Made by a program: the position numbers and the translations under genes
Shown here: one piece after another, positions 1 through 64,000 of the stretch
Numbering within the stretch: position 1 is the first letter of the stretch
How the letters are laid out: each line of letters starts with the position of its first letter
Virus record (IMG/VR): IMGVR_UViG_2824233761_000002
Span: 7,054 to 71,053 of that record
DNA length: 64,000 bases
From: a virus
Lineage: Duplodnaviria; Caudoviricetes
Reading direction: 5' to 3' (one strand)
Notes under the pieces: generated by a model
Databases searched by the model: none
What the model was told of the DNA's origin: nothing
Seen by the model: the letters and a program-made list of their open reading frames with translations, nothing else

Positions 1-1
1 G

Positions 2-1390
2 GCCGAGGTCCTCGGCGAGTTCGACGACAAGGACGGCGTGCGGCACTCCAGGTCCGCCGCCGTGGACGGCGCCGCCGTCGTCCTCAAGCCCGCCTTCCCG
101 GGCGCCCACATCACCAGCGTCGCGGCGTCGGCCGCACAGGAGGAGAACACCATGGAGTGCACCAAGTGCAGCAAGGTCCACGCCGAGGGCGTGACCGAGT
201 GCGCGACCCAGGCCGTGGCTGCCGCGTTCACCAAGGCCGACGGCGACCAGCTCATGGAGCAGGTCCAGGGCCTGTCCGAGAAGCTCGCCGAGCTGGAGAA
301 GATCAAGATCCCCGTCGGCCCGGGCGCCGCGCAGTTCCATGTGACCGAGGAGCCGATCTACCGGTTCGCCGGCACCGAGCCTGCCCCGTCCGGTCACGAC
401 TTCGCCACCGACCTCCTGGCCGCCGCCCGTGACGGCGACGCCGCCGCGTTCGCGCGGGTCCAGGAGTTCACCGGGCAGTACCTGGCCCCGACGTTCGCCG
501 ACCAGCCGACCACGACCGCCGACACCGCGGCGCTCAACCCGTCGCAGTACCGACCCGACATGTTCCTCGGCCAGGCGCCGATCCCGGCGAGCCCCCTGTA
601 CGACTTCTTCTACAAGGGGACGCGGACCGACGTCACCCCGTTCTTCTGGTCCAAGCTCGACCGGGCCAACACCGACATCGGGATCGCCGACCACACCGAG
701 GGCGTCGACCCCGAGGACCGCGACCTGGTGACCGTGGTCGGCGACACCGTCACCCCCAAGCCCGTCTCCGGCAAGGTCCACATCACCCGCGAGGTCGCCG
801 ACCAGGGCGGCAACCCCGTGGTCTCCGGGCTGGTCTGGTACGACTTCGAGCGCTCGTTCAAGGTCGCCCTGGAGGCCCGGACTGCCGCGCTGATCCAGGC
901 CGCGACCATCGCCGAGCTGGGCACCGCGATCCCGGCTGGCTCGACCGGCACCGTCGCGGGCGCGGCCGTCGAGGACGGTCTGATCGGGCTCCAGTTCCTC
1001 GCCGACGGCTACCGGTTCCAGCGCGCCTTCGGCCACGTCGACCTCTACAAGGCCCTCGCTGGCGCCACCAAGGGCGACGACAACGCCGACAAGCTGTACC
1101 CGATCATCAACCCCGAGAACGCCACCGGGCAGGCCGCCAGCAAGTGGGCCCACCTGAACATCGGCGGCTACGGCATGTACCCCGCCGCCAGCCTCGGCGC
1201 GACCGACGTCAACCAGAAGTCGATCGTCGCCGACCCCACCGCCGTGCACGTGTGGAACTCCGGCCTAACCCGGCTCGACAAGCTCCAGGAGTCCGTCGAG
1301 GGCTGGGACCTGGGCGTCTTCGCCTACTGGGCCGGGATCGTCTACGACGCCACCGGCCTCCGCAAGATCACGTTCGACAAGAGTGCCTGA
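2..1390 (+). CDS. Prohead protease-major capsid fusion protein (5' partial)
   Basis: Frame is open from nt 2; VVLKPAFPGAHITSVAAS resembles the end of an HK97-type protease and runs without a stop into a capsid-like region; internal ATG at 152 with AGGAG could give a capsid-only product. Confidence 0.75.
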   Translation, partial: AEVLGEFDDKDGVRHSRSAAVDGAAVVLKPAFPGAHITSVAASAAQEENTMECTKCSKVHAEGVTECATQAVAAAFTKADGDQLMEQVQGLSEKLAELEKIKIPVGPGAAQFHVTEEPIYRFAGTEPAPSGHDFATDLLAAARDGDAAAFARVQEFTGQYLAPTFADQPTTTADTAALNPSQYRPDMFLGQAPIPASPLYDFFYKGTRTDVTPFFWSKLDRANTDIGIADHTEGVDPEDRDLVTVVGDTVTPKPVSGKVHITREVADQGGNPVVSGLVWYDFERSFKVALEARTAALIQAATIAELGTAIPAGSTGTVAGAAVEDGLIGLQFLADGYRFQRAFGHVDLYKALAGATKGDDNADKLYPIINPENATGQAASKWAHLNIGGYGMYPAASLGATDVNQKSIVADPTAVHVWNSGLTRLDKLQESVEGWDLGVFAYWAGIVYDATGLRKITFDKSA

Positions 1391-1665
1391 TGAGTGCCGA
1401 TGGGGTCAGCACTGCTGACATCACAGACCAGGCAGGTGCGACATACGTCGCACCTGCGAGCACGTCGCCGAAGCAGCGGGCCGCGAAGGTCGGCACCACG
1501 ATCACGGTCGATGTCCCCAAGGGCGCCGACCGGGTCGAGGTGGTCCGGCCCGACGGCTCCACGGTGAGTGTCCGGGCCCGCCGTGGCCGGGCGGTCTACG
1601 TGCTCGACCGGCCCGGGGTCCACGTGGTGGCCGGCGAGACGGTGCATGCGAAGGCCGGGGGCTGA
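1390..1665 (+). CDS. Small virion-associated protein
   Basis: TGATG coupling to the capsid gene; 91 aa; position in head module. Confidence 0.65.
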   Translation: MSADGVSTADITDQAGATYVAPASTSPKQRAAKVGTTITVDVPKGADRVEVVRPDGSTVSVRARRGRAVYVLDRPGVHVVAGETVHAKAGG

Positions 1666-1668
1666 GCC

Positions 1669-2016
1669 TTGGCCGCCGACCTCTACCTCTACCCGGTGGA
1701 TCGCATCCGCGACTACGTCGGAGAGAGCGTCATCACCAAGCACGGTGCGGCGGCGTTCGACGCCGCCGTCCGCGCCGAGCAGATGACGCAGGCAGGCGCC
1801 TGCCGAGTCCCCGCTGACGATGACGAGACTCCCGAGGCCCAGCAGATCCGCGAAGTCCTGGCCGAGGCACTGTGTCGGCGGGTGGCGGTCAACCTGGCGC
1901 GGCGCGGCCTGCCGCTGGGCATGCAGATGAGCGACGTCGGCCCGGCCCGGCTCACCACCAACGACCCTGAGGTCCGTCGCCTGGAGGGCCCGTACCGAAA
2001 GCTGGTCGTCGGATGA
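1669..2016 (+). CDS. Head-tail connector protein
   Basis: Synteny; EALCRRVAVNLARRGLPLG and DPEVRRLEGPYRKLVVG are typical of actinophage adaptors. Confidence 0.7.
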   Translation: MAADLYLYPVDRIRDYVGESVITKHGAAAFDAAVRAEQMTQAGACRVPADDDETPEAQQIREVLAEALCRRVAVNLARRGLPLGMQMSDVGPARLTTNDPEVRRLEGPYRKLVVG

Positions 2017-2360
2017 GCGCCGCCGAGATCCGGGCCGCGCTCGCCGAGGCGGCCTCCACGGTCGAGGGGGTCGTCTGCACCCCGACCTATGTGCAGCTAT
2101 CTGCCCTCGGCGAGTCCTGCGTGCAACGCGAGCGGATCACCTACCCCAACGTCTTCGGCGGCGTGGGGAGCTGGAACGTCGTGGTCTGCCTGGGCCAGGA
2201 CATGGCGGTCGCAGAGACCTTCTTCGACGACAAGGTGCCTGCCGTCGTCGAGGCGCTGGGGCCGGTCATGCAGGTCAAGAGCGCGGCCCTCAACAAGCTC
2301 AACCTCGTCGACGGCGCGACCGCGCTGGCGGCATTTATCAACGGCTTCCGGGAGGAATGA
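2013..2360 (+). CDS. Head-tail joining / tail terminator protein
   Basis: ATGA overlap; position before the major tail gene. Confidence 0.55.
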   Translation: MSAAEIRAALAEAASTVEGVVCTPTYVQLSALGESCVQRERITYPNVFGGVGSWNVVVCLGQDMAVAETFFDDKVPAVVEALGPVMQVKSAALNKLNLVDGATALAAFINGFREE

Positions 2361-2782
2361 CCATGGTTGCACTCGGCACACGCGAGCTCGAGCTGTCCAT
2401 CGGTGGCGAGGACGTCACCGCGCAGATCACCAACTGCGAGATCCTGTCCAACCCCGCGGAGTCGGAGCAGACCACGTTCGCCGAGGCGAAGACCGGCGGC
2501 CCCCGGAGGTACTCGCTCAAGGGCGTGCTCCTTCAGGACACCTCCGACGGCAGCTTGTGGGATCAGATCTGGTCGGCGGCCGGCACGACCGTCGCGGTGC
2601 TCCTCAAGCCCTACGGCGGTGCCGCGACCGCGGACAAGAAGCACTACTCCGGCAACGTCGTGATCAAGGATCCCGACGGCACCCTGCTCGGTGGCGACGC
2701 CGACGCGTCGACCACCGGCCGGTGGACCGTCGAGATCGAGTGGGACTTCACCGCGAAGCCCACCGCGGTCACCGGCCCCTGA
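2357..2782 (+). CDS. Major tail protein
   Basis: 141 aa beta-rich protein (DVTAQITNCEI...WTVEIEWDFTAKP); synteny. Confidence 0.75.
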   Translation: MTMVALGTRELELSIGGEDVTAQITNCEILSNPAESEQTTFAEAKTGGPRRYSLKGVLLQDTSDGSLWDQIWSAAGTTVAVLLKPYGGAATADKKHYSGNVVIKDPDGTLLGGDADASTTGRWTVEIEWDFTAKPTAVTGP

Positions 2783-2797
2783 TCAGGGGCGGCTGAC

Positions 2798-3181
2798 ATG
2801 GCACGGGCGGCCGGGTTCAAGGTCGAGGGCCTGAACTCGGTCGTCCGCGCCCTCCAGCAGCTCGGCGCCGACGTCGAAGACCTCAAGGACGTCTTCAGCG
2901 AGATCGCCGCCACGGGCGCCGACATCGCCGCCGACCACATCGATAGCGACACCGGTCGCGCCGCCTCCACGGTGCGCGGGAACCGCGCCAAGAACAAGGC
3001 CGTTGTCGCCGCCGGCTCCGCATCGGTGCCCTACCTCGGAGTCATCAACTACGGCTGGCCCGAGCGCGGCATCGAAGCCCAGGAGTTCATGCAGAGCGCC
3101 GACGACCAGCTCCAGCCCATCGCCGTCCAGCTCCTCGAGGACGGCATCAACGCCAAGATCAAGGAGAAGAACTTCCGATGA
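2798..3181 (+). CDS. HK97 gp10-like neck protein
   Basis: VEGLNSVVRAL, DTGRAASTVR and PYLGVINYGWP motifs. Confidence 0.7.
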   Translation: MARAAGFKVEGLNSVVRALQQLGADVEDLKDVFSEIAATGADIAADHIDSDTGRAASTVRGNRAKNKAVVAAGSASVPYLGVINYGWPERGIEAQEFMQSADDQLQPIAVQLLEDGINAKIKEKNFR

Positions 3182-3537
3182 CCACCACACCCCAGTCCAC
3201 CGCCCCCGCTCCGCAGACCGAGCTGTCGCTGTCGGAGGTCATCGACGGCATGGACGGCTTCGACGAGCTGGCCGTGGAGAAGCACTTCGACGACTTCAAC
3301 GTCTACGACGTCGTCGGCGCCCAGGGCGGCGCCCGGCCCCGCGACATGGTCAAGGCCCTGCGTGTCGGGGTCTTCCTGGTCCGCCGCACCGAGGGCGCCA
3401 ACGACAAGGACGCCTACCAGGCCGCGATGAAGATGCCGGGCAAGAAGCTCCACGAGTTCTTCCCCGACGACCCCGAGGAGATCGACCCCGACGACCCGGA
3501 CACGGACGCGGGAAAAGACGACTCCGAGCCCGCCTGA
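3178..3537 (+). CDS. Tail assembly chaperone (short form; -1 frameshift product ends at 3668)
   Basis: Lies before TMP; slippery G_GGA_AAA at 3510-3516; -1 frame open to 3668. Confidence 0.8.
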   Translation: MTTTPQSTAPAPQTELSLSEVIDGMDGFDELAVEKHFDDFNVYDVVGAQGGARPRDMVKALRVGVFLVRRTEGANDKDAYQAAMKMPGKKLHEFFPDDPEEIDPDDPDTDAGKDDSEPA

Positions 3538-3667
3538 GGGCCTACGACACGGGGATGTGGTGCTTCATCACCCGACAGCCCCCCGAGGTCTACCAGCGGC
3601 TCACCCGGCTGGAGCGTGAGCAGTTCGCCAAGGCCGCGATCGACGCGGCGAAGAAAGGGTGGGTGTG

Positions 3668-6430
3668 ATGGCCGGTCCGATCCGGATCTCCGTCCTGGCG
3701 AACGCCTCCCAGGCCAACCGCACGTTCGCCTCGGTCGGCACCACCGTGAACGGCGTCTCCGCCCGCGTCGGCCGCGCCGGCAAGGTCATGGGCCTGGCCG
3801 TTGCCGCCGGTGCAGCGGTGGCCGGCGTCGCGGCGCTGAAGTTCGGCAAGGACTCGGTCAAGGCCGCCAGCGACGCCCAGCAGTCCCTCGGCGCGACCGA
3901 GACCGTGTTCGGCCGGTACGCCGACACAGTCATCGCCCGCTCCAACAAGGCTGCCCGCGCGATCGGCCTCAGTGCGAACGAGTACCGCGAACTGTCCAAC
4001 GTCGTCGGCGCCTCACTGACCGGTGCCGGCGTGCCGCTCAAGAAGACGACGGCCCTCACCGACCAGCTCAACCGCCGGGCCAGCGACATGGCCGCCACGT
4101 TCGGTGGCACCACCCGCGAGGCCGTCGAATCGATCTCCTCGCTGATGCGGGGCGAGGCCGACCCGATCGAGCGCTACGGCGTCTCGATCAAGCAGGTCGA
4201 CGTCAACGCCCGACTCGCGGCCAAGGGCCAGGACAAGCTCACCGGCGCCGCGCTCAAGTCCGCCGAGATGCAGGCCCGGCTCGACCTGCTGATGCAGAAG
4301 ACCGCCCGCACCCAGGGCGCGTTCGCCCGCGAGGGCAACACCCTGGCCCACCAGCAGCAGGTGCTGGGCGCCCAGTGGGAGAACCTGAAGGCCCGGGTCG
4401 GGTCCGCGCTGCTGCCCGTGCTGACCCGGCTGCTGACCCTGGTCAACGACAACCTCGGCCCCGCGTTCAACGCCGTCGTGGGCTACCTCGCGCCCCTGGT
4501 CGCCCGGTTCAAGGACCTCACCGGAGGCGCCAACGGCAGCAACGCCGCAGTCGCGGCCATCACCGCGTTCTTCACCGGCCGGCTGATCCCCGCCGTCCAG
4601 GCCGTCATCGGCGCCTACCAGCGGTTCTACGCCACCTTCATCCCGATCATCGAGCAGGTCGCCGCGGCCATCGCCGCGAAGTGGTCGACCATCGCCCCGC
4701 AGGTCCAGGCGATCTGGGACTCGGTGAAGAACATCATCACCAGCGCCCTGTCGATCGTGCAGTCCGTCGTCACGGCCGCGACCGCCGTGGTGCTCGCAGT
4801 GTGGGGCAAGTTCGGCGCGACCATGACGAAGTTCACCGCCACCGCGCTCGGGAACCTCGTCACCACCCTGCGCGGCGCGTTCAAGATCATCGAGGGCGTC
4901 TTCAAGGTCGTCTCCTCCGCGCTGCGGGGCGACTGGAAGGGCGTGTGGGACGGAATCAAGAAGATCCTGTCCGGCGCCCTGACGGTCATCAAGGGCAGCC
5001 TGGCGCAGGCATGGAACCTGATCCGCACCGCCGCCTCGGTCGCCTGGTCCGCGCTGAAGGTCATCATCGCCAAGGCGTGGGAGGGTGCCAAGGCCGCGGT
5101 CCGCAACGGCATCCGCGGCTCGGTGCAGCTCGTCACCGCGCTGCCCGCCAAGATCGTCGGCGCGATCCCCAAGCCGCGGACCATCCTGTCCGAGGTCGGC
5201 GGGTTCATCATCGAGGGCCTGCGCAACGGCATCTCCGCCGCCGGTCACCTCGTCACCGACGCGGTCGAGGCGATCGTCAACAAGATCCCCAAGAAGATCC
5301 GCCAGATGATGGGGATCGCGTCCCCCTCGAAGGTGATGCGTGCCCTGGCCCGGTGGATCCCCGCCGGCATCGCCCGCGGCATCCTCGACGGCCTCGACGG
5401 CATCAAGGCCGCGATCGACGCCGTCGGCCGCTTCATCACCAAGACCCTGGACCGCCAGCTCGCCGCCCGCGAGAAGGCGATCAAGAAGCGGCTGGACGGC
5501 AAGGCCGAGACCAAGGCCCTCAAGCGGATCCGGATCGAGTGGGACCGCCACTCCAAGACCGTCGTGCGGTCGGTGCGCGACGAGAACGCCGCGCTGGCCG
5601 CCAACGGCCGCGCCCAGGACCGGCTCACCGCACGACTGGAGAAGGCCACGACCGCGCTCGACGCGGCCCGGCAGGCGTACTTCGACTACGCCGCCGCGGT
5701 CAAGGACGCCGTGGTCGACACCGGGGGCCTGTTCGCCCTGGCCGAAGCCGAGGGAAGCGACGGGTCGCTCGCCTCGATCATCGCCGGCCGCACCGAGGCA
5801 CTCGCCAAGGCCGAGCAGTGGGCCAAGGTCATCAACTCCCTGCGCGGTCGGCTCAACGACACCGACCTGCGCGAGCTGATCGACAAGGGCGTCGCCGGGC
5901 TCGCCACCGCCGAGGCCATCGCCTCAGGCGGACCCGACGCCATCATCGCGCTCAACGCCCTGCAGGACCGCCTCTCCGCGGTCGGGAAGAGCGTCGGGCT
6001 CAGTGCAGCGGACCAGTTCTACGGCGCCGGAGTCGAGGCCGCCCGCGCCACCGCCGCCGGCCTGGAGTCCCAGGCCGACAAGCTCGACAAGGCAGCTAAG
6101 AAGCTCGCCAAGGCCCTGATGAAGGCCGTGAGGAAGGCCCTGGCCGAGGAGCTGAACGGCAAGACCGGCGGCAAGAAGACCCAGGGCCTCCAGATCGACG
6201 TCGACCAGACCCACGCCCGCCGTCAGGGCGCCGCGCTGGCCACCAGCCTCCGCAGGGGCTTCGGCGTCCCCGCCCTCGACGCCTGGGCCACCAGTGGCGG
6301 CGCACAGGCCCGCGAGCAGCGCTTCTCGATCCAGTTCACCGCCGACCAGGTCGACCAGCTGATCCGCGGCGGCCGCGTCGACGCCGACATCACCGCCTAC
6401 CACCGGGCCGGAGGAAGGACCCTCACGTGA
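3668..6430 (+). CDS. Tape measure protein
   Basis: ~920 aa Ala-rich helical protein; MAGPIRISVLANASQA start; GIASPSKVM motif. Confidence 0.9.
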   Translation: MAGPIRISVLANASQANRTFASVGTTVNGVSARVGRAGKVMGLAVAAGAAVAGVAALKFGKDSVKAASDAQQSLGATETVFGRYADTVIARSNKAARAIGLSANEYRELSNVVGASLTGAGVPLKKTTALTDQLNRRASDMAATFGGTTREAVESISSLMRGEADPIERYGVSIKQVDVNARLAAKGQDKLTGAALKSAEMQARLDLLMQKTARTQGAFAREGNTLAHQQQVLGAQWENLKARVGSALLPVLTRLLTLVNDNLGPAFNAVVGYLAPLVARFKDLTGGANGSNAAVAAITAFFTGRLIPAVQAVIGAYQRFYATFIPIIEQVAAAIAAKWSTIAPQVQAIWDSVKNIITSALSIVQSVVTAATAVVLAVWGKFGATMTKFTATALGNLVTTLRGAFKIIEGVFKVVSSALRGDWKGVWDGIKKILSGALTVIKGSLAQAWNLIRTAASVAWSALKVIIAKAWEGAKAAVRNGIRGSVQLVTALPAKIVGAIPKPRTILSEVGGFIIEGLRNGISAAGHLVTDAVEAIVNKIPKKIRQMMGIASPSKVMRALARWIPAGIARGILDGLDGIKAAIDAVGRFITKTLDRQLAAREKAIKKRLDGKAETKALKRIRIEWDRHSKTVVRSVRDENAALAANGRAQDRLTARLEKATTALDAARQAYFDYAAAVKDAVVDTGGLFALAEAEGSDGSLASIIAGRTEALAKAEQWAKVINSLRGRLNDTDLRELIDKGVAGLATAEAIASGGPDAIIALNALQDRLSAVGKSVGLSAADQFYGAGVEAARATAAGLESQADKLDKAAKKLAKALMKAVRKALAEELNGKTGGKKTQGLQIDVDQTHARRQGAALATSLRRGFGVPALDAWATSGGAQAREQRFSIQFTADQVDQLIRGGRVDADITAYHRAGGRTLT

Positions 6431-8331
6431 GCAGCCAGACGTTCCACACCCTCGACGTGCTCCGCCTCGAGGTCGAGCAGCCACCCGCCACCGGCCTGCG
6501 GAACCGGATCAAGAACCCCGACGGCGTCGGCGGCGGCTGGGGCTGGATCACCCCCCAGACGAACCAGAACATCGGCGGCCTGGTCGACGGCTCCGGCCCC
6601 TACCTGTCGTTCGCCTCGATGGACACGTTCATGCCCGGGGAGTTCGGGTCCGAGCCCATCCCCGCCCGGCCCGGCCAGTGGGTCAACTGGCGCGCCGAGG
6701 TCCGGTCCACCAACCGCAGCTACCAGATCGGCCTCCAGCACCTCAACGCCGACGGGACCGTCGTCGGTGGGTTCATGCTGCTGGCCTCTACCGCCACCGG
6801 CGTCCGGTCCGGGTCCGCACACCAGATCACCGACCCCACCGTCGTCGCCGTCCGCCTCCGCGCCTACCAGGTCGGCGGAGGCGCGCCGCCCTGGGGCTTC
6901 TCCTGGCGCAAGGCGATGGTCGCGGTCGAGGACACCAACACCGGCATGACCGGCATGGCCTACACCGAGACCCAGTGGGTCAACATCCTCGGCAAGTCCC
7001 ACAGCGTCCAGATCGAGCGGTCAGAGCTCAACCTCGGCATCCTCGCCGCGGTCGTCTACGACGCCGACCTCGACCCCGCCCAGGCCGGCGTCCACCTCGG
7101 CCAGGGCATCCGCGCCCACGCCCTCGTCGCAGGCTCCTGGGAGCCCCTGCACGTCGGGTCGCTGACCAACGCCCGCGCCGAGTACAACCCCCTGGCCACC
7201 GACGTCGACAAGCGCGCCAAGATCACCCTCACCGCCACCGACGCCGCCGGCACCCTGGGCCGGGTCCCGCGCCCCGACGGCGTGGCCACCATCCCCGACC
7301 TCATCGGCGTCCTGGAGGGCGCCGGAGTCCCGTGGAACATCAACGGCTCCACCAGCCAGCGGTTCCCCGGACCCACCGTCTCGACCAACCCCGACGCCCG
7401 CGCGATCGACCAGGTCGCGATCACCCGCGACACCGTCCACGGCTACGCCTGGATCTCCCGGGCCGGGGTGCTCACCGCCTGGGACGCCGACCAGCTCCCC
7501 ACCGGCGTGGCCGCGGTCCTCGACGAGGACGACATGACCGCCCTCTCGATCGACTACGACACCGACCGGTGTATCAACATCGTCACGGTCAAGTACCTCC
7601 GGCCGGGCGGCGAGGAGGTCACCTACGGCCCCTACGTCGACCAGGCCAGCCGCGAGCAGTGGGGCGAGCACACCGCCGAGTTCACCGTCCACGGCATCCC
7701 CGAGACCGAAGCCAACATGGCCGCGTTCGCCAACGCCGTGTTCGCCGCCAACGCCACACCCCAGCGGCGCGTCAACACCGTCACCCTCCCGGTCCGCACC
7801 CCGGCCGAGCTGCCCAAGACGCTGCTCGACCTCTACGACCTCGTCACCGTCCAGAACGCCGACCTCGACCTCGACCAGTCGATGCGGATCACCGGCGTGC
7901 GGCACCAGATCGCCACCGACCGATGGTCGGTCACCCTCGAGTTCGCCGCCCAGGGCGGGGTCGCACCGCCCCAGCAGACCCCATCAGCGGGCCCGACGGT
8001 GGCTGCCGGAGCGGGTGAGTGGGTCGCCGCGGCTCCGACGAACGGGTGGACCGGCGCGGTCTACTACAACGTCGCGGACGGCATGTGCACGGCGATCCTC
8101 GACCTGTTCAAGACGGCGTGGGGTGCCGAGGTCATGGCCCAGCTCCCACCAGGCGCCATCCCCAAACCGGCGTTGCCCGCGGGCATGTACTTCTACGGGC
8201 TGTCGCGGGACACCGGCGCGCAGGCGCCGTTCTGGGTGGGCGTCGGCGGTGACATCGGCTGTGTCTTCGGGTCCGCCGTCACTGGTGGCGGCGGGATCAC
8301 CGGAACCATCACCTACCCCGTGCGCCGATAA
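6427..8331 (+). CDS. Minor tail protein
   Basis: 634 aa directly after TMP; C-terminal GTITYPV tail-fibre-like end. Confidence 0.75.
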   Translation: MSSQTFHTLDVLRLEVEQPPATGLRNRIKNPDGVGGGWGWITPQTNQNIGGLVDGSGPYLSFASMDTFMPGEFGSEPIPARPGQWVNWRAEVRSTNRSYQIGLQHLNADGTVVGGFMLLASTATGVRSGSAHQITDPTVVAVRLRAYQVGGGAPPWGFSWRKAMVAVEDTNTGMTGMAYTETQWVNILGKSHSVQIERSELNLGILAAVVYDADLDPAQAGVHLGQGIRAHALVAGSWEPLHVGSLTNARAEYNPLATDVDKRAKITLTATDAAGTLGRVPRPDGVATIPDLIGVLEGAGVPWNINGSTSQRFPGPTVSTNPDARAIDQVAITRDTVHGYAWISRAGVLTAWDADQLPTGVAAVLDEDDMTALSIDYDTDRCINIVTVKYLRPGGEEVTYGPYVDQASREQWGEHTAEFTVHGIPETEANMAAFANAVFAANATPQRRVNTVTLPVRTPAELPKTLLDLYDLVTVQNADLDLDQSMRITGVRHQIATDRWSVTLEFAAQGGVAPPQQTPSAGPTVAAGAGEWVAAAPTNGWTGAVYYNVADGMCTAILDLFKTAWGAEVMAQLPPGAIPKPALPAGMYFYGLSRDTGAQAPFWVGVGGDIGCVFGSAVTGGGGITGTITYPVRR

Positions 8332-8368
8332 GTGCTGCTCACCCCGTCCCCCCGAGAGAGGAACCCGC

Positions 8369-8620
8369 ATGACCTGGTACACCCGCCGCAGCTGGCGAGC
8401 CCGATCCGGGTCCGCGTGTTCATCGACGGCATCCAGATGGGCGACGCGGTCATCATCCCGGCCAGCACCGGTCAGCACCGGTCAGCACTACGCGGTGATC
8501 CCGCTCACCGGCCGAGTCCAGGTCTCTGCCGGGACCCACTACGTGCAGTTCGTCTCCGCCGGTGGGTTCTCCAACGGCGACGACTTCGGGTCCTTCTACG
8601 GCGTCGTCACCCCCACCTGA
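8369..8620 (+). pseudogene. Chimeric remnant: amidase-like endolysin N-terminal stub joined to a tail-fibre C-terminal fragment
   Basis: RBS GAGAGG then MTWYTRRSWRARSG (PGRP/amidase-like start); abrupt switch at ~8410 to VRVFIDGIQMGDAVIIPASTGQH; 10-bp duplication at 8463-8482. Confidence 0.55.
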
Positions 8621-8622
8621 CC

Positions 8623-9342
8623 ATGACCGCCACCGTCGCCGAGACCGCCACCCTCGCCTGGGGCTACACCATGGCCGACGTGGACAGGCTCGCCCGCTTT
8701 ACGGCACGCATCCGCAACACCTCGCTCGTCGGCTTCGATGAGCGCTACGAGACGGCCTGGCTCGCAATCATCGAGCGCCTGTACGACGGCCCGGAGATGC
8801 CCACCAGCGAAGACCTCATCCAGGTCGGCAAGGGCGCCATCCGCGACGAGGTCAACGCGCTGCTCCATCACCGCGGCATCAACAACTACACCTACCAGGA
8901 CACGCCGAACTCCTGGAAGTACTGGAGCGTCATCTCAGCCGCCGACGAAGACTTCACAGGCCGACTCGTCGAGCGCCTCGCGCTCCCACAGGTGCTCGCC
9001 CTGCTCACCCCTGGCGAGTACGAGGCCATCGCCGCCCTAGCCGCCAACGGCACCCAGGCTGCTGCTGCCGCTGCGGTCGGGATCAAGCCGTCGGCGTTCA
9101 CCGCCCGTATCGCTCGGGCGCGCCAGCGGATCATTGAGGCGTGGTTCGAGCACGAGACCCCGCGAAAGTCGACCACGAAGGGCAACGACATCGCGTGTAG
9201 CGCCGGACACCCGCGGGCCACTCACAGCACGAAAGACAGCCTCGGCCACTGGGATTGCCGCACCTGCCGTCGGAGACGAGACCTAGCGGGCTACCACCGC
9301 CGCAAGCCGCTGGCCAAGACGTCTGCCGCCGCCCTGGACTAG
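8623..9342 (+). CDS. Sigma-70-like factor with C-terminal Cys/His zinc-binding motif
   Basis: ERYETAWLAIIE (region 2-like); LALLTPGEYEAIAALA...AAVGIKPSAFTARIARARQRI (region 4 HTH); C-x2-GH...CRTC tail. Confidence 0.65.
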   Translation: MTATVAETATLAWGYTMADVDRLARFTARIRNTSLVGFDERYETAWLAIIERLYDGPEMPTSEDLIQVGKGAIRDEVNALLHHRGINNYTYQDTPNSWKYWSVISAADEDFTGRLVERLALPQVLALLTPGEYEAIAALAANGTQAAAAAAVGIKPSAFTARIARARQRIIEAWFEHETPRKSTTKGNDIACSAGHPRATHSTKDSLGHWDCRTCRRRRDLAGYHRRKPLAKTSAAALD

Positions 9343-9450
9343 CCGGCCCGCGCCACTGGTCGGCGTTTCATGGGATCCCATGAGGTGCTGGTCGGCGTAC
9401 AGCCCACGCTCAGCGCACGCGTTTGCGCAGGTCAGAACCGGCGTACACCA

Positions 9451-9482
9451 AGAACGCCCCCGGCCGAAGCCAGGGGCGTTCT
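9451..9482. terminator. Intrinsic terminator-like hairpin
   Basis: AGAACGCCCC...GGGGCGTTCT 10-bp stem between convergent genes. Confidence 0.6.
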
Positions 9483-9528
9483 GGTGAGGTGACCAAGGGG
9501 TGTACACACTGCGTACCCCCTCTCTCGG

Positions 9529-10092
9529 TCAGCGCGTCGCGTAGGCCAGCCCGAGCTTGCCCTCCACCGCTGTGCCACACGTCAGGTCCCGCCACAGCTG
9601 CTCCAGCGGGCCATGCAGCCTGTCCAACGGCTGGCGCTCGTCAAGCTCGACCACCCAGCGGTCGCCCTCGTCGAATCGCCTGAGCAGCCCGGCGTGACGT
9701 GCCCCCGGCGGCGGACACTGCCCCACGCAGGTGCACTCCGGCAGCGGGGCATCGGGGTTCTGGAAGCGCCACCCCAGCGAGACGCAGGACTCCTCGCGCG
9801 GGTCCAAGCACCACGGCATCACCGACCACCGCACGTCCACGTCACCCCGGTCCTCCAGCAGCCGCAGGTAGCGCTGCGTCTCGGCACACGCGGCCCGGAG
9901 CGCGTCCTCCCTGACCCCATAGTGTCCGTCGACGCCGGCCTGCACGTGCCGGTACGTCTGACCGCACCCGGCGCAACGCAAGGCGTCCCGATACAGCCAG
10001 ACGTACCCGCGCCCATGATCTCGCGCCTTCGCACTTCGGGCCGTCCCGCACGCCAGGCACATCGCCACCACCTCGACGATCTGCACGCTCAT
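9529..10092 (-). CDS. Hypothetical protein with N-terminal zinc ribbon
   Basis: CxxC...CxxC motifs; ATGA overlap with the upstream ORF. Confidence 0.55.
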   Translation of the reverse strand: MSVQIVEVVAMCLACGTARSAKARDHGRGYVWLYRDALRCAGCGQTYRHVQAGVDGHYGVREDALRAACAETQRYLRLLEDRGDVDVRWSVMPWCLDPREESCVSLGWRFQNPDAPLPECTCVGQCPPPGARHAGLLRRFDEGDRWVVELDERQPLDRLHGPLEQLWRDLTCGTAVEGKLGLAYATR

Positions 10093-10499
10093 GCCTGGGC
10101 CTCCAGACGCGCGATGACGCTAGGACGGCAGTTCGGGCAGACGTCAGCGGTGTCTGCCGCCGTCCGGATGCGAATCACTGCCCTCGGCTTCGGCCAGGCC
10201 CAGCGCCCGCAGAATGCGAGGTACTGCACCCCCATTTCACGGGCAACCGTGATACGTCCCACCGGCGCAGAGTGCAGCCAGGCGTCCGGCTCGACCATGT
10301 TGTCGGCGCCGGCAATATGGTCGGTGGTCTGCGGCTGCGCGGGCTTCCCCACCCGCGAGCCGCCCTGAGATGATTCGGTCACGATGTTGCCTCCTTGGAA
10401 GGCGATGTCGAGGCCCTCGGCTGGTGTTCCCGCACCACCGGGGGCCGCTCTTGCATGTTGACAAATCGAGACGCTACTACCGCCCTTGCAGTTTGACAA
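10089..10499 (-). CDS. Hypothetical Cys-containing protein (start uncertain, possibly 10298)
   Basis: ORF coupled to 9529-10092; FCG...CPNC motif. Confidence 0.4.
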   Translation of the reverse strand: MSNCKGGSSVSICQHARAAPGGAGTPAEGLDIAFQGGNIVTESSQGGSRVGKPAQPQTTDHIAGADNMVEPDAWLHSAPVGRITVAREMGVQYLAFCGRWAWPKPRAVIRIRTAADTADVCPNCRPSVIARLEAQA

Positions 10500-10513
10500 G
10501 TAGGATGGCGCTC

Positions 10514-10696
10514 ATGCCTGAACACCTGATGGGCGCGACCGAGATCGCGGAGTTGCTGGGCGTCACCAGACAGCGCGTGCAGCAGCTCGCCAAGACCGCC
10601 GGCTTCCCGGCGCCCTACGACGTCCTCACAATGGGAGCCGTCTGGCTCAAGGCCGACATCGAGCGCTGGGCGCGGGAGACGGGTCGGATCGAGTAG
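10514..10696 (+). CDS. AlpA/excisionase-like HTH protein
   Basis: LMGATEIAELLGVTRQRVQQLAKTAGFPAP...VWLKADIERW; TAGGAT -10 box 7 nt upstream (leaderless). Confidence 0.75.
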   Translation: MPEHLMGATEIAELLGVTRQRVQQLAKTAGFPAPYDVLTMGAVWLKADIERWARETGRIE

Positions 10697-10821
10697 GGCG
10701 GTCCGCAGACAGTCCGCAGGACACTCACCAACTGCCGTCAACCACAGTCACTCCCCATGCACCATCGATGCAGGTCAGAGCGGCGTTTGTGGCCAGATCA
10801 CGCTGGACGGAGCCCCTGCGT

Positions 10822-11580
10822 GCGGTCAACATCCGCAAGTTCGTGGTCCGCGCCGGCCGGCTCGGCGAGCTGGTCGAGCTGGGCAGCCTGACCCCCACCG
10901 CGGCGACGTTCCTCGAGGCGTCGGTGCGCGCCGGCCTCAACATCATCACCACCGGAGGAACGCAGGCCGGCAAGACGACCATGCTCAACTGCCTGGCGGC
11001 CGCGATCCCCGGCGGCGACCGGGTGGTGTCGGCCGAGGAGGTGTTCGAGCTGCGCTTCCCCCACCCCGACTGGGTCGCCCTGCAGACCCGGCAGTCCGGC
11101 CTGGAGGGCACCGGGGAGATCCGGCTGCGCGACCTGGTCAAGGAGAGCCTGCGGATGCGGCCGAGCCGGATCATCGTCGGCGAGGTCCGGGCCGAGGAGT
11201 GCCTCGACCTGCTGCTCGCGCTCAACGCCGGGCTGCCGGGCATGTGCACGATCCACGCCAACAGCGCCCGCGAGGCGCTGGTCAAGATGTGCACCTTGCC
11301 GCTGCTGGCCGGCGAGAACATCTCGGCCCGGTTCGTGGTGCCCACCGTCGCCGCGTCCGTCGACCTGGTCGTGCACCTGGGCGTCGACGAGCGCGGCGTA
11401 CGCCGGGTCGACGAGATCGTCGGGGTGCCGGGCCGGGTGGAGCAGCACGTGATCGAGACCGAGACGGTCTTCGAGCGCCGCGGCGGCGAGCTGCGGCGTA
11501 CCGGCGGGCTGCCTCCCCATCTGGAGCGGTACGAGCGGGCCGGCATCGACCTGCACCGGATCCTGGCCGGCGCGTCCTGA
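10822..11580 (+). pseudogene. tadA: TadA/CpaF pilus assembly ATPase, 3' fragment
   Basis: AVNIRKF, Walker A GGTQAGKTT, EEVFEL, LRMRPSRIIVGEVR, CTIHANS; N-terminal domain absent and replaced by phage DNA (ORF 10768-11580 begins in the prophage). Confidence 0.85.
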
Positions 11581-12431
11581 TGGGCGCGCTCGTCGGCCTC
11601 GGGGTGGGCATCGGCCTGCTGCTGGTCTGGAGTGCATTCTTCCTGCCGCGGCGCGGCCCCACCGCGCCCCGCGCCCGGCGGACCACCGACCTGCTGGCGC
11701 GCGCCGGGCTCGGCCAGGTGTCGGCGACCGGGTTCGTGCTGCTCTGCGCCGCGTGCGGGGTGGGCACGACCCTGGTGATGCAGGTCGTCTCCGGCACGCC
11801 GCCGGTGGCGCTCGCCTTCGGCGCGATGGGCGGCTGCCTGCCGGTCGCCGTGGTGTCCGGCCGCGCCCGGCGGCGCCAGCGCGAGCTCGCCGAGGTCTGG
11901 CCGGAGGCCGTCGACAACCTGACGTCGGCCGTGCGCGCGGGCATGTCGCTGCCCGACGCCCTGGCCGGGCTGGCGGTGCGCGGCCCGGTGCCGCTGCGGG
12001 CCGCCTTCGACCAGTTCGCGCTCGACTACCAGGTGACCGGCCGGTTCGGGGAGTCGCTCGACCGGCTCAAGGAGCGGCTCGCCGATCCCGTCGGCGACCG
12101 TGTCGTCGAGGGCCTCCGGGTCGCGCGCGAGGTCGGCGGCGGCGAGCTCGGCCGACTGCTGCGCAACCTCTCGACGTACCTGCGCGAGGACCTGCGCACC
12201 CGCTCCGAGATGGAGTCGCGCCAGGCCTGGACGGTCAACGGCGCCCGGCTGGCCGTCGCGTCGCCGTGGCTGGTGCTGCTGCTGATGTCGCTCCAGCACG
12301 ACGTGATCCGGCGCTACGCGTCGCCGGTCGGCGTGGTGGTCCTCGTGGTGGGCGCCGGCATCTGCCTGGTGGCCTACCGGCTGATGATGCGGATCGGCCG
12401 ACTGCCCGTCGAGCGACGGATCCTGTCGTGA
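11580..12431 (+). CDS. tadB: Tad pilus assembly protein TadB (T2SS F family)
   Basis: N-terminal TM; WPEAVDNLTSAVRAGMSLPDAL; two C-terminal TMs; coupled to tadA. Confidence 0.9.
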   Translation: MGALVGLGVGIGLLLVWSAFFLPRRGPTAPRARRTTDLLARAGLGQVSATGFVLLCAACGVGTTLVMQVVSGTPPVALAFGAMGGCLPVAVVSGRARRRQRELAEVWPEAVDNLTSAVRAGMSLPDALAGLAVRGPVPLRAAFDQFALDYQVTGRFGESLDRLKERLADPVGDRVVEGLRVAREVGGGELGRLLRNLSTYLREDLRTRSEMESRQAWTVNGARLAVASPWLVLLLMSLQHDVIRRYASPVGVVVLVVGAGICLVAYRLMMRIGRLPVERRILS

Positions 12432-13363
12432 CACCGGCCTGGTGGGGAGCCCTGCTCGGCGCGACCGCCGCCGGCGGGCTGCTGCTCGTCGCGGTCCGGG
12501 TCCGCGCCATCCGGCGCCCGCAGCTCGCGCACCGGGTGCTGCCCTACCTCCGCGACCTGCCCTCGCTCGACGGCGCCGGCGACCGGCCCGGACCCACGCC
12601 CGTGCCGGCCGCGGTCGGCGTCTTCGGCCCGCCCCTGCGCTCGGCGGCCGACGCGGTCGAGCGGGTACTCGGCGGTGCCACCGCCGTCGAACGCCGGCTG
12701 GCCCGGGCCGGCATCGACCGGTCGGTGCACGAGTTCCGGGTCGAGCAGGTCGTGTGGGGGCTGGTCGCCTTCGCGGCGACGGCGGCCCTCGCGCTGCTGC
12801 GCACCCTCACCGACCCCGGCAGCCTGCTGCTGTGGGTGGTCGCGTGCGCGATCGCGTTCGTGGCGGGGGTGCTCGCCCGCGACAGCCACCTGACTGGCCA
12901 GGTGCGCAGCCGCGAGCGGCGAATGCTCGCCGAGTTCCCGGCCGTCGCCGAGCTGTTGGCCCTCGCGGTCGCCGCCGGCGAGAGCCCGGTGATGGCGCTC
13001 GACCGCGTCGTACGACGCAGCGGCGGCGAGCTGTCCCGCGAGCTGGGCCGGGTGCTGGCCGCCGTGCGCACCGGCGAGCCGGTCGCGGCGGCCTTCGACG
13101 GGCTCGCCGCGCGCAGCGGGCTGCCGGTCGTCTCGCGCTTCGCCCAGGGTGTCGCGGTCGCCGTCGAGCGCGGCACCCCACTCGCCGATGTGCTGCACGC
13201 CCAGGCCGCCGACGTCCGCGAGGCCGGCCGCCGCGAGCTGATCGAGTCGGCCGCCCGGCGCGAGGTACTGATGATGACGCCCGTCGTCTTCCTGGTGCTG
13301 CCGGTGACCGTGATCTTCGCGTTCTGGCCCGGGGTGGTCGGGCTGTCGCTGACCACCCCCTGA
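12428..13363 (+). CDS. tadC: Tad pilus assembly protein TadC (T2SS F family)
   Basis: EFPAVAELLALAVAAGES; ERGTPLADVLHAQA; C-terminal TM; GTGA overlap with tadB. Confidence 0.9.
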   Translation: MTPAWWGALLGATAAGGLLLVAVRVRAIRRPQLAHRVLPYLRDLPSLDGAGDRPGPTPVPAAVGVFGPPLRSAADAVERVLGGATAVERRLARAGIDRSVHEFRVEQVVWGLVAFAATAALALLRTLTDPGSLLLWVVACAIAFVAGVLARDSHLTGQVRSRERRMLAEFPAVAELLALAVAAGESPVMALDRVVRRSGGELSRELGRVLAAVRTGEPVAAAFDGLAARSGLPVVSRFAQGVAVAVERGTPLADVLHAQAADVREAGRRELIESAARREVLMMTPVVFLVLPVTVIFAFWPGVVGLSLTTP

Positions 13364-13384
13364 CGTCCCACAAGGAGGAACCCG

Positions 13385-13492
13385 ATGAACGACCTGGTCC
13401 TGGCCCTGATGGCCCGGCTCTCCCCACGCGAGCGCGACGAGCGCGGCGACGTGCCGGGGTGGGTGATGATTTGTGTCGTGAACGGGCCCTGA
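13385..13492 (+). pseudogene. flp: Flp-type pilin gene, 5' fragment truncated by prophage 2
   Basis: RBS AGGAGG; MNDLVLALMARLSPRERDERG|DVPGWVMI (class III signal) then CVVNGP-stop in place of the hydrophobic helix. Confidence 0.75.
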
Positions 13493-13495
13493 TGC

Positions 13496-14995
13496 CTACC
13501 GCTCCCAGACGCCCTTCACCACAACGTCCGCGCGCGGCCGCCCCGTCCACACCCGCACCGGCCGGATCAAGTCACGCAGCACCTCCCGCCGGTGCTCCAC
13601 CGGCCGGTCATCCCACGACCCCAGCAGATCCTGCGCGATCCCCACCGGATCCGACGGCCCCCGCCGCGCCGACACCGCAGCGTCCTCATGCGCGGCCTGC
13701 AACTGATCCCGCTTCTCCACCAGGCCCGCCACCGTCTTGGCGTAGACCTCCGGCGGCAGCGGCGCCGACGCGTTCGACAGGGCCAGCTGCTGCAGCTCGG
13801 CATCGACGCGCGCGACAGCCCGGGCGAGTCGGTCCGCCTCCGACCTCGAGGCGGTGACGCGGGCCTCGGCAGCCAGGGCGACGTTGCGCCGCTCGTCGAC
13901 CTCGCCGGCGAGGTCGACGAGCCAGGCGTAGACCTTGTCCTCGACGTGCGACGCCATCACGTACCCGCCCTTGCACACGGCTGGGCCGATCTCCTTGCCG
14001 TTCTGGCACCGGTACTTGGGGACCCGATAGGCGCCGAACTGGCCGGCGACCATCGATCCTCCGCACCGACCGCAGCGGATCAACCCGGAGAGCAGGTACT
14101 GCGACCGGATCGTCCGGGCCGGCCTCGCAGCCCTGAGTCGCCGGGCGTCGAGGTATGCCTGCCACAGCTCTTGGTCGATGACGGGCTCGTGGACGCCAGG
14201 ATGCAGGGTCGGCTCGATCTTCCGGGCCCGGTCGCCGCCGGCGAGGAAGGACCCGGTCGCGAAGCCGGAGTCGAGGACGCGGCGCAGCGTACGGTCCGAC
14301 CACGGCCCGGGGTCCTTCTTCCCGTACCCACCGACGGTCAGGTGGCCATGAGCGTTGAGCCACCGCACCAGCTGGTAGACGGACTCGCCGGCGACGTAGC
14401 GGCGGTACATGTCCGCGAGGACGGGGGCGGTGACCGGATTAGGAACGTGGAGCTTCTTCTCGCGGTCGTAGACGTAGCCGAACCGATCTTTCCCGGTCGG
14501 CGGCCGGCCGGCGCGAACCCGTGAAGCGTGGACCTCCTTCCACACCTCCCCGATGCGCTCGGCCTCGAACGCCTGGAGCTCGGCGAGCATCCCGCGGGCG
14601 AGCCGGCCGCTCGAGGTGGTGGTGTCGAACTGCTCAGTGGCGGACTCGAGCCGGCCGCCGGCCTCTTCGACGCGGTCGATCGCGACGGCCCACCGGAGCC
14701 GGTGGCGTGCCGCGCGGGAGTACTTCCAGACGACGAGGACGTCGTACTCCCCCGCTTCGATGGCGGCGACGGCCTGGTCGAGGCGGGGCCACCAGGCGGA
14801 GCGGGCGCGGGATCCGGACTCGTCGATGCCTTCGAGCCAGCCGGCGATCTCGTAGCCGCGGGTGGCGGCATAGTCGATGATCGCGGTGCGCTGGACCTCC
14901 GGGGAGATCATCCCTTCACGTTCCTGGGAGACCCGCACGAGCCCGAGCGCCCTCGGTGGGGCTTCGGGGACGACGCGCAGCTGACGCCCGGTCAT
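13496..14995 (-). CDS. Large serine recombinase (integrase)
   Basis: LVRVSQ catalytic Ser; VWKYSRAAR; recombinase domain; LSGLIRCGRCG zinc ribbon; coiled coil. Confidence 0.95.
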   Translation of the reverse strand: MTGRQLRVVPEAPPRALGLVRVSQEREGMISPEVQRTAIIDYAATRGYEIAGWLEGIDESGSRARSAWWPRLDQAVAAIEAGEYDVLVVWKYSRAARHRLRWAVAIDRVEEAGGRLESATEQFDTTTSSGRLARGMLAELQAFEAERIGEVWKEVHASRVRAGRPPTGKDRFGYVYDREKKLHVPNPVTAPVLADMYRRYVAGESVYQLVRWLNAHGHLTVGGYGKKDPGPWSDRTLRRVLDSGFATGSFLAGGDRARKIEPTLHPGVHEPVIDQELWQAYLDARRLRAARPARTIRSQYLLSGLIRCGRCGGSMVAGQFGAYRVPKYRCQNGKEIGPAVCKGGYVMASHVEDKVYAWLVDLAGEVDERRNVALAAEARVTASRSEADRLARAVARVDAELQQLALSNASAPLPPEVYAKTVAGLVEKRDQLQAAHEDAAVSARRGPSDPVGIAQDLLGSWDDRPVEHRREVLRDLIRPVRVWTGRPRADVVVKGVWER

Positions 14996-15053
14996 TGCAG
15001 CGACGACGACCCGGCTACGGCGGATCGGTCCGCCACCCAACCCCGCGACCGAC

Positions 15054-15275
15054 TCATGCCGTCTCGTCCTCGTCGGCGGACTCGAACAGCCGATGGAGGT
15101 ACTCCTCGTGGTTGGCATACCGCATGCCGACGACCACGCCCTGCCCGATGATCCCGATGCCCCCGACGATGCTCGCGAGCACCAAGATGACGGTGCCGAT
15201 CGCTTGACCGTCCTCGGCTGCTGCGATGAGCCCACCGAGGATAGTCAGACCCACGCCAACGTAGATGTACGTCAT
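15054..15275 (-). CDS. Small two-TM membrane protein
   Basis: MTYIYVGVGLTILGGLIAA...VILVLASIVGGIGIIG; typical int-adjacent membrane gene. Confidence 0.6.
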   Translation of the reverse strand: MTYIYVGVGLTILGGLIAAAEDGQAIGTVILVLASIVGGIGIIGQGVVVGMRYANHEEYLHRLFESADEDETA

Positions 15276-15326
15276 CGGCGTCCCCGGCCTCGGCCGCAGG
15301 TCACCTGCTTCTCTCATTCCAGGCTC

Positions 15327-15791
15327 CTAGATGGTGATGGTCGCGAGCTGCTCGTCGAGGTACGCCCGCTCGCGGGGCGTGAGGGAGCTGAGCCGGACGG
15401 CGAGCGTGTCGTCGTCGACCCAGAGCTCCCAGGCTGCCTTCTCGTGGTCGGCCTGATGCCAGGCCAGCGCGTGCCCGATCCACCGGATGCTCGGCGCCAG
15501 GAGCCGGCCGACCTTGCGGTCGATGATCAGCTCCTCCCTCATCCGCCGATCCGGAGCGCACGGGCCCCGAACGATGTGCTGGGTCTCGTGGGCGATGGTG
15601 CACCGGCGCTCGGCCTCGTCGAGGCCGTTTGCGAGATACACCCGCCGCTCGTCGAAGCTGGTCAGCCCCCACTGCCCGTCCGGAAGGTCGTCGGTCCAGA
15701 CCAGCCGCCAGTCGCGGTAGGTCCCGAAGACGCGCCACGGATGGTGCCGGTGGCGGCGGGGATCGCGGAAGACGTGGATGGGGTCGACCAT
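15327..15791 (-). CDS. ImmA/IrrE-family zinc metallopeptidase (putative antirepressor)
   Basis: RRCTIAHETQH (HExxH) and E...DRKVGRLL; located between integrase and repressor. Confidence 0.85.
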   Translation of the reverse strand: MVDPIHVFRDPRRHRHHPWRVFGTYRDWRLVWTDDLPDGQWGLTSFDERRVYLANGLDEAERRCTIAHETQHIVRGPCAPDRRMREELIIDRKVGRLLAPSIRWIGHALAWHQADHEKAAWELWVDDDTLAVRLSSLTPRERAYLDEQLATITI

Positions 15792-15799
15792 GACCCGGG

Positions 15800-15821
15800 A
15801 CCGTAGAGCCGACCGCCGACA
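15800..15821 (-). promoter_or_regulatory. PafBC-type (RecA-NDp) DNA-damage promoter of the ImmA-like gene
   Basis: Minus strand TGTCGG-cggtcggctc-TACGGT, 8 nt before the ATG at 15791; exact TGTCGG-N10-TANNNT. Confidence 0.75.
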
Positions 15822-15837
15822 CTCGCTGTCCGGATGT

Positions 15838-16308
15838 CTAGCGGGGCTCCATGTCGTCGGGGTCGTCCGGTTCGGGCTCCCCCGCGCGTTCGGCGTTTCG
15901 CTGGCGCTGCTGGTTTTTCGAGACCTTCCCGGTCGTACGCGCGGCTGACCGTAGTCCGGTCAGTGCAGGCGCGCTGGTGGCGGCGGTGTCTCCACCGTGC
16001 TCACCCCTCTCCTCTGCTCGTCGGAGGATCTCCTTGATGAGCTCCACCTCGTCGAGTGAGCTGAGGGACGGCACCGCCGTCGGCCGCACCCGGGCCTCTT
16101 CCTCGGTCAGGAAGTCCGCCGCCACGAATGCCTCAAGGATCGGGCGGCCGTAGGCACGAGCGAACGCTGCCACCTGCTTGGCGTCCGGCGACTTGATGCC
16201 GCCGTTCTTCCATCGCGCGATCGACGGCTCAGTGACGCCGACCTTCTGCGCGATGACGCGGTTGACCTCGCCGCTGCTCCAGCGTGCGACGTACTCGCTC
16301 CAGCTCAC
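15838..16308 (-). CDS. Prophage immunity repressor (XRE HTH)
   Basis: NRVIAQKVGVTEPSIARWKNG; divergent from cro; TACGGT 6 nt upstream of the GTG (leaderless). Confidence 0.85.
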   Translation of the reverse strand: MSWSEYVARWSSGEVNRVIAQKVGVTEPSIARWKNGGIKSPDAKQVAAFARAYGRPILEAFVAADFLTEEEARVRPTAVPSLSSLDEVELIKEILRRAEERGEHGGDTAATSAPALTGLRSAARTTGKVSKNQQRQRNAERAGEPEPDDPDDMEPR

Positions 16309-16562
16309 GGCATGACCGTATTGCGGGTTCGGGGCGCATCCACGTCCCCAATCATGCCTTGCGTTGACGCAAGTGCGCAGGTGGCGGCATTACACGCGTG
16401 TCTTTCTGCACGTCAGGAGCCATTCGGGCTTGCGCAAGTGCCGCGTTGCCAAACCGTGACCTTCGTGTATTGCGTTCGCGCCAGTCTCGTGCGTATTGTT
16501 CACGCATTGCCGCAAGACAGCAGGTCAGCGGCCCAGACACGCAGAAGGAAGGAGGCGAGGTG
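16309..16562. promoter_or_regulatory. Divergent repressor/cro control region with operator-like repeats
   Basis: Palindrome TTGCGT-TG-ACGCAA at 16359-16372 plus several TTGCG/CGCAA half-sites; more AT-rich than flanks. Confidence 0.65.
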
Positions 16563-16799
16563 ATGACCGCCGTTCTCCGTCTCAAGCTCGACCAGCTCGG
16601 CAAGATCCGAGGCTGGACCGGGCTCAAGACGGACGCCGCGCTCGCCGCGGCCATGGGCATCGACGCGGGGAACCTCTCCCGCGTCCTCAAGGGCAAGCAG
16701 CAGCCCGGCCCCAAGTTCATCGCTGCCCTGTGCACGGCGCTCAAGGCCGACCTCGAGGACCTCTTCGAGATCGTCGACGACGCCGAGGACGTGGCGTGA
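16563..16799 (+). CDS. Cro-like HTH protein
   Basis: DAALAAAMGIDAGNLSRVLKGKQQPGPKFIAALC; RBS AGGAGG. Confidence 0.85.
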   Translation: MTAVLRLKLDQLGKIRGWTGLKTDAALAAAMGIDAGNLSRVLKGKQQPGPKFIAALCTALKADLEDLFEIVDDAEDVA

Positions 16800-16993
16800 T
16801 GCCGTCGCGTGAGGAGGCGATCGCGTCGGCCGGGGCGAAGCTCGCGGCCTCCGACATCGCCTGCGCGCAGATGACGCCGCGCGAGCAGGCCGAGGCCGCC
16901 TGGACCCCGACGTCGCCGTACTCGGTGGACGAGATCGAGGACCGCATTCGTGCCCGCCGCGGGATGGCGCCGGTCCACCGGAAGGCGTCCTGA
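16799..16993 (+). CDS. Hypothetical phage protein
   Basis: TGATG coupling to cro; 64 aa. Confidence 0.6.
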   Translation: MPSREEAIASAGAKLAASDIACAQMTPREQAEAAWTPTSPYSVDEIEDRIRARRGMAPVHRKAS

Positions 16994-17069
16994 CCCACCC
17001 CTAGAAAGCCGCAGGGCCCCGTCGCTGCCGAGCGAAGACCGGGACCCCACGAACGAGAGGAATCCTCGC

Positions 17070-17531
17070 ATGAGCGAGACCAGCACCACCATCACCCAGG
17101 CCGCGGCGTTGCGCGCCGCCGCCGACTTCATCGACACCCACCCCGGGCTCCCCCTGCCCTTCGCCACGTCGTACTCCACCGGTCGCGTGAAGCTCAACTA
17201 CTTCCTGCACATCAACGACTTCGGCGGCCTCGCCGAGCAGAAGGCCACGGCCGCCGCGATCGTGCGAGCAGTCGGCGGGGACTGGGACAAGCAGCCCTGG
17301 GGCGACGAGTTCCGCTTCACCGCCAGCCTCGACGCCCTCACCTTCGAGGTGCAGGTGAAGCGCGAGGCCGTCTGCGAGCGGGTCGTCACCGGGACCGAGA
17401 CGGTCACCGTCCCGGCCGTCGAGGCCCAGGAGGCGCAGCCGGAGCGGACCGAGGTCGTGGAGGTCGTGGAGTGGCACTGCCAGCCGCTGCTCGCCGACGA
17501 GCCGGTCGACGCTGAGGCGGTGTCGTCGTGA
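17070..17531 (+). CDS. Hypothetical phage protein
   Basis: RBS GAGAGG; GC3-rich codons. Confidence 0.65.
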   Translation: MSETSTTITQAAALRAAADFIDTHPGLPLPFATSYSTGRVKLNYFLHINDFGGLAEQKATAAAIVRAVGGDWDKQPWGDEFRFTASLDALTFEVQVKREAVCERVVTGTETVTVPAVEAQEAQPERTEVVEVVEWHCQPLLADEPVDAEAVSS

Positions 17532-17872
17532 GCGCGCGTCGTACGCCGGTGCCCACGATCGCGTTCCTCGCGGTCGCCCAGCACGCCGCCGACCACGCAC
17601 TGCCCTTCCACGGCATCGACACCCCCATCACCCCGGGCGGCCCGTTCGTGGTCAAGGTCGCCGCCGACGACATGGAGGCCTGGCTCGACACCCTCACCGA
17701 CCTCTCCCCCGGCGTGACCAAGCCGGTCGGCGACGGCCCGGCTGCGGTGCTGCGTCACCGCGGTGTCGTCCCTGGCGCGATCGGCGGCGTGCCGGTCGAG
17801 GTCCTCTGCATCCTCCGCCGTCCCGCTCCCCAGGCGGCTGGGCTGCGGCTGCTGGTCGGGAGCGCGTCGTGA
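17528..17872 (+). CDS. Hypothetical phage protein
   Basis: GTGA overlaps on both sides. Confidence 0.6.
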   Translation: MSARRTPVPTIAFLAVAQHAADHALPFHGIDTPITPGGPFVVKVAADDMEAWLDTLTDLSPGVTKPVGDGPAAVLRHRGVVPGAIGGVPVEVLCILRRPAPQAAGLRLLVGSAS

Positions 17873-18243
17873 CCGCCCCGGAGATCGGGGGGACGTACGT
17901 CGACCCGTGCACCGGCCGCTCGTACCGCGTCGTCGACGTCACGGCCCTCCACGCGGTCGTGGTCCGTGTCGACGTCCACGAGCCCGGCGTCTCCTACGTC
18001 GCCGCGCGCGAGCGGTTCGGCGACCACTTCGTGCCGGCCGACGACCTGACCGAGCTGGCCGAGGCAGTGGGTGTGCTCGTGGACGCGCTGCGTCGGCCGG
18101 GTGACCCGCTGGCGGTGGAGTTCTCGACGGGCCCGTCGTCGTACGGGCCGTTCTGGTCGGACGCCCGGCTGGGGCAGTTGGTCGAGGTGTGGGCGCGTGA
18201 GGTTGCGGCTGCGGATGGTGCTGACGGCGGTGACCCCTCATGA
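17869..18243 (+). CDS. Hypothetical phage protein
   Basis: Translational coupling within the early operon. Confidence 0.6.
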   Translation: MTAPEIGGTYVDPCTGRSYRVVDVTALHAVVVRVDVHEPGVSYVAARERFGDHFVPADDLTELAEAVGVLVDALRRPGDPLAVEFSTGPSSYGPFWSDARLGQLVEVWAREVAAADGADGGDPS

Positions 18244-18614
18244 CCACCACCGAGACCTGTGCCCACGGCTGCAACCACGTGGAGCCCTACGGCTGGGCGG
18301 TCACCGTCGGTTGTCCCGCCCACGATCCTGACGCCCGGGTCCGCGCGCTGGTCGCGCAGATCGACCCCGCCGACGTTCTCCCCGTCCTGATGCGGCTCGC
18401 CGCCGACCCGGCGATTGACGAGTACCACTCGTGTGTCGTGTGCGGATCGCACGCGGTGATCGAGCGTGGGGTCTCGATCGTCTCGTCAGTGAAGCCCGAG
18501 GGCCAGCTAGTCGGAGTCGCCTGGTGCGCGAGCGAGCGGTGCCAGACGGACCGGCGCTCCACACGTGCTCTCGTCGAGAAGGTCGGACGCGTCACGGCTG
18601 GTGGTGACGCGTGA
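18240..18614 (+). CDS. Hypothetical Cys/His-rich phage protein
   Basis: ATGA overlap; CxxxC/CxxC motifs. Confidence 0.55.
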   Translation: MTTTETCAHGCNHVEPYGWAVTVGCPAHDPDARVRALVAQIDPADVLPVLMRLAADPAIDEYHSCVVCGSHAVIERGVSIVSSVKPEGQLVGVAWCASERCQTDRRSTRALVEKVGRVTAGGDA

Positions 18615-18874
18615 TGACCGCCACCGAGACCCTCCGCCTCCCCGGCCACCCCACCACCACCCGACCGGCCCCGGCCGAGCCCACCAAGGTCCTCGAGCCG
18701 CCGCCGGCGTACGACCCGTGCGACCACCTCGACACCACCCGCCCCCACGACCTCGACACCTGCCCCTCCTGCCAGGGCCAGTGCCTCGTCGAGGTCCGCG
18801 ACTGGATGACCGGCCTCGACGTGTGGATCACCTGCCCGGCCTGCGCCGGCACCGGAGAGCGAGGCACAGCATGA
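18614..18874 (+). CDS. Zinc-finger phage protein
   Basis: CPSCQGQC...CPACAGTG (DnaJ-type Zn-finger repeats). Confidence 0.6.
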   Translation: MTATETLRLPGHPTTTRPAPAEPTKVLEPPPAYDPCDHLDTTRPHDLDTCPSCQGQCLVEVRDWMTGLDVWITCPACAGTGERGTA

Positions 18875-19905
18875 GCGACCCGTACGAGGCCGAGCAGACC
18901 GGCCCGCTGCACGTACAGAGCGACGACGCACCCGCCATCCCCGACCGGCGGCCGATGGACCACAAGCTGCAGAAGAAACAGCAGACCCGCGGCCCCATCC
19001 CCGCCCGCCAGACCAACGGCTACTACGCCGACCACGCCACCGGCGACCGGCTCCGCTCCGTCACCACAATCCTCGGCGGCGGCGTCCCCAAGCCGGCGCT
19101 CGTGCACTGGGCCGGGAACACCTGCACCGACGCCGCGATCGAGGCCGTGCCGCTGCTGGTCGCCGCGCTGCGGCGGCCCGAGCAGCTCGCCGAGCTGCGG
19201 TCGTGGATCACCCGCGCGCACACCAGGAAGAAGGACGAGCGCGCCGAGGTCGGCAAGGCCGTCCACGCCATCATCGAGTCCCGCCTCCTCGGCACCCCGC
19301 CGCCCGCGAGCGTGCGCGTCGGCGACCAGGAGTGGGCGCTCAACGGGCCCGAGCTCGCGCCGTTCATCGAGCACTTCCACCAGTTCGAGACCGACTGGCA
19401 GCCGGTCTGGAAGGCCTCGGAGATGGTCGTCGCGAACCCCGTCCACGGGTACGCCGGGACGCTCGACTACATCATCGACGGCGCCGGCCTGATCGGCGAC
19501 ATGCTCCGCGGCCGGGGCTACGCCGTGGACCCGGGCGTCGACGTCATGGGCGACACCAAGACCGGCGGCGAGTGGAACCGGGTCACGTCCGCCGGTCACG
19601 TTCACGGCGTCTACCCGGAGGCGGGCCTGCAGATGTCGGCCTACCGGAACGCCGAGGTGTGCTGGCTCCGCTCCGGTGAGCGGGTCCCGATGCCGGCGAC
19701 CGCGGAGGTCGGCGTGATCCTGCACCTGCGCCCGGAGGGCTACCGGGTCTACCCGGCGCGGTGCGGGGACCTGGAGTACTCCTACTTCCGTCACGCACAG
19801 ATGGTCGATGAGTGGTCCTCGCGGATCGCGTCGGCGAAGGCCGACGAGTCGGTGATCGGGAAGGCGCTCGTCGCGCCGGCCGAGGCCCGCGGGGCGGTGG
19901 CCTGA
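18871..19905 (+). CDS. Cas4/RecB-like PD-(D/E)xK exonuclease
   Basis: SVTTIL, GKAVHAIIE, GYAGTLD, GDTKTG, EAGLQMSAY motifs. Confidence 0.85.
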   Translation: MSDPYEAEQTGPLHVQSDDAPAIPDRRPMDHKLQKKQQTRGPIPARQTNGYYADHATGDRLRSVTTILGGGVPKPALVHWAGNTCTDAAIEAVPLLVAALRRPEQLAELRSWITRAHTRKKDERAEVGKAVHAIIESRLLGTPPPASVRVGDQEWALNGPELAPFIEHFHQFETDWQPVWKASEMVVANPVHGYAGTLDYIIDGAGLIGDMLRGRGYAVDPGVDVMGDTKTGGEWNRVTSAGHVHGVYPEAGLQMSAYRNAEVCWLRSGERVPMPATAEVGVILHLRPEGYRVYPARCGDLEYSYFRHAQMVDEWSSRIASAKADESVIGKALVAPAEARGAVA

Positions 19906-20207
19906 TGTACGACCACACCGACCTGGGCGTCGACCTGATCCGCGCCGAGCGCGAGCGCCAGATCGTCGACGAGGGCTACACACCGGACCACGACCGCGCG
20001 CACTCGCACAGCGACTTACTCGACGCCGCCCTCGCCTACATCAAGGTCCAGCCGCACCTGTGGCCCTGGCACCTCTCCACGTTCAAGCCGGCGCACGACG
20101 AGCCGCACGACGACTGCGACGACCGGTGCATCCGCGACCTCGTCAAGGCCGGCGCGCTCATCGCGGCCGCCATCGACCGACTCCTCGACGACCAGAAGGA
20201 CTCCTGA
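19905..20207 (+). CDS. Conserved phage hypothetical protein
   Basis: IRAERERQI..EGYTPDHD, WPW and RDLVKAGALIAAAIDRL, a recurrent phage motif. Confidence 0.7.
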   Translation: MYDHTDLGVDLIRAERERQIVDEGYTPDHDRAHSHSDLLDAALAYIKVQPHLWPWHLSTFKPAHDEPHDDCDDRCIRDLVKAGALIAAAIDRLLDDQKDS

Positions 20208-20209
20208 TC

Positions 20210-21322
20210 ATGCCCATCCTCGACCTCCAGAAGCGCTCCCGCACCCTCGGCCGAATCCGCCTCGGCCAGAAGGGCGACCGCGGCCAGCCCCAGAAGCTCG
20301 ACCGCTTCCGCCTCACCTCCGCCAGCGAGCCACTCCTCAACAAGGTCGCCGAGCTCTACGGCGGCGAGGTCCACCCCTGGACCCCTGCCGGCGGCTCCCC
20401 CGCCTTCGAGGTCATCACCGACTCCCGCCGCCTCCCGATCATGGTCCCGCCCCAGCCCGTCACCCAGTGGTTCGAGGCCTGGCGCAAGTCCGGGTGCGTC
20501 CACCGCTGCGACGGCCGCACGAACGTCTTGACCGACGAGCCGTGCGACCCCGAGGACGCGCTCCACCAGGAGGCCACCGAGAAGCCCACCACCCGCCTCA
20601 ACGTCGTCCTCCGCGACGTCGAGGGCGTCGGGGTCTGGCGCGTCGAAACAAAGGGCTGGAACGCCGCCGCCGAGCTGCCCGACGTCGCTGAGTTCCTCGC
20701 CCAGGCCGGCGGCTACGTCGACGGCTGGCTGGCGCTGGAGCAGCGCACCAGCGTGGACAACTCCGGCTCCAAGGCGGTCACGCGGCACTTCATGGTGCCG
20801 ATCATCGAGATCGACGTGACCCCCGCGCAGCTGATGGCCGGCCGCGGTCGGGTGGCGGCGCCGGTGCTGACGGGTGGTCCGGTCGGGGACCGGCCGGCGC
20901 TCGCTGCCGCGGGTCCGGACTACGTCGCGCTCGCCGCCGACGCCACGACGGTCGAGGAGGTCCGGGGGCTGTGGACTCGCGCGAACGATGCGGGGCACCT
21001 CACCCAGGGCCTGGACGAGCACCTCAAGCGCCGTGCGCACGAGATCACGGCCTCCGGCGCTCCTCAGGCCGGCGCGGCCGCGCGCGTCGAGGAGCCGCAG
21101 CCGGACGCCGAGGGTGTCGCGGACGCGGTGGTCGTCGACGAGGATGCGGACGCGGTGTGGCAGCAGATCGTGCTCGAGGCCGGCCGGCAGGGCATGACCG
21201 CCAGCCAGCTGCAGGACGACTTCCCTGCCCGGATGGGCGGGCTGATCCCGGACGACGCGTCGGCGGGCGAGCTGCGGCACTACCTGGGGCTGCTGCAGGG
21301 CGGGACGGGGGCCGCAGCATGA
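20210..21322 (+). CDS. phiC31 gp3-like recombination directionality factor domain protein
   Basis: LDRFRLTSASEPLLNKVAELYGG, HRCDG and TRLNVVLRDVEGVGVWRVETKGW parallel phiC31 gp3 motifs; C-terminal extension. Confidence 0.7.
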   Translation: MPILDLQKRSRTLGRIRLGQKGDRGQPQKLDRFRLTSASEPLLNKVAELYGGEVHPWTPAGGSPAFEVITDSRRLPIMVPPQPVTQWFEAWRKSGCVHRCDGRTNVLTDEPCDPEDALHQEATEKPTTRLNVVLRDVEGVGVWRVETKGWNAAAELPDVAEFLAQAGGYVDGWLALEQRTSVDNSGSKAVTRHFMVPIIEIDVTPAQLMAGRGRVAAPVLTGGPVGDRPALAAAGPDYVALAADATTVEEVRGLWTRANDAGHLTQGLDEHLKRRAHEITASGAPQAGAAARVEEPQPDAEGVADAVVVDEDADAVWQQIVLEAGRQGMTASQLQDDFPARMGGLIPDDASAGELRHYLGLLQGGTGAAA

Positions 21323-21633
21323 CGCGGCCGTCGTACGTCGCAACCCCGCTCGAGCGGGTGCTCTGGGACTCCCGCAACCGGGACCGGCAGGCGATCCTCG
21401 CCATGCAACGACGCCAAGACGTCTGGTGGCGAGGCTGGGGCATCCTGCGGCGCAAGCCCTGGCGGGCGAGCCATGGCCCCCAGATCCGTGGCCGATCACC
21501 CCGCGTCGCGCTGTCCAACCTCCGACGCTGGCTCCGAGCCGCCCACGACTGCCAAGACCCCGCCGTCGCGTGCACCTGCGCAGGCAGCTTCCGCTTCCCC
21601 ACTCCGGACCTGCGGCGGGGGGTGCAGTCCTGA
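21319..21633 (+). CDS. Hypothetical phage protein
   Basis: Coupled on both sides. Confidence 0.5.
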   Translation: MTRPSYVATPLERVLWDSRNRDRQAILAMQRRQDVWWRGWGILRRKPWRASHGPQIRGRSPRVALSNLRRWLRAAHDCQDPAVACTCAGSFRFPTPDLRRGVQS

Positions 21634-22556
21634 TGGCCGCCACGAAGTGGTGGGAGCAGCCGTTCGCCGCGCTCGACACCGAGACCACCAGCCCCGACCC
21701 CACCCAAGCCCGCATCGTCACCGCCGCCGTCGTCCACCGCATCCCCGGCCAGAGGCCCAAGCCGATCCGCTGGCTCATCGACCCCGGCGTCGACATCCCG
21801 GACGAGGCTGCCGCCGTCCACGGCTACACCAACGACCGCATCCACGCCACCCTCGCCCAGCACGGCGCGAAGCCCGGATGGGCACTCCAGGCCGCCCCCA
21901 CCGGCGCCGTCCGAGCCATGCCCGCTGAGGCCGCCATCTTCAACCTGTGCATGCAGACCGCCGGGTGCATCCTGCGCGAGCAGGCGCTGGTCGTGCACAA
22001 CGCCGCGTACGACCTCACCCTCCTCGAGCACGAGGCGGCCCGGTACGACGTCGACCCGCTGTCGGTGCGGCCGGCCGGGCTGCGGGGCGTGGTGGACCCG
22101 ATGGTGATCGAGAAGGCCTTCGACCAGTACCGCAAGACCTGCTACCGCAAGAGCCCGGACGGTGCGGAGTGTGACCGGGAGACCCCGGTGCACGTGTGCG
22201 GCGGCTGCCGTGGCGGCAAGTGGAAGTGTGGCGGCTGCGGGACCACCGACCGCACCCTGACCAGCCTCTGCGCGCACTACGGCGTCGTGTTCCCCGCCGA
22301 CGCCGCGCACGACGCCGCCGCCGACGCGATCGCCTGCGTCCGGCTGCTGTTCAAGCTGCTCGGCGCGTGGCCGGAGATGGCGCGGTGGCGGCTCCCCACG
22401 CTGCACGCGCATCAGGAGACGTGGCGCCGGCAGCAGCAGAAGGGGCTGCGGGAGTTCTTCGACAAGGTCGGGAAGGACCACGACGGCTGCTGCGGGGCGT
22501 GGCCGGTGCACACCGACGCGTGCGCGGGCGCGCACCGAGAGGTGGTGGCGGCATGA
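21633..22556 (+). CDS. DnaQ-like 3'-5' exonuclease (DEDDh)
   Basis: ALDTETT, VHNAAYDL, VVDPMVIEK, AHDAAADA. Confidence 0.9.
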   Translation: MAATKWWEQPFAALDTETTSPDPTQARIVTAAVVHRIPGQRPKPIRWLIDPGVDIPDEAAAVHGYTNDRIHATLAQHGAKPGWALQAAPTGAVRAMPAEAAIFNLCMQTAGCILREQALVVHNAAYDLTLLEHEAARYDVDPLSVRPAGLRGVVDPMVIEKAFDQYRKTCYRKSPDGAECDRETPVHVCGGCRGGKWKCGGCGTTDRTLTSLCAHYGVVFPADAAHDAAADAIACVRLLFKLLGAWPEMARWRLPTLHAHQETWRRQQQKGLREFFDKVGKDHDGCCGAWPVHTDACAGAHREVVAA

Positions 22557-22777
22557 GCGCCCTCGCCGTCCCCCTGCACTGCCAGGAGACCGCCGCCGCG
22601 GTGGCCACCCGTGACCGGGCCGCGACCGCCGACCAGCTCATCGACGTCGCCTGCAAGGACGCCATCCGCCTCCTCCGCGGCGGCCGCGCCGGGATGGCGG
22701 AGTACCGGCTCGCCCGGGCCGGCACCGCCGCCGACCGGATCCTCGGCACCACGACCACGAAGGACGGCGCCCGATGA
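22553..22777 (+). CDS. Hypothetical phage protein
   Basis: ATGA coupling. Confidence 0.5.
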   Translation: MSALAVPLHCQETAAAVATRDRAATADQLIDVACKDAIRLLRGGRAGMAEYRLARAGTAADRILGTTTTKDGAR

Positions 22778-23448
22778 GGTACACCACCCGCCCCCTCTCG
22801 GACCGCACCTGGTTCAACACGTCCCGGCGCTCCAGGTCCCAGTTCACCTCCACTTGGGCCGACACCCTCACTCTCCTCGAGCGCGAGATCGAGCACCTCA
22901 AGGGCCGCGAGCTCGTCATCGAGGTCGACGTCCGTGAGCAGGACATCCGTCTCGACGGGATGCTCCGCGCATCCGCGGTCGCCTCGGACCCCGCCGTCGT
23001 GCTCGCCATGGAGTCCAAGCACGGGCCGCTGCTCTACCGGTGCGACCGGTACAACGCGCTTCCCTACCGACGGTCCACCGAGCGCGGCGAGGTCGCCCCG
23101 AAGGTCTGGATGCACAACGTCCGCGCGATCGCGCTCACCCTCGAAGCGCTCCGCGCTGTCGACCGGTACGGCGCGACCGAGACCGGCCAGCAGTACGCCG
23201 GGTTCAAGGCACTCCCGGCCGGCCGCGCGATACCCGCCTCCCACATGACCTCCGACGAGGCGTGGTCGATCATCGGCTCCTACCAGCTGGAGCCGGTTGC
23301 GAAGTTCCGCGCGGAGGCGTGCACGGACGAGGTCCGCGCGGCCTACCGCCGAGCGCGCGCCGCCGCCCACCCCGACCGCCACCGCGGCGACCGCACGCTG
23401 TGGGACCAGGTCGAGCAGGCCGCCGCCGTCCTGGGGGTGGCCCGGTGA
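22774..23448 (+). CDS. J-domain (DnaJ-like) phage protein
   Basis: C-terminal AYRRARAAAHPDRHRGD (HPD motif). Confidence 0.75.
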   Translation: MRYTTRPLSDRTWFNTSRRSRSQFTSTWADTLTLLEREIEHLKGRELVIEVDVREQDIRLDGMLRASAVASDPAVVLAMESKHGPLLYRCDRYNALPYRRSTERGEVAPKVWMHNVRAIALTLEALRAVDRYGATETGQQYAGFKALPAGRAIPASHMTSDEAWSIIGSYQLEPVAKFRAEACTDEVRAAYRRARAAAHPDRHRGDRTLWDQVEQAAAVLGVAR

Positions 23449-23702
23449 AGAACCCCGAGAACTGCGGCTACTCCGAGGGCGTCATCCACTCCCACACCGA
23501 GCACTGCCACCAGGCCGGCATCCAGCTCGGCCGCGAGCAGGAGCGCGGGCGCATCCTCGCCTGGCTCCACGACCAGGCCGCCCTCCACCACCACGCCCAC
23601 GGCGACGCCGCGCGCCGCGGCGCCCTCAACCACGCCGCCGACCGGCTCCGCGACGGCCGTGCGCCGGGCCGGGCCGAAGGAACGGAGACGACCGATGGCT
23701 GA
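23445..23702 (+). CDS. Hypothetical His-rich protein
   Basis: GTGA coupling. Confidence 0.5.
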   Translation: MKNPENCGYSEGVIHSHTEHCHQAGIQLGREQERGRILAWLHDQAALHHHAHGDAARRGALNHAADRLRDGRAPGRAEGTETTDG

Positions 23703-24129
23703 CCTCAACTCGGCCGAGACTGCCCACGTCGGCAAGACGGGTGGAGGGGGCGGCAAGTGGGTCGCCTACGACAGCCCGAAGCCGCCCGCGGTCGCGGACC
23801 ACTACGCGTTCTGGGGTGACGCCCCGCCGACCCGCTCCGAGCGGTGTGCGTGGTGGGTTCGGCAGATCGAGCGCGGGTGGCGACCCAACCGGCGGATCGC
23901 CGGAGAGTGCTACGACTGCTCCGCCGAGTGGTACGGCGTCTACATCTGGGAGTACCTGAACGTCATCGCCCCTGCGCTGTCCAGTCCGACCGCACCCGAG
24001 TTGAGCGCCGACCACGCTCGCTGTCGGCGCTGCGGCGCGGTGGTTCACCTGCTGCTGATCGCGCACCACGACCGTGACTGCCCTGTCGCCACACCGACCG
24101 GTGCGTCGACGGGCGGCAACCCGACATGA
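23695..24129 (+). CDS. Hypothetical phage protein
   Basis: RBS GGAG; overlaps both neighbours. Confidence 0.55.
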   Translation: MADLNSAETAHVGKTGGGGGKWVAYDSPKPPAVADHYAFWGDAPPTRSERCAWWVRQIERGWRPNRRIAGECYDCSAEWYGVYIWEYLNVIAPALSSPTAPELSADHARCRRCGAVVHLLLIAHHDRDCPVATPTGASTGGNPT

Positions 24130-24227
24130 ACCCCTACCTCGGCCTCGCCATCATCCTCACCGCCATCGCCATCTCCTGGTGGGCCGCCGGCGGCTTCCGC
24201 AACCCACCAGGAGGAGACCCACGATGA
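24126..24227 (+). CDS. 33-aa single-TM peptide
   Basis: MNPYLGLAIILTAIAISWWAAGGF; ATGA coupling at both ends. Confidence 0.5.
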   Translation: MNPYLGLAIILTAIAISWWAAGGFRNPPGGDPR

Positions 24228-24739
24228 ACATCCTCGCCATCGACCCCGGCAACACCGAGTCCGCCTACGCCCTCATCCACGCCACCACCCACCGACCCAT
24301 CCACGCCGCGAAGCTCCCCAACGAGCAGCTCCGCATCGGACTCCAACGCAACGCACTCGGCCAGGCCGCCGAGCACGTCGCGATCGAGATGATCGCCTCC
24401 TACGGCATGTCCGTCGGCGCCGACGTCTTCGAGACCTGCGTCTGGATCGGCCGGTTCGCCGAGTCCAGCCGACTCCGCACCGGCCACGAGCCCGACCTCG
24501 TGAAGCGCCACCCGATCAAGCTCCACCACTGCCACTCCTCGAAGGCCAAGGACTCCAACATCATCCAGGCCCTCGTCGACCGGTTCGCGCCTGGCGAGCC
24601 CAACCGCGGGAAGGGCACCAAGGCCAACCCGGGCTGGTTCCACGGCTTCGCCGCCGACATGTGGCAGGCCTACGCCCTCGCCGTCTACGTCGCCGACCAG
24701 CTCGAGGCGAGCCCAGCCGGCCATGCAGCGGGGTTCTGA
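24224..24739 (+). CDS. RuvC-like Holliday junction resolvase
   Basis: ILAIDPG, VAIEM, SKAKDSNI, ADMWQAYALA. Confidence 0.8.
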   Translation: MNILAIDPGNTESAYALIHATTHRPIHAAKLPNEQLRIGLQRNALGQAAEHVAIEMIASYGMSVGADVFETCVWIGRFAESSRLRTGHEPDLVKRHPIKLHHCHSSKAKDSNIIQALVDRFAPGEPNRGKGTKANPGWFHGFAADMWQAYALAVYVADQLEASPAGHAAGF

Positions 24740-26373
24740 TGGTCACCAACCTCGGCAACGCCACCGCCTACGTCGCCGGTACCGGCCACCGACCCCTCCC
24801 CAAGGCCGACGAGCACGGCTACCGCCGCGCCCACCAGCCACGCGCGAAGAAGCCCAGCGGCCTCGACTGGGACGCCCTCACCCCCCACTGCAAGACATGC
24901 GGGCAGAAGTCCGGCCAGCTCGACAACAACGACACCTGCCCCACCTGCCGCGGCGACGCCCCGAAGACCACGCCGAAGACCGCCCGCCGACACGGCCCCT
25001 ACCAGCAGCTCCCCGACGACGAGATCGAACGCCGCTTCACCGCACCCGCCTCCGCACCCGACAACACCCGCCTCGGCGCCGACCTCGCCGACCTCGAAGC
25101 CACCGACCCGAAGGTCACCGCAGCCGCCGCAGCACTCGATGACGCCACCGACCGCATCACCCGCCCCGACGACCACGTCCACGCCGATGCTCTCCGCGTC
25201 GACGACACCCCAGAACTGCCCACGGAGGGTAAGCAGGGCCAGCCCACGACGCGGATTAGCGCACCGCGCGTAGCGACCAGCGCGGATCCAGCCGAGGCGG
25301 CTGGCGCTGGTTCCTCCACCGCCGAGATGAAGGACCCGGCGGTCGCCCAGGAGACGCGCCCTGCGGCGACCGCCGGCCCGACCAACACCAGCCCGGCCTA
25401 CACCCCCGAGGGCAACCTCGACGCCCAGATCCAGCACGCCGCACGCGTCCTACGCGACACCGCCACCCACCACCACCCCGCCATCAAGCTGCTCCGCCTC
25501 AACGCAATCGCCGCGATCGAGGCCCTCCACCTGTTCGTCGAGATGAACCACCCACAGACCCCCGCGCCGGCGCCCGCCCTCCCCCGTGACGGCGCCGGCG
25601 CGGGCCCCGACCGGCCGGCCGCCGACCCGGAAGGGGAAGCCGGACGGCGGCCGGCCGCCCGCCGCGCCCCACGCTCGCGCCGATCGAGCGCTGTCACCGT
25701 CGACGAGCAAGCCATCATCCGCGAGTACAAGGCCGGCGACACCGCGCCCACGATCGCCCGCCGCCACGGCATCGGCCCGAAGCGGGTCCGCGACATCCTC
25801 GACCGCCACGGCATCGCACGCCGCGACGACCGAGCCACCCACTCAGGCGGCCGCAACAAGCTCCACCTCACCGACCAGCACCGCGAAACCATCGTGCGCC
25901 GCTACGTCGTCGACCAGGCCGCCATCGGCAAGATCTCCCGCGACACCGGTCACGGACGCCACACCATCACGGCCATCCTCAAGGACGCCGGCGTCACCAT
26001 CCGCCCAGCCGCGCACCTCGCCCGAGCAACCGTCCTCACCGACACCCAGCGCGCCGAGATCGTCACCGCGTACATCGACGGCGGCGAGTCCAGCCACGTC
26101 CTCGGCACCCGGTACCGGATCCGCGCCGAGACCGTGCGCCAGATCGTCGTCGACGCCGGCTACCAGGTCCGGCCCAGAGGCGGCGAACCGGGCACCGACC
26201 GCCTGACGGCGCTCGGCGTGACCGCGGCCCAGGTCAAGGCATGGGCACTCGCCCAGGGGCTCATCGACCAGATCCGCACTGGTCGCGTCCCGGGCCGGCT
26301 CATCGACGCCTACGAGCAAGCACACCCCACCACCACCGCAACACCCGACCAGTCAGGAGACACCGCAGCATGA
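24739..26373 (+). CDS. Multi-HTH protein with C-terminal Lsr2-like DNA-binding domain
   Basis: N-terminal CxxC..CxxC; three HTH repeats; VTAAQVKAWALAQGLIDQIRTGRVPGRLIDAYEQAH resembles the Lsr2 C-terminal domain. Confidence 0.7.
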   Translation: MVTNLGNATAYVAGTGHRPLPKADEHGYRRAHQPRAKKPSGLDWDALTPHCKTCGQKSGQLDNNDTCPTCRGDAPKTTPKTARRHGPYQQLPDDEIERRFTAPASAPDNTRLGADLADLEATDPKVTAAAAALDDATDRITRPDDHVHADALRVDDTPELPTEGKQGQPTTRISAPRVATSADPAEAAGAGSSTAEMKDPAVAQETRPAATAGPTNTSPAYTPEGNLDAQIQHAARVLRDTATHHHPAIKLLRLNAIAAIEALHLFVEMNHPQTPAPAPALPRDGAGAGPDRPAADPEGEAGRRPAARRAPRSRRSSAVTVDEQAIIREYKAGDTAPTIARRHGIGPKRVRDILDRHGIARRDDRATHSGGRNKLHLTDQHRETIVRRYVVDQAAIGKISRDTGHGRHTITAILKDAGVTIRPAAHLARATVLTDTQRAEIVTAYIDGGESSHVLGTRYRIRAETVRQIVVDAGYQVRPRGGEPGTDRLTALGVTAAQVKAWALAQGLIDQIRTGRVPGRLIDAYEQAHPTTTATPDQSGDTAA

Positions 26374-27005
26374 CCGACACCCACGGCAGCATCGGCACCA
26401 AGGGCCTCGACGGCACCGGCTTCACCGAAGACCTCATCGGCGACCACTTCCACGGCGTCGGCACCCACATCATGGCCATCGTCGACCTCCAGGTCGTCGA
26501 CAAGGCAGGCCCCAACCTCAAGGGCAAGCGGAAGGTCACCTACGTCATCGACGGCATCGAACCAGCCACCGACGACAACCTCGCCGAGCACCTCCGCGAG
26601 CTCCAGCGCACCGTCTACCTCAACCGGCAGAAGACCGGCGCCCAGGCCACCATCGACCAGGAGCTCGACGGCACCGGCGCCGAGCCGACCGTCGCCGGCG
26701 TGGTCGCCGCCGGCGCCGCCCACCGGCCGCACCCGTTCCTGCCCGTCGACGCCTCCCAGGACAACCCGATCTGCGACGTCTGCGGGCTCCTCGAAGCCGC
26801 ACCCCGACACAGCGTCCAGGACCAGCTCCCCGACGGCGAAGGCGAGGAGCACGACCCGGACGGCGAGGAGCACGAGGACGACCTGGAGGGAGACGAGCCG
26901 CACGACGACGCGGAGCCCTGGGAGTACGAGGCCCCGGAGGGCCAGCTCCCCGCCACCGCGATCCCCGACCCCTTCACCACCCCCGAGCCCGACCCGGCCG
27001 CCTGA
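26370..27005 (+). CDS. Hypothetical protein with acidic C-terminus
   Basis: RBS AGGAG; ATGA coupling; HPF...CDVCG...H motif. Confidence 0.65.
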   Translation: MTDTHGSIGTKGLDGTGFTEDLIGDHFHGVGTHIMAIVDLQVVDKAGPNLKGKRKVTYVIDGIEPATDDNLAEHLRELQRTVYLNRQKTGAQATIDQELDGTGAEPTVAGVVAAGAAHRPHPFLPVDASQDNPICDVCGLLEAAPRHSVQDQLPDGEGEEHDPDGEEHEDDLEGDEPHDDAEPWEYEAPEGQLPATAIPDPFTTPEPDPAA

Positions 27006-27218
27006 GACCAGCGCCCGGGGAGTCAAACCCAGCCGGCCCGGCCCGCGACACCCGGAACCCGGCAGGCAAGGACGCCCACCAAGCCCGCGACCCCTTTCCC
27101 GCGGGCGGCGCACCTGCTCCCCGGGCGCACCCCAGCACCACCCCGCAACACCGAGCACCACCCGCCGGACTCCCCCACCGCCGGCCGGGACACATCACGC
27201 CAGGCACGGAGGCACCGC

Positions 27219-28811
27219 GTGACCCACGACGGACCACCACCCCGTCACCTCCACCCAGTGGACCCACCGTTCGACCCCGACTACGACGGCCGCCGCGCCC
27301 CCCAAGACCTCGGAGCCGAACGCGCCATCCTCGCTGCCCTCCTCGCCCCCACCCGCGACCACGAAACCCACCCCGGCGAGCTCCTCGCCACCGAACTCGA
27401 CCCCGACGACTTCTACCTCCCCGAACACCAGCTCATCTGGGAGACCTGGCACCAACTCCACACCCGCGACGGCGTCCCACCCGACTCCGTCCTCCTCAAC
27501 GAAGCCATCGTCCGCACCCGCGACGTCAAAGCCATCCGCGCCCTCACCGACATCGTCGCCGACCGCGCACGCGACCTCCCCAACGACACCCTCGCGCCCC
27601 AGCACGCCCGCATCGTCCGCGACACCGCACGCCTCCGCGACGTCGACGAACTCGCCACCGGCCTCCGCCAGATCGTCAACAACGCCCGCATCGACCAGAT
27701 CGACGCCTACCTCGGCGAAGCACTCCAACGCCTCGACCAGACCGTCATGCGGTTCGGCGCCACCACCACCAGCGCCGCCTCCGGCTACAAAGACCTCTCC
27801 TGGGTCCTCACCGGCCAAGCACCCGAGATCGAACCACCCCGCTGGGTCCGACACGACGCCGGCCACGCCCTCTTCTACGCCGGCAAGGTCAACGGCGTCT
27901 TCGGCGACCCCGAGACCGCCAAGACCTGGCTCGCACAGTGCGCCATCGTCGAAGCCCTCAACACCGGCGGCACCGCCGCCATGGTCGACGTCGACCACAA
28001 CGGCGAGAACCACACCGCCGCACGCCTCCTCCTCCTCGGCGCCCACCCCGAAGCCATCGCAGACGGCACCCGCTTCCGCTACTACGACCCCGAAGACGGC
28101 GACCAGCTCCGCAACGCCATCACCGAGATCACCACCAACGCCCCCGACGTGTTCCTCCTCGACTCCCTCGGCGAGGTATTCCCCATGCTCGGCCTCAACT
28201 CCAACGACGGCGACGAACTCACCGGCGGCCTCCGCCTCATCTCCCGCCCCGCCGACGCCGGCACCTGCGTCATCTTCATCGACCACCTCCCCAAGTCCAC
28301 CGAAGCCCGCGCCACCGGCTTCGCCATCGGCTCAATCGCCAAGAAGCGCGCCGTCCGCGGCTCCTACATCCGCGCCGAAGAACGCATCAAGCCCGCCCCC
28401 GGCCAGGTCGGCAAGATCAGCCTCTTCGTCGAGAAGGACACCGCCGGCGAGCTCCGCAAGCAGATCCCCGGCGGGAAGTACCTCGGCACCTTCGTCCTCG
28501 ACTCCCGCGAACCCCACGTCAGCCGCTGGGCCGTCGTACGCGAAGACGCCCCCACCGACGCCGACGGCCACAAGCGCTACACCCGCGTCATGGAGCGCAT
28601 CTCGCGCTACGTCGAGGACAACGACCAGTGCACCGGCAACGAGATCAAGGACGCGATCGGCGGCAAGCCGACCATCGTCGCCGAAGCCATCAAGACCCTC
28701 GTCTCAGAGGGCTTCGTCTCCGTCATGAAGGGCCGCAACCGCAGCCACCTCCACCACTCCATCGCCCACTACCGAGAGGCCGAGGACGACCATGTCCAGC
28801 ACCACGACTGA
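27219..28811 (+). CDS. Replication helicase: DnaB-like N-domain plus RecA-like AAA domain
   Basis: AERAILAALL, DDFYLPEHQLIWE; Walker A-like GDPETAKT; Walker B FLLDS; C-terminal winged helix. Confidence 0.8.
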   Translation: MTHDGPPPRHLHPVDPPFDPDYDGRRAPQDLGAERAILAALLAPTRDHETHPGELLATELDPDDFYLPEHQLIWETWHQLHTRDGVPPDSVLLNEAIVRTRDVKAIRALTDIVADRARDLPNDTLAPQHARIVRDTARLRDVDELATGLRQIVNNARIDQIDAYLGEALQRLDQTVMRFGATTTSAASGYKDLSWVLTGQAPEIEPPRWVRHDAGHALFYAGKVNGVFGDPETAKTWLAQCAIVEALNTGGTAAMVDVDHNGENHTAARLLLLGAHPEAIADGTRFRYYDPEDGDQLRNAITEITTNAPDVFLLDSLGEVFPMLGLNSNDGDELTGGLRLISRPADAGTCVIFIDHLPKSTEARATGFAIGSIAKKRAVRGSYIRAEERIKPAPGQVGKISLFVEKDTAGELRKQIPGGKYLGTFVLDSREPHVSRWAVVREDAPTDADGHKRYTRVMERISRYVEDNDQCTGNEIKDAIGGKPTIVAEAIKTLVSEGFVSVMKGRNRSHLHHSIAHYREAEDDHVQHHD

Positions 28812-28834
28812 CCACCTCGACGCCACCCTCTCAG

Positions 28835-28980
28835 GTGGTTCCCTCAGTGGTTCCCCAAGTGGTTCCCTAACCGGTCCCAGGGCATCCAGCGAGCAAGTGG
28901 TTCCCCGGTTCCCCTCTCCTCCGGAGGGGAACCACTTGCGAGCCCTCCGCGCGAGTGGTTCCCGTCGGCACGGGAACCGC
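28835..28980. repeat. Iteron array, putative phage replication origin
   Basis: GTGGTTCCC at 28835, 28847, 28859 (12-bp period), 28897 and 28955; inverted copy at 28927; 14-bp IR GCAAGTGGTTCCCC/GGGGAACCACTTGC. Confidence 0.75.
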
Positions 28981-29027
28981 CGGGACTCACTGCTCCGTGA
29001 GGGCGCGATCGGCCGCAAGGACGGTGC

Positions 29028-29726
29028 GTGATGGTCGGCGCCCTCAAGGACGGGCCGTGCTCGTCGCGTGCTCATGGTCAGGCCGCGCCCGGCGGCGGGC
29101 CGTGCCCGCTGTGTGGCCGGCCTCGGTGCTCGGCGGCGGCGAAGACTCGGGCTGGTGAGCGGTGTCGGAAGAACCCGCACCCGGGCGCGTCGATCTGCAC
29201 GAACCATGGGCTGACTGCTGCTGGTCGGGCGAAGGCGGCGGAGCGGCGGACGGAGGCGGCTGCGGAGGAGCTGCGGTCGCGGCTGATCTGGAACACCAGC
29301 GCGGCGCCAGTCAGCGACCCGATCGGGGAGTTGCAGCTGCTGGCCGGGCAGATGCGTCAGGCGGTGGATCTGCTCGGCGCGATGCTCGGTCCGGGTGACC
29401 CGTGCGAGTCGTGTGGGCGTGGGCCGTTGCCGTTGGACTCGCCGGCGGGTGTCGCGTGGTTGAAGCAGCAGCGTGAGCTGCGTGGGGTGTTGGAGGCGAT
29501 GGGTCGTTTGGGGATCGCCAGCCGTGCTGTGGAGGTGCAGCAGGGTCAGGCGGATCTGGTGTTGGGGTGGTTGCGGGATGCGCTCGAGGCGGGCCGCGGC
29601 ATGCCGGCCGGGAGCACGCCGGCGCAGGTGGTGGAGGTGGTGCTGGCTGCGTTCGTCGACGCAATGCGCCGCGGCCGCGGCGGGTCGGTCATCGCGGGCG
29701 AGCTCGACCAAGGGACCGCGTCGTGA
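29028..29726 (+). CDS. Zn-finger (HGGxSTG-like) protein, possible terminase small subunit
   Basis: RCSAAAKTRAGERCRKNP...CTNHG followed by helical domain. Confidence 0.6.
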   Translation: MMVGALKDGPCSSRAHGQAAPGGGPCPLCGRPRCSAAAKTRAGERCRKNPHPGASICTNHGLTAAGRAKAAERRTEAAAEELRSRLIWNTSAAPVSDPIGELQLLAGQMRQAVDLLGAMLGPGDPCESCGRGPLPLDSPAGVAWLKQQRELRGVLEAMGRLGIASRAVEVQQGQADLVLGWLRDALEAGRGMPAGSTPAQVVEVVLAAFVDAMRRGRGGSVIAGELDQGTAS

Positions 29727-29887
29727 CCCGGCCGTTGACCGCGCGCCGGGTCCGCCGGGCTCGGCGGCTCATCGCCCGCGAGGCATGCCCAGCCCGCTGG
29801 GGCATCCGCCACCGCTGGGGTGGCATGTCCGGCCTCTCGGGTGCCGGGCTGTTCGTCAGGTGCCGGAACTGCGGGGAGGTCGAGTAG
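29723..29887 (+). CDS. Small hypothetical protein
   Basis: Coupled at both ends; CRNCG end. Confidence 0.45.
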   Translation: MTRPLTARRVRRARRLIAREACPARWGIRHRWGGMSGLSGAGLFVRCRNCGEVE

Positions 29888-30471
29888 TGGCGCTCTCCGG
29901 CTTCCGCGCCCAGGCGCATCCGCAGCAGACCTCGCGACGCTGGCCGGCCGACGTCGACGAAGTGGACGACCGCGCGACGCACCCGCTCGACTTCGCCGAC
30001 TTCAGCGACCGGTACGGGCCGTTCACGGTCGACGTCGCCGCCGCGGCCCACAACACGAAGTGCGACCGCTACTGGACCCGCAAGGACGACGGCACCGCTC
30101 AGGACTGGTCCGGAGAGCGCGTCTGGTGCAACCCGCCCTACTCCGACATCGCGCCGTGGATCCGGAAGGCATGGGCGTGCTGGGCGTCGACGTCGGGGAT
30201 CACGATGCTGCTGCCGGCGAACCGGACCGAGCAGTCGTGGTGGCAGCTGATGGTCGAGCCGTACCGCGACCGGCCCGGGTCTCCGCTGCGGTGCGAGTTC
30301 CTGCCCGGCCGGATGAGGTTCCTCAAGCCCGGGCAGACCGCCGTCGGGCCGAACCAGCGGCCGCCGTTCGGGTGCGTGCTCCTGGTCTGGGACGCCGGCG
30401 TCAACGCCACGCTCACGTACTCGGCCGACCGGATCCCGGCCGGCGGCCTGTTCGAGGAGGCCACGTCATGA
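29887..30471 (+). CDS. Phage N6-adenine DNA methyltransferase
   Basis: FTVDVAA, DDG..QDW, VWCNPPYS, LLPANRTEQSWW. Confidence 0.9.
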   Translation: MALSGFRAQAHPQQTSRRWPADVDEVDDRATHPLDFADFSDRYGPFTVDVAAAAHNTKCDRYWTRKDDGTAQDWSGERVWCNPPYSDIAPWIRKAWACWASTSGITMLLPANRTEQSWWQLMVEPYRDRPGSPLRCEFLPGRMRFLKPGQTAVGPNQRPPFGCVLLVWDAGVNATLTYSADRIPAGGLFEEATS

Positions 30472-30767
30472 GCCGCCCCCTGCCGGTGTGCCCGGCGTAC
30501 GACGTCTGGGGCGGCTACCGGCTCCGGTGCGTTCTTCCGGTCGGCCACGACGGCGACCACCTGGCGTCCGAGCTCGAGCCCGTCCTTAGTGGGGCCAGCG
30601 CTGACACTGGCCCTACCGAGACGGCTGCGGGGCCGGACGTCCGCACAGAGGCTTCGGTAGGGCCGCGCACTTCTCTCTCCTCCGGTGTCAGCGCCGAAGG
30701 TCCGTCGATGTTACCGGGCGCGAGACAGTCGCGGCTCGGACAGGTCCGCGACGGGAGTGGCGTCTGA
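30468..30767 (+). CDS. Hypothetical protein
   Basis: ATGA/TGATG coupling; C..CVLPVGHDGDH motif. Confidence 0.45.
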   Translation: MSRPLPVCPAYDVWGGYRLRCVLPVGHDGDHLASELEPVLSGASADTGPTETAAGPDVRTEASVGPRTSLSSGVSAEGPSMLPGARQSRLGQVRDGSGV

Positions 30768-31147
30768 TGCCGATCCGTCCTGAGAACCGCGGCCGCTACC
30801 CCGCCGACTGGCCCGCGATCAGCCAGGCGATCAAGGACCGCGCCGGCTGGCGGTGCGAGTGCACCGGCGAGTGCGGCCGCCCCTACCTGCACCTCGACAC
30901 CGACGACCGCTGCCGGAACCGGCACGGCGAGCCGGCGTACGGCACCGGCTCCCGCGTGGTGCTCACCACGGCGCACCTCGACCACACGCCGGAGAACTGC
31001 GACCCCGGCAACCTGCGGGCGATGTGCCAGGGGTGCCACCTGCACTACGACCGCGCTCACCACGCCCAGACCCGCGCGGCGACACGTCGCGCCGAGGCCG
31101 CCGCGCTGGCCGGCCTGTTCGACCTCGACGTCCAGGAGACCCCGTGA
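30767..31147 (+). CDS. HNH-like zinc-binding endonuclease
   Basis: RAGWRCEC, VLTTAHLDH..ENC...NLRAMCQGCHLHYD. Confidence 0.8.
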   Translation: MPIRPENRGRYPADWPAISQAIKDRAGWRCECTGECGRPYLHLDTDDRCRNRHGEPAYGTGSRVVLTTAHLDHTPENCDPGNLRAMCQGCHLHYDRAHHAQTRAATRRAEAAALAGLFDLDVQETP

Positions 31148-31409
31148 CTCACCCCAGGCCCAGCAGCCGCAGCAGGGCTGCGACGACACTCCCAGCGAAC
31201 TCCGCTCGGTCTATCCACCGCTCGAGCTTCCTCACGGTCCGGGGGCTCTCCGGGCTGTTGTGCGGGATCCACTCCGCTACTCGGGTGGCGAACAGGTACA
31301 GGTCGGCGCGTGCACGTCGTATGGTCACGCATCTCGGGTGTGCGGCGTGGACCCGGTGGGCTGACGACGAGGCTCAGTGGACTAGTCCGGTTCGCGCGGC
31401 GGTGACCCG

Positions 31410-31938
31410 ATGAAGGCGTTGACGGTGCAGCAGCCGTGGGCGTGGGCGATCGTGCACGGCGGGAAGGACGTCGAGAACCGGACTCAAGCGTGGTCGTATC
31501 GGGGCCTGCTCGCCATCCACGCCGGTGCGCGCTGGTCCGATCGAGGCGGACGCTCAGGGCTCGTGTGGGACGCGCTGCGGGACCCGCTACGGCTGGCCGA
31601 CCGGGGCGGTCACTGCGCGTGACGACCGGCGGCCCGGGTTCGACGTGATCCGCCCACTTGGCGCGATCATCGGCGTGGTCGACTTGGTCGGCGTGCACGC
31701 AGCGCAGTCGGTCGCCCGCTGGCCTGAACAGCCCGCCTGCTGTGACTCGCGGTGGGCCGAGACGTCGTACGCCGAGCACGGCGGCCGCACCCGCCGCGAC
31801 GTCGTGCACCTGGTGCTGGAGAACCCGCGGCCGCTCCCCGAGCCGATCCCGTGCAAGGGCCGGCTCGGGCTGTGGACGCCGCCGGCCGATGTGCTGGCGC
31901 AGCTGCTCGCTGACGCCGGATGGGAGCGCACCGAATGA
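31410..31938 (+). pseudogene. ASCH-domain protein, frameshifted
   Basis: MKALTVQQPWAWAIVHGGKDVENR...AIHAG stops at 31622; PLGAIIGVVDL...LENPRPLPEPIPCKGRLGLW continues in another frame to 31938. Confidence 0.7.
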
Positions 31939-32120
31939 GCGGCACCGCCGACCCGCACGAGCCTCCCCCGCTGCCCGCTTTCCAGTGGCGGGTGACCCGC
32001 ACACCGTCGGTCGTCAGGTCGGGTGGGCCGGAACGGATCTACGACCAGGCGGCCGCGGATCCCGCCTACGAGACGCCGCGGGTCCGGGGGTTCTCGGTCG
32101 CCGACGTCGACCCAAGCATG
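31935..32120 (+). pseudogene. Small early gene apparently interrupted by the antisense cassette
   Basis: Coupled ATG at 31935; phage-like codons until ~32120, then reads antisense through the cassette to 32831. Confidence 0.35.
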
Positions 32121-32127
32121 ACCCTGC

Positions 32128-32292
32128 TTAGACGAGGTGTCCTCTGCCCTCGATGTGCCCCGAGCACTTTGGGTTGGTGCACACACGCTGCTCACCGAAC
32201 GACTGCTCACGCTCAGCCATCTTCCGTGGCCGGGCGACCTGGTCGATCCGCACGGGTTTGCCGCAGAGCCCGCACGGCCTGTCGTCGCTCAT
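32128..32292 (-). CDS. 54-aa zinc-ribbon protein
   Basis: MSDDRPCGLCG...CTNPKC; ATGA coupling to the upstream bactofilin-like gene. Confidence 0.6.
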   Translation of the reverse strand: MSDDRPCGLCGKPVRIDQVARPRKMAEREQSFGEQRVCTNPKCSGHIEGRGHLV

Positions 32293-32783
32293 CGCTGACC
32301 GGCTTCGATGTCGGCCTGCATCTGAGCCTGGGGGACGAATCTCCGTTGCTCGGAAACCCAGATGCACAGCCTGTTGCTGTCGACCGTCAGGTCTCCGCCA
32401 CGTACGAACGACTCAAGGGATCCGTCCTCGTGCACGACCTTGGAGTGCTCAACCAGCGAGCCGACCGCAACGGCAAAGGTTCCCATGTCGTCCAACTGGG
32501 AGAACGCGACCCCGGTTACGCCCGCCACCATGATGACGCCGTCGTTGGAGACGTCTCCAGGCTCGAAGGCCCCGTTGACGCTGAGCACGGCGTCATCCTC
32601 GACGACCAGGCGCCCTGCGAACGCGCCGTTCACGGTGAGGGCTGCTCCGCCGTGGATCGTCGCACCGCGCACACCGCCGTTGACCGTGACCGATCTGGTG
32701 ACGTCCAGATTCTCGAACTCGCCGTAGAGATCGCCAGCGCTCATCTCGCCGCCCTTCCTCCTCGTGCGACCCGACTGCCGCAT
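32289..32783 (-). CDS. Bactofilin-like / beta-solenoid protein (alternative start 32744)
   Basis: Repeats VTVNGGV, LTVNGAF, LSVNGAF, VSNDGVI; leaderless ATG 7 nt after the -10 box. Confidence 0.6.
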   Translation of the reverse strand: MRQSGRTRRKGGEMSAGDLYGEFENLDVTRSVTVNGGVRGATIHGGAALTVNGAFAGRLVVEDDAVLSVNGAFEPGDVSNDGVIMVAGVTGVAFSQLDDMGTFAVAVGSLVEHSKVVHEDGSLESFVRGGDLTVDSNRLCIWVSEQRRFVPQAQMQADIEAGQR

Positions 32784-32790
32784 CCACCCG

Positions 32791-32812
32791 ACCGTAGCCA
32801 CGCTCGCCGACA
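32791..32812 (-). promoter_or_regulatory. PafBC-type (RecA-NDp) DNA-damage promoter
   Basis: Minus strand TGTCGG-cgagcgtggc-TACGGT, 7 nt before the ATG at 32783. Confidence 0.75.
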
Positions 32813-32827
32813 GCCGCAGGAGAACCG

Positions 32828-33070
32828 ATGACCCTGCCCGCCACCTGCCGGCACGCCGACACCGTCCCGGTCGAGGTCCGTGACTCGCTCGACGCCGGCA
32901 CCGTGCCCACCACCGTGCCCACCACCGTGGTCGCGCACATCTGCCGTGGCTGCCACGAGACCCTCCCCGCGGCGTGGGGCTGCACGGACTGCTCGTGGGT
33001 CGAGGAACGCGCGATGTGCGAACCGGTGCCGCGGCTGCTGCTCGCCCACCCCTGCCAGGAGCACGCATGA
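32828..33070 (+). CDS. Zinc-binding hypothetical protein
   Basis: RBS AGGAG; CRH, CRGCH and CTDC motifs. Confidence 0.55.
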   Translation: MTLPATCRHADTVPVEVRDSLDAGTVPTTVPTTVVAHICRGCHETLPAAWGCTDCSWVEERAMCEPVPRLLLAHPCQEHA

Positions 33071-33291
33071 CCGAGATGTCCGACGAGCTCCGCGCCGCCG
33101 TGCAGGCCGCGCTGCGGCGGCAGGCCGACGACCTCGTCCGCCGAGCGTACGCAGCAGCACCGATCCGGCCCATGCCCGGCTGCGTCCTCCCCGAGCCGGA
33201 CGCCGACGGCGTGTACCGCATCACCAACCTGCCGCACCACCCACGCAAGCCCGAGACCGGCACCAGCTCGACCTTGGAGGGACCCGCGTGA
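33067..33291 (+). CDS. Hypothetical protein
   Basis: ATGA coupling. Confidence 0.5.
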   Translation: MTEMSDELRAAVQAALRRQADDLVRRAYAAAPIRPMPGCVLPEPDADGVYRITNLPHHPRKPETGTSSTLEGPA

Positions 33292-34856
33292 CCACCCGCC
33301 ACACCCCGGCAACCAGCACCGGCGACCGGACGACCCCGGCCTGCCACTACGACCGCGAGACGAAGACCCGCGTCATCCGCGTCCGCCGCCCCGACGACCA
33401 GGGCGCCGACCCCGACGAACTCATCCCCTGCGAACAGCCGCACTGCGTCATCTGCCAGCGCGAACACACCACCCACGCCCAACCCCTCACCTGCCCCACC
33501 TGCATCGGCGAGGTCAGGCGCGACCTCGAGGACATCCGCTGGCTCGCCCGCCACCTCCGCTGGCAGGCCGCACGCGGCGACGGGCTCGCGGTCCCCTCCG
33601 CTCGGATCCCCGGCGGCGACGCCATGGTCGTCATGGCCCGCGCCGGCGCCGACGGGCCCGACCTCATCTGGTCCCCCGACCTCAACGAGACCCACCGCCC
33701 CGACGACGTGGTCCCCCTGCTGCTCCCACTGGTCAGCTGGGAGCACCAGTGGCGCGCCCACTTCGGCCACACCGCCAGGTCCACGGACCGGGCGCCGGTC
33801 ACCGCGATCACCCACTACCTCGCCGACCACCTCAACGACATGGCCCAAGCCGGCGCCCACGGCACCGCGGCGGGCCCGGACTGGCCCGGGTTCGCCGCCG
33901 ACATCACCGCGCTGCGCCGCCAGCTCGAGGCGATCCTCCACGACGAGCACGAGCCCGACCGCGGCGTGCCGTGCTTCGAGTGCGACCGCCCCCTGGTCCG
34001 CCGCTTCGGCGACCCGCGGCCGTGCCGCCACACCACGCCCGCCCGGGCGCACCTGGTCGCAGTGGAGGCCCGGGCCGCGGCCGGCCGCGCCATCCTCGCG
34101 GCGATCGCGTCGTACCCCGAGCTCCGCGGCCGCGACTATCCCCACGGCTGGACCCCTCACGAGCTCGCCGCCGCTCGGCCGCCGTCCACCGCGGAGATCT
34201 CCGCGGCCCGCCGGCCGTGCGACGCCTGCGCTGGCCGCGGCCAGGGCGGCATCGAGGACCCCAGCGTGGGCCAGTCCTGGGAGTGCCTGGGGTGCCGGCG
34301 CCGGTACACGCCCGGCGAGTACGCCCACGCGGTACGCCGCCACCTCCTCACCTCGGGCCCGAACGGCGACGGGTGGACCCACATCACGATGGCCGCGGAG
34401 GCGGCGTCGACGCAGACCGGTGCGGTGATCGCGCCGGGCACGGTGCGGAAGTGGATGGACACCGGGAAGGTCCGGGCGTGCTGTCGCTGGTCGTCCACGG
34501 TGGACGGGAAGAGCACTGGGCGGGTGCCGGCGTACGACGAGCCCGCCGGCCGTGGCCATGCCGCGGTCGTGCGGGCGTTCGCCGGGCGGGTGCAGTCGGT
34601 CCGTGGTCTTGCGCTGGTCTACTGGCCCGACGTGGCCGACCGTGCAGCGGATCTCGTCGTACGGCAGGCCGAGGTCGAGCGGGCCCGGCGTGAGCGGGCG
34701 GAGCAGGCGCGGCGGTTCTACGCAGCGCTGGCCGCGAAGGGCATCACCAAGACCAAGCCGGCGCTCGCGCTGGGGAAGAGCATGGGCATCCACCCGAACC
34801 GCGTGCGAGCATTCCTCGACGAGCTCGACGCGGCCCGCGAGAAGGAGACGGCATGA
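33288..34856 (+). CDS. Putative late-gene transcriptional regulator (multi Zn-ribbon plus HTH)
   Basis: CVIC, CPTC, CFEC, CDAC and CLGC motifs; APGTVRKWMDTGKV HTH; last large gene before the packaging module. Confidence 0.6.
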   Translation: MTTRHTPATSTGDRTTPACHYDRETKTRVIRVRRPDDQGADPDELIPCEQPHCVICQREHTTHAQPLTCPTCIGEVRRDLEDIRWLARHLRWQAARGDGLAVPSARIPGGDAMVVMARAGADGPDLIWSPDLNETHRPDDVVPLLLPLVSWEHQWRAHFGHTARSTDRAPVTAITHYLADHLNDMAQAGAHGTAAGPDWPGFAADITALRRQLEAILHDEHEPDRGVPCFECDRPLVRRFGDPRPCRHTTPARAHLVAVEARAAAGRAILAAIASYPELRGRDYPHGWTPHELAAARPPSTAEISAARRPCDACAGRGQGGIEDPSVGQSWECLGCRRRYTPGEYAHAVRRHLLTSGPNGDGWTHITMAAEAASTQTGAVIAPGTVRKWMDTGKVRACCRWSSTVDGKSTGRVPAYDEPAGRGHAAVVRAFAGRVQSVRGLALVYWPDVADRAADLVVRQAEVERARRERAEQARRFYAALAAKGITKTKPALALGKSMGIHPNRVRAFLDELDAAREKETA

Positions 34857-35053
34857 GCGCACCCACCCGACTGCCCCAACGGAAGCCGATCGGCACGTGC
34901 CCGGTGTGCGGCGACCCGGTGCTGTCGATCGAGGGCGAGACGGTGAAGATCGACGTGCCGCCGATCTCGCCCGACTCGCCACCGAACACCACTGCGATCC
35001 CGGGCCCGTCCCACCGGGTGTACTGGCCGTGTGGTCACCGGGAGGACCTGTGA
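34853..35053 (+). CDS. Small zinc-ribbon protein
   Basis: CPVCG...WPCGH; ATGA coupling. Confidence 0.55.
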   Translation: MSAPTRLPQRKPIGTCPVCGDPVLSIEGETVKIDVPPISPDSPPNTTAIPGPSHRVYWPCGHREDL

Positions 35054-35105
35054 CGATCGCGGATTCGTACGCCGACATCCTGCCTACTGACTGGAGCACC
35101 CGCCC

Positions 35106-35249
35106 ATGAGCGTCAACGTCATTCCCTGCGTCGTCAAGGACTGCCCCAACGAGACCGCTGGGTTCGAGGCCGGGGGTCGGTTCCTCGACCACGCCGGCAC
35201 CCGTTGGCTCTGCGCCGAACATAAGGACACGCCCCCGTCCGAGCGCTGA
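35106..35249 (+). CDS. Small Cys-containing protein
   Basis: MSVNVIPCVVKDC...WLCAEH; 47 aa. Confidence 0.4.
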   Translation: MSVNVIPCVVKDCPNETAGFEAGGRFLDHAGTRWLCAEHKDTPPSER

Positions 35250-35314
35250 CCCGGGGGGCTGCATCTCCGCTACTAGCAGTTGAGCTGGCGAGCGCCGCGA
35301 CGCACCATGGAGGC

Positions 35315-35458
35315 GTGACCCAGTCGCAGCCAGAGCAGAGGCCCGACGTCGAGCCAGTCGGCGTCGACGACGTCGAGGCGTGGCGCGACCTCCAGGACGT
35401 CCTCGAGGAACGCGACCGCGAGTACTGGGCCCGGACGTACGCCGACGACGAGTCCTAG
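35315..35458 (+). CDS. 47-aa acidic protein
   Basis: GGAGG / CACCAT upstream; MTQSQPEQRPDVEPVGVDDVEAWRDLQDVLEERDREYWARTYADDES. Confidence 0.4.
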   Translation: MTQSQPEQRPDVEPVGVDDVEAWRDLQDVLEERDREYWARTYADDES

Positions 35459-35515
35459 CAGGACCGCGTTCCTGGAACGCCTGCGGCTGTCCGTGCTCAC
35501 CGGCATCATGGCCGC

Positions 35516-36226
35516 GTGACCGGCGACATGGCTCCATGGCCCAGTACTCCGCGTCCCCGCCGCTGGCGCGTAGCGCTGGGCCTCAGCCTGGCTGCAGTCG
35601 TCGCCACAGCCGCGCTCGCCGCACTCGGCTGGTGGTGGGCCGGCACGACCCGGACCGAAATGGCCCAGTGGTTCATGGCTGGCGCCTCGATGCTGACGCT
35701 CGTCGCAGCTGTGGTCGCGGGCGTCTATGCGGCAGGTGCGTTCAGGCTGGAGAGCGATCGCGAGGAGCAGTGGTCCGTTGCTCAGCGCCGTGCACAAGCC
35801 AGGCTGATCGCGGCCTGGCCAGATAGCGTGCACCCGTATCACGAGTCGAACATCCATGACTCGGCGTCGAGTGAGCCTGCGCTGGTGTTCGTCGCATTCC
35901 GAAACGCTTCGGATCTGCCAGTCGTCCAGGTCAAGGCCGACGTCTACGTGAACGTCCGGCCCAAGTACGCCGGGCGCTACGAGGTGACGACCTACTCACT
36001 CGGCGGCGCGTCGATGCCGGTGCTCCCACCCGACCTTGAGCCGAAGCTGGTTGGGGTTCGCACCGACCGGCCTGAGGGAATGCCTCAGCGACTCGGCCTT
36101 GCTGGGGAGGTCGAGTACGACGTGACGATTGAGTTGACGTTCACCGATTCCGCCGGCGTTCGCTGGTCCCGGTCGACCGAGGGACTGCTGATCGACCTTG
36201 GCGACGCGTGGCGGGGCGTTGCTTGA
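35516..36226 (+). CDS. Accessory membrane protein (two N-terminal TMs)
   Basis: Two hydrophobic segments then soluble domain; lower-GC codon usage. Confidence 0.65.
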   Translation: MTGDMAPWPSTPRPRRWRVALGLSLAAVVATAALAALGWWWAGTTRTEMAQWFMAGASMLTLVAAVVAGVYAAGAFRLESDREEQWSVAQRRAQARLIAAWPDSVHPYHESNIHDSASSEPALVFVAFRNASDLPVVQVKADVYVNVRPKYAGRYEVTTYSLGGASMPVLPPDLEPKLVGVRTDRPEGMPQRLGLAGEVEYDVTIELTFTDSAGVRWSRSTEGLLIDLGDAWRGVA

Positions 36227-36297
36227 CAAGCGTGAACCTCTTGTTGTCTCATTCCCTCAAGAACCCGTATGCCCAGACACTGGCGCAGCGGGTTCTT
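36223..36297 (+). promoter_or_regulatory. Putative late promoter with downstream hairpin
   Basis: TTGACA at ~36224-36229; AAGAACCCG...CGGGTTCTT stem at 36259-36297, just before terL. Confidence 0.45.
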
Positions 36298-36337
36298 GTG
36301 CGTCAGGAGTAGATCACGCGAGGTAGGTGACCACCTC

Positions 36338-37939
36338 GTGTCCACCGCCGCCCGTGACGACCTCTGGATCGACTTCCTCGAAGACGGCCTCGTCGGCCTC
36401 CGCGGCCGCGACCCCGACCCCGCCGACACCGGCGCCCCGGTCAAGACCTGGACCACGCCCGGCGAGCTCGCCCGCGACCTCGACCCCACCACCCGCCAGA
36501 CCCCCGCACTCGACGCCATCGACTCCGCTCTGGTGGACGTCGACGCAGGCCGATGCGACCGGCTGATCATCACGATGCCCCCGCAGGAGGGGAAGACCAC
36601 CCGCGTCAAGGCCGGCGTGCTGTGGATGATGACCCGCAACAAGCGCCGCCGCGTCGTCGCCGTCTCCTACGGCAAGGACCTCGCGATCGAGTTCGGCCGC
36701 GACGTCCGGTCCTGGATCACCACCTCGACCGGCGTCGACGGCGCCGCGAACCTCGGGATCCGCATCGCACGCGACAACGGGTCCGTCTCGAACTGGACCC
36801 TCGAAGGGCACCGCGGCGGCCTCCGCAGCGTCGGCATCGGCGGCGGCATCACCGGCCGGCCCGCCGACGTGATGGTCATCGACGACCCGATCAAGAACCG
36901 CGAGGAAGCGGACTCCGAGGTCTACCGCGCGAAGGTCCAGCGGTACTGGACCAGCACGCTGTCCACCCGCCTGGCCCCCGGCGCGCCGGTGATCGTGATC
37001 CTCACCCGCTGGCACGAGGAAGACCTCGCCGGGTGGCTGCTGAAGCGGCCCGACGGGCACCGGTGGCGGGTCGTGAACATCCCGGCCCAGGCCGACCACG
37101 ACCCGAACGCCGGCGAGACCGACATCCTGGGGCGCGAGCCGGGCGAGTACATGGTCTCGGCGCGGATCGACGAGCGCACCGGACAGCCCCGCACCGCGAA
37201 GGACTGGGAGCAGATCAAGGTCCAGGCCGGGTCGGCGGACTGGGAGTCGCTGTACCAGGGCAACCCGTCCCCGCCGTCGGGCAACATCGTGCACCGCGAC
37301 TGGTGGAAGTACTACGCGAGCCCGTTGTGGATCGTCCGCGATGACGGTGCGCACATCGTGACCGAGTACGACGTGATGCTGATGTCGTGGGATATGGCGT
37401 TCAAGGACACCGACGCCTCCGACTACGTCGTCGGGCAGGTCTGGATGCGCCGGGGCGCCCGGGCGTACCTGCTCGACCAGGTCCGCGGCCGGATGTCGTT
37501 CGTCGAGACCCGGCGCCGGTTCAAGTCGTTCGCCGCGAAGTGGCCCCAGGCGATCGCGAAGCTGGTCGAGGACAAGGCCAACGGCACGGCGGTCATCAAC
37601 AGCCTCGAGATGACGGTCGGCGGGATCATCCCCGAGGACCCCGGGAACAAGGGGAAGTCGGCGCGGCTGCAGGCGGTCTCGCCGTTCATCGAGGCCGGGA
37701 ACGTGTGGCTCCCGGATCCGGCGCTGCTCAACCCCTCGACCGGTGAGCCGTGGGCGCCGTGGGTGGACGGGTTCGTCGAGGAGCACGCCGCGTTCCCGTC
37801 CGGGTCGAACGATGACCAGGTCGACGCGGACTCGCAGGCGCTGAACCGGCTGCTGCTGCAGCCGCTGCTAACCGGCGAGACGTACGACGAGGACGACCTC
37901 GACGACGAGCTGGCGGACTACGCGATCAGCCACTGGTGA
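36338..37939 (+). CDS. terL: Terminase large subunit
   Basis: MPPQEGKT Walker A, VIDDPIK Walker B, ILTRWHEEDLAG, SWDMA, VEDKANG, NDDQVDA. Confidence 0.95.
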   Translation: MSTAARDDLWIDFLEDGLVGLRGRDPDPADTGAPVKTWTTPGELARDLDPTTRQTPALDAIDSALVDVDAGRCDRLIITMPPQEGKTTRVKAGVLWMMTRNKRRRVVAVSYGKDLAIEFGRDVRSWITTSTGVDGAANLGIRIARDNGSVSNWTLEGHRGGLRSVGIGGGITGRPADVMVIDDPIKNREEADSEVYRAKVQRYWTSTLSTRLAPGAPVIVILTRWHEEDLAGWLLKRPDGHRWRVVNIPAQADHDPNAGETDILGREPGEYMVSARIDERTGQPRTAKDWEQIKVQAGSADWESLYQGNPSPPSGNIVHRDWWKYYASPLWIVRDDGAHIVTEYDVMLMSWDMAFKDTDASDYVVGQVWMRRGARAYLLDQVRGRMSFVETRRRFKSFAAKWPQAIAKLVEDKANGTAVINSLEMTVGGIIPEDPGNKGKSARLQAVSPFIEAGNVWLPDPALLNPSTGEPWAPWVDGFVEEHAAFPSGSNDDQVDADSQALNRLLLQPLLTGETYDEDDLDDELADYAISHW

Positions 37940-37996
37940 CCTGCTGAAGATCCCCCACTCTCAGCCCAGATCCTCCGAAGTTGCGCACGAGAGGCG

Positions 37997-39652
37997 GTGA
38001 CTGCGGTGACGCTCGTCGAGACCACCCCCGAACCGTCGTACGACGACCTCGTCGTCGAGCTCGGCGCCGTGCGCGAGTGGAACGGCGTCCTCGAAGAGGC
38101 AATCTCCGACCTCGAGCTCGCCGCCGACGAACGCGGCTGGCGGCTCGCCTCGATGCAGCTCGAGCAGGAGTTCTCCCGCCAGGGCCTCGAGCGGATCGTG
38201 GAGAACTGCCGCGTCGCCGCTATCGCCTCGCCGCTGATCAAGCGCGGCATGAAGCTCCGCGTCGGCTACGTGTGGTCCCAGGGCGTGTCCGTGCAGGCGC
38301 GGGCCGGCGAGGCGGAGGCCGCGAAGGGCGGCCAGGACGTCAACGCGGTCGTGCAGGCTTTCTGGGATGACCAGTCCAACCAGGTCTCCCTGACCTCGTC
38401 CGAGGCGGCCGAGACCAACGAGTGGGGGCTCGGCACCGACGGCCAGATCGTGTTCGCGTTCTTCACCGACCCACTCACCGGCCGCGTGCAGGTCCGCACC
38501 ACGCCGTTCCAGGAGATCACCGACAAGATCTCCAACCCGAACGACCGCGACGAGGTGTGGTTCTACGCCCGCTCCTACACGGTCCGCGTGATCGAGCCCG
38601 GCTACTCCGGCCTGACCCGGTCCAGGGTGGAGACCCGCCGGGTGCTGCACCCCGACCTGCGGTTCTGGCCGGCGCAGCGGCCGAAGAGCATCGACGGGAT
38701 CCCGGTGCTGTGGGACCAGCCGCTGCTGCACGTGACGGTGAACCGGCCGGCGCACTGGAAGTGGGGCATCCCGGACGTCTACGCGGCGCTGCCGTGGGCG
38801 CGGGCGTACGAGGGGATCCTGACCGACTGGGCGAAGCTGGTGAAGGCCCTGTCGAAGTTCGCGTGGCGGCTCACCGGCGACCGGTCCAGCAAGGCGCGGC
38901 GGGCGGCGGAGAAGCTCGCGCACGCGCTCCCCACGCGCATCGACGCCGACGCGGCGCTGCTCGGCGCCGGCACCGTCGGCGACGTCGCCGCGATGGGCCC
39001 GGGCGTGAACCTCGAGGCCATCCCGAAGTCCGGGGCGACCATCGACGCCGACGCCGGGAAGCCGCTCGCCAGCCTCGTGGCCGCGGCGCTCGGGGTCTCG
39101 GTGGTCGACCTGCTCGCCGACCCGGGCGTCACCGGGGCGCGCGCGGTCGCCGAGACGATGGACAAGGGCATCGTCGGGGAGATGAACCTGCGCCGCGCGA
39201 CGTGGCGGTCGGTCATCCAGACCATCACGACCTACGTGATCGAGCAGGCCGTCCGGGCGCCGCGCGGGCCACTGTCCGGGACGGTGGTGCGGGACCCGCG
39301 GACCGGGGTGGAGACCATCACCCTGGCCGGCGGCACCGAGTCGACGGTCGAGGTCGTGTTCCCCGACCTCAACGAGCTGGACCCGGTGAAGCTCGTCGGG
39401 GCGATCGTCGAGGCCGACTCCACCGGGAAGCTCGGCACGCCGCGGCTGGTCGCGCAGCTGCTGATGCGGGCGCTGCAGGTCGACGACGTCGACGAGCTGC
39501 TCGACGCGATGTTCGACGAGGACGGCCAGTGGCTGCCGGGGATGGACCCCGCGCCCCGCTCCCGCACCGCGGGCGAGGAGCTGCTGCGGCGTCACGACCG
39601 CGGCGAGGACCCGCTCGACGACCCCGACGGCGGGCCCGAGGACGAGCAGTAG
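37997..39652 (+). CDS. Portal protein
   Basis: 551 aa directly after terL; SPLIKRG; KWGIPD motif. Confidence 0.85.
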   Translation: MTAVTLVETTPEPSYDDLVVELGAVREWNGVLEEAISDLELAADERGWRLASMQLEQEFSRQGLERIVENCRVAAIASPLIKRGMKLRVGYVWSQGVSVQARAGEAEAAKGGQDVNAVVQAFWDDQSNQVSLTSSEAAETNEWGLGTDGQIVFAFFTDPLTGRVQVRTTPFQEITDKISNPNDRDEVWFYARSYTVRVIEPGYSGLTRSRVETRRVLHPDLRFWPAQRPKSIDGIPVLWDQPLLHVTVNRPAHWKWGIPDVYAALPWARAYEGILTDWAKLVKALSKFAWRLTGDRSSKARRAAEKLAHALPTRIDADAALLGAGTVGDVAAMGPGVNLEAIPKSGATIDADAGKPLASLVAAALGVSVVDLLADPGVTGARAVAETMDKGIVGEMNLRRATWRSVIQTITTYVIEQAVRAPRGPLSGTVVRDPRTGVETITLAGGTESTVEVVFPDLNELDPVKLVGAIVEADSTGKLGTPRLVAQLLMRALQVDDVDELLDAMFDEDGQWLPGMDPAPRSRTAGEELLRRHDRGEDPLDDPDGGPEDEQ

Positions 39653-39661
39653 CCGCCGGCG

Positions 39662-41314
39662 ATGGCGAGCAGGCGTGAGACCCGGCGCCTGCAGCGTCAG
39701 CTCGACGCGCAGCTGCGGAGGCTGACCGATCAGGTCGAGCGGGACCTGATCCGTGCGTGGGCGATGGCGTGGGACGAGACGTCGACGGACCTGACGGCGC
39801 TGCTGGTCGACCTGCTGACCGCCGGCGAGCAGGTCACCGTGGCCCAGCTGCTGATGGCGACCCGGCTGCGGCGGGCGCTGGCCGAGGTCGCCGACCGGCT
39901 GGAGCGGCTCACGGCGTACGCCGGCGTCCGGGTCACCCAGGATCTGCGGCGCGTGGTCGACATGGCCGGCGGCGCGCAGGCCTCGATCATCGACTCCCAG
40001 CTCCCCTCGGGCAGCGGCTTGGTCGACCTGGAGTCGTGGGCGCGTGTCGACCCGCGGCAGGTCGAGGCGATCGTGGCCAGGTCGACGCAGCAGATCACCT
40101 CGCGGATGCGGCCGGTGTCGGCGTCGGCGTACGACGTGATGCGGCGCGAGCTGATCCGTGGCGTGGTCTCCGGGTCGAACCCGAGGGTCGTTGCGCGGCG
40201 GATGGTGGCCCGGGCGCGGGAGCCGTTCGCTGGCGGGCTGACGCGGGCGCTGACGATCGCGCGGACCGAGATGCTCGACGCGCACCGGGCCGGCGCCCGG
40301 GCCGGGCAGGCGCGGCACGCCGAGGTCCTGCGGGGCTGGATGTGGCTCGCGTCGCTGTCCACGCGGACCTGCCCGGCGTGCCTGGGCATGCACGGGCAGG
40401 TGTTCGACCTCGACGTGCCGGGCCCGGACGGTCACCAGAACTGCCGGTGCGCGCGGATGCCCGTTGTGCGGCCGTGGACCGAGCTCGGGTTCGACGGGAT
40501 CGAGGAGCCGGGCCCGTTGGCGCCGGACGCGGACGGGTTCTTCGCCGGGCTGACCCCGCGGGAGCAACAGGCGATCCTCGGGCCGCGTGGCTACCAGGCG
40601 TGGCTGGCGGGCCGGTGGCCGCGGTCGAAGTGGGGCGTACGTCGCTCGAACGACGGGTGGCGGGACTCGGTGGTGCCCGGGAAGCCGCCGCGGCTGCCGG
40701 GCGGGACCGCTGGGCGGCCGCCGCTTCCGCCGGCTCGCGCGCCGCGCGGGCTCGACGACGATCCGGCCCAGCGCGCGGCGGACGCGATCATCGCGCGGGC
40801 GACGAACGCCGAGCCCGCGGTGACGAAGCTCGTTCAGGAGGTCGCAGCCACCGCGGGCGGGCGGCTGGAGCGGCTGGAGTTCCGGCTGAAGAGTCGGGCG
40901 TCGATCGTCGACAAGCTCACCCGCCCCGGCGTCGACCTCGCGGAGGCCGCCGAGAAGATCAAGGACTCGCTGCGCTACACGATCGTGATCCCGCGGCGGA
41001 AGTACGCGCGCGGCGGGCAGAGCGCCCGCGACGCGCTGGCCGAGGCCGGGTACGTGCTCGTCAAGTCACCGGCCGGCTGGCCCGGGGCGGGCTACCGCGG
41101 CGTCAACCTCGCTGTGCGGGCGCCCGACGGGACCGTGTTCGAGGTGCAGCTCCACACCGCCGCGAGCCTGCGCGCCGCCGAGGCCGCACACCTGATCTAC
41201 GAGGAGCAGCGGCGTCTGCCAGTCGGATCGAAGCGGTGGCTGGAGCTGGAGGCGGAGATGGCGAAGATCTTCAACTCGGTGCCCTGGCCGCCCGGCCTGC
41301 CGCGGATAGACTGA
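39662..41314 (+). CDS. MuF-like minor head protein fused to a RelA/SpoT-like (SAS) toxin domain
   Basis: MuF: TIARTEM, WLASLSTRTCPAC..MHG, HQNCRC; C-terminus: RLKSRASIVDK, DSLRY, GYRGVN, FEVQLHT. Confidence 0.85.
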   Translation: MASRRETRRLQRQLDAQLRRLTDQVERDLIRAWAMAWDETSTDLTALLVDLLTAGEQVTVAQLLMATRLRRALAEVADRLERLTAYAGVRVTQDLRRVVDMAGGAQASIIDSQLPSGSGLVDLESWARVDPRQVEAIVARSTQQITSRMRPVSASAYDVMRRELIRGVVSGSNPRVVARRMVARAREPFAGGLTRALTIARTEMLDAHRAGARAGQARHAEVLRGWMWLASLSTRTCPACLGMHGQVFDLDVPGPDGHQNCRCARMPVVRPWTELGFDGIEEPGPLAPDADGFFAGLTPREQQAILGPRGYQAWLAGRWPRSKWGVRRSNDGWRDSVVPGKPPRLPGGTAGRPPLPPARAPRGLDDDPAQRAADAIIARATNAEPAVTKLVQEVAATAGGRLERLEFRLKSRASIVDKLTRPGVDLAEAAEKIKDSLRYTIVIPRRKYARGGQSARDALAEAGYVLVKSPAGWPGAGYRGVNLAVRAPDGTVFEVQLHTAASLRAAEAAHLIYEEQRRLPVGSKRWLELEAEMAKIFNSVPWPPGLPRID

Positions 41315-41318
41315 GACC

Positions 41319-41531
41319 ATGCGGTACTGGCGGACCCCCCTCGTGAGCGGTGGCCATCTGTACGCGCGCACGTATCCCAGCGGCTACCGGGCCGATCGGA
41401 AGTCCCCAGGCGGCGACTGGGTCCGCGACGACTACCTGTGGTCGGAGATCCGGAACACCGGCGAGTGGGAGCCCGCCGCGGCCGCTGAGGTCGCGGCGTT
41501 CGAGGCTGCCCGGCTCGCGGCTGCGTCCTGA
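41319..41531 (+). CDS. Candidate immunity protein of the MuF toxin
   Basis: 70-aa ORF 4 nt after the toxin stop; aromatic/acidic. Confidence 0.55.
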   Translation: MRYWRTPLVSGGHLYARTYPSGYRADRKSPGGDWVRDDYLWSEIRNTGEWEPAAAAEVAAFEAARLAAAS

Positions 41532-41550
41532 CCGGGGTCTGACCCGGGTT

Positions 41551-41724
41551 CTAGAGCGGCGGCCGGCGGGGGTCGTCGCCGGCTGACGGCATGTAGGCCG
41601 TCGCGTCGCACCACTCACACTTCTCGACCATCGCGAGCCCGCCACGCCCGCCGGGCGCGAGCTCGGCGAGCACGAAGTTGTGCGCGCCCGTCGGCGACGT
41701 GCACTCGCCGTCGTCGTATCCCAC
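41551..41724 (-). CDS. Small antisense zinc-binding protein
   Basis: TAGCGT 7 nt before GTG (leaderless); C..H..CEWC motif. Confidence 0.4.
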   Translation of the reverse strand: MGYDDGECTSPTGAHNFVLAELAPGGRGGLAMVEKCEWCDATAYMPSAGDDPRRPPL

Positions 41725-41769
41725 CCGCCGCACGCTACCCGCCATGCCCTCGACAAGGGAGGTCCCGTC

Positions 41770-43068
41770 ATGCCCAAGCTCGTCCAGGAGACCGGCCGCA
41801 TCACCGAGGCCGCCGTCGCCGCGGCGAAGAAGACCGGCCGCCTCCCCGTCCAGCTCGTCTCCCCCGGGATGGGCTCGTCCGGCTACTACTCCGCCGAGGT
41901 CCTCGAGCAGGCCGTCACCGACGGCCTGTTCCCCGCCGGGATGCAGATGTTCGCCGACCACCCCACCGCTGAGGAGGCCAAGGCCCGCCCCGTGCGGTCG
42001 ATCAAGGACCTCGTCTCGGTCAGCGTCACCGAGGCCCGGATCGCGACCGACGACGACGTCGCATCGTGGGGCGCCGACCCGGGCGCCGTGGTCACCGAGG
42101 CCGACATCGCTCCGGCCTGGCGCGACCTGGTCGAGAACTTCTCGACCGCGATCGGGCTCTCGATCCGCGGCGACGGCGAGCTGGCCGAGGGCGTCATCGA
42201 CGGGAAGCAGACCAAGATCGTCGAGTCCCTGGTGCACATCCAGTCCACCGACTGGGTCACCCGGGCCGGCCGCGGCGGGAAGGTCCTCTCCCTCGTCGAG
42301 TCCGCTCGCGCGAACGCCCGCGCGATCGAGCACGGCATCGACGAGGCCACCGTCAACGACACCCGCGAGGCCCTGCAGACCGCGCTCCGCGACGCATACG
42401 CGGCCGCCGACCGCGTCTGGGTGTACGTCCGCGACTTCGACGAGTCGACCGTCTGGTTCGAGATCGAAGGCGCGGGCGCCGGCGACAACGCCGGCACCTA
42501 CGGCCAGGCGTACGCCACCGCGAGCAACGGCGCGATCGCGCTGTCCGGGACGCGCACCGAGGTGCGGGTCCAGACCCAGTTCGTCCCGGTCACCCGGCCG
42601 GGCAGCACCACACCCACCACCGAGGAGTCCGAGGAGGACACCATGGGCAAGATCCAGCTCGAGGAGGCGGAGCACTCCGCGCTCACCGAGAAGGCCGGCC
42701 GGGTGGACGCTCTCCTGGAGGAGAACGCGACCCTGAAGGCCGAGAACACCTCCCTCAAGGAGGCCGACGCCACGCGCACGCGGAACGCGCGCGCCGGCGA
42801 GATCGTCGAAGCGCGCGCCAAGGAGGCTGGCGTCTCCTACTCGCCGCTCGAGGTCAAGGGCCTGTGCGTCGACCTCCCGGTGACGGAGGACGGCGCGCTC
42901 GACGAGGCGGCGTTCACGAAGGCCGTCGACGAGGACGCCGCGGGCCGGAAGGCCGCTGGCGGCGCCGGCAAGGTCATCGGGCACGGCGGGGCACCGTCCG
43001 GCGGCGGCACCGTCACGTGGGCGGAGATCGACGAGGCCGCAGGCCTCAGTGAGAAGAAGGGGGCCTGA
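41770..43068 (+). CDS. Capsid maturation protease / scaffold
   Basis: MFADHPT, IGLSIRG, STDWVTRAGRGG; helical scaffold-like C-terminus. Confidence 0.8.
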   Translation: MPKLVQETGRITEAAVAAAKKTGRLPVQLVSPGMGSSGYYSAEVLEQAVTDGLFPAGMQMFADHPTAEEAKARPVRSIKDLVSVSVTEARIATDDDVASWGADPGAVVTEADIAPAWRDLVENFSTAIGLSIRGDGELAEGVIDGKQTKIVESLVHIQSTDWVTRAGRGGKVLSLVESARANARAIEHGIDEATVNDTREALQTALRDAYAAADRVWVYVRDFDESTVWFEIEGAGAGDNAGTYGQAYATASNGAIALSGTRTEVRVQTQFVPVTRPGSTTPTTEESEEDTMGKIQLEEAEHSALTEKAGRVDALLEENATLKAENTSLKEADATRTRNARAGEIVEARAKEAGVSYSPLEVKGLCVDLPVTEDGALDEAAFTKAVDEDAAGRKAAGGAGKVIGHGGAPSGGGTVTWAEIDEAAGLSEKKGA

Positions 43069-43070
43069 TC

Positions 43071-43475
43071 ATGGCCAAGAACTGCATCCTCGCCCCGACC
43101 GAGCCGGCCCGGGTCCTCCCGGTCCCCGCCGGCACGGTCTCCGGGGCACCGGTGAAGGTCGGCGGGTTCGTCGGCGTCGCCGCGGCCGACCGCGCCGACG
43201 CCGCCACGAAGAAGGGCGCCGTGGGCTGCCCCGACGGGTACGCCCCGGTCGAGGTCACCGGCCTGTGGGAGGTCAAGGTCCCCGAGGTCGTCGCCGCGGC
43301 CGGCACCGCGATCTACATCAAGGCCGACCAAACCCTCACCACCACCGCGACCGACAACACCCTGTTCGGTCACACCGAGCCCATCATCCAGCGCGGCGTC
43401 CCCATCGGCGCGACCAAGGTCGTCGACTCCGGCGGCGTACAGGGCACCGTCTACGTCCGTCCCGTGAAGGTCTGA
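43071..43475 (+). CDS. Capsid decoration (DUF2190-like) protein
   Basis: VSGAPVKVGGFVGVA, VTGLWEV, AGTAIY. Confidence 0.75.
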   Translation: MAKNCILAPTEPARVLPVPAGTVSGAPVKVGGFVGVAAADRADAATKKGAVGCPDGYAPVEVTGLWEVKVPEVVAAAGTAIYIKADQTLTTTATDNTLFGHTEPIIQRGVPIGATKVVDSGGVQGTVYVRPVKV

Positions 43476-43487
43476 GGAGGCCCCGCG

Positions 43488-44618
43488 ATGAACATGTCCC
43501 TTCTCGAGATCGCCGAGTCGATCTCCCAGGAGACCTCCGGCACCACGCCGGCGTCCTACCGGCGCCGCCTCGAGGCCCGCCCGGGCCTGATGGAGACCGC
43601 GCTCGGCATGGCCAAGCTCATCGGCCACTACCGCGAGGGCTCCTCGCGGGCCGCGCTGGAGATCAACGAGGCCCTCACCACCAGCGACCTGGCGCAGTAC
43701 GCGTCCGGGATGCTGATCGACCGGGAGATCCAGCAGAACTACCCGGCGCTGCCCACGCAGTGGCCGAAGTTCCTGACCCCGACCACGGTGAAGGACTTCA
43801 AGCCGAAGTACATGAGCGAGCTCGTGCTCGGCGCGCAGGTCTTCAAGGATGTCCCGGAGCGGACCGGCTATCCGATGGCGAAGGGCCCGCGGCTCGCGGA
43901 GTACCCGATCAGCGCGAAGAAGACCGGTCTGATGTACGGCTGGTCGTTCGAGGCGCGGATCAACGACGACCTCGACCAGTTGCTGATGGTGCCGAACGCG
44001 TTCCCGCAGATGGCGGTGGACACCGAGGACGACCGTGGCCTGCGGCTGCTGATCAACCTGGAGACCGGTGCGCTGAACACCGGCTTCTTCAACGCCGGGA
44101 ACGGCAACGTCGGCACCCTGAAGCTGAACCCGACGAACCTGCAGACGGTCGTGACGTCGCTGCGGACGAAGCGGGATCCCGACACCGGCACGATCATCCC
44201 GTCGGGTCGGCTGCAGCTGGTGGTCGGCTACGCCCTGGAGGCGGAGGCCGAGCGGATCCTCGCGGCGGAGAAGCTGCTGGTCTCCGACGGGAACGGCGGC
44301 TACCGCGAGGAGCCGAACCCGCTGCGCGGCAAGGTCGACCTGGTCGTGAACGAGAAGCAGCTCGGTGAGTCGTGGATCGTGATGCCGAAGCCGGGCACCG
44401 CGATCCGGGCGCCGTTCTGGTTCGCGAAGCTCCGCGGCTACGAGTCGCCGGACTTCCGCTACAAGGCGGACGGCGGCCGGTCGATGGGCGGCGGGGACGT
44501 CGTGGCCACGGAGGGGTCGTTCGACGACGACACCGTGTGGTTCCGCGGCCGGCACATCATGGGCGCCGCGCACGGCGACCCGACGCTGACCTACGGGTCC
44601 GACAACAGCGGCGTCTGA
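43488..44618 (+). CDS. Major capsid protein (Mu gpT-like)
   Basis: EALTTSDL, VKDFKP, SFEARINDDL; position after scaffold and cement genes. Confidence 0.85.
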   Translation: MNMSLLEIAESISQETSGTTPASYRRRLEARPGLMETALGMAKLIGHYREGSSRAALEINEALTTSDLAQYASGMLIDREIQQNYPALPTQWPKFLTPTTVKDFKPKYMSELVLGAQVFKDVPERTGYPMAKGPRLAEYPISAKKTGLMYGWSFEARINDDLDQLLMVPNAFPQMAVDTEDDRGLRLLINLETGALNTGFFNAGNGNVGTLKLNPTNLQTVVTSLRTKRDPDTGTIIPSGRLQLVVGYALEAEAERILAAEKLLVSDGNGGYREEPNPLRGKVDLVVNEKQLGESWIVMPKPGTAIRAPFWFAKLRGYESPDFRYKADGGRSMGGGDVVATEGSFDDDTVWFRGRHIMGAAHGDPTLTYGSDNSGV

Positions 44619-44628
44619 GGAGGACGGC

Positions 44629-44916
44629 ATGGCTGAGAAGAAGATCGAGGGTCGGCACCTGCTGACGGAGAAGGACTTCCGTGAGGTCGTCGGCCCGGAC
44701 GGCGAGGAGCTGCCGTCGGTGCCGAAGCACTGGGGCGAGGACCAGCTCGCGCCGGGCGCGAAGTTCAAGGCGAGGTCCGGGCGGTCCAGCGGCTCCGGCT
44801 CGTCGGGCTCGGGCGGCAGCGGCAGCACGGGCGCCACCGGGGCGACCGGCGCCACCGGCGCGACCGGGGCGACCGGCGCCACCGGCTCGTCGGGCTCGGG
44901 CGGCAGCGGCAGCTGA
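44629..44916 (+). CDS. Small virion protein with (GAT)n / Gly-Ser tail
   Basis: RBS GGAGG; C-terminal TGATGATGATGATGATGATG flanked by GSSGSGGSGS. Confidence 0.7.
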   Translation: MAEKKIEGRHLLTEKDFREVVGPDGEELPSVPKHWGEDQLAPGAKFKARSGRSSGSGSSGSGGSGSTGATGATGATGATGATGATGSSGSGGSGS

Positions 44917-44995
44917 CCGCACCCCCCTTTGGTGGGCGGAGTGGTGACCCGCCCCGCCCACCAGCACCACCCACGACTCTCGAGAGGAGGCCGCC

Positions 44996-45391
44996 GTGGC
45001 CGAGTCGACCTACACCTACGTGCTGACCGAGCCGGCCGGCCAGGTCCGTCTCCTCCTCAACGACATCCCGGTCGGCGACCCCGCCACCGCGGTGTTCTCT
45101 GACGCCGAGATCGACGCGTTCCTCGCCCTCGAAGGCGACAGCGTGAAGCGCGCGGCCGCGCAGGCGATCGACACAAACGCCACCAACGAGGCGCTCGCCT
45201 CGAAGGTGCTCCGCACCCAGGACCTGCAGACTGACGGCGCGAAGCTCGCCGACGCCATGCGCAAGCACGCCGCCGCGCTGCGCGCCCAGGCCGACGACGA
45301 GGACGAGAACGACGGGTTCTTCTTCGAGGTCCTCCCCCTCACCGGCGCCCCGTGCCGCACCGAGCGCACCCAGTACCCCTACGGCTGCTGA
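44996..45391 (+). CDS. Head-tail connector protein
   Basis: GQVRLLLND, VFSDAEIDAFL, KVLRTQDLQTDG. Confidence 0.8.
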   Translation: MAESTYTYVLTEPAGQVRLLLNDIPVGDPATAVFSDAEIDAFLALEGDSVKRAAAQAIDTNATNEALASKVLRTQDLQTDGAKLADAMRKHAAALRAQADDEDENDGFFFEVLPLTGAPCRTERTQYPYGC

Positions 45392-45828
45392 TGCCCCGCC
45401 CGACGCGCGCCCACGGCCGTCCCGACACCGAGGTCATCCCCACCGACTGGGCTGCGTCGCATCGGCCGGTCGCGGAGAAGACGATGCGCGCCGCGACCGT
45501 CGAGCTGCGCCACCCCGGCACCACTCAGGCATGGGACCCGGGCGCCGAGCAGATGGTCGATGTCCCGCGGGCGCCGTACTGGACCGGCACGGCGCGGGTG
45601 CAGATGCTCGCGACCCGAGACCAGGTGAACGTCGTCGTCGGCGACGTCGAGTACGTCGCCCAGTACCGGATCGTCGTCCCGGCCGCCGTGGCGCCGACGC
45701 CGGCGGATCTGTGCACGGTCACGGTCGTCGACGACGCCGTGCTGGCCGGCCGGACGCTCACCGTCGGGCTGGTCGCGACGGGGTCTCTGATCTGGGAGCG
45801 CGACGTGTACGCCGCGCTCGTCTCCTGA
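45391..45828 (+). CDS. Head-tail adaptor (DUF6093-like)
   Basis: YWTGTARVQ, YRIVVPA, TVTVVDD...GRTLTV; synteny. Confidence 0.7.
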   Translation: MPRPTRAHGRPDTEVIPTDWAASHRPVAEKTMRAATVELRHPGTTQAWDPGAEQMVDVPRAPYWTGTARVQMLATRDQVNVVVGDVEYVAQYRIVVPAAVAPTPADLCTVTVVDDAVLAGRTLTVGLVATGSLIWERDVYAALVS

Positions 45829-45841
45829 CCTCCTTCCGTCC

Positions 45842-45886
45842 ACGGCTCCCCCGGCTCCCCCGGCTCCCGCGGCTCCCGCGGCTCCC
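45842..45886. repeat. 9-bp tandem repeat CGGCTCCC(C/G) x5
   Basis: Directly visible in the intergenic region. Confidence 0.85.
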
Positions 45887-45934
45887 GTGCGGGCCGGGTT
45901 GCACGCGTCCCGACCAGTCCTGAGGAGGGCCGTG

Positions 45935-46282
45935 ATGGGTGCACACCTCGACGTCTCGCAGCTCGCCGCGCTAGGCGTCCGCATCGCCGGCGCCGGCCCC
46001 GCCGTGCAGGCCGGCGCCCGGACGGCGCTCACGCGGACCGCGTACGCCATCGAAGGCGACGCGAAGGTCCTCTGCCCGGTCGACACCGGCAACCTCATGG
46101 GCTCCATCTCCACCGACGTCGACGGCACCACGGCCGAGATCGGCCCGACCTCGGACTACGGGATCTACGTCGAGCTCGGGACCTCGCGGATGGCCGGGCA
46201 GCCGTTCATGGCGCCCGCGTTCGAGCGCCGTGTCCCGGAGTACGTCGACGCGCTGGCCACGATCGCGACGGCGGCGTTCTGA
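45935..46282 (+). CDS. HK97 gp10-like neck protein
   Basis: AKVLCPVDTGNLMGSI, YGIYVELGTSRMAGQPFMAPA. Confidence 0.9.
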   Translation: MGAHLDVSQLAALGVRIAGAGPAVQAGARTALTRTAYAIEGDAKVLCPVDTGNLMGSISTDVDGTTAEIGPTSDYGIYVELGTSRMAGQPFMAPAFERRVPEYVDALATIATAAF

Positions 46283-46284
46283 CG

Positions 46285-46776
46285 ATGGCGATCAGCAGGC
46301 GGCTCGTCCTCGACGCGGTCGCCGGCCGGCTCGCGGCCGTGACGAACGCGACCGGCTACCGCGGGCAGATCGGCGCGCGGTACGGCCTGCCTGGCGTGGT
46401 CGGCACGCCGGACGAGCCGCCGACGAAGACGGGCACGGACCTGCGAGTGCAGCCGTACTTCATCCTCGAGCCCGGCGTCGGCCGGCCCCTGCCCGGCGAG
46501 GGCTCACTCGGCGGGCCTACTGATCCTTTCCGTGACGTCGACGCGCCGTACGTCGTGCGCGCGGCCGCCGGCGACCACGACGACCTCCTGGCGCTCGTCG
46601 ACCGCATCGACGCCGTCCTCCGACCGCCCGGCGGCTGGGCACCGACCGTGGCCGGCGCGGTATGCGGGCCGCTGGTACCGCAGCCGGGCTACGAGCCGCC
46701 GCTGCTCACCGACAACGGCGTCACGCCGCCGCGGCTCTACGTGCCGCTGCAGTACCGGCTCATCGCCCACACCTAA
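46285..46776 (+). CDS. Tail terminator protein
   Basis: Synteny between gp10-like and major tail genes. Confidence 0.65.
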   Translation: MAISRRLVLDAVAGRLAAVTNATGYRGQIGARYGLPGVVGTPDEPPTKTGTDLRVQPYFILEPGVGRPLPGEGSLGGPTDPFRDVDAPYVVRAAAGDHDDLLALVDRIDAVLRPPGGWAPTVAGAVCGPLVPQPGYEPPLLTDNGVTPPRLYVPLQYRLIAHT

Positions 46777-46842
46777 GCCCCCGGAAGGCACTGCCTCCCG
46801 GGGGTTCGTCATGCCCTCACCCAGACCCATCAGGAGGCACCC

Positions 46843-47103
46843 ATGTCCGTCGACGGACTCACCTCGGCCTACCGGGTCGACACCGGCGAGAAGGTCCGCA
46901 TCCCGCCGCACTGGCTCGACCACCCGACCCTCGGGAAGCCGTTCCGGCGGACCCCGAAGTCCCGCGCCGCCGACCAGGCCCACGCGGGCTCCACCAGCAG
47001 CGACCCCGACAGCGGCACGCCGGCGGGGTCGGACCTCGACACCCCCACCAGCGGAGACGGCGACCCGGCCGCTCCCACCGAGACCCCGGCCGCCGGGGAC
47101 TGA
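46843..47103 (+). CDS. Small hypothetical protein
   Basis: RBS AGGAGG; DTGEKVRIPPHWLDHP. Confidence 0.65.
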   Translation: MSVDGLTSAYRVDTGEKVRIPPHWLDHPTLGKPFRRTPKSRAADQAHAGSTSSDPDSGTPAGSDLDTPTSGDGDPAAPTETPAAGD

Positions 47104-47112
47104 GGAGACACC

Positions 47113-47628
47113 ATGCCCAAGAGCCTGGCCGACGGCCACTCCAAGCTCACCCTGCTCACCGCCAAGCCCGTCGACCCGTTCAACCCGACGGTGACCGAGC
47201 TCAACGCCGGCGTCGACGTGTCATGCGCGGTCCTCGCGTCCGACTTCACGTGGTCGGCGACCGACTCCGACAAGGTCAACGAGAAGGCGCTGTGCACCAC
47301 GAACAACGCCAACGCGATCGGCGCCAGCAACTTCCAGGCCGGCCTCACCATCTTCCGCGAGTTCGATGAGGCCGACGGCGCCGTCGACCCAATCGCGGAC
47401 GTCGCCTACCAGACGGTGAAGGAGAAGGGCACCACCGTCTACGGCTACCTCCGTGAGGACGGGAAGCTCGCCACGCAGCCCTGGGTCGCCGGTGACGAGG
47501 CGCTGTACCTCGAGGTGCTGACGGACAACCCGCAGCGGCCGCAGAACGCGGGTGGCTACATCAAGCGGCGGGTGCCGATGGAGCCGCAGAACGGTGGCGA
47601 CGTGACCGTCGCGGCCGCGACGCCCTGA
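47113..47628 (+). CDS. Major tail protein
   Basis: NPTVTELNAGVDVSC, EKALC; actinophage tail-tube pattern. Confidence 0.85.
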   Translation: MPKSLADGHSKLTLLTAKPVDPFNPTVTELNAGVDVSCAVLASDFTWSATDSDKVNEKALCTTNNANAIGASNFQAGLTIFREFDEADGAVDPIADVAYQTVKEKGTTVYGYLREDGKLATQPWVAGDEALYLEVLTDNPQRPQNAGGYIKRRVPMEPQNGGDVTVAAATP

Positions 47629-47649
47629 TCGGCGGCTGCCCCACGAACG

Positions 47650-47685
47650 GGGTGGCGGGCGCTACGTCGAGGTCGCCCGCCACCC
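47650..47685 (+). terminator. Hairpin after major tail gene
   Basis: GGGTGGCGGGCG / CGCCCGCCACCC 12-bp stem. Confidence 0.55.
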
Positions 47686-47759
47686 TCCCCTCGCTTCACC
47701 TATCTCGATGACCTCACCTCGACGACCAGCTGCACACCAACCTCGACAGGAGCACGACC

Positions 47760-48440
47760 ATGAACGACCACACCGACCAGGCCCTCGGCGACACCACCCC
47801 CGACCAGCCGACCCCCTCGAGCACCATGACTCCGTTCGGTGACCCCGCCGGCGCGCCCATCCAGCCCGAACGGCCCGCCCCCGACGCGACCGTGCGGCAG
47901 TGGACCCTCGAGCAGATCCTCGACACCGCGAAGCGGCCCCGCCGCCGCGCCAAGATCTGCCTGCGCGCCGACCTCCAGGCCGAGTACGACCAGTGCATCT
48001 ACGAGCTCTCCGGACTCATCGACGCCCAGGGCCGCGTGATCGTCGACGACGAGCGGCCGGTCGGGGAGCAGTCGGCGAGGGCCCGCGCGAGCGAGCTGGC
48101 CGACCGGATGGTCGCCCTGCGCCGCGAGATGGCCGCGTTCATGTGGTACCCGCTGTTCGAGGGGCTCGACTCCGACGCGCTGCAGGCGTTCAACTCCAAG
48201 CACCGGCCGAAGCCGAAGAGCAACGGCGAGGGCCCGGACATGACGGAGTACAACACGCTGCTGATCGCGGAGTGCTCGGTCGAGCCGCGCCTGTCCGTGG
48301 ATGACGTGCGGGCGCTGCGGAAGAAGCTCGGGGCCGCGGCGATGGGCGAGCTGTCGGCGACCGCGAACGAGGTCTGCGCGAAGGGCGGCGTGGATTTTCC
48401 TCAGCTGCCGAGCGGCTTGGCTCGGCTGCAGGAGCGGTAG
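47760..48440 (+). CDS. Tail assembly chaperone (short form; -1 frameshift product ends at 48856)
   Basis: G_GAT_TTT at 48392-48398; -1 frame open from there to 48856. Confidence 0.8.
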   Translation: MNDHTDQALGDTTPDQPTPSSTMTPFGDPAGAPIQPERPAPDATVRQWTLEQILDTAKRPRRRAKICLRADLQAEYDQCIYELSGLIDAQGRVIVDDERPVGEQSARARASELADRMVALRREMAAFMWYPLFEGLDSDALQAFNSKHRPKPKSNGEGPDMTEYNTLLIAECSVEPRLSVDDVRALRKKLGAAAMGELSATANEVCAKGGVDFPQLPSGLARLQER

Positions 48441-48934
48441 CCCGCCGGATCGTCGCGACCGCCCGCGGCCTGGGTGTCGCGCCGACGGTGTTCGCGGGCC
48501 TGCGGCAGGTGACGACGACGTACCTGTACGAGGACCCGGAGCACCCCGACCGGGCCACGGGGTCGTTCGAGTCGGTGGCGTACACGCCGGAGGACCAGGC
48601 GCTGCTGCTGGGTCTGGCGGCGTACGAGCACCAGCAGCAGCACGGGGGCATGGGTTCGTGCTCGTGTGGGTGGCCGATCGAGGTGGCGTGGCACTCGGAG
48701 ATGGACGGCTGGTTCGGGACGCTCGACGTCGTTTGTCACGTGTGCACGGCGCGTGCTGGGAAGACGGTCACGCACACGATCGTGCGTGACACCCGGCCGG
48801 CTGGGCATCCGGCGTTGCCGCCGTTCGTGCTCGGTGTGACCACCACCGAAGCCTGACTTCTCCCCGTCCCCGTCTCCGTTCTGGCCCCGCCGTTGTGCGG
48901 GGCCCTTCGTCGTTCATGAGAGGCGGTGGGCCCG

Positions 48935-51900
48935 ATGGGTGCTGAAGCACGCTCTGTTGTCGTCAGGCTCACCGCCGAGACCGCGCAGTACATCGCGCAG
49001 ATGCAGGCCTCGGGCCGCATGACGGTCAACGCGATGAAGCCGGCCGAGGCCGCGGTCATGCGGCAGTCCGCGGCGATCGACGACCTCGGCGGGAAGGCCG
49101 GAAAGCTCGGTCTCGCCGCAGCGGCTGGCGTCGCGGCGATGGGCAAGGCCGCGATGGACTGGGAGTCCCAGTGGGCCGGCGTCGAGAAGACCGTCGACGG
49201 CACGGCATCGCAGCTCAACGGGCTCGAGGACGACCTCCGCGGGCTCGCCCGCACGATGCCCGCGACGCACCAGGAGATCGCCGCCACCGCCGAGGCCGCC
49301 GGCCAGCTCGGCGTCGCCACCGAGGACATCACCGACTTCACCGAGGTCATGGTGAAGATGGGCGAGACGACGAACCTGACCTCCGACGAGGCGGCCACGT
49401 CGATCGCGCAGTTCATGAACGTGATGCAGACCGCGGCCGGTGACGTCGACGAGATCGGCAACACGATCGTCGACCTCGGCAACAAGGGCGCGTCGACCGA
49501 GGCCCAGATCGTGAACATGGCGCAGCGGGTCTCCGGCGCCGGCACGACCATCGGCGCGACCGAGCAGGACGTCCTAGGCCTGTCGGCGGCGATGGCGAAC
49601 CTCGGTATCCAGTCGGAGCTTGGCGGCGGGGCGATCCAGCGCGTGCTTCTGGGCATCAACACGCAGGTCGCCTCGTCCGGGGACAAGCTCGAGCGGTACG
49701 CCGAGGTCTCGGGGATGTCGGCCGAGGCGTTCGCGCAGGCGTGGCGTACGTCGCCGGTGGAGGCGTTCGATCAGCTGGTTCAGGGGCTCGGTCGGATCCA
49801 GGCCGAGGGTGGCGACGTCGCCAGTGTCCTGGACTCGATGGGCATCAAGGGGACCCAGAACCTGCAGGTCATGCTACGGCTCGCCGGGTCTGGGGACATG
49901 CTCACTCGGTCCCTGAACCAGGCGAACGATGCGTGGGACCAGAACTCGGCCCTCACGGAGGAGTTCGCCAAGCGGCTGGGCACCACGGCCGCTGAGGTCC
50001 AGATCGCGTGGAACAACATCAAGGACGCCGGGATCGAGGGTGGCCAGGTCCTCCTCCCGATCATCTCCGAGATCGCAGCACACGTTGCCGACATGGGGGC
50101 AGCGTTCGGCGAACTTCCGGACCCCGTCAAAGACATCACCACCGCGGGTCTCGCGCTCACCGCGGTGCTCGGCGGGGGCCTGTGGTTCGGCGCGAAGGTC
50201 ATCGGGGGCATCACGTCGACCAGAGCGTCTCTGGCGGCGCTGCGGCCCGAGATCGCCCGAGTCGGAACCGACCTCGCGACCCGCTCCGGCGTCCGACAGT
50301 TCACCAGCGACCTGGCCATCATGGCGACCACCTCGCGGACCGCCGGCGCCACGAGCGCGCGCGAGCTCGAGCGGACCGCGGCCGCCTCGCAGCGACTCCG
50401 GGGCCAGCTGGGCACCGCGGCGCTGCGCGGCGGGGCGCTCCTCGCGGGCCTCACCCTCGCGACAACCGACCTCGCCGACGGCATGGGTCTGGCCAACACC
50501 GCGTCGTACGCCCTGATGGGCAGCATCGCCGGCCCCTGGGGTGCCGCGATCGGCGGTGGCATCGGCCTCATGTCCGACTTCCACGCCGAGTCGCGCTCCG
50601 CGAGCAAGGCCATCGACGGCTTCAACGACAGCCTCGACGACACCGACGTCGCCAAGATGCTCGCCGGGTTCCAGGCGCTCCAGTCGAAGACGACCGACCT
50701 GAACGCGGACCTCGAGGACACCCACTTCATCCTCAGCCGAGGATTCCTTGACGGCATCTCCGACACCTGGTCCGGGATCGTCGACGTGTTCGGCGACGGC
50801 GCGACCGAGCTGAACCAGGCCAGCGGCGAGGCGACCGACCAGCTGGTCAACCTCACCGGCGTCCTCCAGGGCGTCGCCCAGGCGAACGGGGACTTCATCG
50901 CCTCGGCCTCCAACGGGCTGCAGAACCTCCCCTACGGTGACCTCGAGGACCTCGCCCGCGTCGGGGAGAAGGTCCAGCCGATCCTCGACGACCTCGGGTA
51001 CTCCCTCGACGACCTGATGTCGATGAAGCCCGGATCGCCAGAGGCGGTCAAGGCGATCCAGGAGATCACCGACGCGCTCGCGCACGCCGACAGCCCGGCC
51101 GGTCGAGTCGAGGCGCTCGGGGACGCGATCGATGGTCTCGGGAACGACATGGAGACCACGGCCGACAAGGCCGAAGGCCTCGCCGACGCGCTCGACGCGC
51201 TGCTCGACCCCGGGATGAACCTCTCGGAGGCCACCGACCAGTGGACGACCGCGCTGAGGCACCTGTCCGACGACCTCGACAAGAACAACCGGACGCTCCG
51301 GGGGAACAGCGACGCGGCGATCAAGAACCGCGACGCGGTCCGCGAGCGGGTCGGGCAGATCAAGGACCTGCTCGTCGCCGAGGCTGACGCCGGCGCGTCG
51401 TCGGCGCGGCTGTCGAAGGTGCTGGGCAGTCAGCGGAAGGCGCTGATCGACGCCGGGGCGGCCGCAGGCATCAGTCGCGACGAGATGCGGGCATACCTCA
51501 AGGAGCTGGGGCTCACTCCGAAGCTGATCCGTACGGTCATCGACGCCGACACGCGGCAGGCGTTGAGCGCGATGGACCAGGTCAAGCGGATGCTCGACCA
51601 GCTCGACGGGAAGCGCGCCCAGACCGTCGTCGAGACCGTCTACCTCCAGACGAACAAGCCCAAGGCGACCCCCGGCAGCCCCGATGGGCTCAACAGGGCC
51701 AGCGGTGGCCCGATCTACGGGCCCGGGACGAAGACCTCGGACTCGATCCCGGTGATGGCCTCCAACGGCGAGTTCATGATGTCGGCCGCGGCGGTCGACC
51801 ACTACGGCCTCGACACCATGTTCGCGATGAACGCCCGTCACCTCGCATCCGGCGGCGATGTCGCCGGACGCGTCGCCCCGCAGGGAACCCTGGACGACCG

Positions 51901-52852
51901 ACTCGCGATCGCGCAGGCCATGCAGTCGATCCGTGACCTCACCCGCGACCTCAACGAGCGGGTGCAGAAGGGCAAGCACAAGGGCGACCTGGTCACCACC
52001 GGTATCGACCGGGAACTCCTCGAGCTCCAGCTGAAGGCTGCCCGAAAGGAGCTTGAGAACGCCGAGAGCCGTGAGAAGCGGGAGAAGCGGGAGGCGGCCC
52101 GCGAGGCCCGCCGGGAGGCGCGGGAGGCCAAGCAGGCCATCAGGGACGCGAAGGCGGGGCTGGGTATCGCTGCCGGCCTGTCGACGCCGTCCGCAGGTGA
52201 GGCCGCCGGCATGGCGACGTGGGACGCGATCGCGGGGTTCCGCGACCAGATCCGCGACGCCGGTGGGAAGGTCGGAGCGAACTTCGACATGCTCGCGCTC
52301 AAGAGCGCGATCCTGACTGCCCGCTACACCACGAACGCGGAGAAGATCGACGACCTCAACAACCAGATCGACTCGATCCGGACCGCCGCCGCCGGCTCGT
52401 TCATGCACGACCCATTCCAGGGCGGCCTGGCTGACTTTGACCTTCAGGTCGCGGCCGACACCAACGACACCAACGCCATGACCGAGGCGCTCGCCGCGGC
52501 GGCCGCGAAGGGCCTCGACGGGCCGCTGGCAGCGGCGCTGGCGTCGAGCGGGAACCTGCTGCTGGCGCAGGCGTTCGCCGGCATGGACGCGGCCGGGATC
52601 GAGCGGCGGGAGCGGGCGTACGCGGCGCGCGATGTGGCGGGGAAGGCATTGGGGGACATGGCGGTGCAGGTGTCGGGGCTCGCGACGCAGGTCAGCAGTC
52701 TCGTTGCGGAGAACGCCAAGCTCATCGGGCAGATCAACCAGATGGAGGGCAAGATCAAGAACGGGGTGTACGCCGGCGCGTACGACGGGACTGCGCAGCG
52801 AGAGCGGGACAGGGACAAGAAGCTCAGGGGCCGTACAGGAGCTGGCCGATGA
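48935..52852 (+). CDS. Tape measure protein
   Basis: ~1305 aa; WESQWAGVEKTVDG TMP domain; GGPIYGPGTKTSDSIPVMASNGEF motif. Confidence 0.95.
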   Translation: MGAEARSVVVRLTAETAQYIAQMQASGRMTVNAMKPAEAAVMRQSAAIDDLGGKAGKLGLAAAAGVAAMGKAAMDWESQWAGVEKTVDGTASQLNGLEDDLRGLARTMPATHQEIAATAEAAGQLGVATEDITDFTEVMVKMGETTNLTSDEAATSIAQFMNVMQTAAGDVDEIGNTIVDLGNKGASTEAQIVNMAQRVSGAGTTIGATEQDVLGLSAAMANLGIQSELGGGAIQRVLLGINTQVASSGDKLERYAEVSGMSAEAFAQAWRTSPVEAFDQLVQGLGRIQAEGGDVASVLDSMGIKGTQNLQVMLRLAGSGDMLTRSLNQANDAWDQNSALTEEFAKRLGTTAAEVQIAWNNIKDAGIEGGQVLLPIISEIAAHVADMGAAFGELPDPVKDITTAGLALTAVLGGGLWFGAKVIGGITSTRASLAALRPEIARVGTDLATRSGVRQFTSDLAIMATTSRTAGATSARELERTAAASQRLRGQLGTAALRGGALLAGLTLATTDLADGMGLANTASYALMGSIAGPWGAAIGGGIGLMSDFHAESRSASKAIDGFNDSLDDTDVAKMLAGFQALQSKTTDLNADLEDTHFILSRGFLDGISDTWSGIVDVFGDGATELNQASGEATDQLVNLTGVLQGVAQANGDFIASASNGLQNLPYGDLEDLARVGEKVQPILDDLGYSLDDLMSMKPGSPEAVKAIQEITDALAHADSPAGRVEALGDAIDGLGNDMETTADKAEGLADALDALLDPGMNLSEATDQWTTALRHLSDDLDKNNRTLRGNSDAAIKNRDAVRERVGQIKDLLVAEADAGASSARLSKVLGSQRKALIDAGAAAGISRDEMRAYLKELGLTPKLIRTVIDADTRQALSAMDQVKRMLDQLDGKRAQTVVETVYLQTNKPKATPGSPDGLNRASGGPIYGPGTKTSDSIPVMASNGEFMMSAAAVDHYGLDTMFAMNARHLASGGDVAGRVAPQGTLDDRLAIAQAMQSIRDLTRDLNERVQKGKHKGDLVTTGIDRELLELQLKAARKELENAESREKREKREAAREARREAREAKQAIRDAKAGLGIAAGLSTPSAGEAAGMATWDAIAGFRDQIRDAGGKVGANFDMLALKSAILTARYTTNAEKIDDLNNQIDSIRTAAAGSFMHDPFQGGLADFDLQVAADTNDTNAMTEALAAAAAKGLDGPLAAALASSGNLLLAQAFAGMDAAGIERRERAYAARDVAGKALGDMAVQVSGLATQVSSLVAENAKLIGQINQMEGKIKNGVYAGAYDGTAQRERDRDKKLRGRTGAGR

Positions 52853-54279
52853 GCCCGGAGCCCGGCCCGGTTCTGCAGTTCGTCGACGCTCCCGACGTGA
52901 CCGCCACCGTCCGGCTCGATCTGTCCCAGCCGGGCGAGGTGTACGTCCTCGCCGACGGGTTCACGATCGGACACCCGTCGTTCACCGGCGGCCCGGAGTC
53001 GGTCGGCGTGGACTACGGCTACCGCAGCCTGGCGCTCACCATCACCGTCGCAGGAGACGAAGCGTTCGCTCTCGGCGTGATGCAGGCCCTGGCTCGTGAG
53101 CTGCTGCGGCCGTCGAACTGGTTGCTGTTCCGGCTCACCCCCACGACGGAGCCCGTGTGGTTCAAGACCTACGCGGGCGAGCCCGGCGACCTGTCGTTCG
53201 ACCATGTTGGGTCCAAGCTGTGGCGCATCACCGTGCCCCTCACCGCCGCCGCCTTCGCATACGGTGCGGCGGAGATCGTGGGCCCGTTCACGGTCAACAA
53301 CAACCCAGCCGCCGGCTCTCACGCGTGCCGCTACGTGATCCCGACGCCGATCAAGGGAGACGCCCCCTCGCCGTGCTCGGTGCAGATCGCGCCATCCGTG
53401 ATCTGGGTTGACCAAACCGCTCTCTTCGCCACCGTCAGCCACGATGGTCCAGCACCGGCCGCGCACGTGTGGCAGACCGGGTCGTTCACAGCCGGCGCCG
53501 ATACGACTCACGACAACGCGGCCGGGTCCACCTTCTCCGGTGGATCCCGGTCGATCGTGACCTTCGCTGGCACCCCCGGACTTGCGACCCGTCTTTCCGG
53601 CGTCGCACCCACCAGTCCCGAGCCCGGCAGGTACCGCGTGTTCCTCCGCGCTGCGCGCTCCGACACCAGCACGCGGTTCACCGCCAGGATGACGCTGCGG
53701 TACATCGGCTCCACCGTCGACGTCGCCACCAACGGCGTCGTGGCGGCCCTCGACCGGCCGCCGTTCTCTGCCAACGGGTACGCCTGCCTGCTCGACCTCG
53801 GGGACTTCTCCATCCCGCTCGGTGGCGCCGGCTGGGATGCCTCGGACCTACCGGCCGGCGGTACCCCACCCGACATTGCCGTCAAGCTCCAGCGCACCAC
53901 CGGCACAGGCGCCGCCTGGCTTGACTACCTGCTGCTCATCCCGATCGACACAGTCACCACCAGCCAGACGCGGATGATGCGGTCCTACTTCAAGAGCTGC
54001 GACATCCAGGCCAGCCGGTACGGGGTCTGGGACGCCGAGAGGGAGCTTTTTCGGGCGATGAACACCGGCGACGTGTTCGCCGGGATGATCACGCCTCAGC
54101 TCTCGGGAGGTTTCCCGATGCTCGAGCCCGGCAAGAGCAACGTCTTCCACCTTCACCACCAGGTTGGATGCACCACGAACCCCGTCGACCTGAACGCGCC
54201 GAACTTCGATGCGATCGCCTCGACTGCGGACGTGACGCTGACGTACCACCCGCGCTACCTATACCTGCGAGGAGACTGA
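52849..54279 (+). CDS. Distal tail / minor tail protein
   Basis: ATGA coupling to TMP; C-terminal YHPRYL. Confidence 0.75.
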   Translation: MSPEPGPVLQFVDAPDVTATVRLDLSQPGEVYVLADGFTIGHPSFTGGPESVGVDYGYRSLALTITVAGDEAFALGVMQALARELLRPSNWLLFRLTPTTEPVWFKTYAGEPGDLSFDHVGSKLWRITVPLTAAAFAYGAAEIVGPFTVNNNPAAGSHACRYVIPTPIKGDAPSPCSVQIAPSVIWVDQTALFATVSHDGPAPAAHVWQTGSFTAGADTTHDNAAGSTFSGGSRSIVTFAGTPGLATRLSGVAPTSPEPGRYRVFLRAARSDTSTRFTARMTLRYIGSTVDVATNGVVAALDRPPFSANGYACLLDLGDFSIPLGGAGWDASDLPAGGTPPDIAVKLQRTTGTGAAWLDYLLLIPIDTVTTSQTRMMRSYFKSCDIQASRYGVWDAERELFRAMNTGDVFAGMITPQLSGGFPMLEPGKSNVFHLHHQVGCTTNPVDLNAPNFDAIASTADVTLTYHPRYLYLRGD

Positions 54280-55928
54280 TGCGCGCCCCGCTGGCTGTTC
54301 GTCTTAGTGACGGCATGACCGACCAGCATGTGACGAAACATCTCTCCCGGCTCCGGTTCCGCAAGACCGCTCCCGGTGGCCACGCGGACGCCTCGTGTCA
54401 GCTTGACGCCTCGTCGCGTTCCTTCCCTGACCTTGGCCCAACCGACCGCCTCTGGATCTACGACACCCGCACCGGTAGCACCACCTGGGAGGGGTACGTC
54501 AACAACCCCGGCACCCGAAGTGGCCAGGACGGGCAGGGTTACGACATCACCGCCCTCGGCGGCCAGTCCCGCATGGCCGACCATGCCGACAGGTACGGCT
54601 ACATTGACCGCGACCTCGGCAACTGGCGGCCAAGTAGCTACAACGTCCAGAAGCCCAACGCCACCCGCCAATCAGGCAACGTCCCCGGTGCCGGCTGGTA
54701 CGGCGGCGAGCCCGCCCTCCAGCTGCAGTTCGTACCCGGCACCCCAGTTGGCGCCAGCGAAGAAACCTCGTTGATGTACACAGGGTTCCTTGGTGGCTCG
54801 ATGACCCTCGGCGGATACATCGGCTGCTACGACGCTGGAGCTGTCGATCCCAACTACGCGGTCTCCTGGTTCGGTGCGTTCTGGAACCCCGGCGATCCCA
54901 AGCACACCGTCTCTCTCGGCACTGGGATGGGCGCCGTCGCCGTCCTCACCGGAAACCCCTCGCTCCTCGCTGGCCGCGGGTCCCTGGTCTTTCAGCTCTA
55001 CCGCGCCACCTCTGCCGGCAACGTCGGTCAGGACAACGTCTGGGCGGTGTTCGGGCGCATCGCGGTCCTCGGACACCTCATGGACCGCTACGGCGCGCTG
55101 AAGAACATGCCCTCGGCTGCTCACCTCATCGCCGGCACAAGCCCCGGAGTCCCTGGGGTGTCCCCTGGCGGCGGCTCCTACTACACCGCCTACGTCCTCG
55201 CCCACGAAGTCGTCGAAGACCTCCTCGGCCGCAGCCTCACCTTCTGCGACCCCGCCACCGCGCAGATCGACGGCACCACGTTCAAGATCGACCAGCTTGC
55301 CTACCCGGACTCGGTCAAGCCCGCGCGGCTCCTCGATGACCTCACCAGCTTCGAGCCCGACATGATCTGGGAGGTCCTCGAGACCACGCACAACTCCACT
55401 GGCCGACACCGCTTCAACTACCGAGGCTGGCCCACCACGCCGCGCTACATGATTCCCCCATCCATCCCTACCGAGCAGCTCGGCTCGGACCTCGACCTCT
55501 GCAACCGAATCGTCGTGAAGTGGACCGACGAGCGAGGCATCGAGCAGTCCACGGTGATCACCTCCACCGTGCCCGCCCTCGACGCGGTCGGACGTATCCG
55601 AGACGCTGACCCAGTCACTCTCCGTGCTGGCCTGGGTTCCCTGGCCAACGCGGAACGGGTCGGCGGCCGGATCCTCGAAGCGAAGGCGTCGCCGCCGAGG
55701 GCTGCCCGGGTCGTCGTGGATCAGCCGATCATGGACCTCCAGACTGGATGTCTGGTGCATCCCTGGGAGATCGAGCCTGGGTACCTGGCTCGGGTCGTTG
55801 CGACCGGGGACGACCTGCGAGTTACCGAGATGGAGTACGACGACGACTCGTGCGCGGCGCACCTGCAGCTGGGGACGCCGGCGTTGACGACCGAGCAGTG
55901 GATCGCTCAGGCGGTTGGTGCTGTATGA
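54279..55928 (+). CDS. Minor tail (tail tip) protein
   Basis: LRFRKTAPGGH..ASC start; variable lower-GC middle; conserved ends. Confidence 0.75.
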   Translation: MRAPLAVRLSDGMTDQHVTKHLSRLRFRKTAPGGHADASCQLDASSRSFPDLGPTDRLWIYDTRTGSTTWEGYVNNPGTRSGQDGQGYDITALGGQSRMADHADRYGYIDRDLGNWRPSSYNVQKPNATRQSGNVPGAGWYGGEPALQLQFVPGTPVGASEETSLMYTGFLGGSMTLGGYIGCYDAGAVDPNYAVSWFGAFWNPGDPKHTVSLGTGMGAVAVLTGNPSLLAGRGSLVFQLYRATSAGNVGQDNVWAVFGRIAVLGHLMDRYGALKNMPSAAHLIAGTSPGVPGVSPGGGSYYTAYVLAHEVVEDLLGRSLTFCDPATAQIDGTTFKIDQLAYPDSVKPARLLDDLTSFEPDMIWEVLETTHNSTGRHRFNYRGWPTTPRYMIPPSIPTEQLGSDLDLCNRIVVKWTDERGIEQSTVITSTVPALDAVGRIRDADPVTLRAGLGSLANAERVGGRILEAKASPPRAARVVVDQPIMDLQTGCLVHPWEIEPGYLARVVATGDDLRVTEMEYDDDSCAAHLQLGTPALTTEQWIAQAVGAV

Positions 55929-56224
55929 CGGCGATCCGCGCGCAGCTCGGTTTCGGGCAGTCCATCGGTCCGGCGTCGTTCGTTGATCTCACCGATGCCG
56001 AGGTTGAGGTGCGGTTCGGTGATGGTGGTCTGCTCGAGGTGACCCTCACCCCGGACGTGTCGGGTGAGGTTGCGGCTGCGGTGCGGTGTCGGGTGATCTC
56101 GCAGGGGCCGGAGGACGAGGCGGTCCGCCGGGAGATCGCAGGGCTGCTGGCCGAGGAGCCGGGGCCGGGGCGGACGGCGGCGCTGGTGGAAGCGCTCGGC
56201 CGGCTCGCGGTGCTGGTGCCGTGA
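55925..56224 (+). CDS. Hypothetical tail-module protein
   Basis: ATGA coupling. Confidence 0.55.
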   Translation: MTAIRAQLGFGQSIGPASFVDLTDAEVEVRFGDGGLLEVTLTPDVSGEVAAAVRCRVISQGPEDEAVRREIAGLLAEEPGPGRTAALVEALGRLAVLVP

Positions 56225-56268
56225 CGATCCACGACCCTTCGCGGGTCTGACCAGAGGGAGAGCACCGC

Positions 56269-56613
56269 GTGATGGATGCCGGTACCCGCGAGGCGATCAC
56301 CTGGACACTCGGCACGCTGATCGCAGGGTTCGCGATCCTCGGCGTGCTGGTGCGGCTCGTGCTGCTGCCCTACCTGCGCGAGCACCTGATCGCGCCGGTC
56401 AAGCAGGTCGAAAAGCAGGTCTCGGAGAACCACCACTCCAACGAGCCACCCACCGTGCTCGACCGCCTCGACGACGTGCAGCAGGAGGTCAAGGTCCTCG
56501 GCCGGATGCTCGAGGGCCACATGGAGTGGTCAGAACGCTGGGTCAAGCTCATCGAGCGCGAGGTCGACGTCGCCCGCCGCGACCGCGGCACGCCACCGCC
56601 TGCCGGCTCCTGA
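56269..56613 (+). CDS. Single-TM coiled-coil protein of the lysis module (DUF2746-like)
   Basis: N-terminal TM then ENHHSNEPPTVLDRLD. Confidence 0.6.
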   Translation: MMDAGTREAITWTLGTLIAGFAILGVLVRLVLLPYLREHLIAPVKQVEKQVSENHHSNEPPTVLDRLDDVQQEVKVLGRMLEGHMEWSERWVKLIEREVDVARRDRGTPPPAGS

Positions 56614-56690
56614 CCTGACCCACCTCGTCCCCTCTCCCCCGCGTCGCGCTGCTGCGTGGCGCCATCTCTGCCTGCCCGAAGGAGGCACCC

Positions 56691-57053
56691 ATGCAGGGAC
56701 GACGCCTGCCGGACACCGTGCTCAGCGAGCTCCCGGTCGACTACGACGACCTGCAGCCCGGCGACTACTGGAAGGTCATGTCCCGCAAGGACCCCGCTGT
56801 GCCATTGACGCCCGACGTGCTCAAGCACGGGACCAGTCCGGAGAACGGGAATCTGACCAACACCGTCTGGGGGATCGTCACGCCGTTGGGCCAGTACGCC
56901 ATGCTCAGCATCCACACCGTGCGCGAGCACGAGGACGGCACGATCAGCATCCGCCCGGGCGACGGCAGCTCCAACAGCGTTCTCGTTCGGGGCGGACCGC
57001 ACGGGCTGTCCTGGCACGGCTACGTCGACCACGGCGTCTGGGAGCCCTGCTGA
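56691..57053 (+). CDS. Hypothetical protein (DUF6527-like motif)
   Basis: RBS AGGAGG; HTVREHEDGTISI...SVLV...WHGYVDHGVW. Confidence 0.6.
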   Translation: MQGRRLPDTVLSELPVDYDDLQPGDYWKVMSRKDPAVPLTPDVLKHGTSPENGNLTNTVWGIVTPLGQYAMLSIHTVREHEDGTISIRPGDGSSNSVLVRGGPHGLSWHGYVDHGVWEPC

Positions 57054-57757
57054 TGGCCGCCCACACGGTTCGCCGTCGCGGCACCGACTCCAGTGGCCGC
57101 GGCATCTACGCCAGCGACTACATGTGGTCGTGGTGGCAGCAGGTCCTCGCCGACCCCGCCGTAGCTCCATTCGCGCACCTGATCGTCATCACCCAGGGCG
57201 CATGGATGACCGTCGCGGGCGGCGGCGCTCGGGCCAGCGCCGGCTACCACGACGGCGGCGGGTGCTTCGACCTTCGCGTCTGGAATCTGACCTCCCGCCA
57301 GGTGGTCACGCTGGTATGGGCGATCCGCCGACACGGCGGCGGCGCCTGGCTGCGGAACCTCGCTCACGGCGGGTTCACGGACCCGCACATCCATCTGGTG
57401 CTCGGCACCGACTACGACCTCGACTCCGGCGCCGCGTGGCAGTGGTCGGAGTACATCGCCGGCCGTAACGGCCTCGCGTCCAGCGGCCGCGACTACCACC
57501 GCCGCCCGAACCCGCTCATCACGACCCCACCGGAGGACGACATGGCCAACGCCGACGAGGTACTCGCAGCCGTCGAGAAGCTGACGAAGCGCGTCGACCG
57601 GATGGGGAAGAACACCGCGGCCCGCGACCGCCGCATCCGGGACATGCTCCTCAGCCGCATCGACCAGTACGGCGAGAAGGGCGCGACCGCCGCACAGCTG
57701 AAGCGCCTGCGCGCCGACGTCGCTCTGGCGCTCGCTGACGAGGACAACGAGGCCTGA
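57053..57757 (+). CDS. Endolysin, M15/LAS-type zinc peptidase
   Basis: ITQG, SAGYHDGGGCFD (H-x6-D), PHIH (HxH). Confidence 0.8.
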   Translation: MAAHTVRRRGTDSSGRGIYASDYMWSWWQQVLADPAVAPFAHLIVITQGAWMTVAGGGARASAGYHDGGGCFDLRVWNLTSRQVVTLVWAIRRHGGGAWLRNLAHGGFTDPHIHLVLGTDYDLDSGAAWQWSEYIAGRNGLASSGRDYHRRPNPLITTPPEDDMANADEVLAAVEKLTKRVDRMGKNTAARDRRIRDMLLSRIDQYGEKGATAAQLKRLRADVALALADEDNEA

Positions 57758-57762
57758 CCGCC

Positions 57763-58548
57763 GTGCTCGTCGCGCCGCTCCGCAAGTCCCGCCGAGCGGC
57801 GCACCGGGCTGCCCACTGGGCCGACCTGCGCGCGGTCCACCTCTCCGGCCGCTACGACCGCTCCCCCGAGTCGTTGCGCGAGCAGCTCGAGGCCGCGGCA
57901 CGGCGCGCGGACGTCATCACCGTCACCGAGGTCGACCGGCCCCAGCGCGGCGACGTGCTCCGGGGACTGGCCGGGTTCCGGCTGCTGCGCCGCGGCAACG
58001 GCCAGCGGGGCGAGTCCGCGATCCTGGTCCGCACCGCGGTGTGGGAGGTCGTCGCCTGGGACGCGGTCATGCTCGTCAAGGATCTCGACGGGCAGCGCGG
58101 TGGCCAGGTCGCGCCGATCGCGCTGCTGCGGCACCGCGCCACCGGCTGCACGCTGCTGGTCTCGACCACGCACACCTCCGCCGGCGTCGAGGCCGGTTGG
58201 GCCGCGTCCGCTCGGGCGCGGGAGCACCGCGATGCCGTCGCAGTGTGGCGGCACACCGTGCTGGCCTGGCGCCGCCGGTACCGGCCGGACGGCGAGCTGG
58301 TCGTCGCGGACTGGAACCTCGACGCGCTCCGGCCGTGGGTCCGCGCCTGGATCCGCTCGGCGTGGCCGGGCCTGACGCTCCCGAAGCGGCTCCCGAAGAA
58401 GGGGACGCACGGGCGCCGGCTCATCGACTGGTGCCTCACCCGCCGCATCCACCGGCCCCGGATCCGGGTCATGGCCCTCACGCCCGCCTCGGACCACCGC
58501 GGCATCCACATCACCGGCACCATCCGACCCCGCAAGGAGCACCGATGA
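57763..58548 (+). CDS. Endonuclease/exonuclease/phosphatase (EEP) family protein
   Basis: ITVTEV, VSTTH, VADWN, LIDW, ASDH motifs. Confidence 0.75.
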   Translation: MLVAPLRKSRRAAHRAAHWADLRAVHLSGRYDRSPESLREQLEAAARRADVITVTEVDRPQRGDVLRGLAGFRLLRRGNGQRGESAILVRTAVWEVVAWDAVMLVKDLDGQRGGQVAPIALLRHRATGCTLLVSTTHTSAGVEAGWAASARAREHRDAVAVWRHTVLAWRRRYRPDGELVVADWNLDALRPWVRAWIRSAWPGLTLPKRLPKKGTHGRRLIDWCLTRRIHRPRIRVMALTPASDHRGIHITGTIRPRKEHR

Positions 58549-58745
58549 ACCTCTCCACCATCCGCAAGTCCCTCGTCGCCGCCGGCGGCTCCGCGTTGTT
58601 CGCTGGCGTGGCCGGCCTGGCCGCCGGCATGTCCGACGGCACCCTCACCGGCGCCGAGACCGTGATCGCCGGCGGGCTCGCGCTCGGCGCGTTCGCCGCC
58701 GTGGGCCGGGCGACCTGGCGCGTCTCCAACGCCGACGCCGAGTAG
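58545..58745 (+). CDS. Holin
   Basis: 66 aa, two TMs, IRKSLVAA start, TWRVSN end. Confidence 0.75.
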   Translation: MNLSTIRKSLVAAGGSALFAGVAGLAAGMSDGTLTGAETVIAGGLALGAFAAVGRATWRVSNADAE

Positions 58746-58749
58746 CGCC

Positions 58750-58851
58750 GTGTCCCGCCGTCGTCGTCGTTGGCTGCTGGTCGCGGCGTACGCCGCCGCG
58801 GCCTGGCCGCTCGTCGACTACCTCCGCTGGCACCGCGCCCGCCGCCCCTGA
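58750..58851 (+). CDS. 33-aa basic single-TM peptide
   Basis: MSRRRRRWLLVAAYAAAAWPLVDYLRWHRARRP. Confidence 0.3.
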   Translation: MSRRRRRWLLVAAYAAAAWPLVDYLRWHRARRP

Positions 58852-58881
58852 CCCCACCCCGCGCTCGTAGGAGGACCCATC

Positions 58882-59262
58882 GTGGCCGGATTCGACGACC
58901 TCATCGCCGCCGGACTGCCGTACCTGGCGACCGAGTACATCACCGCCACGGCCGGCACCAGCTGGACCATCGGTTACGACCTCGAGGACGACGCCGGCGC
59001 GCCGGTGGATCTGACGGCGGGGTTCACGGCGACGTGGAACGTCTACGACAAGGCGGGCGCGGCGAAGCTGTCGACGGGGTTGACGGTGTCGCGGACGGCG
59101 ACGGGTGTGGTGGTCACGGCGACGGCTGCGGCGTCGGCAGGTCTCGCGGCTGGGGCCTACTTCCACGAGCTGCAGATCGTCCGCCCCAGCGACTTGGCGA
59201 CGCTCGTGGTGGTGGGTGCCGGCGACTCCCAGTTCGTGGTGAAGCGGAAAGCGGCCGCGTGA
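58882..59262 (+). CDS. BppU-like tail-fibre adaptor
   Basis: RBS AGGAGG; GTSW...DDAGAPVDLT, YFHELQI. Confidence 0.65.
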   Translation: MAGFDDLIAAGLPYLATEYITATAGTSWTIGYDLEDDAGAPVDLTAGFTATWNVYDKAGAAKLSTGLTVSRTATGVVVTATAAASAGLAAGAYFHELQIVRPSDLATLVVVGAGDSQFVVKRKAAA

Positions 59263-60419
59263 TGGCTGGGTTGCGGGTGAATCGGTCGAGTGGTCGGCCG
59301 CATGTCGTACGCGGTGTGGAGGGGACGCGGGCGACGTTCAGGCCGGTGTCGTTGGCGACGGCGGAGGCGTTGAACGCGGCCGCGGAGGCGGCTCGGGCTG
59401 GTGCTGAGGACGCGCGCGACGAGGCGGAGGCGGCTCGGGATCAGAGTCTGGCGGTGCCGCAGCTGGTCGACGCGAAGGGGGACCTGCTGGTCGGCACAGC
59501 TCCCGACACGGCGGGTCGCCTCCCGGTCGGCGTGAACGGCGCATTCTTGAAGGCCGACTCCACGAAGACGTCTGGCCTGGCATGGGTGGAGGGCGAGACG
59601 ACTCTGGCCACCTATCGGCCCGCTCAGGATCTCAACACTCTCGTCACGCCGGGGTTCTGGACCGTCGACTCCACATCGGCCAACCGTCCCGCTTCGGGGC
59701 TATCAGGCAACGTGCATGTGATGTTCCAGGCGACCTACGTCAGCCAACGATTCGTCGCGGGGCAGCGGTCGTTCTTCCGGTCGAGTGGCGATGGCGGGGC
59801 AACGTGGACGCCATGGATCGAGGAGCGGACATCTGCCGCCCTGCCGGGCAACACCATCACCGGCACTGGCTCCCCCGAGGGCGTCATCACGGCCCCAGTG
59901 GGATCGCGCTACATCGACACCAACGCGACCAACGGCGCGGTCGAGTGGATCAAGGCCACCGGCTCGGGCGCCACTGGCTGGAAGGTCGTCTACGGGGACA
60001 CGGGCTTCAGGTTCTTGTCTCGATGGGACCCCGCCGGTGTGGTGACAGGCTGGCCCCTCTCTCAGTCGTGGGCGCCCGTCCTCGGCGCCACCGGATGGAT
60101 CGCCGCTCAGCGCACCGGTCCCATGGTGCAGATCTGGGTTCGAGCGCTCCGCAAGTTGAACCACACGACGGACCGGGTCCACGCCGATGGCTACAACCTG
60201 CCTCCCGGCATGACGCCCTACCAAGCCACCCCGGTGTTGGCGCAGATCGGCGTTGGCACGGTGATGACGATCAACGTGTCGACGGGAGGCTCGCTTACGC
60301 GGGGCTACGGGAACCAGGGCGCGCCAACAACCGGAGACATCAACCAAGACGTGGCCTGGTCGTACCCGGCGTCGTCCACGGCACCGTGGCCGACCACCCT
60401 TCCCGGCACCGCCGCCTAG
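59262..60419 (+). CDS. Tail fibre / receptor-binding protein with pyocin-knob-like domain
   Basis: DAKGDLLVG, DLNTLVTPGFW...FFRS..GATWTPW, GSPEGVITAPVGSRY, WKVVYGDTG. Confidence 0.75.
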   Translation: MAGLRVNRSSGRPHVVRGVEGTRATFRPVSLATAEALNAAAEAARAGAEDARDEAEAARDQSLAVPQLVDAKGDLLVGTAPDTAGRLPVGVNGAFLKADSTKTSGLAWVEGETTLATYRPAQDLNTLVTPGFWTVDSTSANRPASGLSGNVHVMFQATYVSQRFVAGQRSFFRSSGDGGATWTPWIEERTSAALPGNTITGTGSPEGVITAPVGSRYIDTNATNGAVEWIKATGSGATGWKVVYGDTGFRFLSRWDPAGVVTGWPLSQSWAPVLGATGWIAAQRTGPMVQIWVRALRKLNHTTDRVHADGYNLPPGMTPYQATPVLAQIGVGTVMTINVSTGGSLTRGYGNQGAPTTGDINQDVAWSYPASSTAPWPTTLPGTAA

Positions 60420-60434
60420 ACAGGAGCACCATCC

Positions 60435-60632
60435 ATGGACGACCTCACGACCCTCACCGACAACGACCTCGACCAGCTCCGCATCGACGTCACCAACGAG
60501 CTCGAACGCCGCCAGCGGCTTGCGTCCGCGCCTGCCCAGGTCGCGGACATCGCCCGCCGCTACACCGACGACGGCGGCGACCCCACCGACCTCGCCACCG
60601 CCCTCGAAGGGATCATCACCCCAGCGCCGTAG
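60435..60632 (+). CDS. Small tail-fibre-associated protein
   Basis: RBS AGGAG; follows the fibre gene. Confidence 0.6.
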   Translation: MDDLTTLTDNDLDQLRIDVTNELERRQRLASAPAQVADIARRYTDDGGDPTDLATALEGIITPAP

Positions 60633-60657
60633 CGACGTCACACGGACCCGGACAGAC

Positions 60658-60873
60658 CTACAGCGGGCCTCTCAGCGGGTAGACCCCGTCCAGCGCCCCC
60701 ATCCACGTCGTATGCCGAAACACGCTCCGCCACAGCGCCAGAGCCGCAGCCGCCTCCTCACCGGTCTCGACCCCGAGCTCCTCGCAGAAGCGGGCGAACT
60801 CGGCCAGCGGGTTTCCCCTTGTCGGCCGCGGGCAGTCCGGAGATGGGCCGTCGAGAGTCGCCATGTCGCCCAT
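60658..60873 (-). CDS. Hypothetical protein
   Basis: 71-aa ORF converging on the late operon. Confidence 0.35.
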   Translation of the reverse strand: MGDMATLDGPSPDCPRPTRGNPLAEFARFCEELGVETGEEAAAALALWRSVFRHTTWMGALDGVYPLRGPL

Positions 60874-60952
60874 CGTCGCCCCACAGCGATCCGGGCCAAA
60901 CCGACCCGGCGAAACCCAACCCAGAACTTGTCACCCGCGTGAGCAACAACCC

Positions 60953-60986
60953 CGCCCCGCCACCCAACCCGGGTGGCGGGGCGGCT
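60953..60986. terminator. Hairpin downstream of the multi-HTH gene
   Basis: CCGCCCCGCCACC / GGTGGCGGGGCGG 13-bp stem. Confidence 0.6.
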
Positions 60987-60989
60987 TCG

Positions 60990-62294
60990 TCATGCCCGGC
61001 CGAGGTCGGCGCGCCGCCGACGCACGGTCTGCGCTGAAACCCCGATCGCTCGCCCAGCCGCCGCGGCGTTCAGGTGCGTCGTCTGCTGGATCCCGTCATC
61101 GAGATCCCGGTACCCGGCCTGTCGGGCGGCCTCGTCGAGCTTCGCGACCCGCGCCGCGACCATCCGCCGCACCGCCCGCTCCTGCCCGGGGCGCCGGTTC
61201 GCACGGACGTGCTGCTCGTTGCGGCTGCCCGCGGACGCGTCGATCCCCGGGACGGCCATCTCCCGCAGCCGCTCCGGGCCCTGCCACGGCTTGAGGTGCC
61301 CCAGCTCTCCGGCCGCGTGGCGCTCCCGGCCGATCTCCTGCGACCGCAGCCGGGTCACATCGGCCGCGAGAGCGGCCGTCGCCGGCAGGCCGTGCGCCGC
61401 CCGGTACTCCGCGGCCGTGACGCCGTGGGCCCGGCTCAGGTGTGTCCCCAGGTGCCGGAACCGGCGACCGTCCCCGCACTCCAGGCACGGGATCAGCCCG
61501 TCGCCGTCCGAGACCGTCGACCCGGCCCCGATCCGCGTCGACCTCGCCTCGACGACGCCGGCCGCGGCACGCAGCTCGTCGAGGACCCACAGGTAGACCC
61601 GGCCGCGGCCGTTGCCGGCCGGCCGGTGCGCGACCGGCGTGGGCCACCGCTCGGGGTGTCGATTCATCAGCGTCGCCAGCGACGAGACCGAGTAGCCGAG
61701 CTCGGCCGCCGCCTCGGCACGGGTCACCAGCACCGGCCGCCCACCGGCAACGATCTGGGAGACCCGCGACCGGCTGATCCCGAACTCGCTGGCGATCTCG
61801 CCCCGAGGGACTCCCGCTTGTGCCCGGACGATCACCCACGCAGCCCGCTCGAGGCTCGCCCGCCGCGGCCGCACGGTCGGGGCAGCGGGCGCCGCCGCGT
61901 CCTTCCTCCGCGCGCCCCGCACGCCCAGACGCGACCGCAGGTTCCCCACCGCGCGCTCGCTGCGGCCTGGGAGCCGGAGCGCGACCTGCTCGACCGAGAG
62001 CCGCAGATCCCGCACCAGGCGCAGCTCCTCCTCGCTCCACCGCGGCCTCCGGTCCCGCGGCGGCCCCAGCACCTGGGCCGCCGCCGCGAGCAGCTCGGCG
62101 CGGTCGTAGAGGAACGAGGGCTTCTTCGCGCCGTCGACGCGCTGGCGGGTCACCGGCTTGGGCCATCGGTCCGGGTGCGCCCGCATCGAGACCCGGAACG
62201 CGCCATCGGTGTGGCCGGTCAACTCCGCGGCCTGACGCAACGAGACCAGCGCGGGGCGGTCTTGCTTGCTCTCCCCGTCCTCGGCCGCGCTCAC
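60990..62294 (-). CDS. Multi-HTH protein with MucR/Ros zinc finger
   Basis: Two AAEL(T)G...HP(D/E)RWP repeats; WSEEELRLV; RGEIASEFGISRSRVSQI; CLECG...FRHLGTHLSRAHGVTAAEYRAAHGL. Confidence 0.7.
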   Translation of the reverse strand: MSAAEDGESKQDRPALVSLRQAAELTGHTDGAFRVSMRAHPDRWPKPVTRQRVDGAKKPSFLYDRAELLAAAAQVLGPPRDRRPRWSEEELRLVRDLRLSVEQVALRLPGRSERAVGNLRSRLGVRGARRKDAAAPAAPTVRPRRASLERAAWVIVRAQAGVPRGEIASEFGISRSRVSQIVAGGRPVLVTRAEAAAELGYSVSSLATLMNRHPERWPTPVAHRPAGNGRGRVYLWVLDELRAAAGVVEARSTRIGAGSTVSDGDGLIPCLECGDGRRFRHLGTHLSRAHGVTAAEYRAAHGLPATAALAADVTRLRSQEIGRERHAAGELGHLKPWQGPERLREMAVPGIDASAGSRNEQHVRANRRPGQERAVRRMVAARVAKLDEAARQAGYRDLDDGIQQTTHLNAAAAGRAIGVSAQTVRRRRADLGRA

Positions 62295-62688
62295 GACTCG
62301 TCGGCGTACACCACGCGCAGACCGTCGACCCGCTCGACGATCCGGGCCGCGAGCGCGCGCCACCAGCTCGCCGGCCACCCGTCCCGCTCGCCCTCCCGGG
62401 GGATCACCAGCACCGGCTCCGCCACGTCGAGCAGCCGCGTCGCCCAGGCGTCGACCTGCGCGTCCGCCTGGTCGGTCAAGTCCCCGACCTGCTCGGCCAC
62501 GCCGGCCGGGATCCGGCTCGTTCCCGCCTCCCACCGCCGCACGGTGCGCTCGGCGACACCGAGCCGGGCCGCGACGTGCTCCATCGTGAGCCCGAGGTCC
62601 TCCCGCGCGATCCGGAACTCCGCATCGGTCAGGGCCTCGCTCAACGAGCCGAAGCCCTCGCCCGTGACGGGCGAGGGCTCCCGGGTCA
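62291..62688 (-). CDS. Aca2/YdiL (DUF1870)-like HTH protein (start 62688 or 62644)
   Basis: LTDAEFRIAREDLGLTMEHVAARLGVAERTVRRWEAGTSRIPAGV...WPASWWRALAARI. Confidence 0.65.
62653..62679. other. Perfect 13-bp inverted repeat (RNA stem-loop)
   Basis: AGCCCTCGCCCGT-G-ACGGGCGAGGGCT. Confidence 0.8.
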
Positions 62689-62699
62689 CGCTCGGGTGC

Positions 62700-62861
62700 T
62701 CAGGCACCGAACGTCTCGCGGACGATGGCCTCGTCGTCGGCATCCAGGACGGTGTCCGGGGTGAGGGCGGGCAGGTGCCCCAGGAAACCACAGATGGCGT
62801 TCGCGGTGGCACCGGTGTCGTTGCTGTCCAGCTCGGCGGCCAGGTCGGCGATGGTGATCAT
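62700..62861 (-). CDS. 53-aa acidic protein upstream of the aca2-like gene (Acr / anti-defence candidate)
   Basis: RBS AGGGGA; MITIADLAAELDSNDTG...VLDADDEAIVRETFGA. Confidence 0.6.
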   Translation of the reverse strand: MITIADLAAELDSNDTGATANAICGFLGHLPALTPDTVLDADDEAIVRETFGA

Positions 62862-62915
62862 GATCGTTCCCCTACGGGTCTCGGTCTGGGCCTGTGCCCT
62901 GACCTCGTGACACAC

Positions 62916-62944
62916 ACTGTATGTCCTAAAACCGGACACGGGAA
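62916..62944 (-). promoter_or_regulatory. Promoter with palindromic operator in the spacer
   Basis: TTCCCG-N17-TACAGT; the spacer is TGTCC-N7-GGACA. Confidence 0.6.
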
Positions 62945-63002
62945 GGGGAAGGTCTGAAGTCGCCACCTTCGTCTAGACCGCCCCGGACATAGGCTGCGAC
63001 CC

Positions 63003-63164
63003 GTGAAGCTGCGTAGCATGATCCGGCCCAAGACCGACGTCGACGGCGAGCAGAAGCACACGATCGAGGTCGAGGGCAGCTCCTACGACGACTGCGTCGC
63101 GCAGGTCGACGCCCAGACCCCCGACGGCTGGATCAAGCTCTACGTCATGCCACTCGAGCGCTGA
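63003..63164 (+). CDS. 53-aa hypothetical protein, paralog A
   Basis: TAGGCT 7 nt before GTG; MKLRSMIRP...AQVDAQTPDGW. Confidence 0.6.
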   Translation: MKLRSMIRPKTDVDGEQKHTIEVEGSSYDDCVAQVDAQTPDGWIKLYVMPLER

Positions 63165-63212
63165 CGCCCGCCGAGCGGTTTCGTCACGCCCAATCGGGGG
63201 CATCCGATCCAC

Positions 63213-63422
63213 ATGCCCGACCGTCCACCAGACGACACCACCGTCTGGCTCGACGCCACCACCACCGGCCTCGTGCTCGGCTGGACACCCCAGTACATCC
63301 GGCGCCTCGCCGCCCACGACCGACTCCCCGCCGTCCGCCACGGCCGCTCCTGGTGGCTCCGCCGCGCCGACGTCGAGCGCTACGCCGCCGCCCGCGCGTT
63401 CACCGCACGCCACCGCGCCTGA
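63213..63422 (+). CDS. Excisionase-like (HTH_17) protein
   Basis: WLDATTTGLVLGWTPQYIRRLAAHDRLPAVRHGRSWWLRRADVE. Confidence 0.75.
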   Translation: MPDRPPDDTTVWLDATTTGLVLGWTPQYIRRLAAHDRLPAVRHGRSWWLRRADVERYAAARAFTARHRA

Positions 63423-63457
63423 TCGGCCGGTCGGCGTACCGCCGTAGGCTGCGCCGC

Positions 63458-63625
63458 GTGAGGCTGCACTCCACGATCCGGCCCGACCCGGACACCGGCG
63501 ACCGCCGCGACATCTACACCGACGCACCCACCTGGGAGCAGGCTACCGCCCAGCTCGACGCCCAGCGGCCCGAGGGCTGGCTCGAGATCCACATCACCGT
63601 CATCCCCGGCGAGGCCACGGACTGA
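63458..63625 (+). CDS. 55-aa hypothetical protein, paralog B
   Basis: TAGGCT 7 nt before GTG; MRLHSTIRP...AQLDAQRPEGW. Confidence 0.6.
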   Translation: MRLHSTIRPDPDTGDRRDIYTDAPTWEQATAQLDAQRPEGWLEIHITVIPGEATD

Positions 63626-63676
63626 TGCCTGCCTGCGCCCAGTGGATCGCTACGGCGATGGACTAGGCCGAATCGC

Positions 63677-64000
63677 TCAGACCGAACGCGGCCTCCGGCC
63701 GTCCCGGACCCCCCGATCGTAGTTCTCGATCCCGCCCTCGAACCACGCGTGGGTCGCGAGCTGAACCATCGCGATACCGACGTCCATGCCGGCGTCGATC
63801 GACGCCTTCGCCTTGTGCAGCAGGAACCGCAGCATCGGATCGTCGGGTGCGGGCCACGGCTGCTCGGGCATCCGCGTCTCGCGGGGACTGGGCCAGTCGC
63901 CGCGCTCGGCATCCTGGGCCTGCATCTTCGCGACCGCTGGCTGGACGACCTCCTCCGGTATCGACAGGGAGTCCTCGATCTCGTCCGGCGTGCGGTCCAT
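63677..64000 (-). CDS. Hypothetical protein (may be 5' partial)
   Basis: ORF reaches the window edge. Confidence 0.45.
   Translation of the reverse strand: MDRTPDEIEDSLSIPEEVVQPAVAKMQAQDAERGDWPSPRETRMPEQPWPAPDDPMLRFLLHKAKASIDAGMDVGIAMVQLATHAWFEGGIENYDRGVRDGRRPRSV

Follow-up and report, generated by a model that had tools for sequence, protein, structure and literature searches.

Two unrelated prophages split one tad pilus operon, a recurrent insertion site for mobile elements in Nocardioides

Why should two prophages lie in a single pilus operon, each splitting a different gene, and does such an arrangement serve the elements, the host or neither? The question is raised by a 64,000-nucleotide stretch of a tailed-virus record (IMG/VR IMGVR_UViG_2824233761_000002), referred to here as the window, which we placed on contig C1 of a Nocardioides genome (G000). 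An earlier note on this DNA had described two unrelated, phage-like prophages converging on one Tad operon, with a separate gene split by each, and had read this either as removal of a phage receptor or as an AND-gate in which piliation needs two excisions. The arrangement itself was confirmed by the borders and gene content of the two elements and by the lack of any blastn similarity between them. Its meaning is best approached through a survey of the same operon across the genus.

The two prophages and the operon they interrupt

In same-genus genomes whose locus is uninterrupted, similarity to the window is confined to the span from 10822 to about 13470, and the rest of the operon is found outside it. 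The 5' part of tadA in these relatives matches C1:915974–916475, 7.1 kb to the left of the window start, and their downstream genes match from C1:988898, 1.3 kb to the right of its end, so that neither prophage is contained entirely within the window. The host DNA between the prophages comprises the 3' part of tadA, tadB, tadC and the 5' part of the gene labelled flp, as the earlier note had said when it gave this segment as about 2.7 kb, but the borders needed correction: host DNA occupies 10825–13469 (2,645 bp), and bases 10768–10824 are phage DNA.

Prophage 1 is a small, siphovirus-like element of 17.9 kb (C1:916476–934396) whose tyrosine integrase recombined at a 16-bp core in tadA, splitting the gene. 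Its right 10.8 kb occupies positions 1–10824 of the window (plus strand; borders from the intact same-genus loci and the core repeats), and the left 7.1 kb, which carries the tyrosine integrase, TerL and portal genes (locus L019), precedes the window start. The element is bounded by the exact repeat GTCAACATCCGCAAGT at C1:916460–916475 and at 10825–10840 (plus strand), the latter being the attR core and lying inside the TadA AVNIRKF codons, and an uninterrupted version of the site is present in relative L010. The integrase gene (C1:916520–917746) is 45 bp from attL and encodes a Pfam Phage_integrase domain (1e-23) with SAM-like domains; this catalytic domain beside att and a direct-repeat core longer than the required 10 bp are the features looked for in integration by a tyrosine integrase. 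Phage-like genes within the window include those for a neck protein (2798–3181) and a tape measure protein (3659–6430), both recognised with PHROGs, and the TerL protein had no match among 50,697 public phage records. At the right end, a small excisionase/MerR-like gene (10514–10696, plus strand; Pfam HTH_17, E = 2.7e-5, slightly under the curated cut-off) may encode the excisionase of this prophage.

Prophage 2 is larger (51.9 kb, C1:937042–988901) and fills the window from 13470 to 64000 (plus strand), ending 1.3 kb past the window end. Here a large serine recombinase (LSR) recombined at an 8-bp core, GGTGATGA, within the pilin-like gene; the core is found at 13462–13469 (attL, plus strand) and again at C1:988902–988909, and the reconstructed attP has a perfect 9-bp inverted repeat (CCGTTCACG/CGTGAACGG) either side of the crossover. 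The LSR gene (13496–15235, minus strand) encodes Pfam Resolvase (3e-21), Recombinase (6e-12) and Zn_ribbon_recom (1e-9) domains, which together with the short core, the attP dyad and the cut target ORF form the full set of features looked for in LSR integration. These coordinates are those of the longest ORF, and the real start is probably near 14950. Genes for an XRE repressor and a weak M78 peptidase match follow (15327–16308), and later genes encode TerL (36236), portal (37940), MuF (39653), capsid (43476) and tape measure (48920) proteins, with further genes for an exonuclease, a DNA polymerase exonuclease subunit, a DnaB-like helicase and a protease.

The operon has the order tadA-tadB-tadC-pilin-tadE-tadE/F-tadG, which is conserved in Nocardioides. 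The tadA 3' fragment (10768–11580, plus strand) covers TadA residues 172–423 or so, begins at a chance in-frame ATG (10768) supplied by the phage DNA, and matches Pfam T2SSE (2.9e-29) at profile positions 106–273 only; against NCBIfam TIGR03819, the two tadA fragments match positions 29–147 and 142–338, the second of these being the 3' fragment. Both T2SSF platform genes are intact on the plus strand and their starts are translationally coupled, with the ATG of tadB (11580–12431; Pfam T2SSF, contiguous alignment with relatives) overlapping the tadA stop and the GTG of tadC (12428–13363; Pfam T2SSF, 1.8e-16) overlapping the tadB stop. Immediately to the right of prophage 2 are genes with Pfam TadE (4e-7) and Tad (TadE/G-like; 3e-7) matches. 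The locus therefore has a TadA/CpaF-type T2SSE ATPase, two T2SSF platform proteins, and TadE/TadF pseudopilins and TadG downstream, as a Tad operon should, but it lacks a prepilin with the Flp motif G/XXXXEY. The gene in that position is present as a 5' fragment (13386–13493, plus strand), which is cut after ...GDVPGWVM and continues for seven phage-derived codons to a stop. The restored 56-amino acid protein reads ...ERG/DVPGWVM followed by a hydrophobic helix and has no Glu at +5; it could not be assigned to a family in Pfam, NCBIfam or the ESM Atlas, where it falls among unnamed actinobacterial clusters and the nearest named family, Flp1_like, reaches only 0.83. Intact homologues are present in relatives. 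The label flp given in the earlier note thus holds for position and pilin-like shape, and it is in this sense only that we call the gene pilin-like.

With both genes split, neither full-length TadA nor the pilin can be produced by the lysogen, and the operon is restored solely by precise excision of both elements. When we removed both in silico, uninterrupted ORFs for a 423-amino acid TadA and the 56-amino acid pilin-like protein were regenerated. Some residual function could come from a truncated TadA consisting of the ATPase domain only, expressed with TadB and TadC through read-through from the prophage.

Insertions in the operon across Nocardioides

The earlier note had called for a survey of tad genes split beside integrases, and the outcome was strongly positive. 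We examined 111 genomes from the genus, one per species and each at least 90% complete, and found a tadA orthologue in 102; the operon is wholly absent from the other nine. It is interrupted in 23 of the 102 species genomes (about 22%), with 25 events at a minimum of 11 sites, and there are five to six further candidate cases in fragmented assemblies. The tadA orthologue is in complementary pieces in 18 genomes (eight sites), and additional insertions are found in tadB (G080 and G085) and at the 3' end of tadC (G093, G105 and G151), with the pilin gene left intact in G093 and G105. As a control we took a paralogous tadA, which shares the motifs of the orthologue and is about as well conserved, and this is split in none of about 93 genomes (Fisher p = 4.6e-6, to be read with the reservation that the species are partly kin and hence not independent). 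The tad operon is a genus-wide landing pad for mobile DNA.

The elements responsible are diverse. Of the 25 events, 22–23 have an LSR adjoining a junction and two have a tyrosine integrase there, and the LSRs are divergent from one another, with nearly every event having its own. The operon makes up about 0.1% of the genome and holds 25 of the 94 LSR-domain (PF07508) matches in the 111 genomes. Many of the inserted elements are satellite-like LSR elements of 8–15 kb and not tailed phages; the small elements encode Prim-Pol helicases, and one has a TerL-like ATPase as well. In the 20-kb insertion of G092 we found no recombinase, only a weak DDE transposase match and some nucleases. Most of the insertion positions are in stretches of tadA that encode conserved motifs, and the tadA sites coincide with the most conserved of these (EVWINDP, AVNIRKF, Walker A, the region after EEVFEL, RMRPSRIIVGE and GLPGMCTIHA). 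Within the same 16 bp used by the G000 tyrosine integrase, an LSR in G226 crossed over at GTCAA. The tyrosine integrase of G081 shares 40% identity with the prophage 1 enzyme but used a different tadA site. The flp site is occupied once in the 102 genomes, so the second insertion in G000 is not at a recurrent position; a search of 200 genomes for close relatives of the prophage 2 LSR returned a single weak one (40% identical), and in that set a recurrent flp-targeting lineage of such recombinases was not found.

Two genomes (G000 and G083) carry two insertions, against 2.4–2.6 expected by chance (Poisson; 25 events, 102 genomes). Double hits at this rate make an AND-gate unnecessary as a designed feature, and the AND-gate reading in the earlier note finds no support in the comparison. 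The two insertions in G000 would be independent events in a hotspot, of which an eye-catching pair of prophages in one operon can be a plain outcome.

The interrupted genes are not decayed, which speaks for the hotspot explanation set out below and also for a reversible switch. In seven of seven relatives inspected, each of the two TadA halves aligns in one piece and free of stop codons. The G010 assembly contains the locus twice, once intact and once in a copy that breaks at a site, and we considered whether this might record excision within one culture; the copies are only 96.9% identical and hence come from two strains, which rules this out. They show gain and loss of insertions between strains, and within-clone switching is not thereby shown. 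We also considered comEC as a test of a link with competence, but it is present in G000 as well as in five genomes without this tad operon, and its distribution says nothing on this point.

What mobile elements may gain from a split tad operon

The crowding of many recombinases into one tad operon while its paralogue is spared suggests that the operon does something the elements need switched off. We lean, at slightly better than even confidence, towards a double hit in a hotspot where mobile elements gain from knocking out the pilus, most likely by blocking Tad-type DNA uptake. Under this explanation the elements would benefit from inactivating the encoded Tad pilus, and the likeliest gain would be that, with a DNA-uptake pilus abolished, an element could not be deleted by transformation; the same strategy has been proposed for LSR elements in comK, comG, comM and T2SSE-family genes. 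To our knowledge, Micrococcus luteus is the one member of the Actinomycetota for which a mechanism of natural transformation is known, and Tad pili carry it out. These are the competence pili of that species (PMC4322843), mobile-element insertions in competence pilus genes have been catalogued elsewhere (PMC12378983, PMC4774983), and LSR elements across bacteria show a bias towards competence genes and T2SSE in a domain-wide study (PMC10083194). By analogy with M. luteus and with this cross-phylum enrichment, the tad operon may be needed for natural transformation in Nocardioides. Points against this explanation are that the pilin-like gene has neither a recognised family nor the G/XXXXEY motif, that the flp site is used only once, and that a truncated TadA might retain some function.

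The operon might instead be a neutral safe harbour, conserved in sequence but dispensable in most habitats, where elements whose recombinases chance to recognise the motif-coding DNA persist at little cost to the host and gain nothing from the missing pilus. Its absence from nine of the 111 genomes indicates that it is dispensable, and the position of the sites on the most conserved TadA motifs and the chance rate of double hits also fit. We consider this unlikely, as it does not account for the sparing of a similarly conserved paralogue with the same motifs, for the convergence of two unrelated recombinase families on the same 16 bp, for the presence of a quarter of the LSR-domain matches of the genus in about 0.1% of the genome, or for the same T2SSE/competence-gene bias elsewhere in bacteria.

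Receptor removal, the first reading offered in the earlier note, supposes that the Tad pilus is the receptor of these phages or of their helpers, and that integration destroys it and guards against superinfection. In Caulobacter, phages use Tad pili as receptors, both elements in G000 are tailed-phage-like, and the Prim-Pol helicases and TerL-like ATPase of the small LSR elements suggest that these may be satellites sharing the receptors of helper phages. A literature search found no Tad-dependent actinophage, however, and the published pattern across phyla favours competence over receptors, which leaves this reading quite improbable.

It is very unlikely, in our view, that the insertions are reversible switches of the active lysogeny type, in which non-lytic excision under defined conditions would turn piliation on, with both elements having to leave in G000. 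Each element has an intact pair of att sites and an intact recombinase gene, and in-silico excision regenerates the ORFs exactly; the gene halves are undecayed in G000 and in the seven relatives, tadB and tadC are intact and the TadE and Tad domains downstream are recognisable in G000, and there are precedents in comK, sigK and spsM. Set against this are the chance frequency of two-hit genomes, the G010 copies that differ between strains and not within a clone, and the need of LSR excision for a directionality factor, as no such factor was identified. We know of no terminally differentiated cell type in Nocardioides where excision would be cost-free. Nor is there any sign that recombinase genes capture the tad promoter: in about five site lineages the LSR gene directly follows the tadA 5' fragment in the same orientation, and in about four it is divergent and lies next to the 3' fragment.

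Returning to the knock-out of a DNA-uptake pilus, a bolder extension of this explanation is possible but doubtful. The Nocardioides operon might encode a working DNA-uptake pilus and be the chief site of conflict between transformation and integrative elements across the phylum, the density of landing sites might mark functional competence in soil actinobacteria, and some of the elements might be reversible piliation switches. Whatever its cause, the hotspot yields, from a high-GC host, some twelve natural attB sites that all have an adjoining recombinase.

Comparison with known systems

The earlier note knew of no such case in actinobacterial tad loci, and our search of the literature on prophages in tadA, cpaF or tad loci of Actinobacteria and Nocardioides likewise found no specific description. 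Mobile elements that disrupt pilus and competence genes are already known, however, and what is new here is the survey of the Nocardioides tad operon.

Precise regeneration of a host ORF by excision of a serine-recombinase element is familiar from the Listeria comK prophages (A118 and phi10403S), the Bacillus sigK skin element and SPbeta in spsM. In these, regulated excision has been shown, in the phagosome or the mother cell, whereas for the Nocardioides elements precise excision is a prediction from sequence, and two occupy one operon at a frequency that fits chance. Most tRNA-targeting tyrosine integrases supply a replacement 3' end, but prophage 1 brings none for tadA. Closer in phylum are mycobacteriophage Bxb1 (groEL1) and the M. 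abscessus Int-S prophages (PMC8092301), which are likewise actinobacterial serine-integrase elements with 5–8-bp cores that disrupt the ORF they enter; their target genes are different and no multi-site hotspot is reported for them.

The likeness of the operon to the M. luteus tad-1 and tad-2 competence clusters (Angelov 2015, PMC4322843) is in gene order only, as given in that paper, and the pilin-like protein has RG/DVPGW in place of G/XXXXE[YFS]. Prophages and islands in pneumococcal comYC and in comFA, comEC, pilB, pilQ and comM, for which the chromosomal-curing hypothesis was put forward (Croucher 2016, PMC4774983; reviewed in PMC12378983), have in common with Nocardioides the gene-disrupting integration of diverse elements, recurring across strains or species, into genes for DNA uptake or for a type IV filament. 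The target here differs in being a Tad/Flp-type operon in Actinomycetota with a putative role in DNA uptake, and the Flp/Tad pilus of M. luteus was explicitly left out of that review. The nearest parallel is the set of LSR elements in competence and T2SSE-family genes (Durrant et al. 2022, PMC10083194, Supplementary Note 1), where divergent LSRs also converge on and disrupt one conserved gene family. That work is domain-wide and, in its available parts, does not single out actinobacterial tad operons, whereas ours concerns one operon in one genus, which brings together 11 or more sites and roughly a quarter of the LSR-domain matches, and holds tyrosine-integrase elements as well.

Borders and content of the two insertions

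Alignment of the loci of 11 relatives with an uninterrupted operon back onto G000, the Nocardioides genome holding the window at C1:923573–987572, placed the 5' 500 bp of tadA at C1:915974–916475, the middle part of the operon at C1:934394–937040, and the downstream genes from C1:988898 onward. Insertion 1, a tyrosine-integrase prophage in tadA, is 17.9 kb with an exact 16-bp repeat GTCAACATCCGCAAGT at both borders, and insertion 2, a serine-recombinase prophage in a pilin-like gene, is 51.9 kb with GGTGATGA at both borders. The claim of the earlier note that two unrelated prophages sit in one Tad operon is therefore borne out, as both borders could be mapped and blastn found no nucleotide similarity between the two, but neither prophage lies wholly within the window. 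Host DNA does separate them, as that note held, but bases 10768–10824 of the stretch it described are phage DNA, and same-genus genomes match this 2.7-kb stretch only from window 10822 to ~13470.

Element 1 is a very small siphovirus-like prophage, with the integrase 45 bp inside attL, a large terminase with no match among 50,697 phage records, a portal, a neck protein and a tape measure; its right end carries a small HTH_17 gene. In this region (window 10491–10840) a promoter-like TTGACA...TAGGAT is found upstream of the HTH_17 gene, and past that gene an in-frame ATG at 10768 opens a frame of 19 codons of phage origin that runs on into the tadA ATPase domain; truncated TadA, tadB and tadC could be expressible by read-through from the prophage. 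We also note a perfect 14-bp inverted repeat, TCTGACCTGCATCG / CGATGCAGGTCAGA, at window 10766–10779 and C1:916500–916513 (left of the window), the copies being set in from attL by 24 bp and from attR by 45 bp, which may represent integrase arm or Xis sites.

Element 2 carries the serine recombinase, an XRE repressor adjoining a weak M78-peptidase match, replication genes, terminase, portal, MuF, protease, capsid and a 1,308-aa tape measure. In its reconstructed attP a perfect inverted repeat, CCGTTCACG...CGTGAACGG, surrounds the crossover region, as is to be expected of a serine integrase. The portal (window 37940–39652) is similar to portals from phages of Arthrobacter, Brevibacterium and Glutamicibacter; the public record matching it best, Microcystis phage MinS1 (69% identity), has a host label which looks odd because all remaining matches are actinophages (~40%). 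The last gene, adjoining attR just right of the window (L020:998–1318 = C1:988570–988890), encodes a DUF3263 protein (Pfam 1.8e-34) which is a candidate recombination directionality factor.

Third-position GC plots of the window (71–76% G+C) indicate three co-directional genes at 10.8–13.4 kb. The tadA 3' fragment (window 10768–11580, + strand) matches the Pfam T2SSE ATPase at profile positions 106–273 only, and in-silico joining of the host flanks restores a TadA of 423 aa. The pilin-like 5' fragment (window 13386–13493, + strand) reads MNDLV...ERGDVPGWVM followed by seven unrelated codons, and joining restores a 56-aa product made up of a short charged leader and a single hydrophobic helix; in relatives its intact homologues end in ...GDVPGWV[ML][IV]T[LV]M[ST]AG.... 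This is the short ORF that the earlier note called flp; it is indeed cut by prophage 2, but belongs to no recognised family (no Pfam or NCBIfam model matched, and none was assigned by ESM Atlas) and its product has no G/XXXXEY motif. Both tadB and tadC are intact in G000. Immediately right of prophage 2 Pfam still recognises TadE and Tad (TadG-like) domains, so the host operon runs tadA–tadB–tadC–pilin–tadE–tadE/F–tadG.

A genus-wide insertion hotspot

The nearest public relatives of G000 carry the name Nocardioides, and the survey for split tad genes suggested by the earlier note was run on a sample of 111 genomes, from species of the same genus and each at least 90% complete. The operon tadA was found in 102, and in 18 of these it is split into two complementary pieces (three in G083) lying 8 to 135 kb apart or on two contigs. 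Breaks occur at eight positions, in or beside the conserved motifs EVWINDP, AVNIRKF, Walker A, RMRPSRIIVGE and GLPGMCTIHA and just after EEVFEL, and the G000 site recurs in G064, G076 and G152 (plus G226 and G207 from a wider sample). A second query spanning tadB to tadG showed that tadB is interrupted in G080 and G085 and that the 3' end of tadC carries an insertion in G093, G105 and G151, with an intact pilin gene beside it in G093 and G105. This gives 25 events in 23/102 genomes, leaving out five or six cases in fragmented or mixed assemblies, whereas the equally conserved paralogous tadA (C1:26724–28224 in G000) is contiguous in all ~93 genomes carrying it (operon tadA versus paralogue, Fisher p=4.6e-6, with the species being related and hence not independent). 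Single frameshifts between adjacent tadA alignment pieces in several metagenome-assembled genomes (L051, L064, L082, L085, L093) could be sequencing or assembly errors and were not counted.

Two genomes (G000 and G083) have double insertions compared to 2.4–2.6 expected from 24–25 events in 102 genomes, so the hotspot explains the co-occurrence in G000, and the AND-gate of the earlier note, in which pilus production needs two excisions, is not needed to account for it. Both TadA halves are stop-free in 7/7 relatives inspected, and the undecayed tad genes fit equally well with insertion in the recent past and with selection maintained by reversibility. We consider a regulated switch very unlikely.

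In G083 both insertions are in tadA (10.8 and 14 kb, one large serine recombinase (LSR) each; L119 and L120, C32:8400–34500). The G010 assembly contains two locus copies, 96.9% identical (L113 on C8, L114 on C25), with tadA intact in one and broken in the other precisely at the frequently used position that follows EEVFEL, which is presence/absence of an insertion at strain level. Stray 150–190-bp tadA fragments 1–80 kb from an intact tadA (L071:1033–1191; G154:C1:3052824–3053006; G062:C1:97828–97987) may be scars of past elements or pieces of target DNA borne by them.

Recombinases at the junctions

When junctions of all resolved events were searched with Pfam-verified recombinases, an LSR was found within ~200 bp in 22–23 of 25 events and a tyrosine integrase in two (G000 element 1 and G081), with no recombinase found for the G092 insertion. 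LSRs share ~25–40% identity between sites and 56–68% within one; the G226 LSR crossover, GTCAA, falls within the same 16 bp as the G000 tyrosine-integrase core, and the G081 integrase shares 40% identity with the prophage 1 enzyme yet uses a different tadA site. The operon accounts for 25 of the 94 PF07508 matches in the 111 genomes. LSR genes are oriented ~5:4 relative to tadA, which gives no hint of a recombinase wired to the tad promoter.

Small LSR elements (8–12 kb) look like satellites rather than phages judging by their genes, as several have a Prim-Pol/AAA helicase, one a TerL-like ATPase and one a RelA/SpoT-domain gene. The last (L026:2611–3390; Pfam 7.7e-17) is in the 7.9-kb tadA element of G024, with an LSR and Prim-Pol helicase, and may encode a small alarmone-synthetase toxin as cargo.

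Why this pilus may be targeted

We are confident of the hotspot and of how the two insertions are laid out. The paralogue is spared, unrelated recombinases converge on one gene, and about a quarter of all LSR-domain matches lie in the operon; together this argues that the elements gain from loss of this pilus, and makes a neutral safe harbour, in which the operon merely tolerates insertion, improbable. Such a gain could also come from removal of a phage receptor, as the earlier note proposed, but we regard this as distinctly doubtful. We lean, by a little, towards mobile elements knocking out one Tad pilus in a targeted manner, most likely a DNA-uptake pilus, given published insertions in uptake genes and the need for tad in M. 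luteus; competence as the motive is held more tentatively, at somewhat under an even chance.

Our literature search found no description of actinobacterial tad loci with a prophage or LSR insertion, in keeping with the earlier note's view of this as undescribed, but the general rule is already published, with prophages and islands listed in comYC, comFA, comEC, pilB, pilQ, comM and comK (Croucher et al., PMC4774983; 2025 review, PMC12378983). What is added here is a quantified, multi-site hotspot in the Nocardioides tad operon. The 2025 review set aside the M. luteus Flp/Tad pilus (PMC12378983); transformation in M. luteus requires two tad clusters, and these have the same gene order as the Nocardioides operon (PMC4322843).

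Follow-up and report, generated by a model that had tools for sequence, protein, structure and literature searches.

A prophage splits a pilin-like gene in a tad operon of a Nocardioides soil bacterium

Introduction

Prophages are known to interrupt comYC, which encodes the major competence pilin in Streptococcus and Lactococcus (Croucher et al. 2016, PMC4774983). They are the closest parallel to the insertion analyzed here, that of a prophage (prophage 2) in a Nocardioides soil bacterium. In both cases the prophage carries a site-specific integrase and lies within the coding sequence of a small pilin of the type IV class; orthologues of the integrase use an orthologous, imperfectly conserved site across species and genera, and related integrases also target comM. 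The two cases differ in the phylum of the host and in the target, which is a Com-type pilin in the former and a Tad-type pilin-like protein in the latter.

The large serine integrases of actinophages (phiC31 type) comprise three domains and act on short, dyad-symmetric att sites with a non-palindromic central dinucleotide; attB of mycobacteriophage Bxb1 reportedly lies in groEL1. Prophage 2 has the same three-domain enzyme, short dyad att sites and an attB in a host gene that integration does not regenerate, whereas the identity of its integrase to those of isolated phages is at most 45% (phage Maja), the target gene is a different one, and both orientations occur among relatives, following a flipped core. 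Active lysogeny is known from the Listeria phages phi10403S/A118 in comK, from SPbeta in spsM and from skin in sigK, where precise excision restores the gene as part of a programme. There too, the host gene is interrupted by an element of prophage or phage origin that carries a serine recombinase; however, these elements excise precisely, whereas prophage 2 shows a 4-bp change in attL and its operon contains a second break.

In Micrococcus luteus, two tad clusters are both needed for the formation of Tad-type competence pili (PMC4322843). Likened by layout, this actinobacterium resembles the Nocardioides host in possessing a canonical Flp cluster next to a second tadA-tadB-tadC-(small ORF)-tadE/F cluster whose minor pilins show a deviant processing site. 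A prophage with a serine integrase in a Tad or Flp pilin gene was not reported in the literature searched.

The two halves of the gene and a prophage-free sister strain

The window, i.e. the whole stretch of 64,000 nucleotides analyzed, corresponds to C1:923573-987572 of the 5.8-Mb, 22-contig assembly of the host (genome G000). Downstream of tadC, which ends at 13363, a ribosome-binding site precedes a 35-codon ORF (13385-13492) whose start resembles a 60-aa protein encoded directly after tadC in Nocardioides relatives. The stretch from tadC into this ORF was matched by 30 relatives of the genus, in which the ORF runs on to approximately 60-70 aa; the similarity ends at 13468-13470, in accordance with the cut at around 13470 given in a preliminary description of this DNA. 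The following features make up the left junction and the inserted element:

13385..13476, plus strand: 5' portion of the 60-codon pilin-like gene, covering codons 1-30 and the first two bases of codon 31; host DNA that makes up the attL B arm together with the crossover GT, assigned by the family alignment and approximately 99% identical to L063:6001-6092 of the sister strain except for 13471-13474
13477..13492, plus strand: phage-encoded end of the fused ORF, comprising the remainder of codon 31, four additional codons and TGA; also the inner part of the attL phage arm
13496..14995, minus strand: large serine integrase (499 aa plus stop) with Pfam Resolvase, Recombinase and Zn_ribbon_recom
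13477..64000, continuing to window-equivalent 65330 (C1:988902): prophage 2, 51,856 bp core to core

The last five residues of the fused 35-aa product are phage-coded, with the TGA at 13490-13492. The integrase stop codon on the minus strand occupies 13496-13498, leaving 3 nt between the two stops, where 4 nt had been stated before; the earlier figure was correct to within one base. The 3' part of the gene was located at C1:988900-988992 (window-equivalent 65328-65420) on the same contig, 1.3 kb beyond the window end, as the preliminary description had predicted, and its deduced protein sequence was identical to that of the closest relatives. Prophage 2 is therefore inserted at codon 31, with both junctions present in the assembly, the gene halves 51,856 bp apart and an intact gene regenerated at neither of them.

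A protein search with the pilin-like protein of the closest relative identified a 60-aa protein (P0008) that differs from the one of this strain in two leader residues. It is encoded on NCBI GCA_018732145.1, CP076104.1 (L063), a sequence 98.8-99.5% identical to three host segments of the present assembly. This sister strain is free of the prophage and has uninterrupted genes for TadA (423 aa), TadB, TadC, the pilin-like protein, TadE (PF07811), a 149-aa protein and Tad (PF13400); it thereby supplies the true attB. Chance as the source of the split gene is excluded because a strain that is approximately 99% identical has the uninterrupted gene and because related integrases adjoin halves of the same gene in other genera. 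Protein identities to L063 amounted to 100% for the TadA halves, 99.3% for TadB (283 aa), 96.8% for TadC and 99-100% for the three downstream genes. With flanking genes 97-100% identical in protein to a prophage-free strain, the insertion into the pilin-like gene is recent, as is the one in tadA described below, and nothing else in the operon has decayed. As a side observation, tadC (12428-13363) is set apart from its neighbors, which are at 99-100%, by its lower identity and a single in-frame 4-aa gap.

The cut had previously been placed before the hydrophobic helix; it lies instead in the first turn of the helix, after W-V-M-I-(T). Since the gene is split into a 35-aa stub that lacks the helix and a 3' piece with neither promoter nor start codon, the pilin-like protein is predicted not to be made in the lysogen, in line with the inactivation proposed earlier.

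A divergent Tad-type pilin-like protein

The intact protein has 60 aa; a charged leader whose last residues are R-D-E-R-G precedes approximately 20 hydrophobic residues, a layout also seen in the DUF4244 pilins of the same genomes. Members of the family share an invariant E-R-G-D-V-P-G-W-V, after which come the hydrophobic stretch and an amphipathic tail. Together with the gene order in the sister strain, tadA-tadB-tadC-gene-TadE(PF07811)-x-Tad(PF13400), this corresponds to the arrangement of a pilin, i.e. 50-80 aa, a short charged leader, approximately 20 hydrophobic residues and a place in a tad locus beside tadC and tadE.

The preliminary description had termed the interrupted gene an Flp pilin gene. 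Insertion into a pilin-like gene was borne out, but its Flp identity was not. The intact relative P0001 gave no hit to Pfam, even at E values up to 10 (Flp and DUF4244 being PF04964 and PF14029), or to NCBIfam, and the processing motif G/XXXXEY is absent from the start of the hydrophobic stretch, where E-R-G-I-T-T-A-E-Y is found in the DUF4244 pilins of these genomes. Comparison with the DUF4244 profile by hhalign yielded a probability of 28% (P 6e-4, 33 columns), a weak alignment in which the R-D-E-R-G leader ends and the helix starts are in register. UniRef names some members "DUF4244 domain-containing"; on DUF4244 itself, nothing relevant was found in the literature searched. A canonical DUF4244 (Flp-type) pilin (PF14029) is encoded at C2:267053-267196 of the host genome beside another TadA, in a separate and apparently intact Tad locus, and each of 30 sampled relatives (30/30) likewise has one.

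The missing Pfam and NCBIfam hits, the lack of the G/XXXXEY motif and the low DUF4244 probability would be compatible with a different kind of small membrane protein whose gene lies in the tad operon by coincidence. We consider this improbable, given that the position between tadC and the TadE-family gene is fixed in relatives, that the layout is DUF4244-like with leaders in register in the weak alignment, that some members carry a DUF4244 label in UniRef, and that a prepilin peptidase is present. We thus regard the small protein as pilin-like, of the Tad type but divergent, and belonging to a second locus; its putative identity as a pilin is based on position and architecture, and membership in Flp/DUF4244 is not established.

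Of 401 sampled genomes of the class, 250 contained a match to a profile of the small protein, representing 119 of the 163 genera; two unpublished genomes, G721 and G920, are counted in this tally, and no other result depends on them. Within this class sample, a true split was seen in this genome only (1 of 250 gene-bearing genomes); among 300 other genomes sampled from the family, two had an insertion. Class-sample genomes with two matches to the profile were considered as further prophage splits, but the paired matches were explained by contig-end duplicates, a frameshift or a partial paralogue. The target gene is accordingly widespread and nearly invariant in these comparisons, and insertions into it are rare. 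Separately, in two Nocardioides genomes (G345 and G620; loci L041 and L042) the pilin-like gene is without the normal C-terminus after the hydrophobic start, owing to what looks like a frameshift or read-through; pseudogenes or errors in sequencing may be the reason.

A second element in tadA

The genes upstream of the pilin-like gene are arranged as follows:

C1:915944-916474: tadA 5' part (residues 1-177), 17.9 kb upstream
10822..11580, plus strand: tadA 3' part (residues 172-423 of the 423-aa TadA of the sister strain; ORF 10768/10822-11580)
11580..12431, plus strand: tadB (T2SSF), intact, identity to the sister strain 99.3% (283 aa)
12428..13363, plus strand: tadC (T2SSF), intact, 96.8% identical, one in-frame 4-aa gap

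The TadA-type ATPase fragment in the window covers only positions 106-273 of the T2SSE profile. A 17.9-kb element (C1:916474-934394, window -7098 to 10822) splits tadA after residue ~175 and contains genes for a tyrosine integrase (L015:16524-17747, minus strand), a repressor-like HTH protein, a major tail protein, a tape measure and an excisionase-like HTH protein (window 10370-10696). Its two junctions carry a 16-bp direct repeat, one copy of which lies at 10825-10840 of the window. This element is unrelated to prophage 2, and the operon is broken twice. Since tadA is also split, the loss of prophage 2 could not by itself bring back the pilus. An in-frame ATG in the phage DNA (10768) could give rise to an N-terminally truncated ATPase. 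Elsewhere, the genome encodes ComEC and a single A24 prepilin peptidase (C3:403779-404105); its T2SSE-type ATPase loci number five.

Prophage 2 and its integrase

Pfam searches with the integrase gave hits to PF00239 Resolvase (1.9e-21, residues 17-164), PF07508 Recombinase (4.7e-12) and PF13408 Zn_ribbon_recom (2.6e-10), and the catalytic serine S23 in its R-x-S context is invariant in five homologues. With an N-terminal resolvase domain containing the serine, followed by recombinase and zinc-ribbon domains, and with att sites of dyad symmetry, the protein is assigned to the large serine integrases. This agrees with the preliminary description, which had proposed such an enzyme, crossover at a 2-bp core and no regeneration of the target gene. 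An identity search revealed no record of the same integrase. Further genes of prophage 2 are:

15327-15791: ImmA-like protein
15838-16308: repressor-like HTH protein
27219-28811: DnaB-like helicase
36269-37939: large terminase
37997-39652: portal
41680-44618: head protease and major head protein
48926-52852: tape measure (1308 aa)

Modules for packaging, head, tail, replication, integration and immunity are all present, and prophage 2 looks like a complete siphovirus-type prophage of 51.9 kb. No lysis genes were identified in it, and two candidates gave no PHROG hit.

att sites and a 4-bp anomaly in attL

The att sites were compared by aligning attB of the sister strain (L063:6061-6122), attL (window 13445-13506) and attR (L013:3874-3935); attP is a reconstruction obtained by joining the phage-side halves. 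The sites and their cores are:

13445..13506: attL, consisting of host arm, GT and phage arm
13475..13476: inferred crossover dinucleotide GT in attL, the center of dyad symmetry of the rebuilt attP, in the same register in the G141 prophage
C1:988903-988904 (L013:3904-3905; window-equivalent 65331-65332): GT partner in attR
13471..13474: 4-bp block directly left of the crossover, differing from attB of the prophage-free sister strain and changing codons 29-30 from Ile-Thr to Ile-Cys

Read outward from the central GT, the arms of the rebuilt attP are identical at all nine nearest bases and at 17 of the first 22. The sequence common to attP and attB comprises 7 bp (TCACGGT), and the crossover GT forms the first two bases of codon 31 (Val). 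A crossover at TT was rejected, as it left attB frameshifted; placing it at TC or AT would have needed a mismatched core and cost attP its dyad symmetry.

attR has exactly the composition phage arm, GT and host arm, with two differences further out in the host arm that are ordinary strain differences. attL, on the other hand, is off by four bases: positions 13471-13474 read TTGT versus CACG in L063, after 26 preceding bases without a mismatch. The reconstruction proposed in the preliminary description was therefore obtained with attR and a dyad-symmetric attP around GT as expected, but with a deviating attL. At face value, attL would point to an allele coding for Ile-Cys-Val; this was dropped, as the sister strain and all relatives have Ile-Thr-Val, and the four bases were treated as a change in attL. 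Residue 30 was Thr (once Val) and never Cys in all 38 Nocardioides loci (38/38) and the top protein hits, and Thr30 is invariant in the 16-sequence family alignment.

Beside the core, the two phage arms and the left host arm of the sister strain have the five bases CGTGA, compared with GATGA in the right host arm and ACAAA in the host arm of this attL, which has lost four of the five core-adjacent bases common to the other arms. The four-base change probably weakens the host half-site of attL, and because the motif next to the core is gone, excision may be impaired. The block could stem from a complex mutation after integration (e.g. error-prone repair of an aborted cut) or from a rare ancestral allele. 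No second copy or ectopic template of it was found elsewhere in the genome. Exact-match scans of genome, viral and metagenome collections with the rebuilt attB, the rebuilt attP and the phage arm alone gave no match, and the assembly contained no excised-state attB or attP junction.

That the change is a scar which prevents excision, left for instance when an aborted excision cut underwent error-prone repair, and that the prophage is on its way to domestication or decay, is a possible but tentative reading. It would fit a single block that abuts the cleavage dinucleotide within the 7 bp common to attB and attP, in flanks otherwise approximately 99% identical to the sister strain and with no genomic template; moreover, the host arms are unaltered in two other lysogens, G141 and L064. 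However, the sampled prophage genes look intact, and an unusual ancestral allele offers an alternative; a sequencing error is unlikely.

In silico joining of attL and attR at GT produced a 60-aa ORF with the exchange Thr30Cys, a consequence of the four attL bases that differ from attB. The restoration on excision foreseen in the preliminary description thus applies insofar as both halves rejoin in frame; the product would differ from the wild type, and tadA would stay split. A reversible switch, in which conditional excision restores the gene and turns the pilus on, might be suggested by the clean junctions with undecayed flanking genes, by an integrase that looks intact and by the precedents in comK, spsM and sigK. 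We regard it as very improbable: Thr30Cys affects a position invariant in the alignment and excision would not restore the wild-type gene, the attL host arm lacks most of the core-adjacent motif, tadA is independently broken, a recombination directionality factor was not identified, and the assembly has neither the attB nor the attP junction.

Related integrases and their target genes

Relatives of the integrase occurred in four of 300 other genomes sampled from the family. Those of G056 (65% identity) and G141 (63%) adjoin halves of the same pilin-like gene, with the other halves at distances of 49.6 and 45.3 kb, respectively. In G141, the GT register is as in prophage 2 and the orientation is opposite, the integrase adjoining the 3' half. 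Additional cases came from scans with the integrase alignment A1. Half of the pilin-like gene directly follows the integrase stop in Nocardioides sp. SYSU DS0663 (67%), in a Marmoricola MAG and in Pseudoclavibacter helvolus (39%), and a 5' or 3' half does so in about ten IMG/VR prophages (39-47%). A half also follows the stop in a Mycobacterium MAG (47%), whose phage arm beside GT is identical to that of prophage 2 over 15 bp. Altogether, at least six other genera have integrases with 39-67% identity next to halves of this gene, in both orientations; those with 63-67% identity (G056, G141, L064) adjoin them at the same codon. The best relative from an isolated phage was the integrase of Arthrobacter phage Maja (45%, locus L114).

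The central dinucleotide alone sets the orientation of insertions by serine integrases. Read along the integrase gene, the core is AC in prophage 2, where the integrase adjoins the 5' half, and GT in G141, L069 and L106, where it adjoins the 3' half, which fits an orientation that follows the core dinucleotide. The prophage of G056 (L027/L025; G056:C1:219797-219856 and ~170068-170208) does not fit this rule: its attL and attR share 8 bp, and the homologous center would be AT, a palindrome. The subgroups L115, L116, L125 and L130 have their junction two or three codons farther along, and their crossover has thus drifted within the same conserved stretch. On a free viral contig (L126), a perfect 8+8-bp palindrome around AA lies just past the integrase stop (~2880-2920), with the inner-arm motif found in attP of prophage 2; it is likely the intact attP of a relative.

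Integrases with 46-49% identity from Geodermatophilus chilensis (L067:2968-3612) and an IMG/VR contig (L132:2962-3603) adjoin the C-terminal part of a ComM-like Mg-chelatase gene, and the clade therefore has at least two host-gene targets. Those with 42-45% identity in G191 and G304 (L020:2942-3631, L021:2977-3630) adjoin a conserved gene fragment without a Pfam hit, 20-45 kb from the pilin-like gene of these genomes; an initial assignment of this neighbor as a ParA/TadZ-like ATPase was dropped, as it had no Pfam hit.

The insertion might benefit the phage. Loss of the pilin could remove a receptor (superinfection exclusion) or a DNA-uptake pilus, blocking transformation that can cure prophages, and the target would then be selected for function as well as for conservation. 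The operon is broken by two unrelated elements, and the integrase family enters this gene in many genera. Sister branches (46-49%) adjoin the ComM-like gene, and comM and comYC are recurrent targets of mobile genetic elements (PMC4774983). The competence pilus of Micrococcus luteus is built by two tad clusters together (PMC4322843), and ComEC is present in the host. We nevertheless consider such a benefit rather unlikely: a conserved coding sequence is sufficient for the choice of attB by serine integrases, insertions are rare both in the class sample and among the other family genomes, and a further insertion in the operon carries no cost after tadA or the pilin-like gene has been disrupted. 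Extended to the whole group, the argument would be that of a widespread actinophage integrase clade specialized on the Tad-type pilin gene and comM because their knockout helps the prophage, by a block of DNA uptake or by receptor loss; by analogy with the systems above, this is conceivable but unlikely.

Discussion

Our preferred explanation, to which we assign a probability of roughly 85%, is that prophage 2 was integrated by its large serine integrase into a conserved pilin-like gene between tadC and tadE, with the attL change arising afterwards or being ancestral. A dyad-symmetric attP would have recombined with an attB in the stretch coding for W-V-M-I-T-V-M-T-A-G, the cut falling on the GT at the beginning of codon 31. 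The target was probably chosen chiefly for its near-invariant sequence across the class, which would make it a dependable landing site, and the conserved coding sequence alone suffices to explain this choice. The four host-arm bases of attL beside the cut would have been replaced after integration, or would represent an unusual ancestral allele; the change probably weakens the half-site, and excision would leave Thr30Cys behind as a scar.

The event is real but fairly ordinary, and its target seems to be undescribed. It provides a new and very conserved attB for large serine integrases in Actinomycetes, with the target present in approximately 60% of the sampled genomes, and the natural integrase/attP variants in both orientations could be used as orthogonal tools for integration in Nocardioides and its relatives. 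The finding also draws attention to a small unannotated family of pilin-like genes, mostly "hypothetical" in the databases. The 4-bp scar beside the cleavage site presents a small puzzle on how prophages become fixed.

If the integrase clade did profit from the knockout of its targets, it would be an actinobacterial counterpart of the comYC/comM-targeting phages of Firmicutes, and the two elements in one operon would be a sign of conflict. The lysogen and the approximately 99% identical prophage-free strain form a test system for whether actinobacterial Tad-type pili act as phage receptors or as DNA-uptake organelles, and for whether phages gain from destroying them.

Follow-up and report, generated by a model that had tools for sequence, protein, structure and literature searches.

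How does a temperate phage of an actinobacterium receive the signal that the DNA of its host is damaged? To our knowledge, most repressors of temperate actinobacteriophages have no LexA-like self-cleavage domain, and the route by which the damage signal reaches them is unclear. The question is raised here by one end of a prophage in the window, i.e., the 64,000-nucleotide stretch of a Caudoviricetes record that we analysed, where a metalloprotease gene lies just behind the repressor gene. A sequence-only reading of this window had proposed that a promoter of the PafBC type drives this gene, and that the protease would in turn cleave the repressor.

The immunity and integration end of the prophage

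The genes of the module are ordered repressor, protease, membrane protein and serine integrase, with a cro-like gene in divergent orientation. The features discussed below are the following:

13496..14995, minus strand: large serine integrase, 499 aa (Resolvase 1.9e-21, Recombinase, Zn_ribbon_recom)
15054..15317, minus strand: predicted membrane protein, 87 aa, hydrophobic, with its own AGGAG ribosome-binding site
15327..15791, minus strand: minimal ImmA/IrrE-like (COG2856/M78) zinc metalloprotease, 154 aa (HETQH, fold, PHROG 87)
15800..15821, minus strand: PafBC-type promoter (RecA-NDp, 'sigma adaptation'), with -26 element TGTCGG at 15821-15816 and -10 element TACGGT at 15805-15800
15838..16308, minus strand: XRE-family, CI-like prophage repressor, 156 aa (HTH_3 1.6e-5; PHROG repressor families)
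16309..16562, no strand: divergent control region, 254 bp, between the repressor and cro-like genes
16563..16799, plus strand: Cro-like HTH protein, 78 aa (HTH_31 2.1e-8; GGAGG ribosome-binding site)
32289..32812, minus strand: second PafBC-type promoter and ORF (motif 32812-32791; leaderless ATG 32783)

The integrase gene is the final gene of the leftward unit and lies at the left end of the prophage. The cro-like gene, whose DNA resembles Cro/HTH genes of Gordonia phages, opens the rightward early operon divergently from the repressor gene; past it are found phage replication and recombination genes, and genes for terminase, portal and head protease. The integrase, the repressor/cro divergence and the phage genes that follow identify the locus as the immunity and integration end of a prophage. 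The host genome (5.81 Mb, 71.7% G+C) probably belongs to a member of the Nocardioidaceae, since all genome homologs of its protease were found in Nocardioides, Marmoricola or other Actinomycetota.

The membrane-protein gene, for which no Pfam family was found, begins 9 nt past the protease stop and is probably co-transcribed with the protease gene. From the protease gene through the membrane-protein gene to the integrase gene, we detected no terminator-like site on the minus strand, so that the level of the integrase would rise together with that of the protease.

A minimal protease of the ImmA/IrrE type

The protease carries the HETQH motif at residues 68-72. H68, E69, H72 and E87, as well as an N-terminal HHPW motif, are invariant in 28 diverse homologs, and E87 is presumably the third zinc ligand. 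The similarity to the Pfam family PF06114 (Peptidase_M78) is confined to the HExxH region and falls below the cut-off of 22 bits (19.3 bits, E 0.001); the protein also matches the metallo-protease family PHROG 87 (4.9e-10). Many of its 251 detectable homologs have a precomputed PF06114 match and at least one is named ImmA/IrrE by NCBI. A sequence search of the PDB with the protease profile gave no match.

The predicted structure (pLDDT 89.5) aligns best with CapP (Z 9.8 over 135 aligned residues), IrrE (Z 9.5) and PprI (Z 8.8), over about 130 residues in each case; the PrpR protein of M. tuberculosis follows with its M78-like domain (Z 8.5), and unrelated zincins score lower (Z 5-7.5). The Foldseek probability for this fold is 1.00. 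Judged from this model, the window protein has the ImmA/IrrE/CapP fold (Z 8.8-9.8), in line with the 'ImmA-like' label given to it from its sequence. The protein has no GAF-like sensor domain, and its 154 aa leave no room for the one of IrrE/PprI. Since IrrE, PprI and CapP each carry an additional sensor domain that this protein lacks, the sensing of damage would be left to the host PafBC, at the transcriptional level.

A repressor without an autopeptidase domain

The window repressor matches PHROG families of transcriptional repressors (about 1e-20). It is composed of an N-terminal HTH domain and a C-terminal half that forms a low-complexity charged tail, probably disordered, in which the sequence SAARTTG is present 35 residues from the C-terminal end. 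A Pfam search of the repressor returned HTH families only (HTH_3) and no S24 Ser-Lys autopeptidase domain, which bears out the earlier remark that no such domain was obvious. In the control region, TTGCG..CGCAA palindromes are repeated (e.g., at 16357-16373) and are candidate operators. A -10-like TACGGT is located at 16320-16315, 6 nt upstream of the repressor GTG, a spacing that makes a leaderless mRNA probable for the repressor as well.

We also considered LexA as the input to this prophage and discarded it: the window contains only 2-mismatch matches to TCGAAC-N4-GTTCGA, none of them in the control region. No LexA box with fewer than two mismatches was found in the immunity region, and elsewhere in the host genome there are nine perfect LexA boxes. 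A 1-mismatch LexA site is located at 64338, outside the module. With no usable LexA box found in the prophage, the sequence favours the LexA independence proposed for this locus. The combination of a repressor without S24 domain and the lack of a usable LexA box makes it the simplest reading that the protease cuts the repressor, as in the ImmR/ImmA pair of ICEBs1 and the DdrO/IrrE pair.

A PafBC-type promoter in front of the protease gene

Read directly from the sequence, a 22-bp site of the form TGTCGG-N10-TACGGT is present on the minus strand at 15821-15800, with a spacer of 10 nt (cggtcggctc, 15815-15806) between the -26 and -10 elements. The -10 element is followed by 8 nt (cccgggtc) and then by the protease ATG at 15791; on the other side, 16 nt separate the motif from the repressor stop codon (15840-15838). 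The sequence-only reading had described the motif at this place, 8 nt before the start of an HExxH gene wedged between repressor and integrase just past the repressor stop, and the re-reading agrees on each point, the HETQH ORF being found at 15791-15327. The consensus that it had given for PafBC, TGTCGG-N10-TANNNT, agrees with the one determined in vivo, tGTCgg(N10)tA(N3)T (PMC8635444). In PafBC promoters, positions -23 to -28 form the 5′ part and the SigA -10 forms the 3′ part, the -35 element being absent (PMC8635444), and the window site fits this 22-nt architecture of a -26 element and a SigA-type -10.

Scanned for the pattern, the window contains exactly two matches. They lie on the minus strand, at 15800-15821 and at 32791-32812, and each is in front of an ATG (15791 and 32783); two matches at start codons had also been noticed by eye. 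In dinucleotide shuffles, 0.03 (TGTCGG) to 0.10 (TGTCRG) matches are expected per window, the earlier rough estimate having been about 0.1, and two matches were reached in none of the shuffles. At the second site, 7 nt lie between the -10 and the ATG at 32783, which is in frame with an ORF of 164 aa ending at 32289. This ORF runs antisense within the early operon, has a coding-type GC pattern (0.68/0.43/0.80) and matched no family in Pfam or PHROG.

For a PafBC-dependent promoter, a transcription start about 7 nt past the -10 is expected. The position of the -10 element predicts that the protease transcript starts at or beside the ATG at 15791 and is leaderless. The protease ATG is not preceded by a purine-rich ribosome-binding site, so that transcripts reading through from the repressor gene should yield little protease, and good translation should be expected only from the leaderless transcript. 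Taken with its conservation and with the host regulon described below, the site is very probably a genuine PafBC promoter, which would depend on PafBC in vivo.

The host encodes PafBC and uses the same promoter type

The host genome contains a locus with the gene order proteasome-pafA-FKBP-pafB-pafC-tatC. Two tandem WYL genes follow pafA, the second of which carries a HTH_PafC domain (1e-39), and the host PafB is closely similar to M. smegmatis PafB (7P5X; E 4e-55). R46 and R50 are the PafB arginines that read the GTC triplet (PMC8635444); in the host protein R50 is retained and R46 is replaced by K. A host lacking pafBC had been named as a finding that would speak against the proposal, and pafB and pafC are both present beside pafA and the proteasome genes.

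Genome-wide, the motif has 34 matches, all of them with TGTCGG, and in about 26 a start codon is located 6-8 nt past the -10, i.e., in a leaderless layout; roughly 9-15 matches are expected by chance in a genome of 5.8 Mb and 72% G+C (from composition and scaled shuffles). The genes headed by the motif include polA, dnaE, dnaX, nth, radA, recA, uvrB, uvrC, sbcD, dnaB and ssb, genes encoding an AlkZ-like glycosylase, an RNase T-type exonuclease and a SNF2 helicase, and clpP and genes for DUF3263 and DUF3097 proteins. The genes behind these sites are a textbook damage regulon, and the presence of the motif in front of recA, uvrB, uvrC and other repair genes identifies it as the PafBC promoter type of this host. 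The prophage site is the same in form as the approximately 26 leaderless host promoters. PafBC is activated by single-stranded DNA, and transcription of recA by RNAP-SigA in vitro requires both PafBC and ssDNA (PMC11804915).

The promoter is conserved in Nocardioidaceae and their relatives

In 18 of the 19 Nocardioidaceae genome loci, an exact TGTCRG-N10-TANNNT precedes the protease homolog, with the -10 ending 6-8 nt from the start codon; it is the sole match in each of these 18 loci of roughly 8 kb. The 19th locus has CGTCGG-N10-TACGGT, in which GTCGG, and hence the GTC core, is kept. The motif is also present in all three distinct metagenome relatives (70-84% identical), whose layout is cro, repressor, protease, a small ORF (missing in one) and an integrase, the latter being a serine integrase in two cases and a tyrosine integrase in one. 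The -26 box is therefore kept in 22/22 Nocardioidaceae relatives (one with CGTCGG). The spacer and the flanks vary among them, conservation being limited to the -26 and -10 boxes.

The neighbours of the protease gene behave differently from its promoter. When the window repressor, membrane protein, integrase and cro were compared with the 19 homolog loci by tblastn, there was almost no match, the lone one being to the repressor tail in a single locus (L036), indicating that the neighbour genes are not co-inherited with the protease. A clade of chromosomal homologs (about 50-55% identical) also has the PafBC promoter. In this clade, a conserved small HTH protein adjoins the homolog, the surroundings encode a ddl-like ligase, a LuxR-type regulator and secreted proteins, and no integrase was found within 4 kb. 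The upstream proteins match no Pfam family and were labelled HTH from weak pairwise similarity and from reading of their sequences. Judged by these loci, the protease/HTH pair is not solely a prophage switch; it can also form a PafBC-controlled module of the chromosome.

The same arrangement in cultured phages

A tblastn search with the protease matched 183 records of cultured phages, mostly Gordonia and Mycobacterium phages, whose homologs are annotated as 'metallo-protease' or 'IrrE-like'. We sampled 19 diverse phages from these records and found the perfect motif with an ATG or GTG 7-8 nt downstream in 13 of them (Sbash gp42, Che9c gp43, Squirty gp37, Dori gp46, Tortellini gp34, phiGD22-1 gp40, prophiGD43A-1 gp5, Sidious gp39, Matteo gp34, Utz gp35, BatStarr gp41, DobbysSock gp33 and Gambino gp42). 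Four others (BritBrat, Lucky10, Apricot and MinS1) have kept TGTCGG with a deviating -10, and Morgana has neither the perfect motif nor the -26 box. Conservation before homologs, on which the proposal had been made to depend, is thus found both in the 22 Nocardioidaceae relatives (one with CGTCGG) and in 13/19 sampled phages. In the last of the 19 sampled phages, the Rhodococcus phage Mbo4, a perfect LexA box, TCGAACACCTGTTCGA, abuts a TAGATT -10 before the protease gene. Because the Mbo4 lineage has a LexA box in place of the PafBC box, the comparison supports the idea that damage-controlled transcription of the protease gene is a trait kept by selection.

In these phages, the stop codon of the protease gene often overlaps the start codon of a small DUF3263/HTH gene directly behind it, and the integrase gene comes next. 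A GTAATTCCTGGTCAG element is a possible companion of this small gene. In some phages, RexAB-like or HipA-like genes adjoin the protease gene, and in Sidious, phiGD22-1 and DobbysSock other genes intervene between the repressor and the protease genes.

For Sbash, the gene upstream of the protease has been shown experimentally to be the immunity repressor, and lysogens that have not been induced already express genes 40-43, among them the protease gene (PMC6426596). The expression of the Sbash protease gene without damage suggests that transcription may not be the sole control.

Protease and repressor are exchanged as separate modules

A repressor is encoded directly upstream of the protease in the window and in most relatives. 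An all-against-all comparison revealed that the proteases of Sbash and Squirty are 84% identical and their repressors unrelated, and that Sbash and Utz share 58% identity in the repressor but only 41% in the protease. As a test of co-evolution, the outcome is mixed. This pattern suggests that the two genes are separate modules of a mosaic, each with its own evolutionary course, and argues against a strict cognate pair, since modules shuffled independently would not be expected to form a strict enzyme-substrate pair.

Unrelated repressors share, 6-35 residues from their C-terminal end, a motif composed of a hydrophobic residue, A-A-R and a basic or charged residue: SAARTTG in the window, LAARRVE in Sbash, EAARKVE in Squirty, LAARRVT in phiGD22-1, AAARRGR in Matteo and Sidious, and KAARKR in BritBrat and Lucky10. 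Some repressors have just 3-5 residues past the tail arginine. The motif is present in 10/16 members of the window repressor's family, and the strict pattern within the last 40 residues in 1.9% of host ORFs. A plain 'AAR' pattern was rejected as a tail marker, being unspecific (it matches 6% of host ORFs and 4/14 Cro-like controls), and the enrichment is limited to the stricter pattern in the terminal tail. The motif recalls the DdrO cleavage site at L106/R107 (PMC6868357), which is located 23 residues from the DdrO C-terminus. As a lead, this shared tail motif may reconcile mosaic modules with a common protease.

A proposed induction circuit and its alternatives

We propose that, in a host of the Nocardioidaceae type, a prophage with a serine integrase has put a PafBC-dependent promoter before its ImmA/IrrE-like protease gene. 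DNA damage would give rise to single-stranded DNA, to which the host PafBC would bind and adapt RNA polymerase-SigA to the promoter formed by the -26 TGTCGG and the -10 TACGGT; such adaptation by PafBC and ssDNA is established for mycobacteria. A leaderless mRNA would then start from the protease ATG and probably continue through the membrane-protein and integrase genes, and the accumulating protease would inactivate the XRE-type repressor encoded immediately upstream, releasing the divergent cro-like/early lytic operon. PafBC dependence in vivo, induction by damage, the substrate of the protease and the induction of the prophage are what we infer from the arrangement, and we put the probability of the whole circuit, from the PafBC promoter over the protease and repressor inactivation to prophage induction, at about 0.6.

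A different outcome, unlikely but deserving serious attention, is that the PafBC promoter is real and that the protease does not cleave the immunity repressor. COG2856 partners can act without cleavage, as documented for Rir and Crh of phage TP-J34 (PMC6868357), and the protein could likewise block the repressor while leaving it intact, could have a different target in the phage or the host, or could be encoded behind a promoter that mainly serves the damage-induced expression of the downstream genes (for the membrane protein or small HTH protein, and for the integrase). The exchange of protease and repressor as independent mosaic modules, their separation in some phages and the small DUF3263/HTH gene that often overlaps the protease stop, with the integrase next, would all fit such a view. 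Cleavage is favoured by the invariance of HExxH and E87 in the 28 diverse homologs, which argues for an active enzyme, by the location of the gene, always in the immunity/integration module and usually right behind the repressor, and by the solved relatives ImmA, IrrE/PprI and CapP, all of which cut an XRE-type partner (PMC6868357). The window XRE gene occupies the classical CI position, divergent from the cro-like and early replication genes, the upstream gene in Sbash is a demonstrated immunity repressor (PMC6426596), and the window contains no defence effector between the protease and integrase genes. These observations make it improbable that the XRE and protease genes form a stress-responsive module for defence or of a toxin-antitoxin-like kind, comparable with CapH/CapP of CBASS, which would turn on a protective or abortive function upon damage or infection and not be a lytic trigger, even if CapP is the top fold match, the second PafBC promoter of the prophage heads an antisense gene, the chromosomal clade retains the pair without phage genes and RexAB-like or HipA-like genes are neighbours in some phages.

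Finally, the motif itself could have arisen by chance, could be a leaderless SigA promoter of a generic type or could serve a phage regulator as its operator, and part of the 34 genomic matches must indeed be noise given the roughly 9-15 expected by chance. We consider this very improbable: the -26 box is found at a fixed distance to the -10 and the start codon in all 22 Nocardioidaceae relatives, it is present in 17/19 sampled phages, which belong to other genera and have unrelated repressors, in spite of divergent flanks and spacers, and an identical box heads the host repair genes; moreover, a phage-specific operator would not be common to heteroimmune phages.

Beyond the window, a broader and more tentative version of the circuit, which we consider possible though not probable, would have the PafBC-driven IrrE/ImmA-like protease as the general means by which DNA damage induces temperate actinobacteriophages (those of Mycobacterium, Gordonia, Nocardioides and relatives), independently of LexA and RecA. 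The repressor tail would then be a portable recognition or cleavage tag, and some Nocardioidaceae would have domesticated the pair into a second-tier regulator, encoded in the chromosome and controlled by PafBC, in parallel to PprI-DdrO.

Relation to known systems

The ImmR/ImmA pair of Bacillus subtilis ICEBs1, like the pairs of the phi105 type, resembles the window in combining an XRE repressor and a COG2856/M78 HExxH protease with an integrase at the end of the element, and ICEBs1 ImmA is, like the window protease, small and without an extra sensor domain. ICEBs1 is described as having these three genes in a single operon, and its ImmA becomes active post-translationally, by way of RecA or RapI. 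Unlike ICEBs1, the window protease gene has its own PafBC-type promoter after the repressor and a leaderless start. ImmA cleaves ImmR between F95 and M96, thereby derepressing ICEBs1 after DNA damage (PMC6868357).

The closest structural matches to the window protease belong to the PprI(IrrE)/DdrO system of Deinococcus and to CapP/CapH of CBASS, in which the metalloproteases PprI and CapP cut an XRE-type repressor upon DNA damage independently of LexA. PprI and CapP sense ssDNA themselves and have an additional domain (PMC10904395). These proteins have 240-280 aa, compared with 154 aa for the window protease, and the ssDNA sensor would here be the host PafBC.

The mycobacterial RecA-NDp promoters have the same architecture as the window site, their known regulon members being cellular repair genes. 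As to the logic, the proposed circuit is the same as that of Tum of coliphage 186, the antirepressors of Gifsy and Fels and AntC of N15. In such LexA-controlled systems, the repressor is not self-cleaving and the host damage regulator controls a phage-encoded inactivating factor. Mbo4 corresponds to the LexA version of this logic within the protease family of the window. Compared with the LexA antirepressors, the input here would be an activator, PafBC, a WYL-domain ssDNA sensor, and not LexA derepression, and the factor is a protein with a protease fold and not a binding antirepressor.

In the 8 million open papers and the bioRxiv preprints that we searched, no link between PafBC and ImmA/IrrE and no prophage target of PafBC was named, and Olivencia 2017 mentions neither phage nor peptidase. 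ImmA/ImmR-type switches and the PafBC regulon are each known, and their connection is new within this literature.

The finding joins the PafBC ssDNA sensor and its 'sigma adaptation' promoters to a repressor protease of the ImmA/IrrE type. The same wiring is present in Sbash, Che9c, Squirty, Dori and Tortellini, phages of M. smegmatis mc2 155, which makes the hypothesis directly testable; lysogens are available, as are mutants in pafBC and in recA and an assay for transcription with PafBC in vitro. It also provides an annotation rule, namely that these protease genes have a leaderless start. If true, the circuit would account for the behaviour of mycobacterial prophages under DNA-damaging antibiotics. 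Where enterobacterial phages borrow LexA boxes, the phage would here borrow an activator-type promoter of its host, and this wiring suggests a LexA-independent route by which these phages may wake up after DNA damage.

Additional PafBC-type promoters and the genes behind them

Besides the promoter of the ImmA-like protease gene, PafBC-type promoters (TGTCGG-N10-TANNNT) precede the following genes in the window and in the host genome (G000):

32812-32791, minus strand: second perfect PafBC-type promoter of the window, within the feature 32289-32812
G000 C1:988571-988887 (L035:999-1315 in the fetched host stretch): third PafBC-type promoter within 50 kb, before a DUF3263 gene
G000 C1:1116347, plus strand: promoter with a leaderless start, gene for a 180-aa protein
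G000 C15:2354, plus strand: promoter with a leaderless start, gene for a 75-aa zinc-ribbon-like protein

The second promoter of the window is followed, 7 nt past its -10 element, by an ATG (32783, minus strand) that opens a 164-aa ORF (32289-32783, minus strand) containing repeated xTVNGx units. This ORF, whose third-position G+C is lower, at 0.80, lies antisense inside the early operon, and no family was found for it in Pfam or PHROG. The plus-strand ORF that overlaps it (31920-32831) does not look coding.

The DUF3263 gene (96 aa) starts 7 nt after the third promoter, about 1 kb past the right end of the window. A small DUF3263/HTH gene is also located directly 3' of the protease gene in many cultured phages (e.g., Che9c gp42, BritBrat gp38 and Apricot gp50), and three metagenome relatives carry a DUF3263 gene past the integrase, adjoining it in two of the three. 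The genes behind the C1:1116347 and C15:2354 promoters both have low third-position G+C, and another serine-integrase homolog is encoded about 10 kb from the former; both look like mobile-element genes.

The repressor gene and elements upstream of the protease promoter

The repressor promoter (16306-16320, minus strand) has no TGTCGG box. The repressor mRNA is probably leaderless too, since a TACGGT precedes the GTG of the gene (16308, minus strand) with a gap of 6 nt. We compared the tail of this repressor (15838-15945) with the repressor C-termini in L060-L076, L056-L059 and A2, all from protease-carrying phages. These otherwise unrelated immunity repressors share a motif, hydrophobic-A-A-R-(R/K/D/G/T), located 6-35 residues from the end, and the background of the strict pattern, counted in host ORFs, is 1.9%. 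The motif is a candidate tag for recognition or cleavage by the protease.

Upstream of the protease promoter, 9-11 nt ahead of its TGTC box, lies an element of about 15 nt, GT(A/G)(A/T)TTCCTGGTCAG (L060-L067, L072-L078), which is conserved among Mycobacterium and Gordonia phages whose repressors are unrelated; it was not found at host PafBC promoters. The chromosomal clade of Nocardioidaceae described below presents another common element, cTGTGGACA, about 20 nt upstream. The conserved upstream element may correspond to a second regulator site.

Start codons and host label in database records

For several protease genes (Sidious gp39, Gambino gp42, BatStarr gp41, phiGD22-1 gp40 and one metagenome call), the deposited or called start codon is located inside or upstream of the promoter (L061:2420, L075:1117, L073:1045, L064:1336 and L056:5001). 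The conserved N-terminus (HPW motif), together with the promoter, points to a leaderless start 7-8 nt after the -10 element. The Microcystis phage MinS1 (L070, MZ923504.1), recorded with a cyanobacterial host, has a G+C content of 71% in the fetched stretch and encodes an actinobacterial-type HTH/protease/integrase module with a TGTCGG box, its protease being 47% identical to that of the window. The cyanobacterial host assignment of this record looks doubtful.

LexA-type and chromosomal versions of the module

In Rhodococcus phage Mbo4, the PafBC box before the homologous metallopeptidase gene is replaced by a perfect LexA box:

L068:1302-1317: TCGAACACCTGTTCGA, immediately followed by a TAGATT -10 element

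In this phage, the homologous protease gene is wired to the other damage regulator, LexA instead of PafBC.

In one clade of protease homologs (L039-L048, L051-L054), the partner is a conserved HTH protein of about 115 aa (N-terminus MGQLWDLVQAY). The pair lies in syntenic chromosomal surroundings, where no integrase gene occurs within 4 kb, and the protease gene has retained the PafBC promoter. This pair may be a domesticated XRE/protease regulator; if so, a chromosomal XRE/protease pair under PafBC would be a parallel to PprI-DdrO.

Follow-up and report, generated by a model that had tools for sequence, protein, structure and literature searches.

The 64,000-nt viral sequence analyzed here (IMGVR_UViG_2824233761_000002:7054-71053, called the window in the following) carries, inside the early operon of a prophage, an inserted cassette of two genes that are read antisense to the operon. 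This anatomy is real with high confidence. As to what the cassette does, the reading that we favor, with a probability of about one half, is that it is a moron-type insertion encoding a non-enzymatic binding protein, which would be made upon a single-stranded DNA (ssDNA) or DNA-damage signal and would act in phage-host conflict.

The window is high-GC actinobacterial DNA and, based on a crude gene map drawn from codon-position GC, contains a Nocardioides prophage. The features needed below are given by position and strand, with their basis in brackets; g1 and g2 are the two cassette genes and L049 is a syntenic, cassette-free phage contig from IMG/VR.

13496-14995, minus strand: integrase (prophage gene map)
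15327-15791, minus strand: ImmA-like gene, a putative anti-repressor protease (prophage gene map)
with the ImmA-like gene, minus strand: repressor-like gene (prophage gene map)
15800-15821, minus strand: second TGTCGG-N10-TACGGT copy, in front of the ImmA-like gene (window motif scan)
about 16.5 kb to 60.6 kb, plus strand: block of early, replication and structural genes (codon-position GC map)
31935-32117, plus strand: 5' remnant (61 codons) of an early gene (GC3 of 0.88 to about 32130, then non-coding composition)
32112-32836, no strand assigned: segment without L049 counterpart, the inserted cassette (blastn against L049)
32118-32127, plus strand: left copy of a perfect 10-bp direct repeat, ATGACCCTGC, abutting the g2 stop codon (repeat search)
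32128-32292, minus strand: g2, 54 aa, basic (pI 8.9), with CxxC...CxxxC spacing (frame and codon-position GC)
32289-32744, minus strand: g1, 151 aa, acidic (pI 4.4, net charge -12), predicted right-handed beta-helix (codon-position GC, homologs, model)
32745-32783, minus strand: possible 13-codon N-terminal extension of g1 (in-frame ATG at 32783, 7 nt after the -10)
32753-32763, minus strand: Shine-Dalgarno-like GAGGAGGAAGG, 8 nt upstream of the ATG at 32744 (sequence reading)
32791-32812, minus strand: RecA-NDp/PafBC-type promoter motif (TGTCGG at 32812-32807, 10-nt spacer, -10 TACGGT at 32796-32791)
32828-32837, plus strand: right copy of the direct repeat, ATGACCCTGC, the first 10 nt of an 80-aa gene (repeat search)

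Within the plus-strand block, the g1/g2 pair and a small gene at 41551-41733 are the only well-supported minus-strand genes of the window map. The stop codon of g1 overlaps the start of g2 in an ATGA junction at 32289-32292, an arrangement of translational coupling. On the minus strand, the GC contents of the three codon positions are coding-like for both genes (0.69/0.43/0.81 in g1 and 0.65/0.50/0.83 in g2), and those of the overlapping plus-strand frame (0.78/0.55/0.63) are not. The cassette has a GC content of 0.64-0.68 versus 0.72-0.75 in its flanks, and a GC3 of 0.81-0.83 versus 0.87-0.95 in the neighboring genes. Frames, codon-position GC and local GC thus agree with the first-pass annotation, which had proposed two minus-strand genes of lower GC within a plus-strand early operon.

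The comparison with L049 delimits the insertion, as about 725 nt of the window stand in place of 256 nt in that contig. By blastn, positions 32074-32111 correspond to 3715-3752 of L049 (94.7%), and 32837-33400 to 4009-4594 (70%). The gene order in L049 is a gene ending in ...DAGWERTA, then a gene of about 125-141 aa with PRIQGFSVADVDGTRLRR..., followed by homologs of the 80-aa, 74-aa and 522-aa genes of the window, on one strand throughout. In the window, the frame that begins at 31935 remains open to 32831 (299 codons), antisense through the cassette, and reads ...PRVRGFSVADVDPS before running into antisense cassette sequence, with its coding pattern lost after about 32130. The L049 ortholog has a PR.xGFSVADVD stretch in common with it, is about 77 codons longer, and is directly followed by the homolog of the 80-aa gene. 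The earlier suggestion that the cassette breaks the gene at 31935 is confirmed by this longer ortholog together with the exchange of 256 nt for about 725 nt. No credible relatives of the 65-aa remnant were found in 300 Nocardioidaceae genomes.

A different view of the junctions was considered and rejected. Removing the insert together with one copy of the repeat yields a continuous frame of 141 codons, as would a single gene split by the insertion. This idea was dropped because the plus-strand 80-aa gene is itself intact, belonging to a complete family of proteins of 73-78 aa with an identical start point; the true truncated partner was found in L049. Junction-spanning tblastn matches in two further contigs, L034 and L036, were judged to be chance alignments of high-GC sequence.

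In G248, a genome of the same genus, the slot in the related prophage is occupied by another minus-strand gene, which encodes a membrane-like protein of 153 aa and has coding-like GC. It is preceded by CCTGCGGCT...TACGGTCG flanks like those of the cassette, and its -10 and flanking bases are alike as well, with TGTCGG absent. For this slot gene, a weak SLATT match fell below the cut-off and no conclusion was drawn from it. Elsewhere in the G248 early operon, TGTCGGTG-N8-TATGGT lies 8 nt before a minus-strand gene for a membrane protein of about 131 aa. Based on these two G248 genes, antisense cargo is recurrent in this phage group, with a PafBC-type element on some of it.

The promoter motif in front of the cassette had been described as the second perfect TGTCGG-N10-TACGGT copy, and it is present on the minus strand at the position given above. 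The two matches in the window compare with 0.03 expected, and two were reached in 0 of 100 shuffles. Across the genome, the strict 12-base motif occurs four times versus 0.5 expected, with two of the four in this prophage, one before a chromosomal pentapeptide-repeat gene (C2:612005; Pfam 2e-16) and the fourth before a gene for a 75-aa basic, Cys-rich protein on a 14-kb contig. All four are followed by an ATG 6-8 nt downstream of the -10, and at the three sites other than the cassette this ATG is the gene start. Upstream of the host recA we found TGTCGGTG-N8-TAGCGT beside a LexA-box-like TCGAAC-N4-GTTCG. Moreover, the host has two adjacent same-strand WYL-domain genes (C3:819.7-820.9 kb), putative pafB and pafC judging by their arrangement. 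The same motif class at host recA and the tandem WYL genes corroborate the assignment of the cassette promoter to the RecA-NDp/PafBC class of the host. When five such promoters were aligned, only TGTCGG.G and TA..GTC were invariant; the cassette element fits the consensus TGTCRG(TG)-N8-TAnnnT, with the correct spacing and upstream of a gene. Since the promoter class was assigned by sequence, the motif is what points to a putative dependence of the cassette on PafBC.

The same annotation had a leaderless ATG for the first gene, and here the result is divided. An in-frame ATG does lie 7 nt after the -10, and a start at 32783 would give a leaderless mRNA and a product of 164 aa with 13 basic residues added. 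The homologs, however, begin 13 codons further downstream, matching the ATG at 32744, so that the extension is not conserved, and GAGGAGGAAGG precedes that later ATG; GGAGGAG likewise precedes the ATG of the homolog in contig L019 (see below). Given that the homologs start later and that GAGGAGGAAGG is in place, the leaderless start at 32783 is no more than plausible, and translation may begin at both ATGs.

The locus most informative about the promoter is L019, an unrelated, actinophage-like 30-kb contig of 71% GC filed under a Polyangiales metagenome-assembled genome. Its genes include a PrimPol-D5-PolA fusion and an SNF2 helicase whose best phage matches are actinophages. The g1 homolog found there (151 aa, 42% identical to g1) is the only plus-strand gene, all large genes being on the minus strand; PolA lies on one side of it and the following gene on the other. 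The motif TGTCGG-N10-TACGGT stops 32 nt short of the ATG of this homolog and is the sole match in 16.4 kb, with none obtained in 200 shuffles. Because the regions upstream of g1 in the window and of its homolog in L019 have no resemblance outside the specified motif bases, what is conserved between the two loci is the promoter element and not the surrounding DNA. This link between promoter and g1 was seen in two of the five g1 loci compared, that of the window and that of L019, so that its replication is thin. The gene-neighborhood check proposed earlier was run and gave a mixed outcome, with an antisense homolog carrying the motif in L019 on one side and, on the other, homologs about 30-35% identical in L015, L016 and L017, where TGTCGG-N10-TACGGT is absent.

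The family is sparsely distributed. It was found in 12 of 401 Nocardioidaceae genomes (about five of the matches being strong) and in none of 400 genomes of other Actinomycetota at E<=1e-6. A word-index protein search with g1 returned only g1 itself, tblastn with P0001 and P0007 against the INPHARED phages gave no match, and no g1 relatives were present in PLSDB plasmids, in pattern scans of IMG/VR or in a scan of JGI metagenomes. PHROGs, PADLOC and NCBIfam had no match for g1 or g2. The settings of distant homologs are varied. One is the immediate neighbor downstream of a Lamassu LmuA/LmuC/LmuB operon, and its island also contains an IS21 element and genes of DarG-like, PDC-S27 and NERD type. 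Another belongs to the low-GC cargo that a conjugative element (T4CP, TrwC relaxase, IS110) carries, where it adjoins an FRG/PDC-S15 gene and an XRE regulator, and a third is found between rml cell-wall sugar genes. Neither a Cys-rich partner nor the TGTCGG motif was found at these three settings. With members about 30-35% identical, the link of the family to defense islands is a weak one, suggested through guilt by association.

The g1 product was modeled with AlphaFold2 on an alignment of homologs, which gave a right-handed beta-helix (pLDDT 96.3, pTM 0.88) with strands over residues 6-138, running throughout 6-77, and a terminal helix. Residues 6-149 are all ordered in the model, and its last 50 residues, at pLDDT >=94, are made up of strands and a helix. 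About four repeat units of 17-18 aa each can be recognized, in line with the repeating beta-strand units noticed at first reading. A HMMER scan of 1.84 billion representative proteins retrieved 76 clusters at E<=1e-3, of which 17 reached E<=1e-10; nearly all are 135-160 aa long and aligned end to end. The family alignment has invariant turn glycines and a conserved C-terminal DGS...RF motif, and within it no conserved catalytic-type set of His, Cys, Ser or Asp was found. The family is acidic (median pI 4.66, median net charge -10), and acidity is frequent among actinobacterial cytoplasmic proteins.

The first-pass annotation had called this protein a bactofilin-like beta-solenoid. The beta-solenoid stands, and a remote link to bactofilins is probable; membership in that family does not hold. 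Against Pfam Bactofilin (PF04519), g1 scores 12.4 bits versus a cut-off of 27.9 (E 0.19), and a PF04519 scan of the whole genome, g1 included, had no match at E 0.01. Among 50 family members, five match Bactofilin at E<0.01 and two match MinC_C weakly; g1 itself has no match to MinC_C (PF03775) in Pfam. The bridge is P0054, which passes Pfam Bactofilin with 38.9 bits and whose bactofilin-domain region was aligned by hhalign to columns 10-93 of the g1 family with a probability of 97.1% (E 5.6e-11). When the family profile was run against solved structures, no bactofilin was obtained at E<=10, and the MinC of T. maritima came at E 1.1. The proposed structural check against bactofilins was similarly divided, since it delivered the confident beta-helix but no significant Foldseek match (none at E<=0.001 for the g1 model against PDB and BFVD), and other beta-helices were ranked above BacA. 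In an exhaustive VIA fold search, the top matches were TibA (Z 7.8), an antifreeze protein (7.4), an adhesin (7.2) and Ag43 (6.4), with CAP C-terminal domains (5.7), the C-terminal domain of MinC (5.2) and BacA 2N3D (5.2; rmsd 3.2 A over 88 residues) lower down, all values in the range that the tool calls common for shared architecture.

Bactofilins (PF04519/DUF583; BacA of Caulobacter, 2N3D) and g1 thus have in common a right-handed beta-helix with windings of about 17-18 residues and glycine turns, and the bridging protein suggests a remote homology. Bactofilins are described with about six windings, whereas the g1 model has about four regular ones, followed by an ordered C-terminal extension that ends in a helix; disordered tails and an N-terminal membrane-targeting segment are absent from the model. 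The g1 family also differs in its sporadic distribution and its presence on mobile elements. Based on the profiles and the model, we regard g1 as belonging to a new, unnamed family whose predicted solenoid is probably a remote relative of that of bactofilins, and not as a member of the bactofilin family. Another likeness is to the pentapeptide-repeat DNA mimics MfpA and Qnr, which like g1 are small, acidic, right-handed beta-helices, and the pentapeptide-repeat gene of this genome (C2:612005) has a strict promoter motif identical to that of g1. The cross-section and repeat length of g1 differ from those of MfpA/Qnr, and no pentapeptide repeats or Pfam match to that family were found in g1.

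The second gene is less well defined. Its product has cysteines at C7xxC10 and C38xxxC42, its Pfam matches are sub-threshold (DUF7569, 17.1 bits versus 27), and its single-sequence AlphaFold2 model, weak at pLDDT 66.5, has strands beside both Cys pairs (13-17 and 35-38). From these cysteine pairs, the zinc-ribbon label it had been given is plausible. Neither the word-index search nor the retrieved loci nor the host genome gave a relative of g2, and at L019, L015, L016 and L017 no g2-like gene lies beside the g1 homolog. Because its GC3 is coding-like and it is coupled to g1, g2 is probably a real, lineage-specific small protein, which would make it a locus-specific add-on.

At the site of the cassette, the 3' portion of a small early gene has given way to about 725 nt of inserted DNA. 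In the favored explanation, PafBC would sense ssDNA, whether from DNA damage, from the onset of induction or from the replication of an infecting phage, and g1 and g2 would be switched on. The cassette would fire independently of the phage early promoter and convergent with it, simultaneously with the ImmA-like gene, so that both proteins would appear as soon as induction begins or, in a lysogen, under infection stress. Since no catalytic signature was found, g1 most likely acts by binding, as a binder rather than a cytoskeletal polymer. Its target would be a host or phage macromolecule, and the outcome might be defense, anti-defense, exclusion or the block of a host process. A role in conflict is suggested because homologs occur in mobile-element and defense-island contexts; the main alternative to it is that g1 blocks a host process, division for example. 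As no terminator-like site was found after g2, where RNA folding is no better than in shuffled sequence (z 0.72), the cassette RNA would be expected to reach both the truncated gene and the ASCH gene in antisense direction. A bolder version, which we consider doubtful, holds that actinobacterial phages use the PafBC ssDNA sensor of the host to trigger a dedicated class of antisense cargo, with g1 as a nucleic-acid-mimicking or SMC-binding inhibitor. It would then target, for instance, a Lamassu-type system, a nuclease or a topoisomerase, protecting the replicating phage genome when ssDNA first appears, and would correspond in function to beta-helices of the MfpA type, one of which has this promoter in the host. 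That g1 mimics DNA is pure conjecture.

Several other explanations were weighed against the favored one. It is unlikely, in our view, that g1 is a polymer or division factor of bactofilin or MinC type, through which DNA damage would halt division or reshape the cell during induction. The profile alignment to P0054 (97.1%, E 5.6e-11), itself passing Pfam Bactofilin, would fit such a factor, as would the family members with Bactofilin (5/50) or weak MinC_C (2/50) matches and the Z of 5.2 for both BacA (rmsd 3.2, 88 residues) and the MinC C-terminal domain. Moreover, division inhibitors such as SulA, SidA, DidA and YneA are often found in DNA-damage regulons (PMC7617703). However, g1 remains at 12.4 bits where 27.9 are needed, the whole-genome PF04519 scan was empty at E 0.01, autotransporter and antifreeze beta-helices (Z 7.2-7.8) score above BacA, and Foldseek had no significant match. 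The model, with about four regular windings and an ordered C-terminal helix region, has neither tails nor a membrane-targeting N-terminus, and Min systems are, to our knowledge, generally missing from these actinobacteria. Less probable again is the toxin-antitoxin or two-component abortive-infection pair that had been raised at the outset, and we judge it very unlikely. The genes are translationally coupled, their products are of opposite charge (pI 4.4 versus 8.9), the cassette sits in a prophage moron position with its own promoter motif, and defense islands hold some g1 homologs. Yet g1 homologs stand alone at four other loci (L019, L015, L016, L017) and g2 has no relatives, neither gene has a match to PADLOC or to a Pfam toxin or antitoxin, and no catalytic signature was found in either.

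Two further explanations concern the transcript and its control. The main product might be the antisense RNA, with PafBC-driven interference or pairing against the ASCH and early genes and the proteins secondary. The lack of a terminator-like site after g2 (downstream folding z 0.72) and the antisense orientation seen likewise in L019 and G248 would suit it, but g1 belongs to a conserved family and has a confident fold and a coding composition, downstream of g2 the plus-strand gene is truncated in any case, and the ASCH gene is apparently frameshifted. Also, the cargo varies by locus while the orientation is kept, as expected of any insulated moron, so we find an RNA role of this kind rather improbable. 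The promoter match could instead be fortuitous or the promoter constitutive, which would make the cassette a lysogen-expressed moron unrelated to DNA damage. This is suggested by the G248 slot gene, where the -10 and flanking bases are alike and TGTCGG is missing, but it sits poorly with 12 specified bases that are perfect at two prophage sites and in L019 (chance expectations 0.03 and 0.00) and with a host recA that carries an element of the same promoter class; we give it little credence.

Phage morons are accessory genes with transcription of their own that have been inserted among the genes of a phage, and in mycobacteriophages they include reverse-oriented, lysogenically expressed defense genes. 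The cassette resembles morons in having its own promoter and a GC content unlike that of its flanks, in being absent from L049, and in the presence of other cargo in the G248 slot. It differs in that its promoter is of the class of a host DNA-damage activator and not constitutive, that no terminator was found, and that part of a resident gene was lost upon insertion. With the known RecA-NDp/PafBC promoters, it has in common the TGTCGG(.G)-N-TAnnnT element, spaced as at host recA, and a host with tandem WYL genes, the difference being its location in front of phage cargo genes. In the preprint and reviews consulted (bioRxiv 10.1101/612655; PMC7617703), the regulator and motif are described only for host genes, and full-text searches (PafBC with prophage, RecA-NDp with phage) found no publication in which phage genes have promoters of PafBC type. 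Overall, the general kind of moron is a known one; what is unusual in the cassette is its conserved wiring, and its main product represents a new protein family.

How actinobacterial prophages read the DNA damage of their host is poorly known. Here, a single prophage has two perfect motifs of the host PafBC type, one at a putative anti-repressor protease and one at the cassette, and the pairing of this promoter with a beta-helix gene in the unrelated L019 points to a LexA-independent route for timing phage accessory genes. In addition, the analysis defines an uncharacterized family of about 150 aa that is acidic, mobile and probably related to the bactofilin solenoid, for which L049 provides a natural empty-site comparator.

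The related prophage L030, on contig G248:C1 of a same-genus genome, carries minus-strand genes of its own:

L030 4435-4857, minus strand: gene for a ~131-aa membrane protein, lying antisense inside the early operon
L030 6374-6835, minus strand: 153-aa membrane-like gene, in the slot equivalent to that of the window cassette

The motif TGTCGGTG-N8-TATGGT lies 8 nt upstream of the GTG/ATG of the ~131-aa gene. Antisense cargo with a PafBC-type element thus occurs a second time here, and its content differs from that of the window cassette. The 153-aa gene shares the -10 element and flanking bases of the window cassette, and TGTCGG is absent upstream of it; its NCBIfam match to SLATT_1 (E 0.023) is under the cut-off.

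Around the insertion, the following features were identified:

Window 31410-31938, plus strand: ASCH-domain gene in two frames (31410-31622 and 31645-31938)
Window 32899-32922, plus strand: perfect 12-nt tandem duplication (CACCGTGCCCAC twice), within the 80-aa Cys-rich gene

The ASCH ortholog in L030 is a single 198-aa ORF (5237-5833), and the split in the window is due to a frameshift or else to an error in sequencing. The 12-nt duplication gives a TVPT-TVPT repeat in the protein, which is absent from relatives. Compared with L049, a syntenic phage without the cassette, a 38-nt patch (window 32074-32111, L049 3715-3752) is 94.7% identical, versus only 70-79% for the homologous DNA around it. 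This patch stops immediately short of the insertion point.

Homologs of g1, the beta-helix protein of the cassette, occur in other settings. A distant one (L016 9638-10054) is encoded ~150 nt downstream of a Lamassu operon, on the same strand, within an island that also holds DarG-like, PDC-S27 and NERD genes:

L016 (G391:C50) 6125-10054, plus strand: complete LmuA/LmuC/LmuB operon and distant g1 homolog

The contig with the 42%-identical homolog (L019, CAZAQV010000041.1) is assigned to a Polyangiales MAG; it is probably mis-binned phage DNA, given its actinophage-like PrimPol-PolA and SNF2 genes, 71% GC and actinobacterial PafBC-type promoter.

Further strict or variant TGTCGG motifs were found in the window and the host genome (G000):

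Window 10301-10321, plus strand: TGTCGG-N9-TATGGT variant, spacer one base short
G000:C15:2354-2609, plus strand: fourth strict motif of the genome and downstream 75-aa gene, on a 14-kb contig
G000:C2:611977-612584, plus strand: 193-aa pentapeptide-repeat (MfpA-like) protein, with strict TGTCGG-N10-TACGGT

The variant lies near the boundary of prophage 1 and the Tad operon. The 75-aa protein is very basic and Cys-rich, with no family match. The ATG of the pentapeptide-repeat gene is 6 nt past the -10 element, and the strict motif on this gene suggests that a protein from the beta-helical class of DNA mimics belongs to the host DNA-damage regulon.
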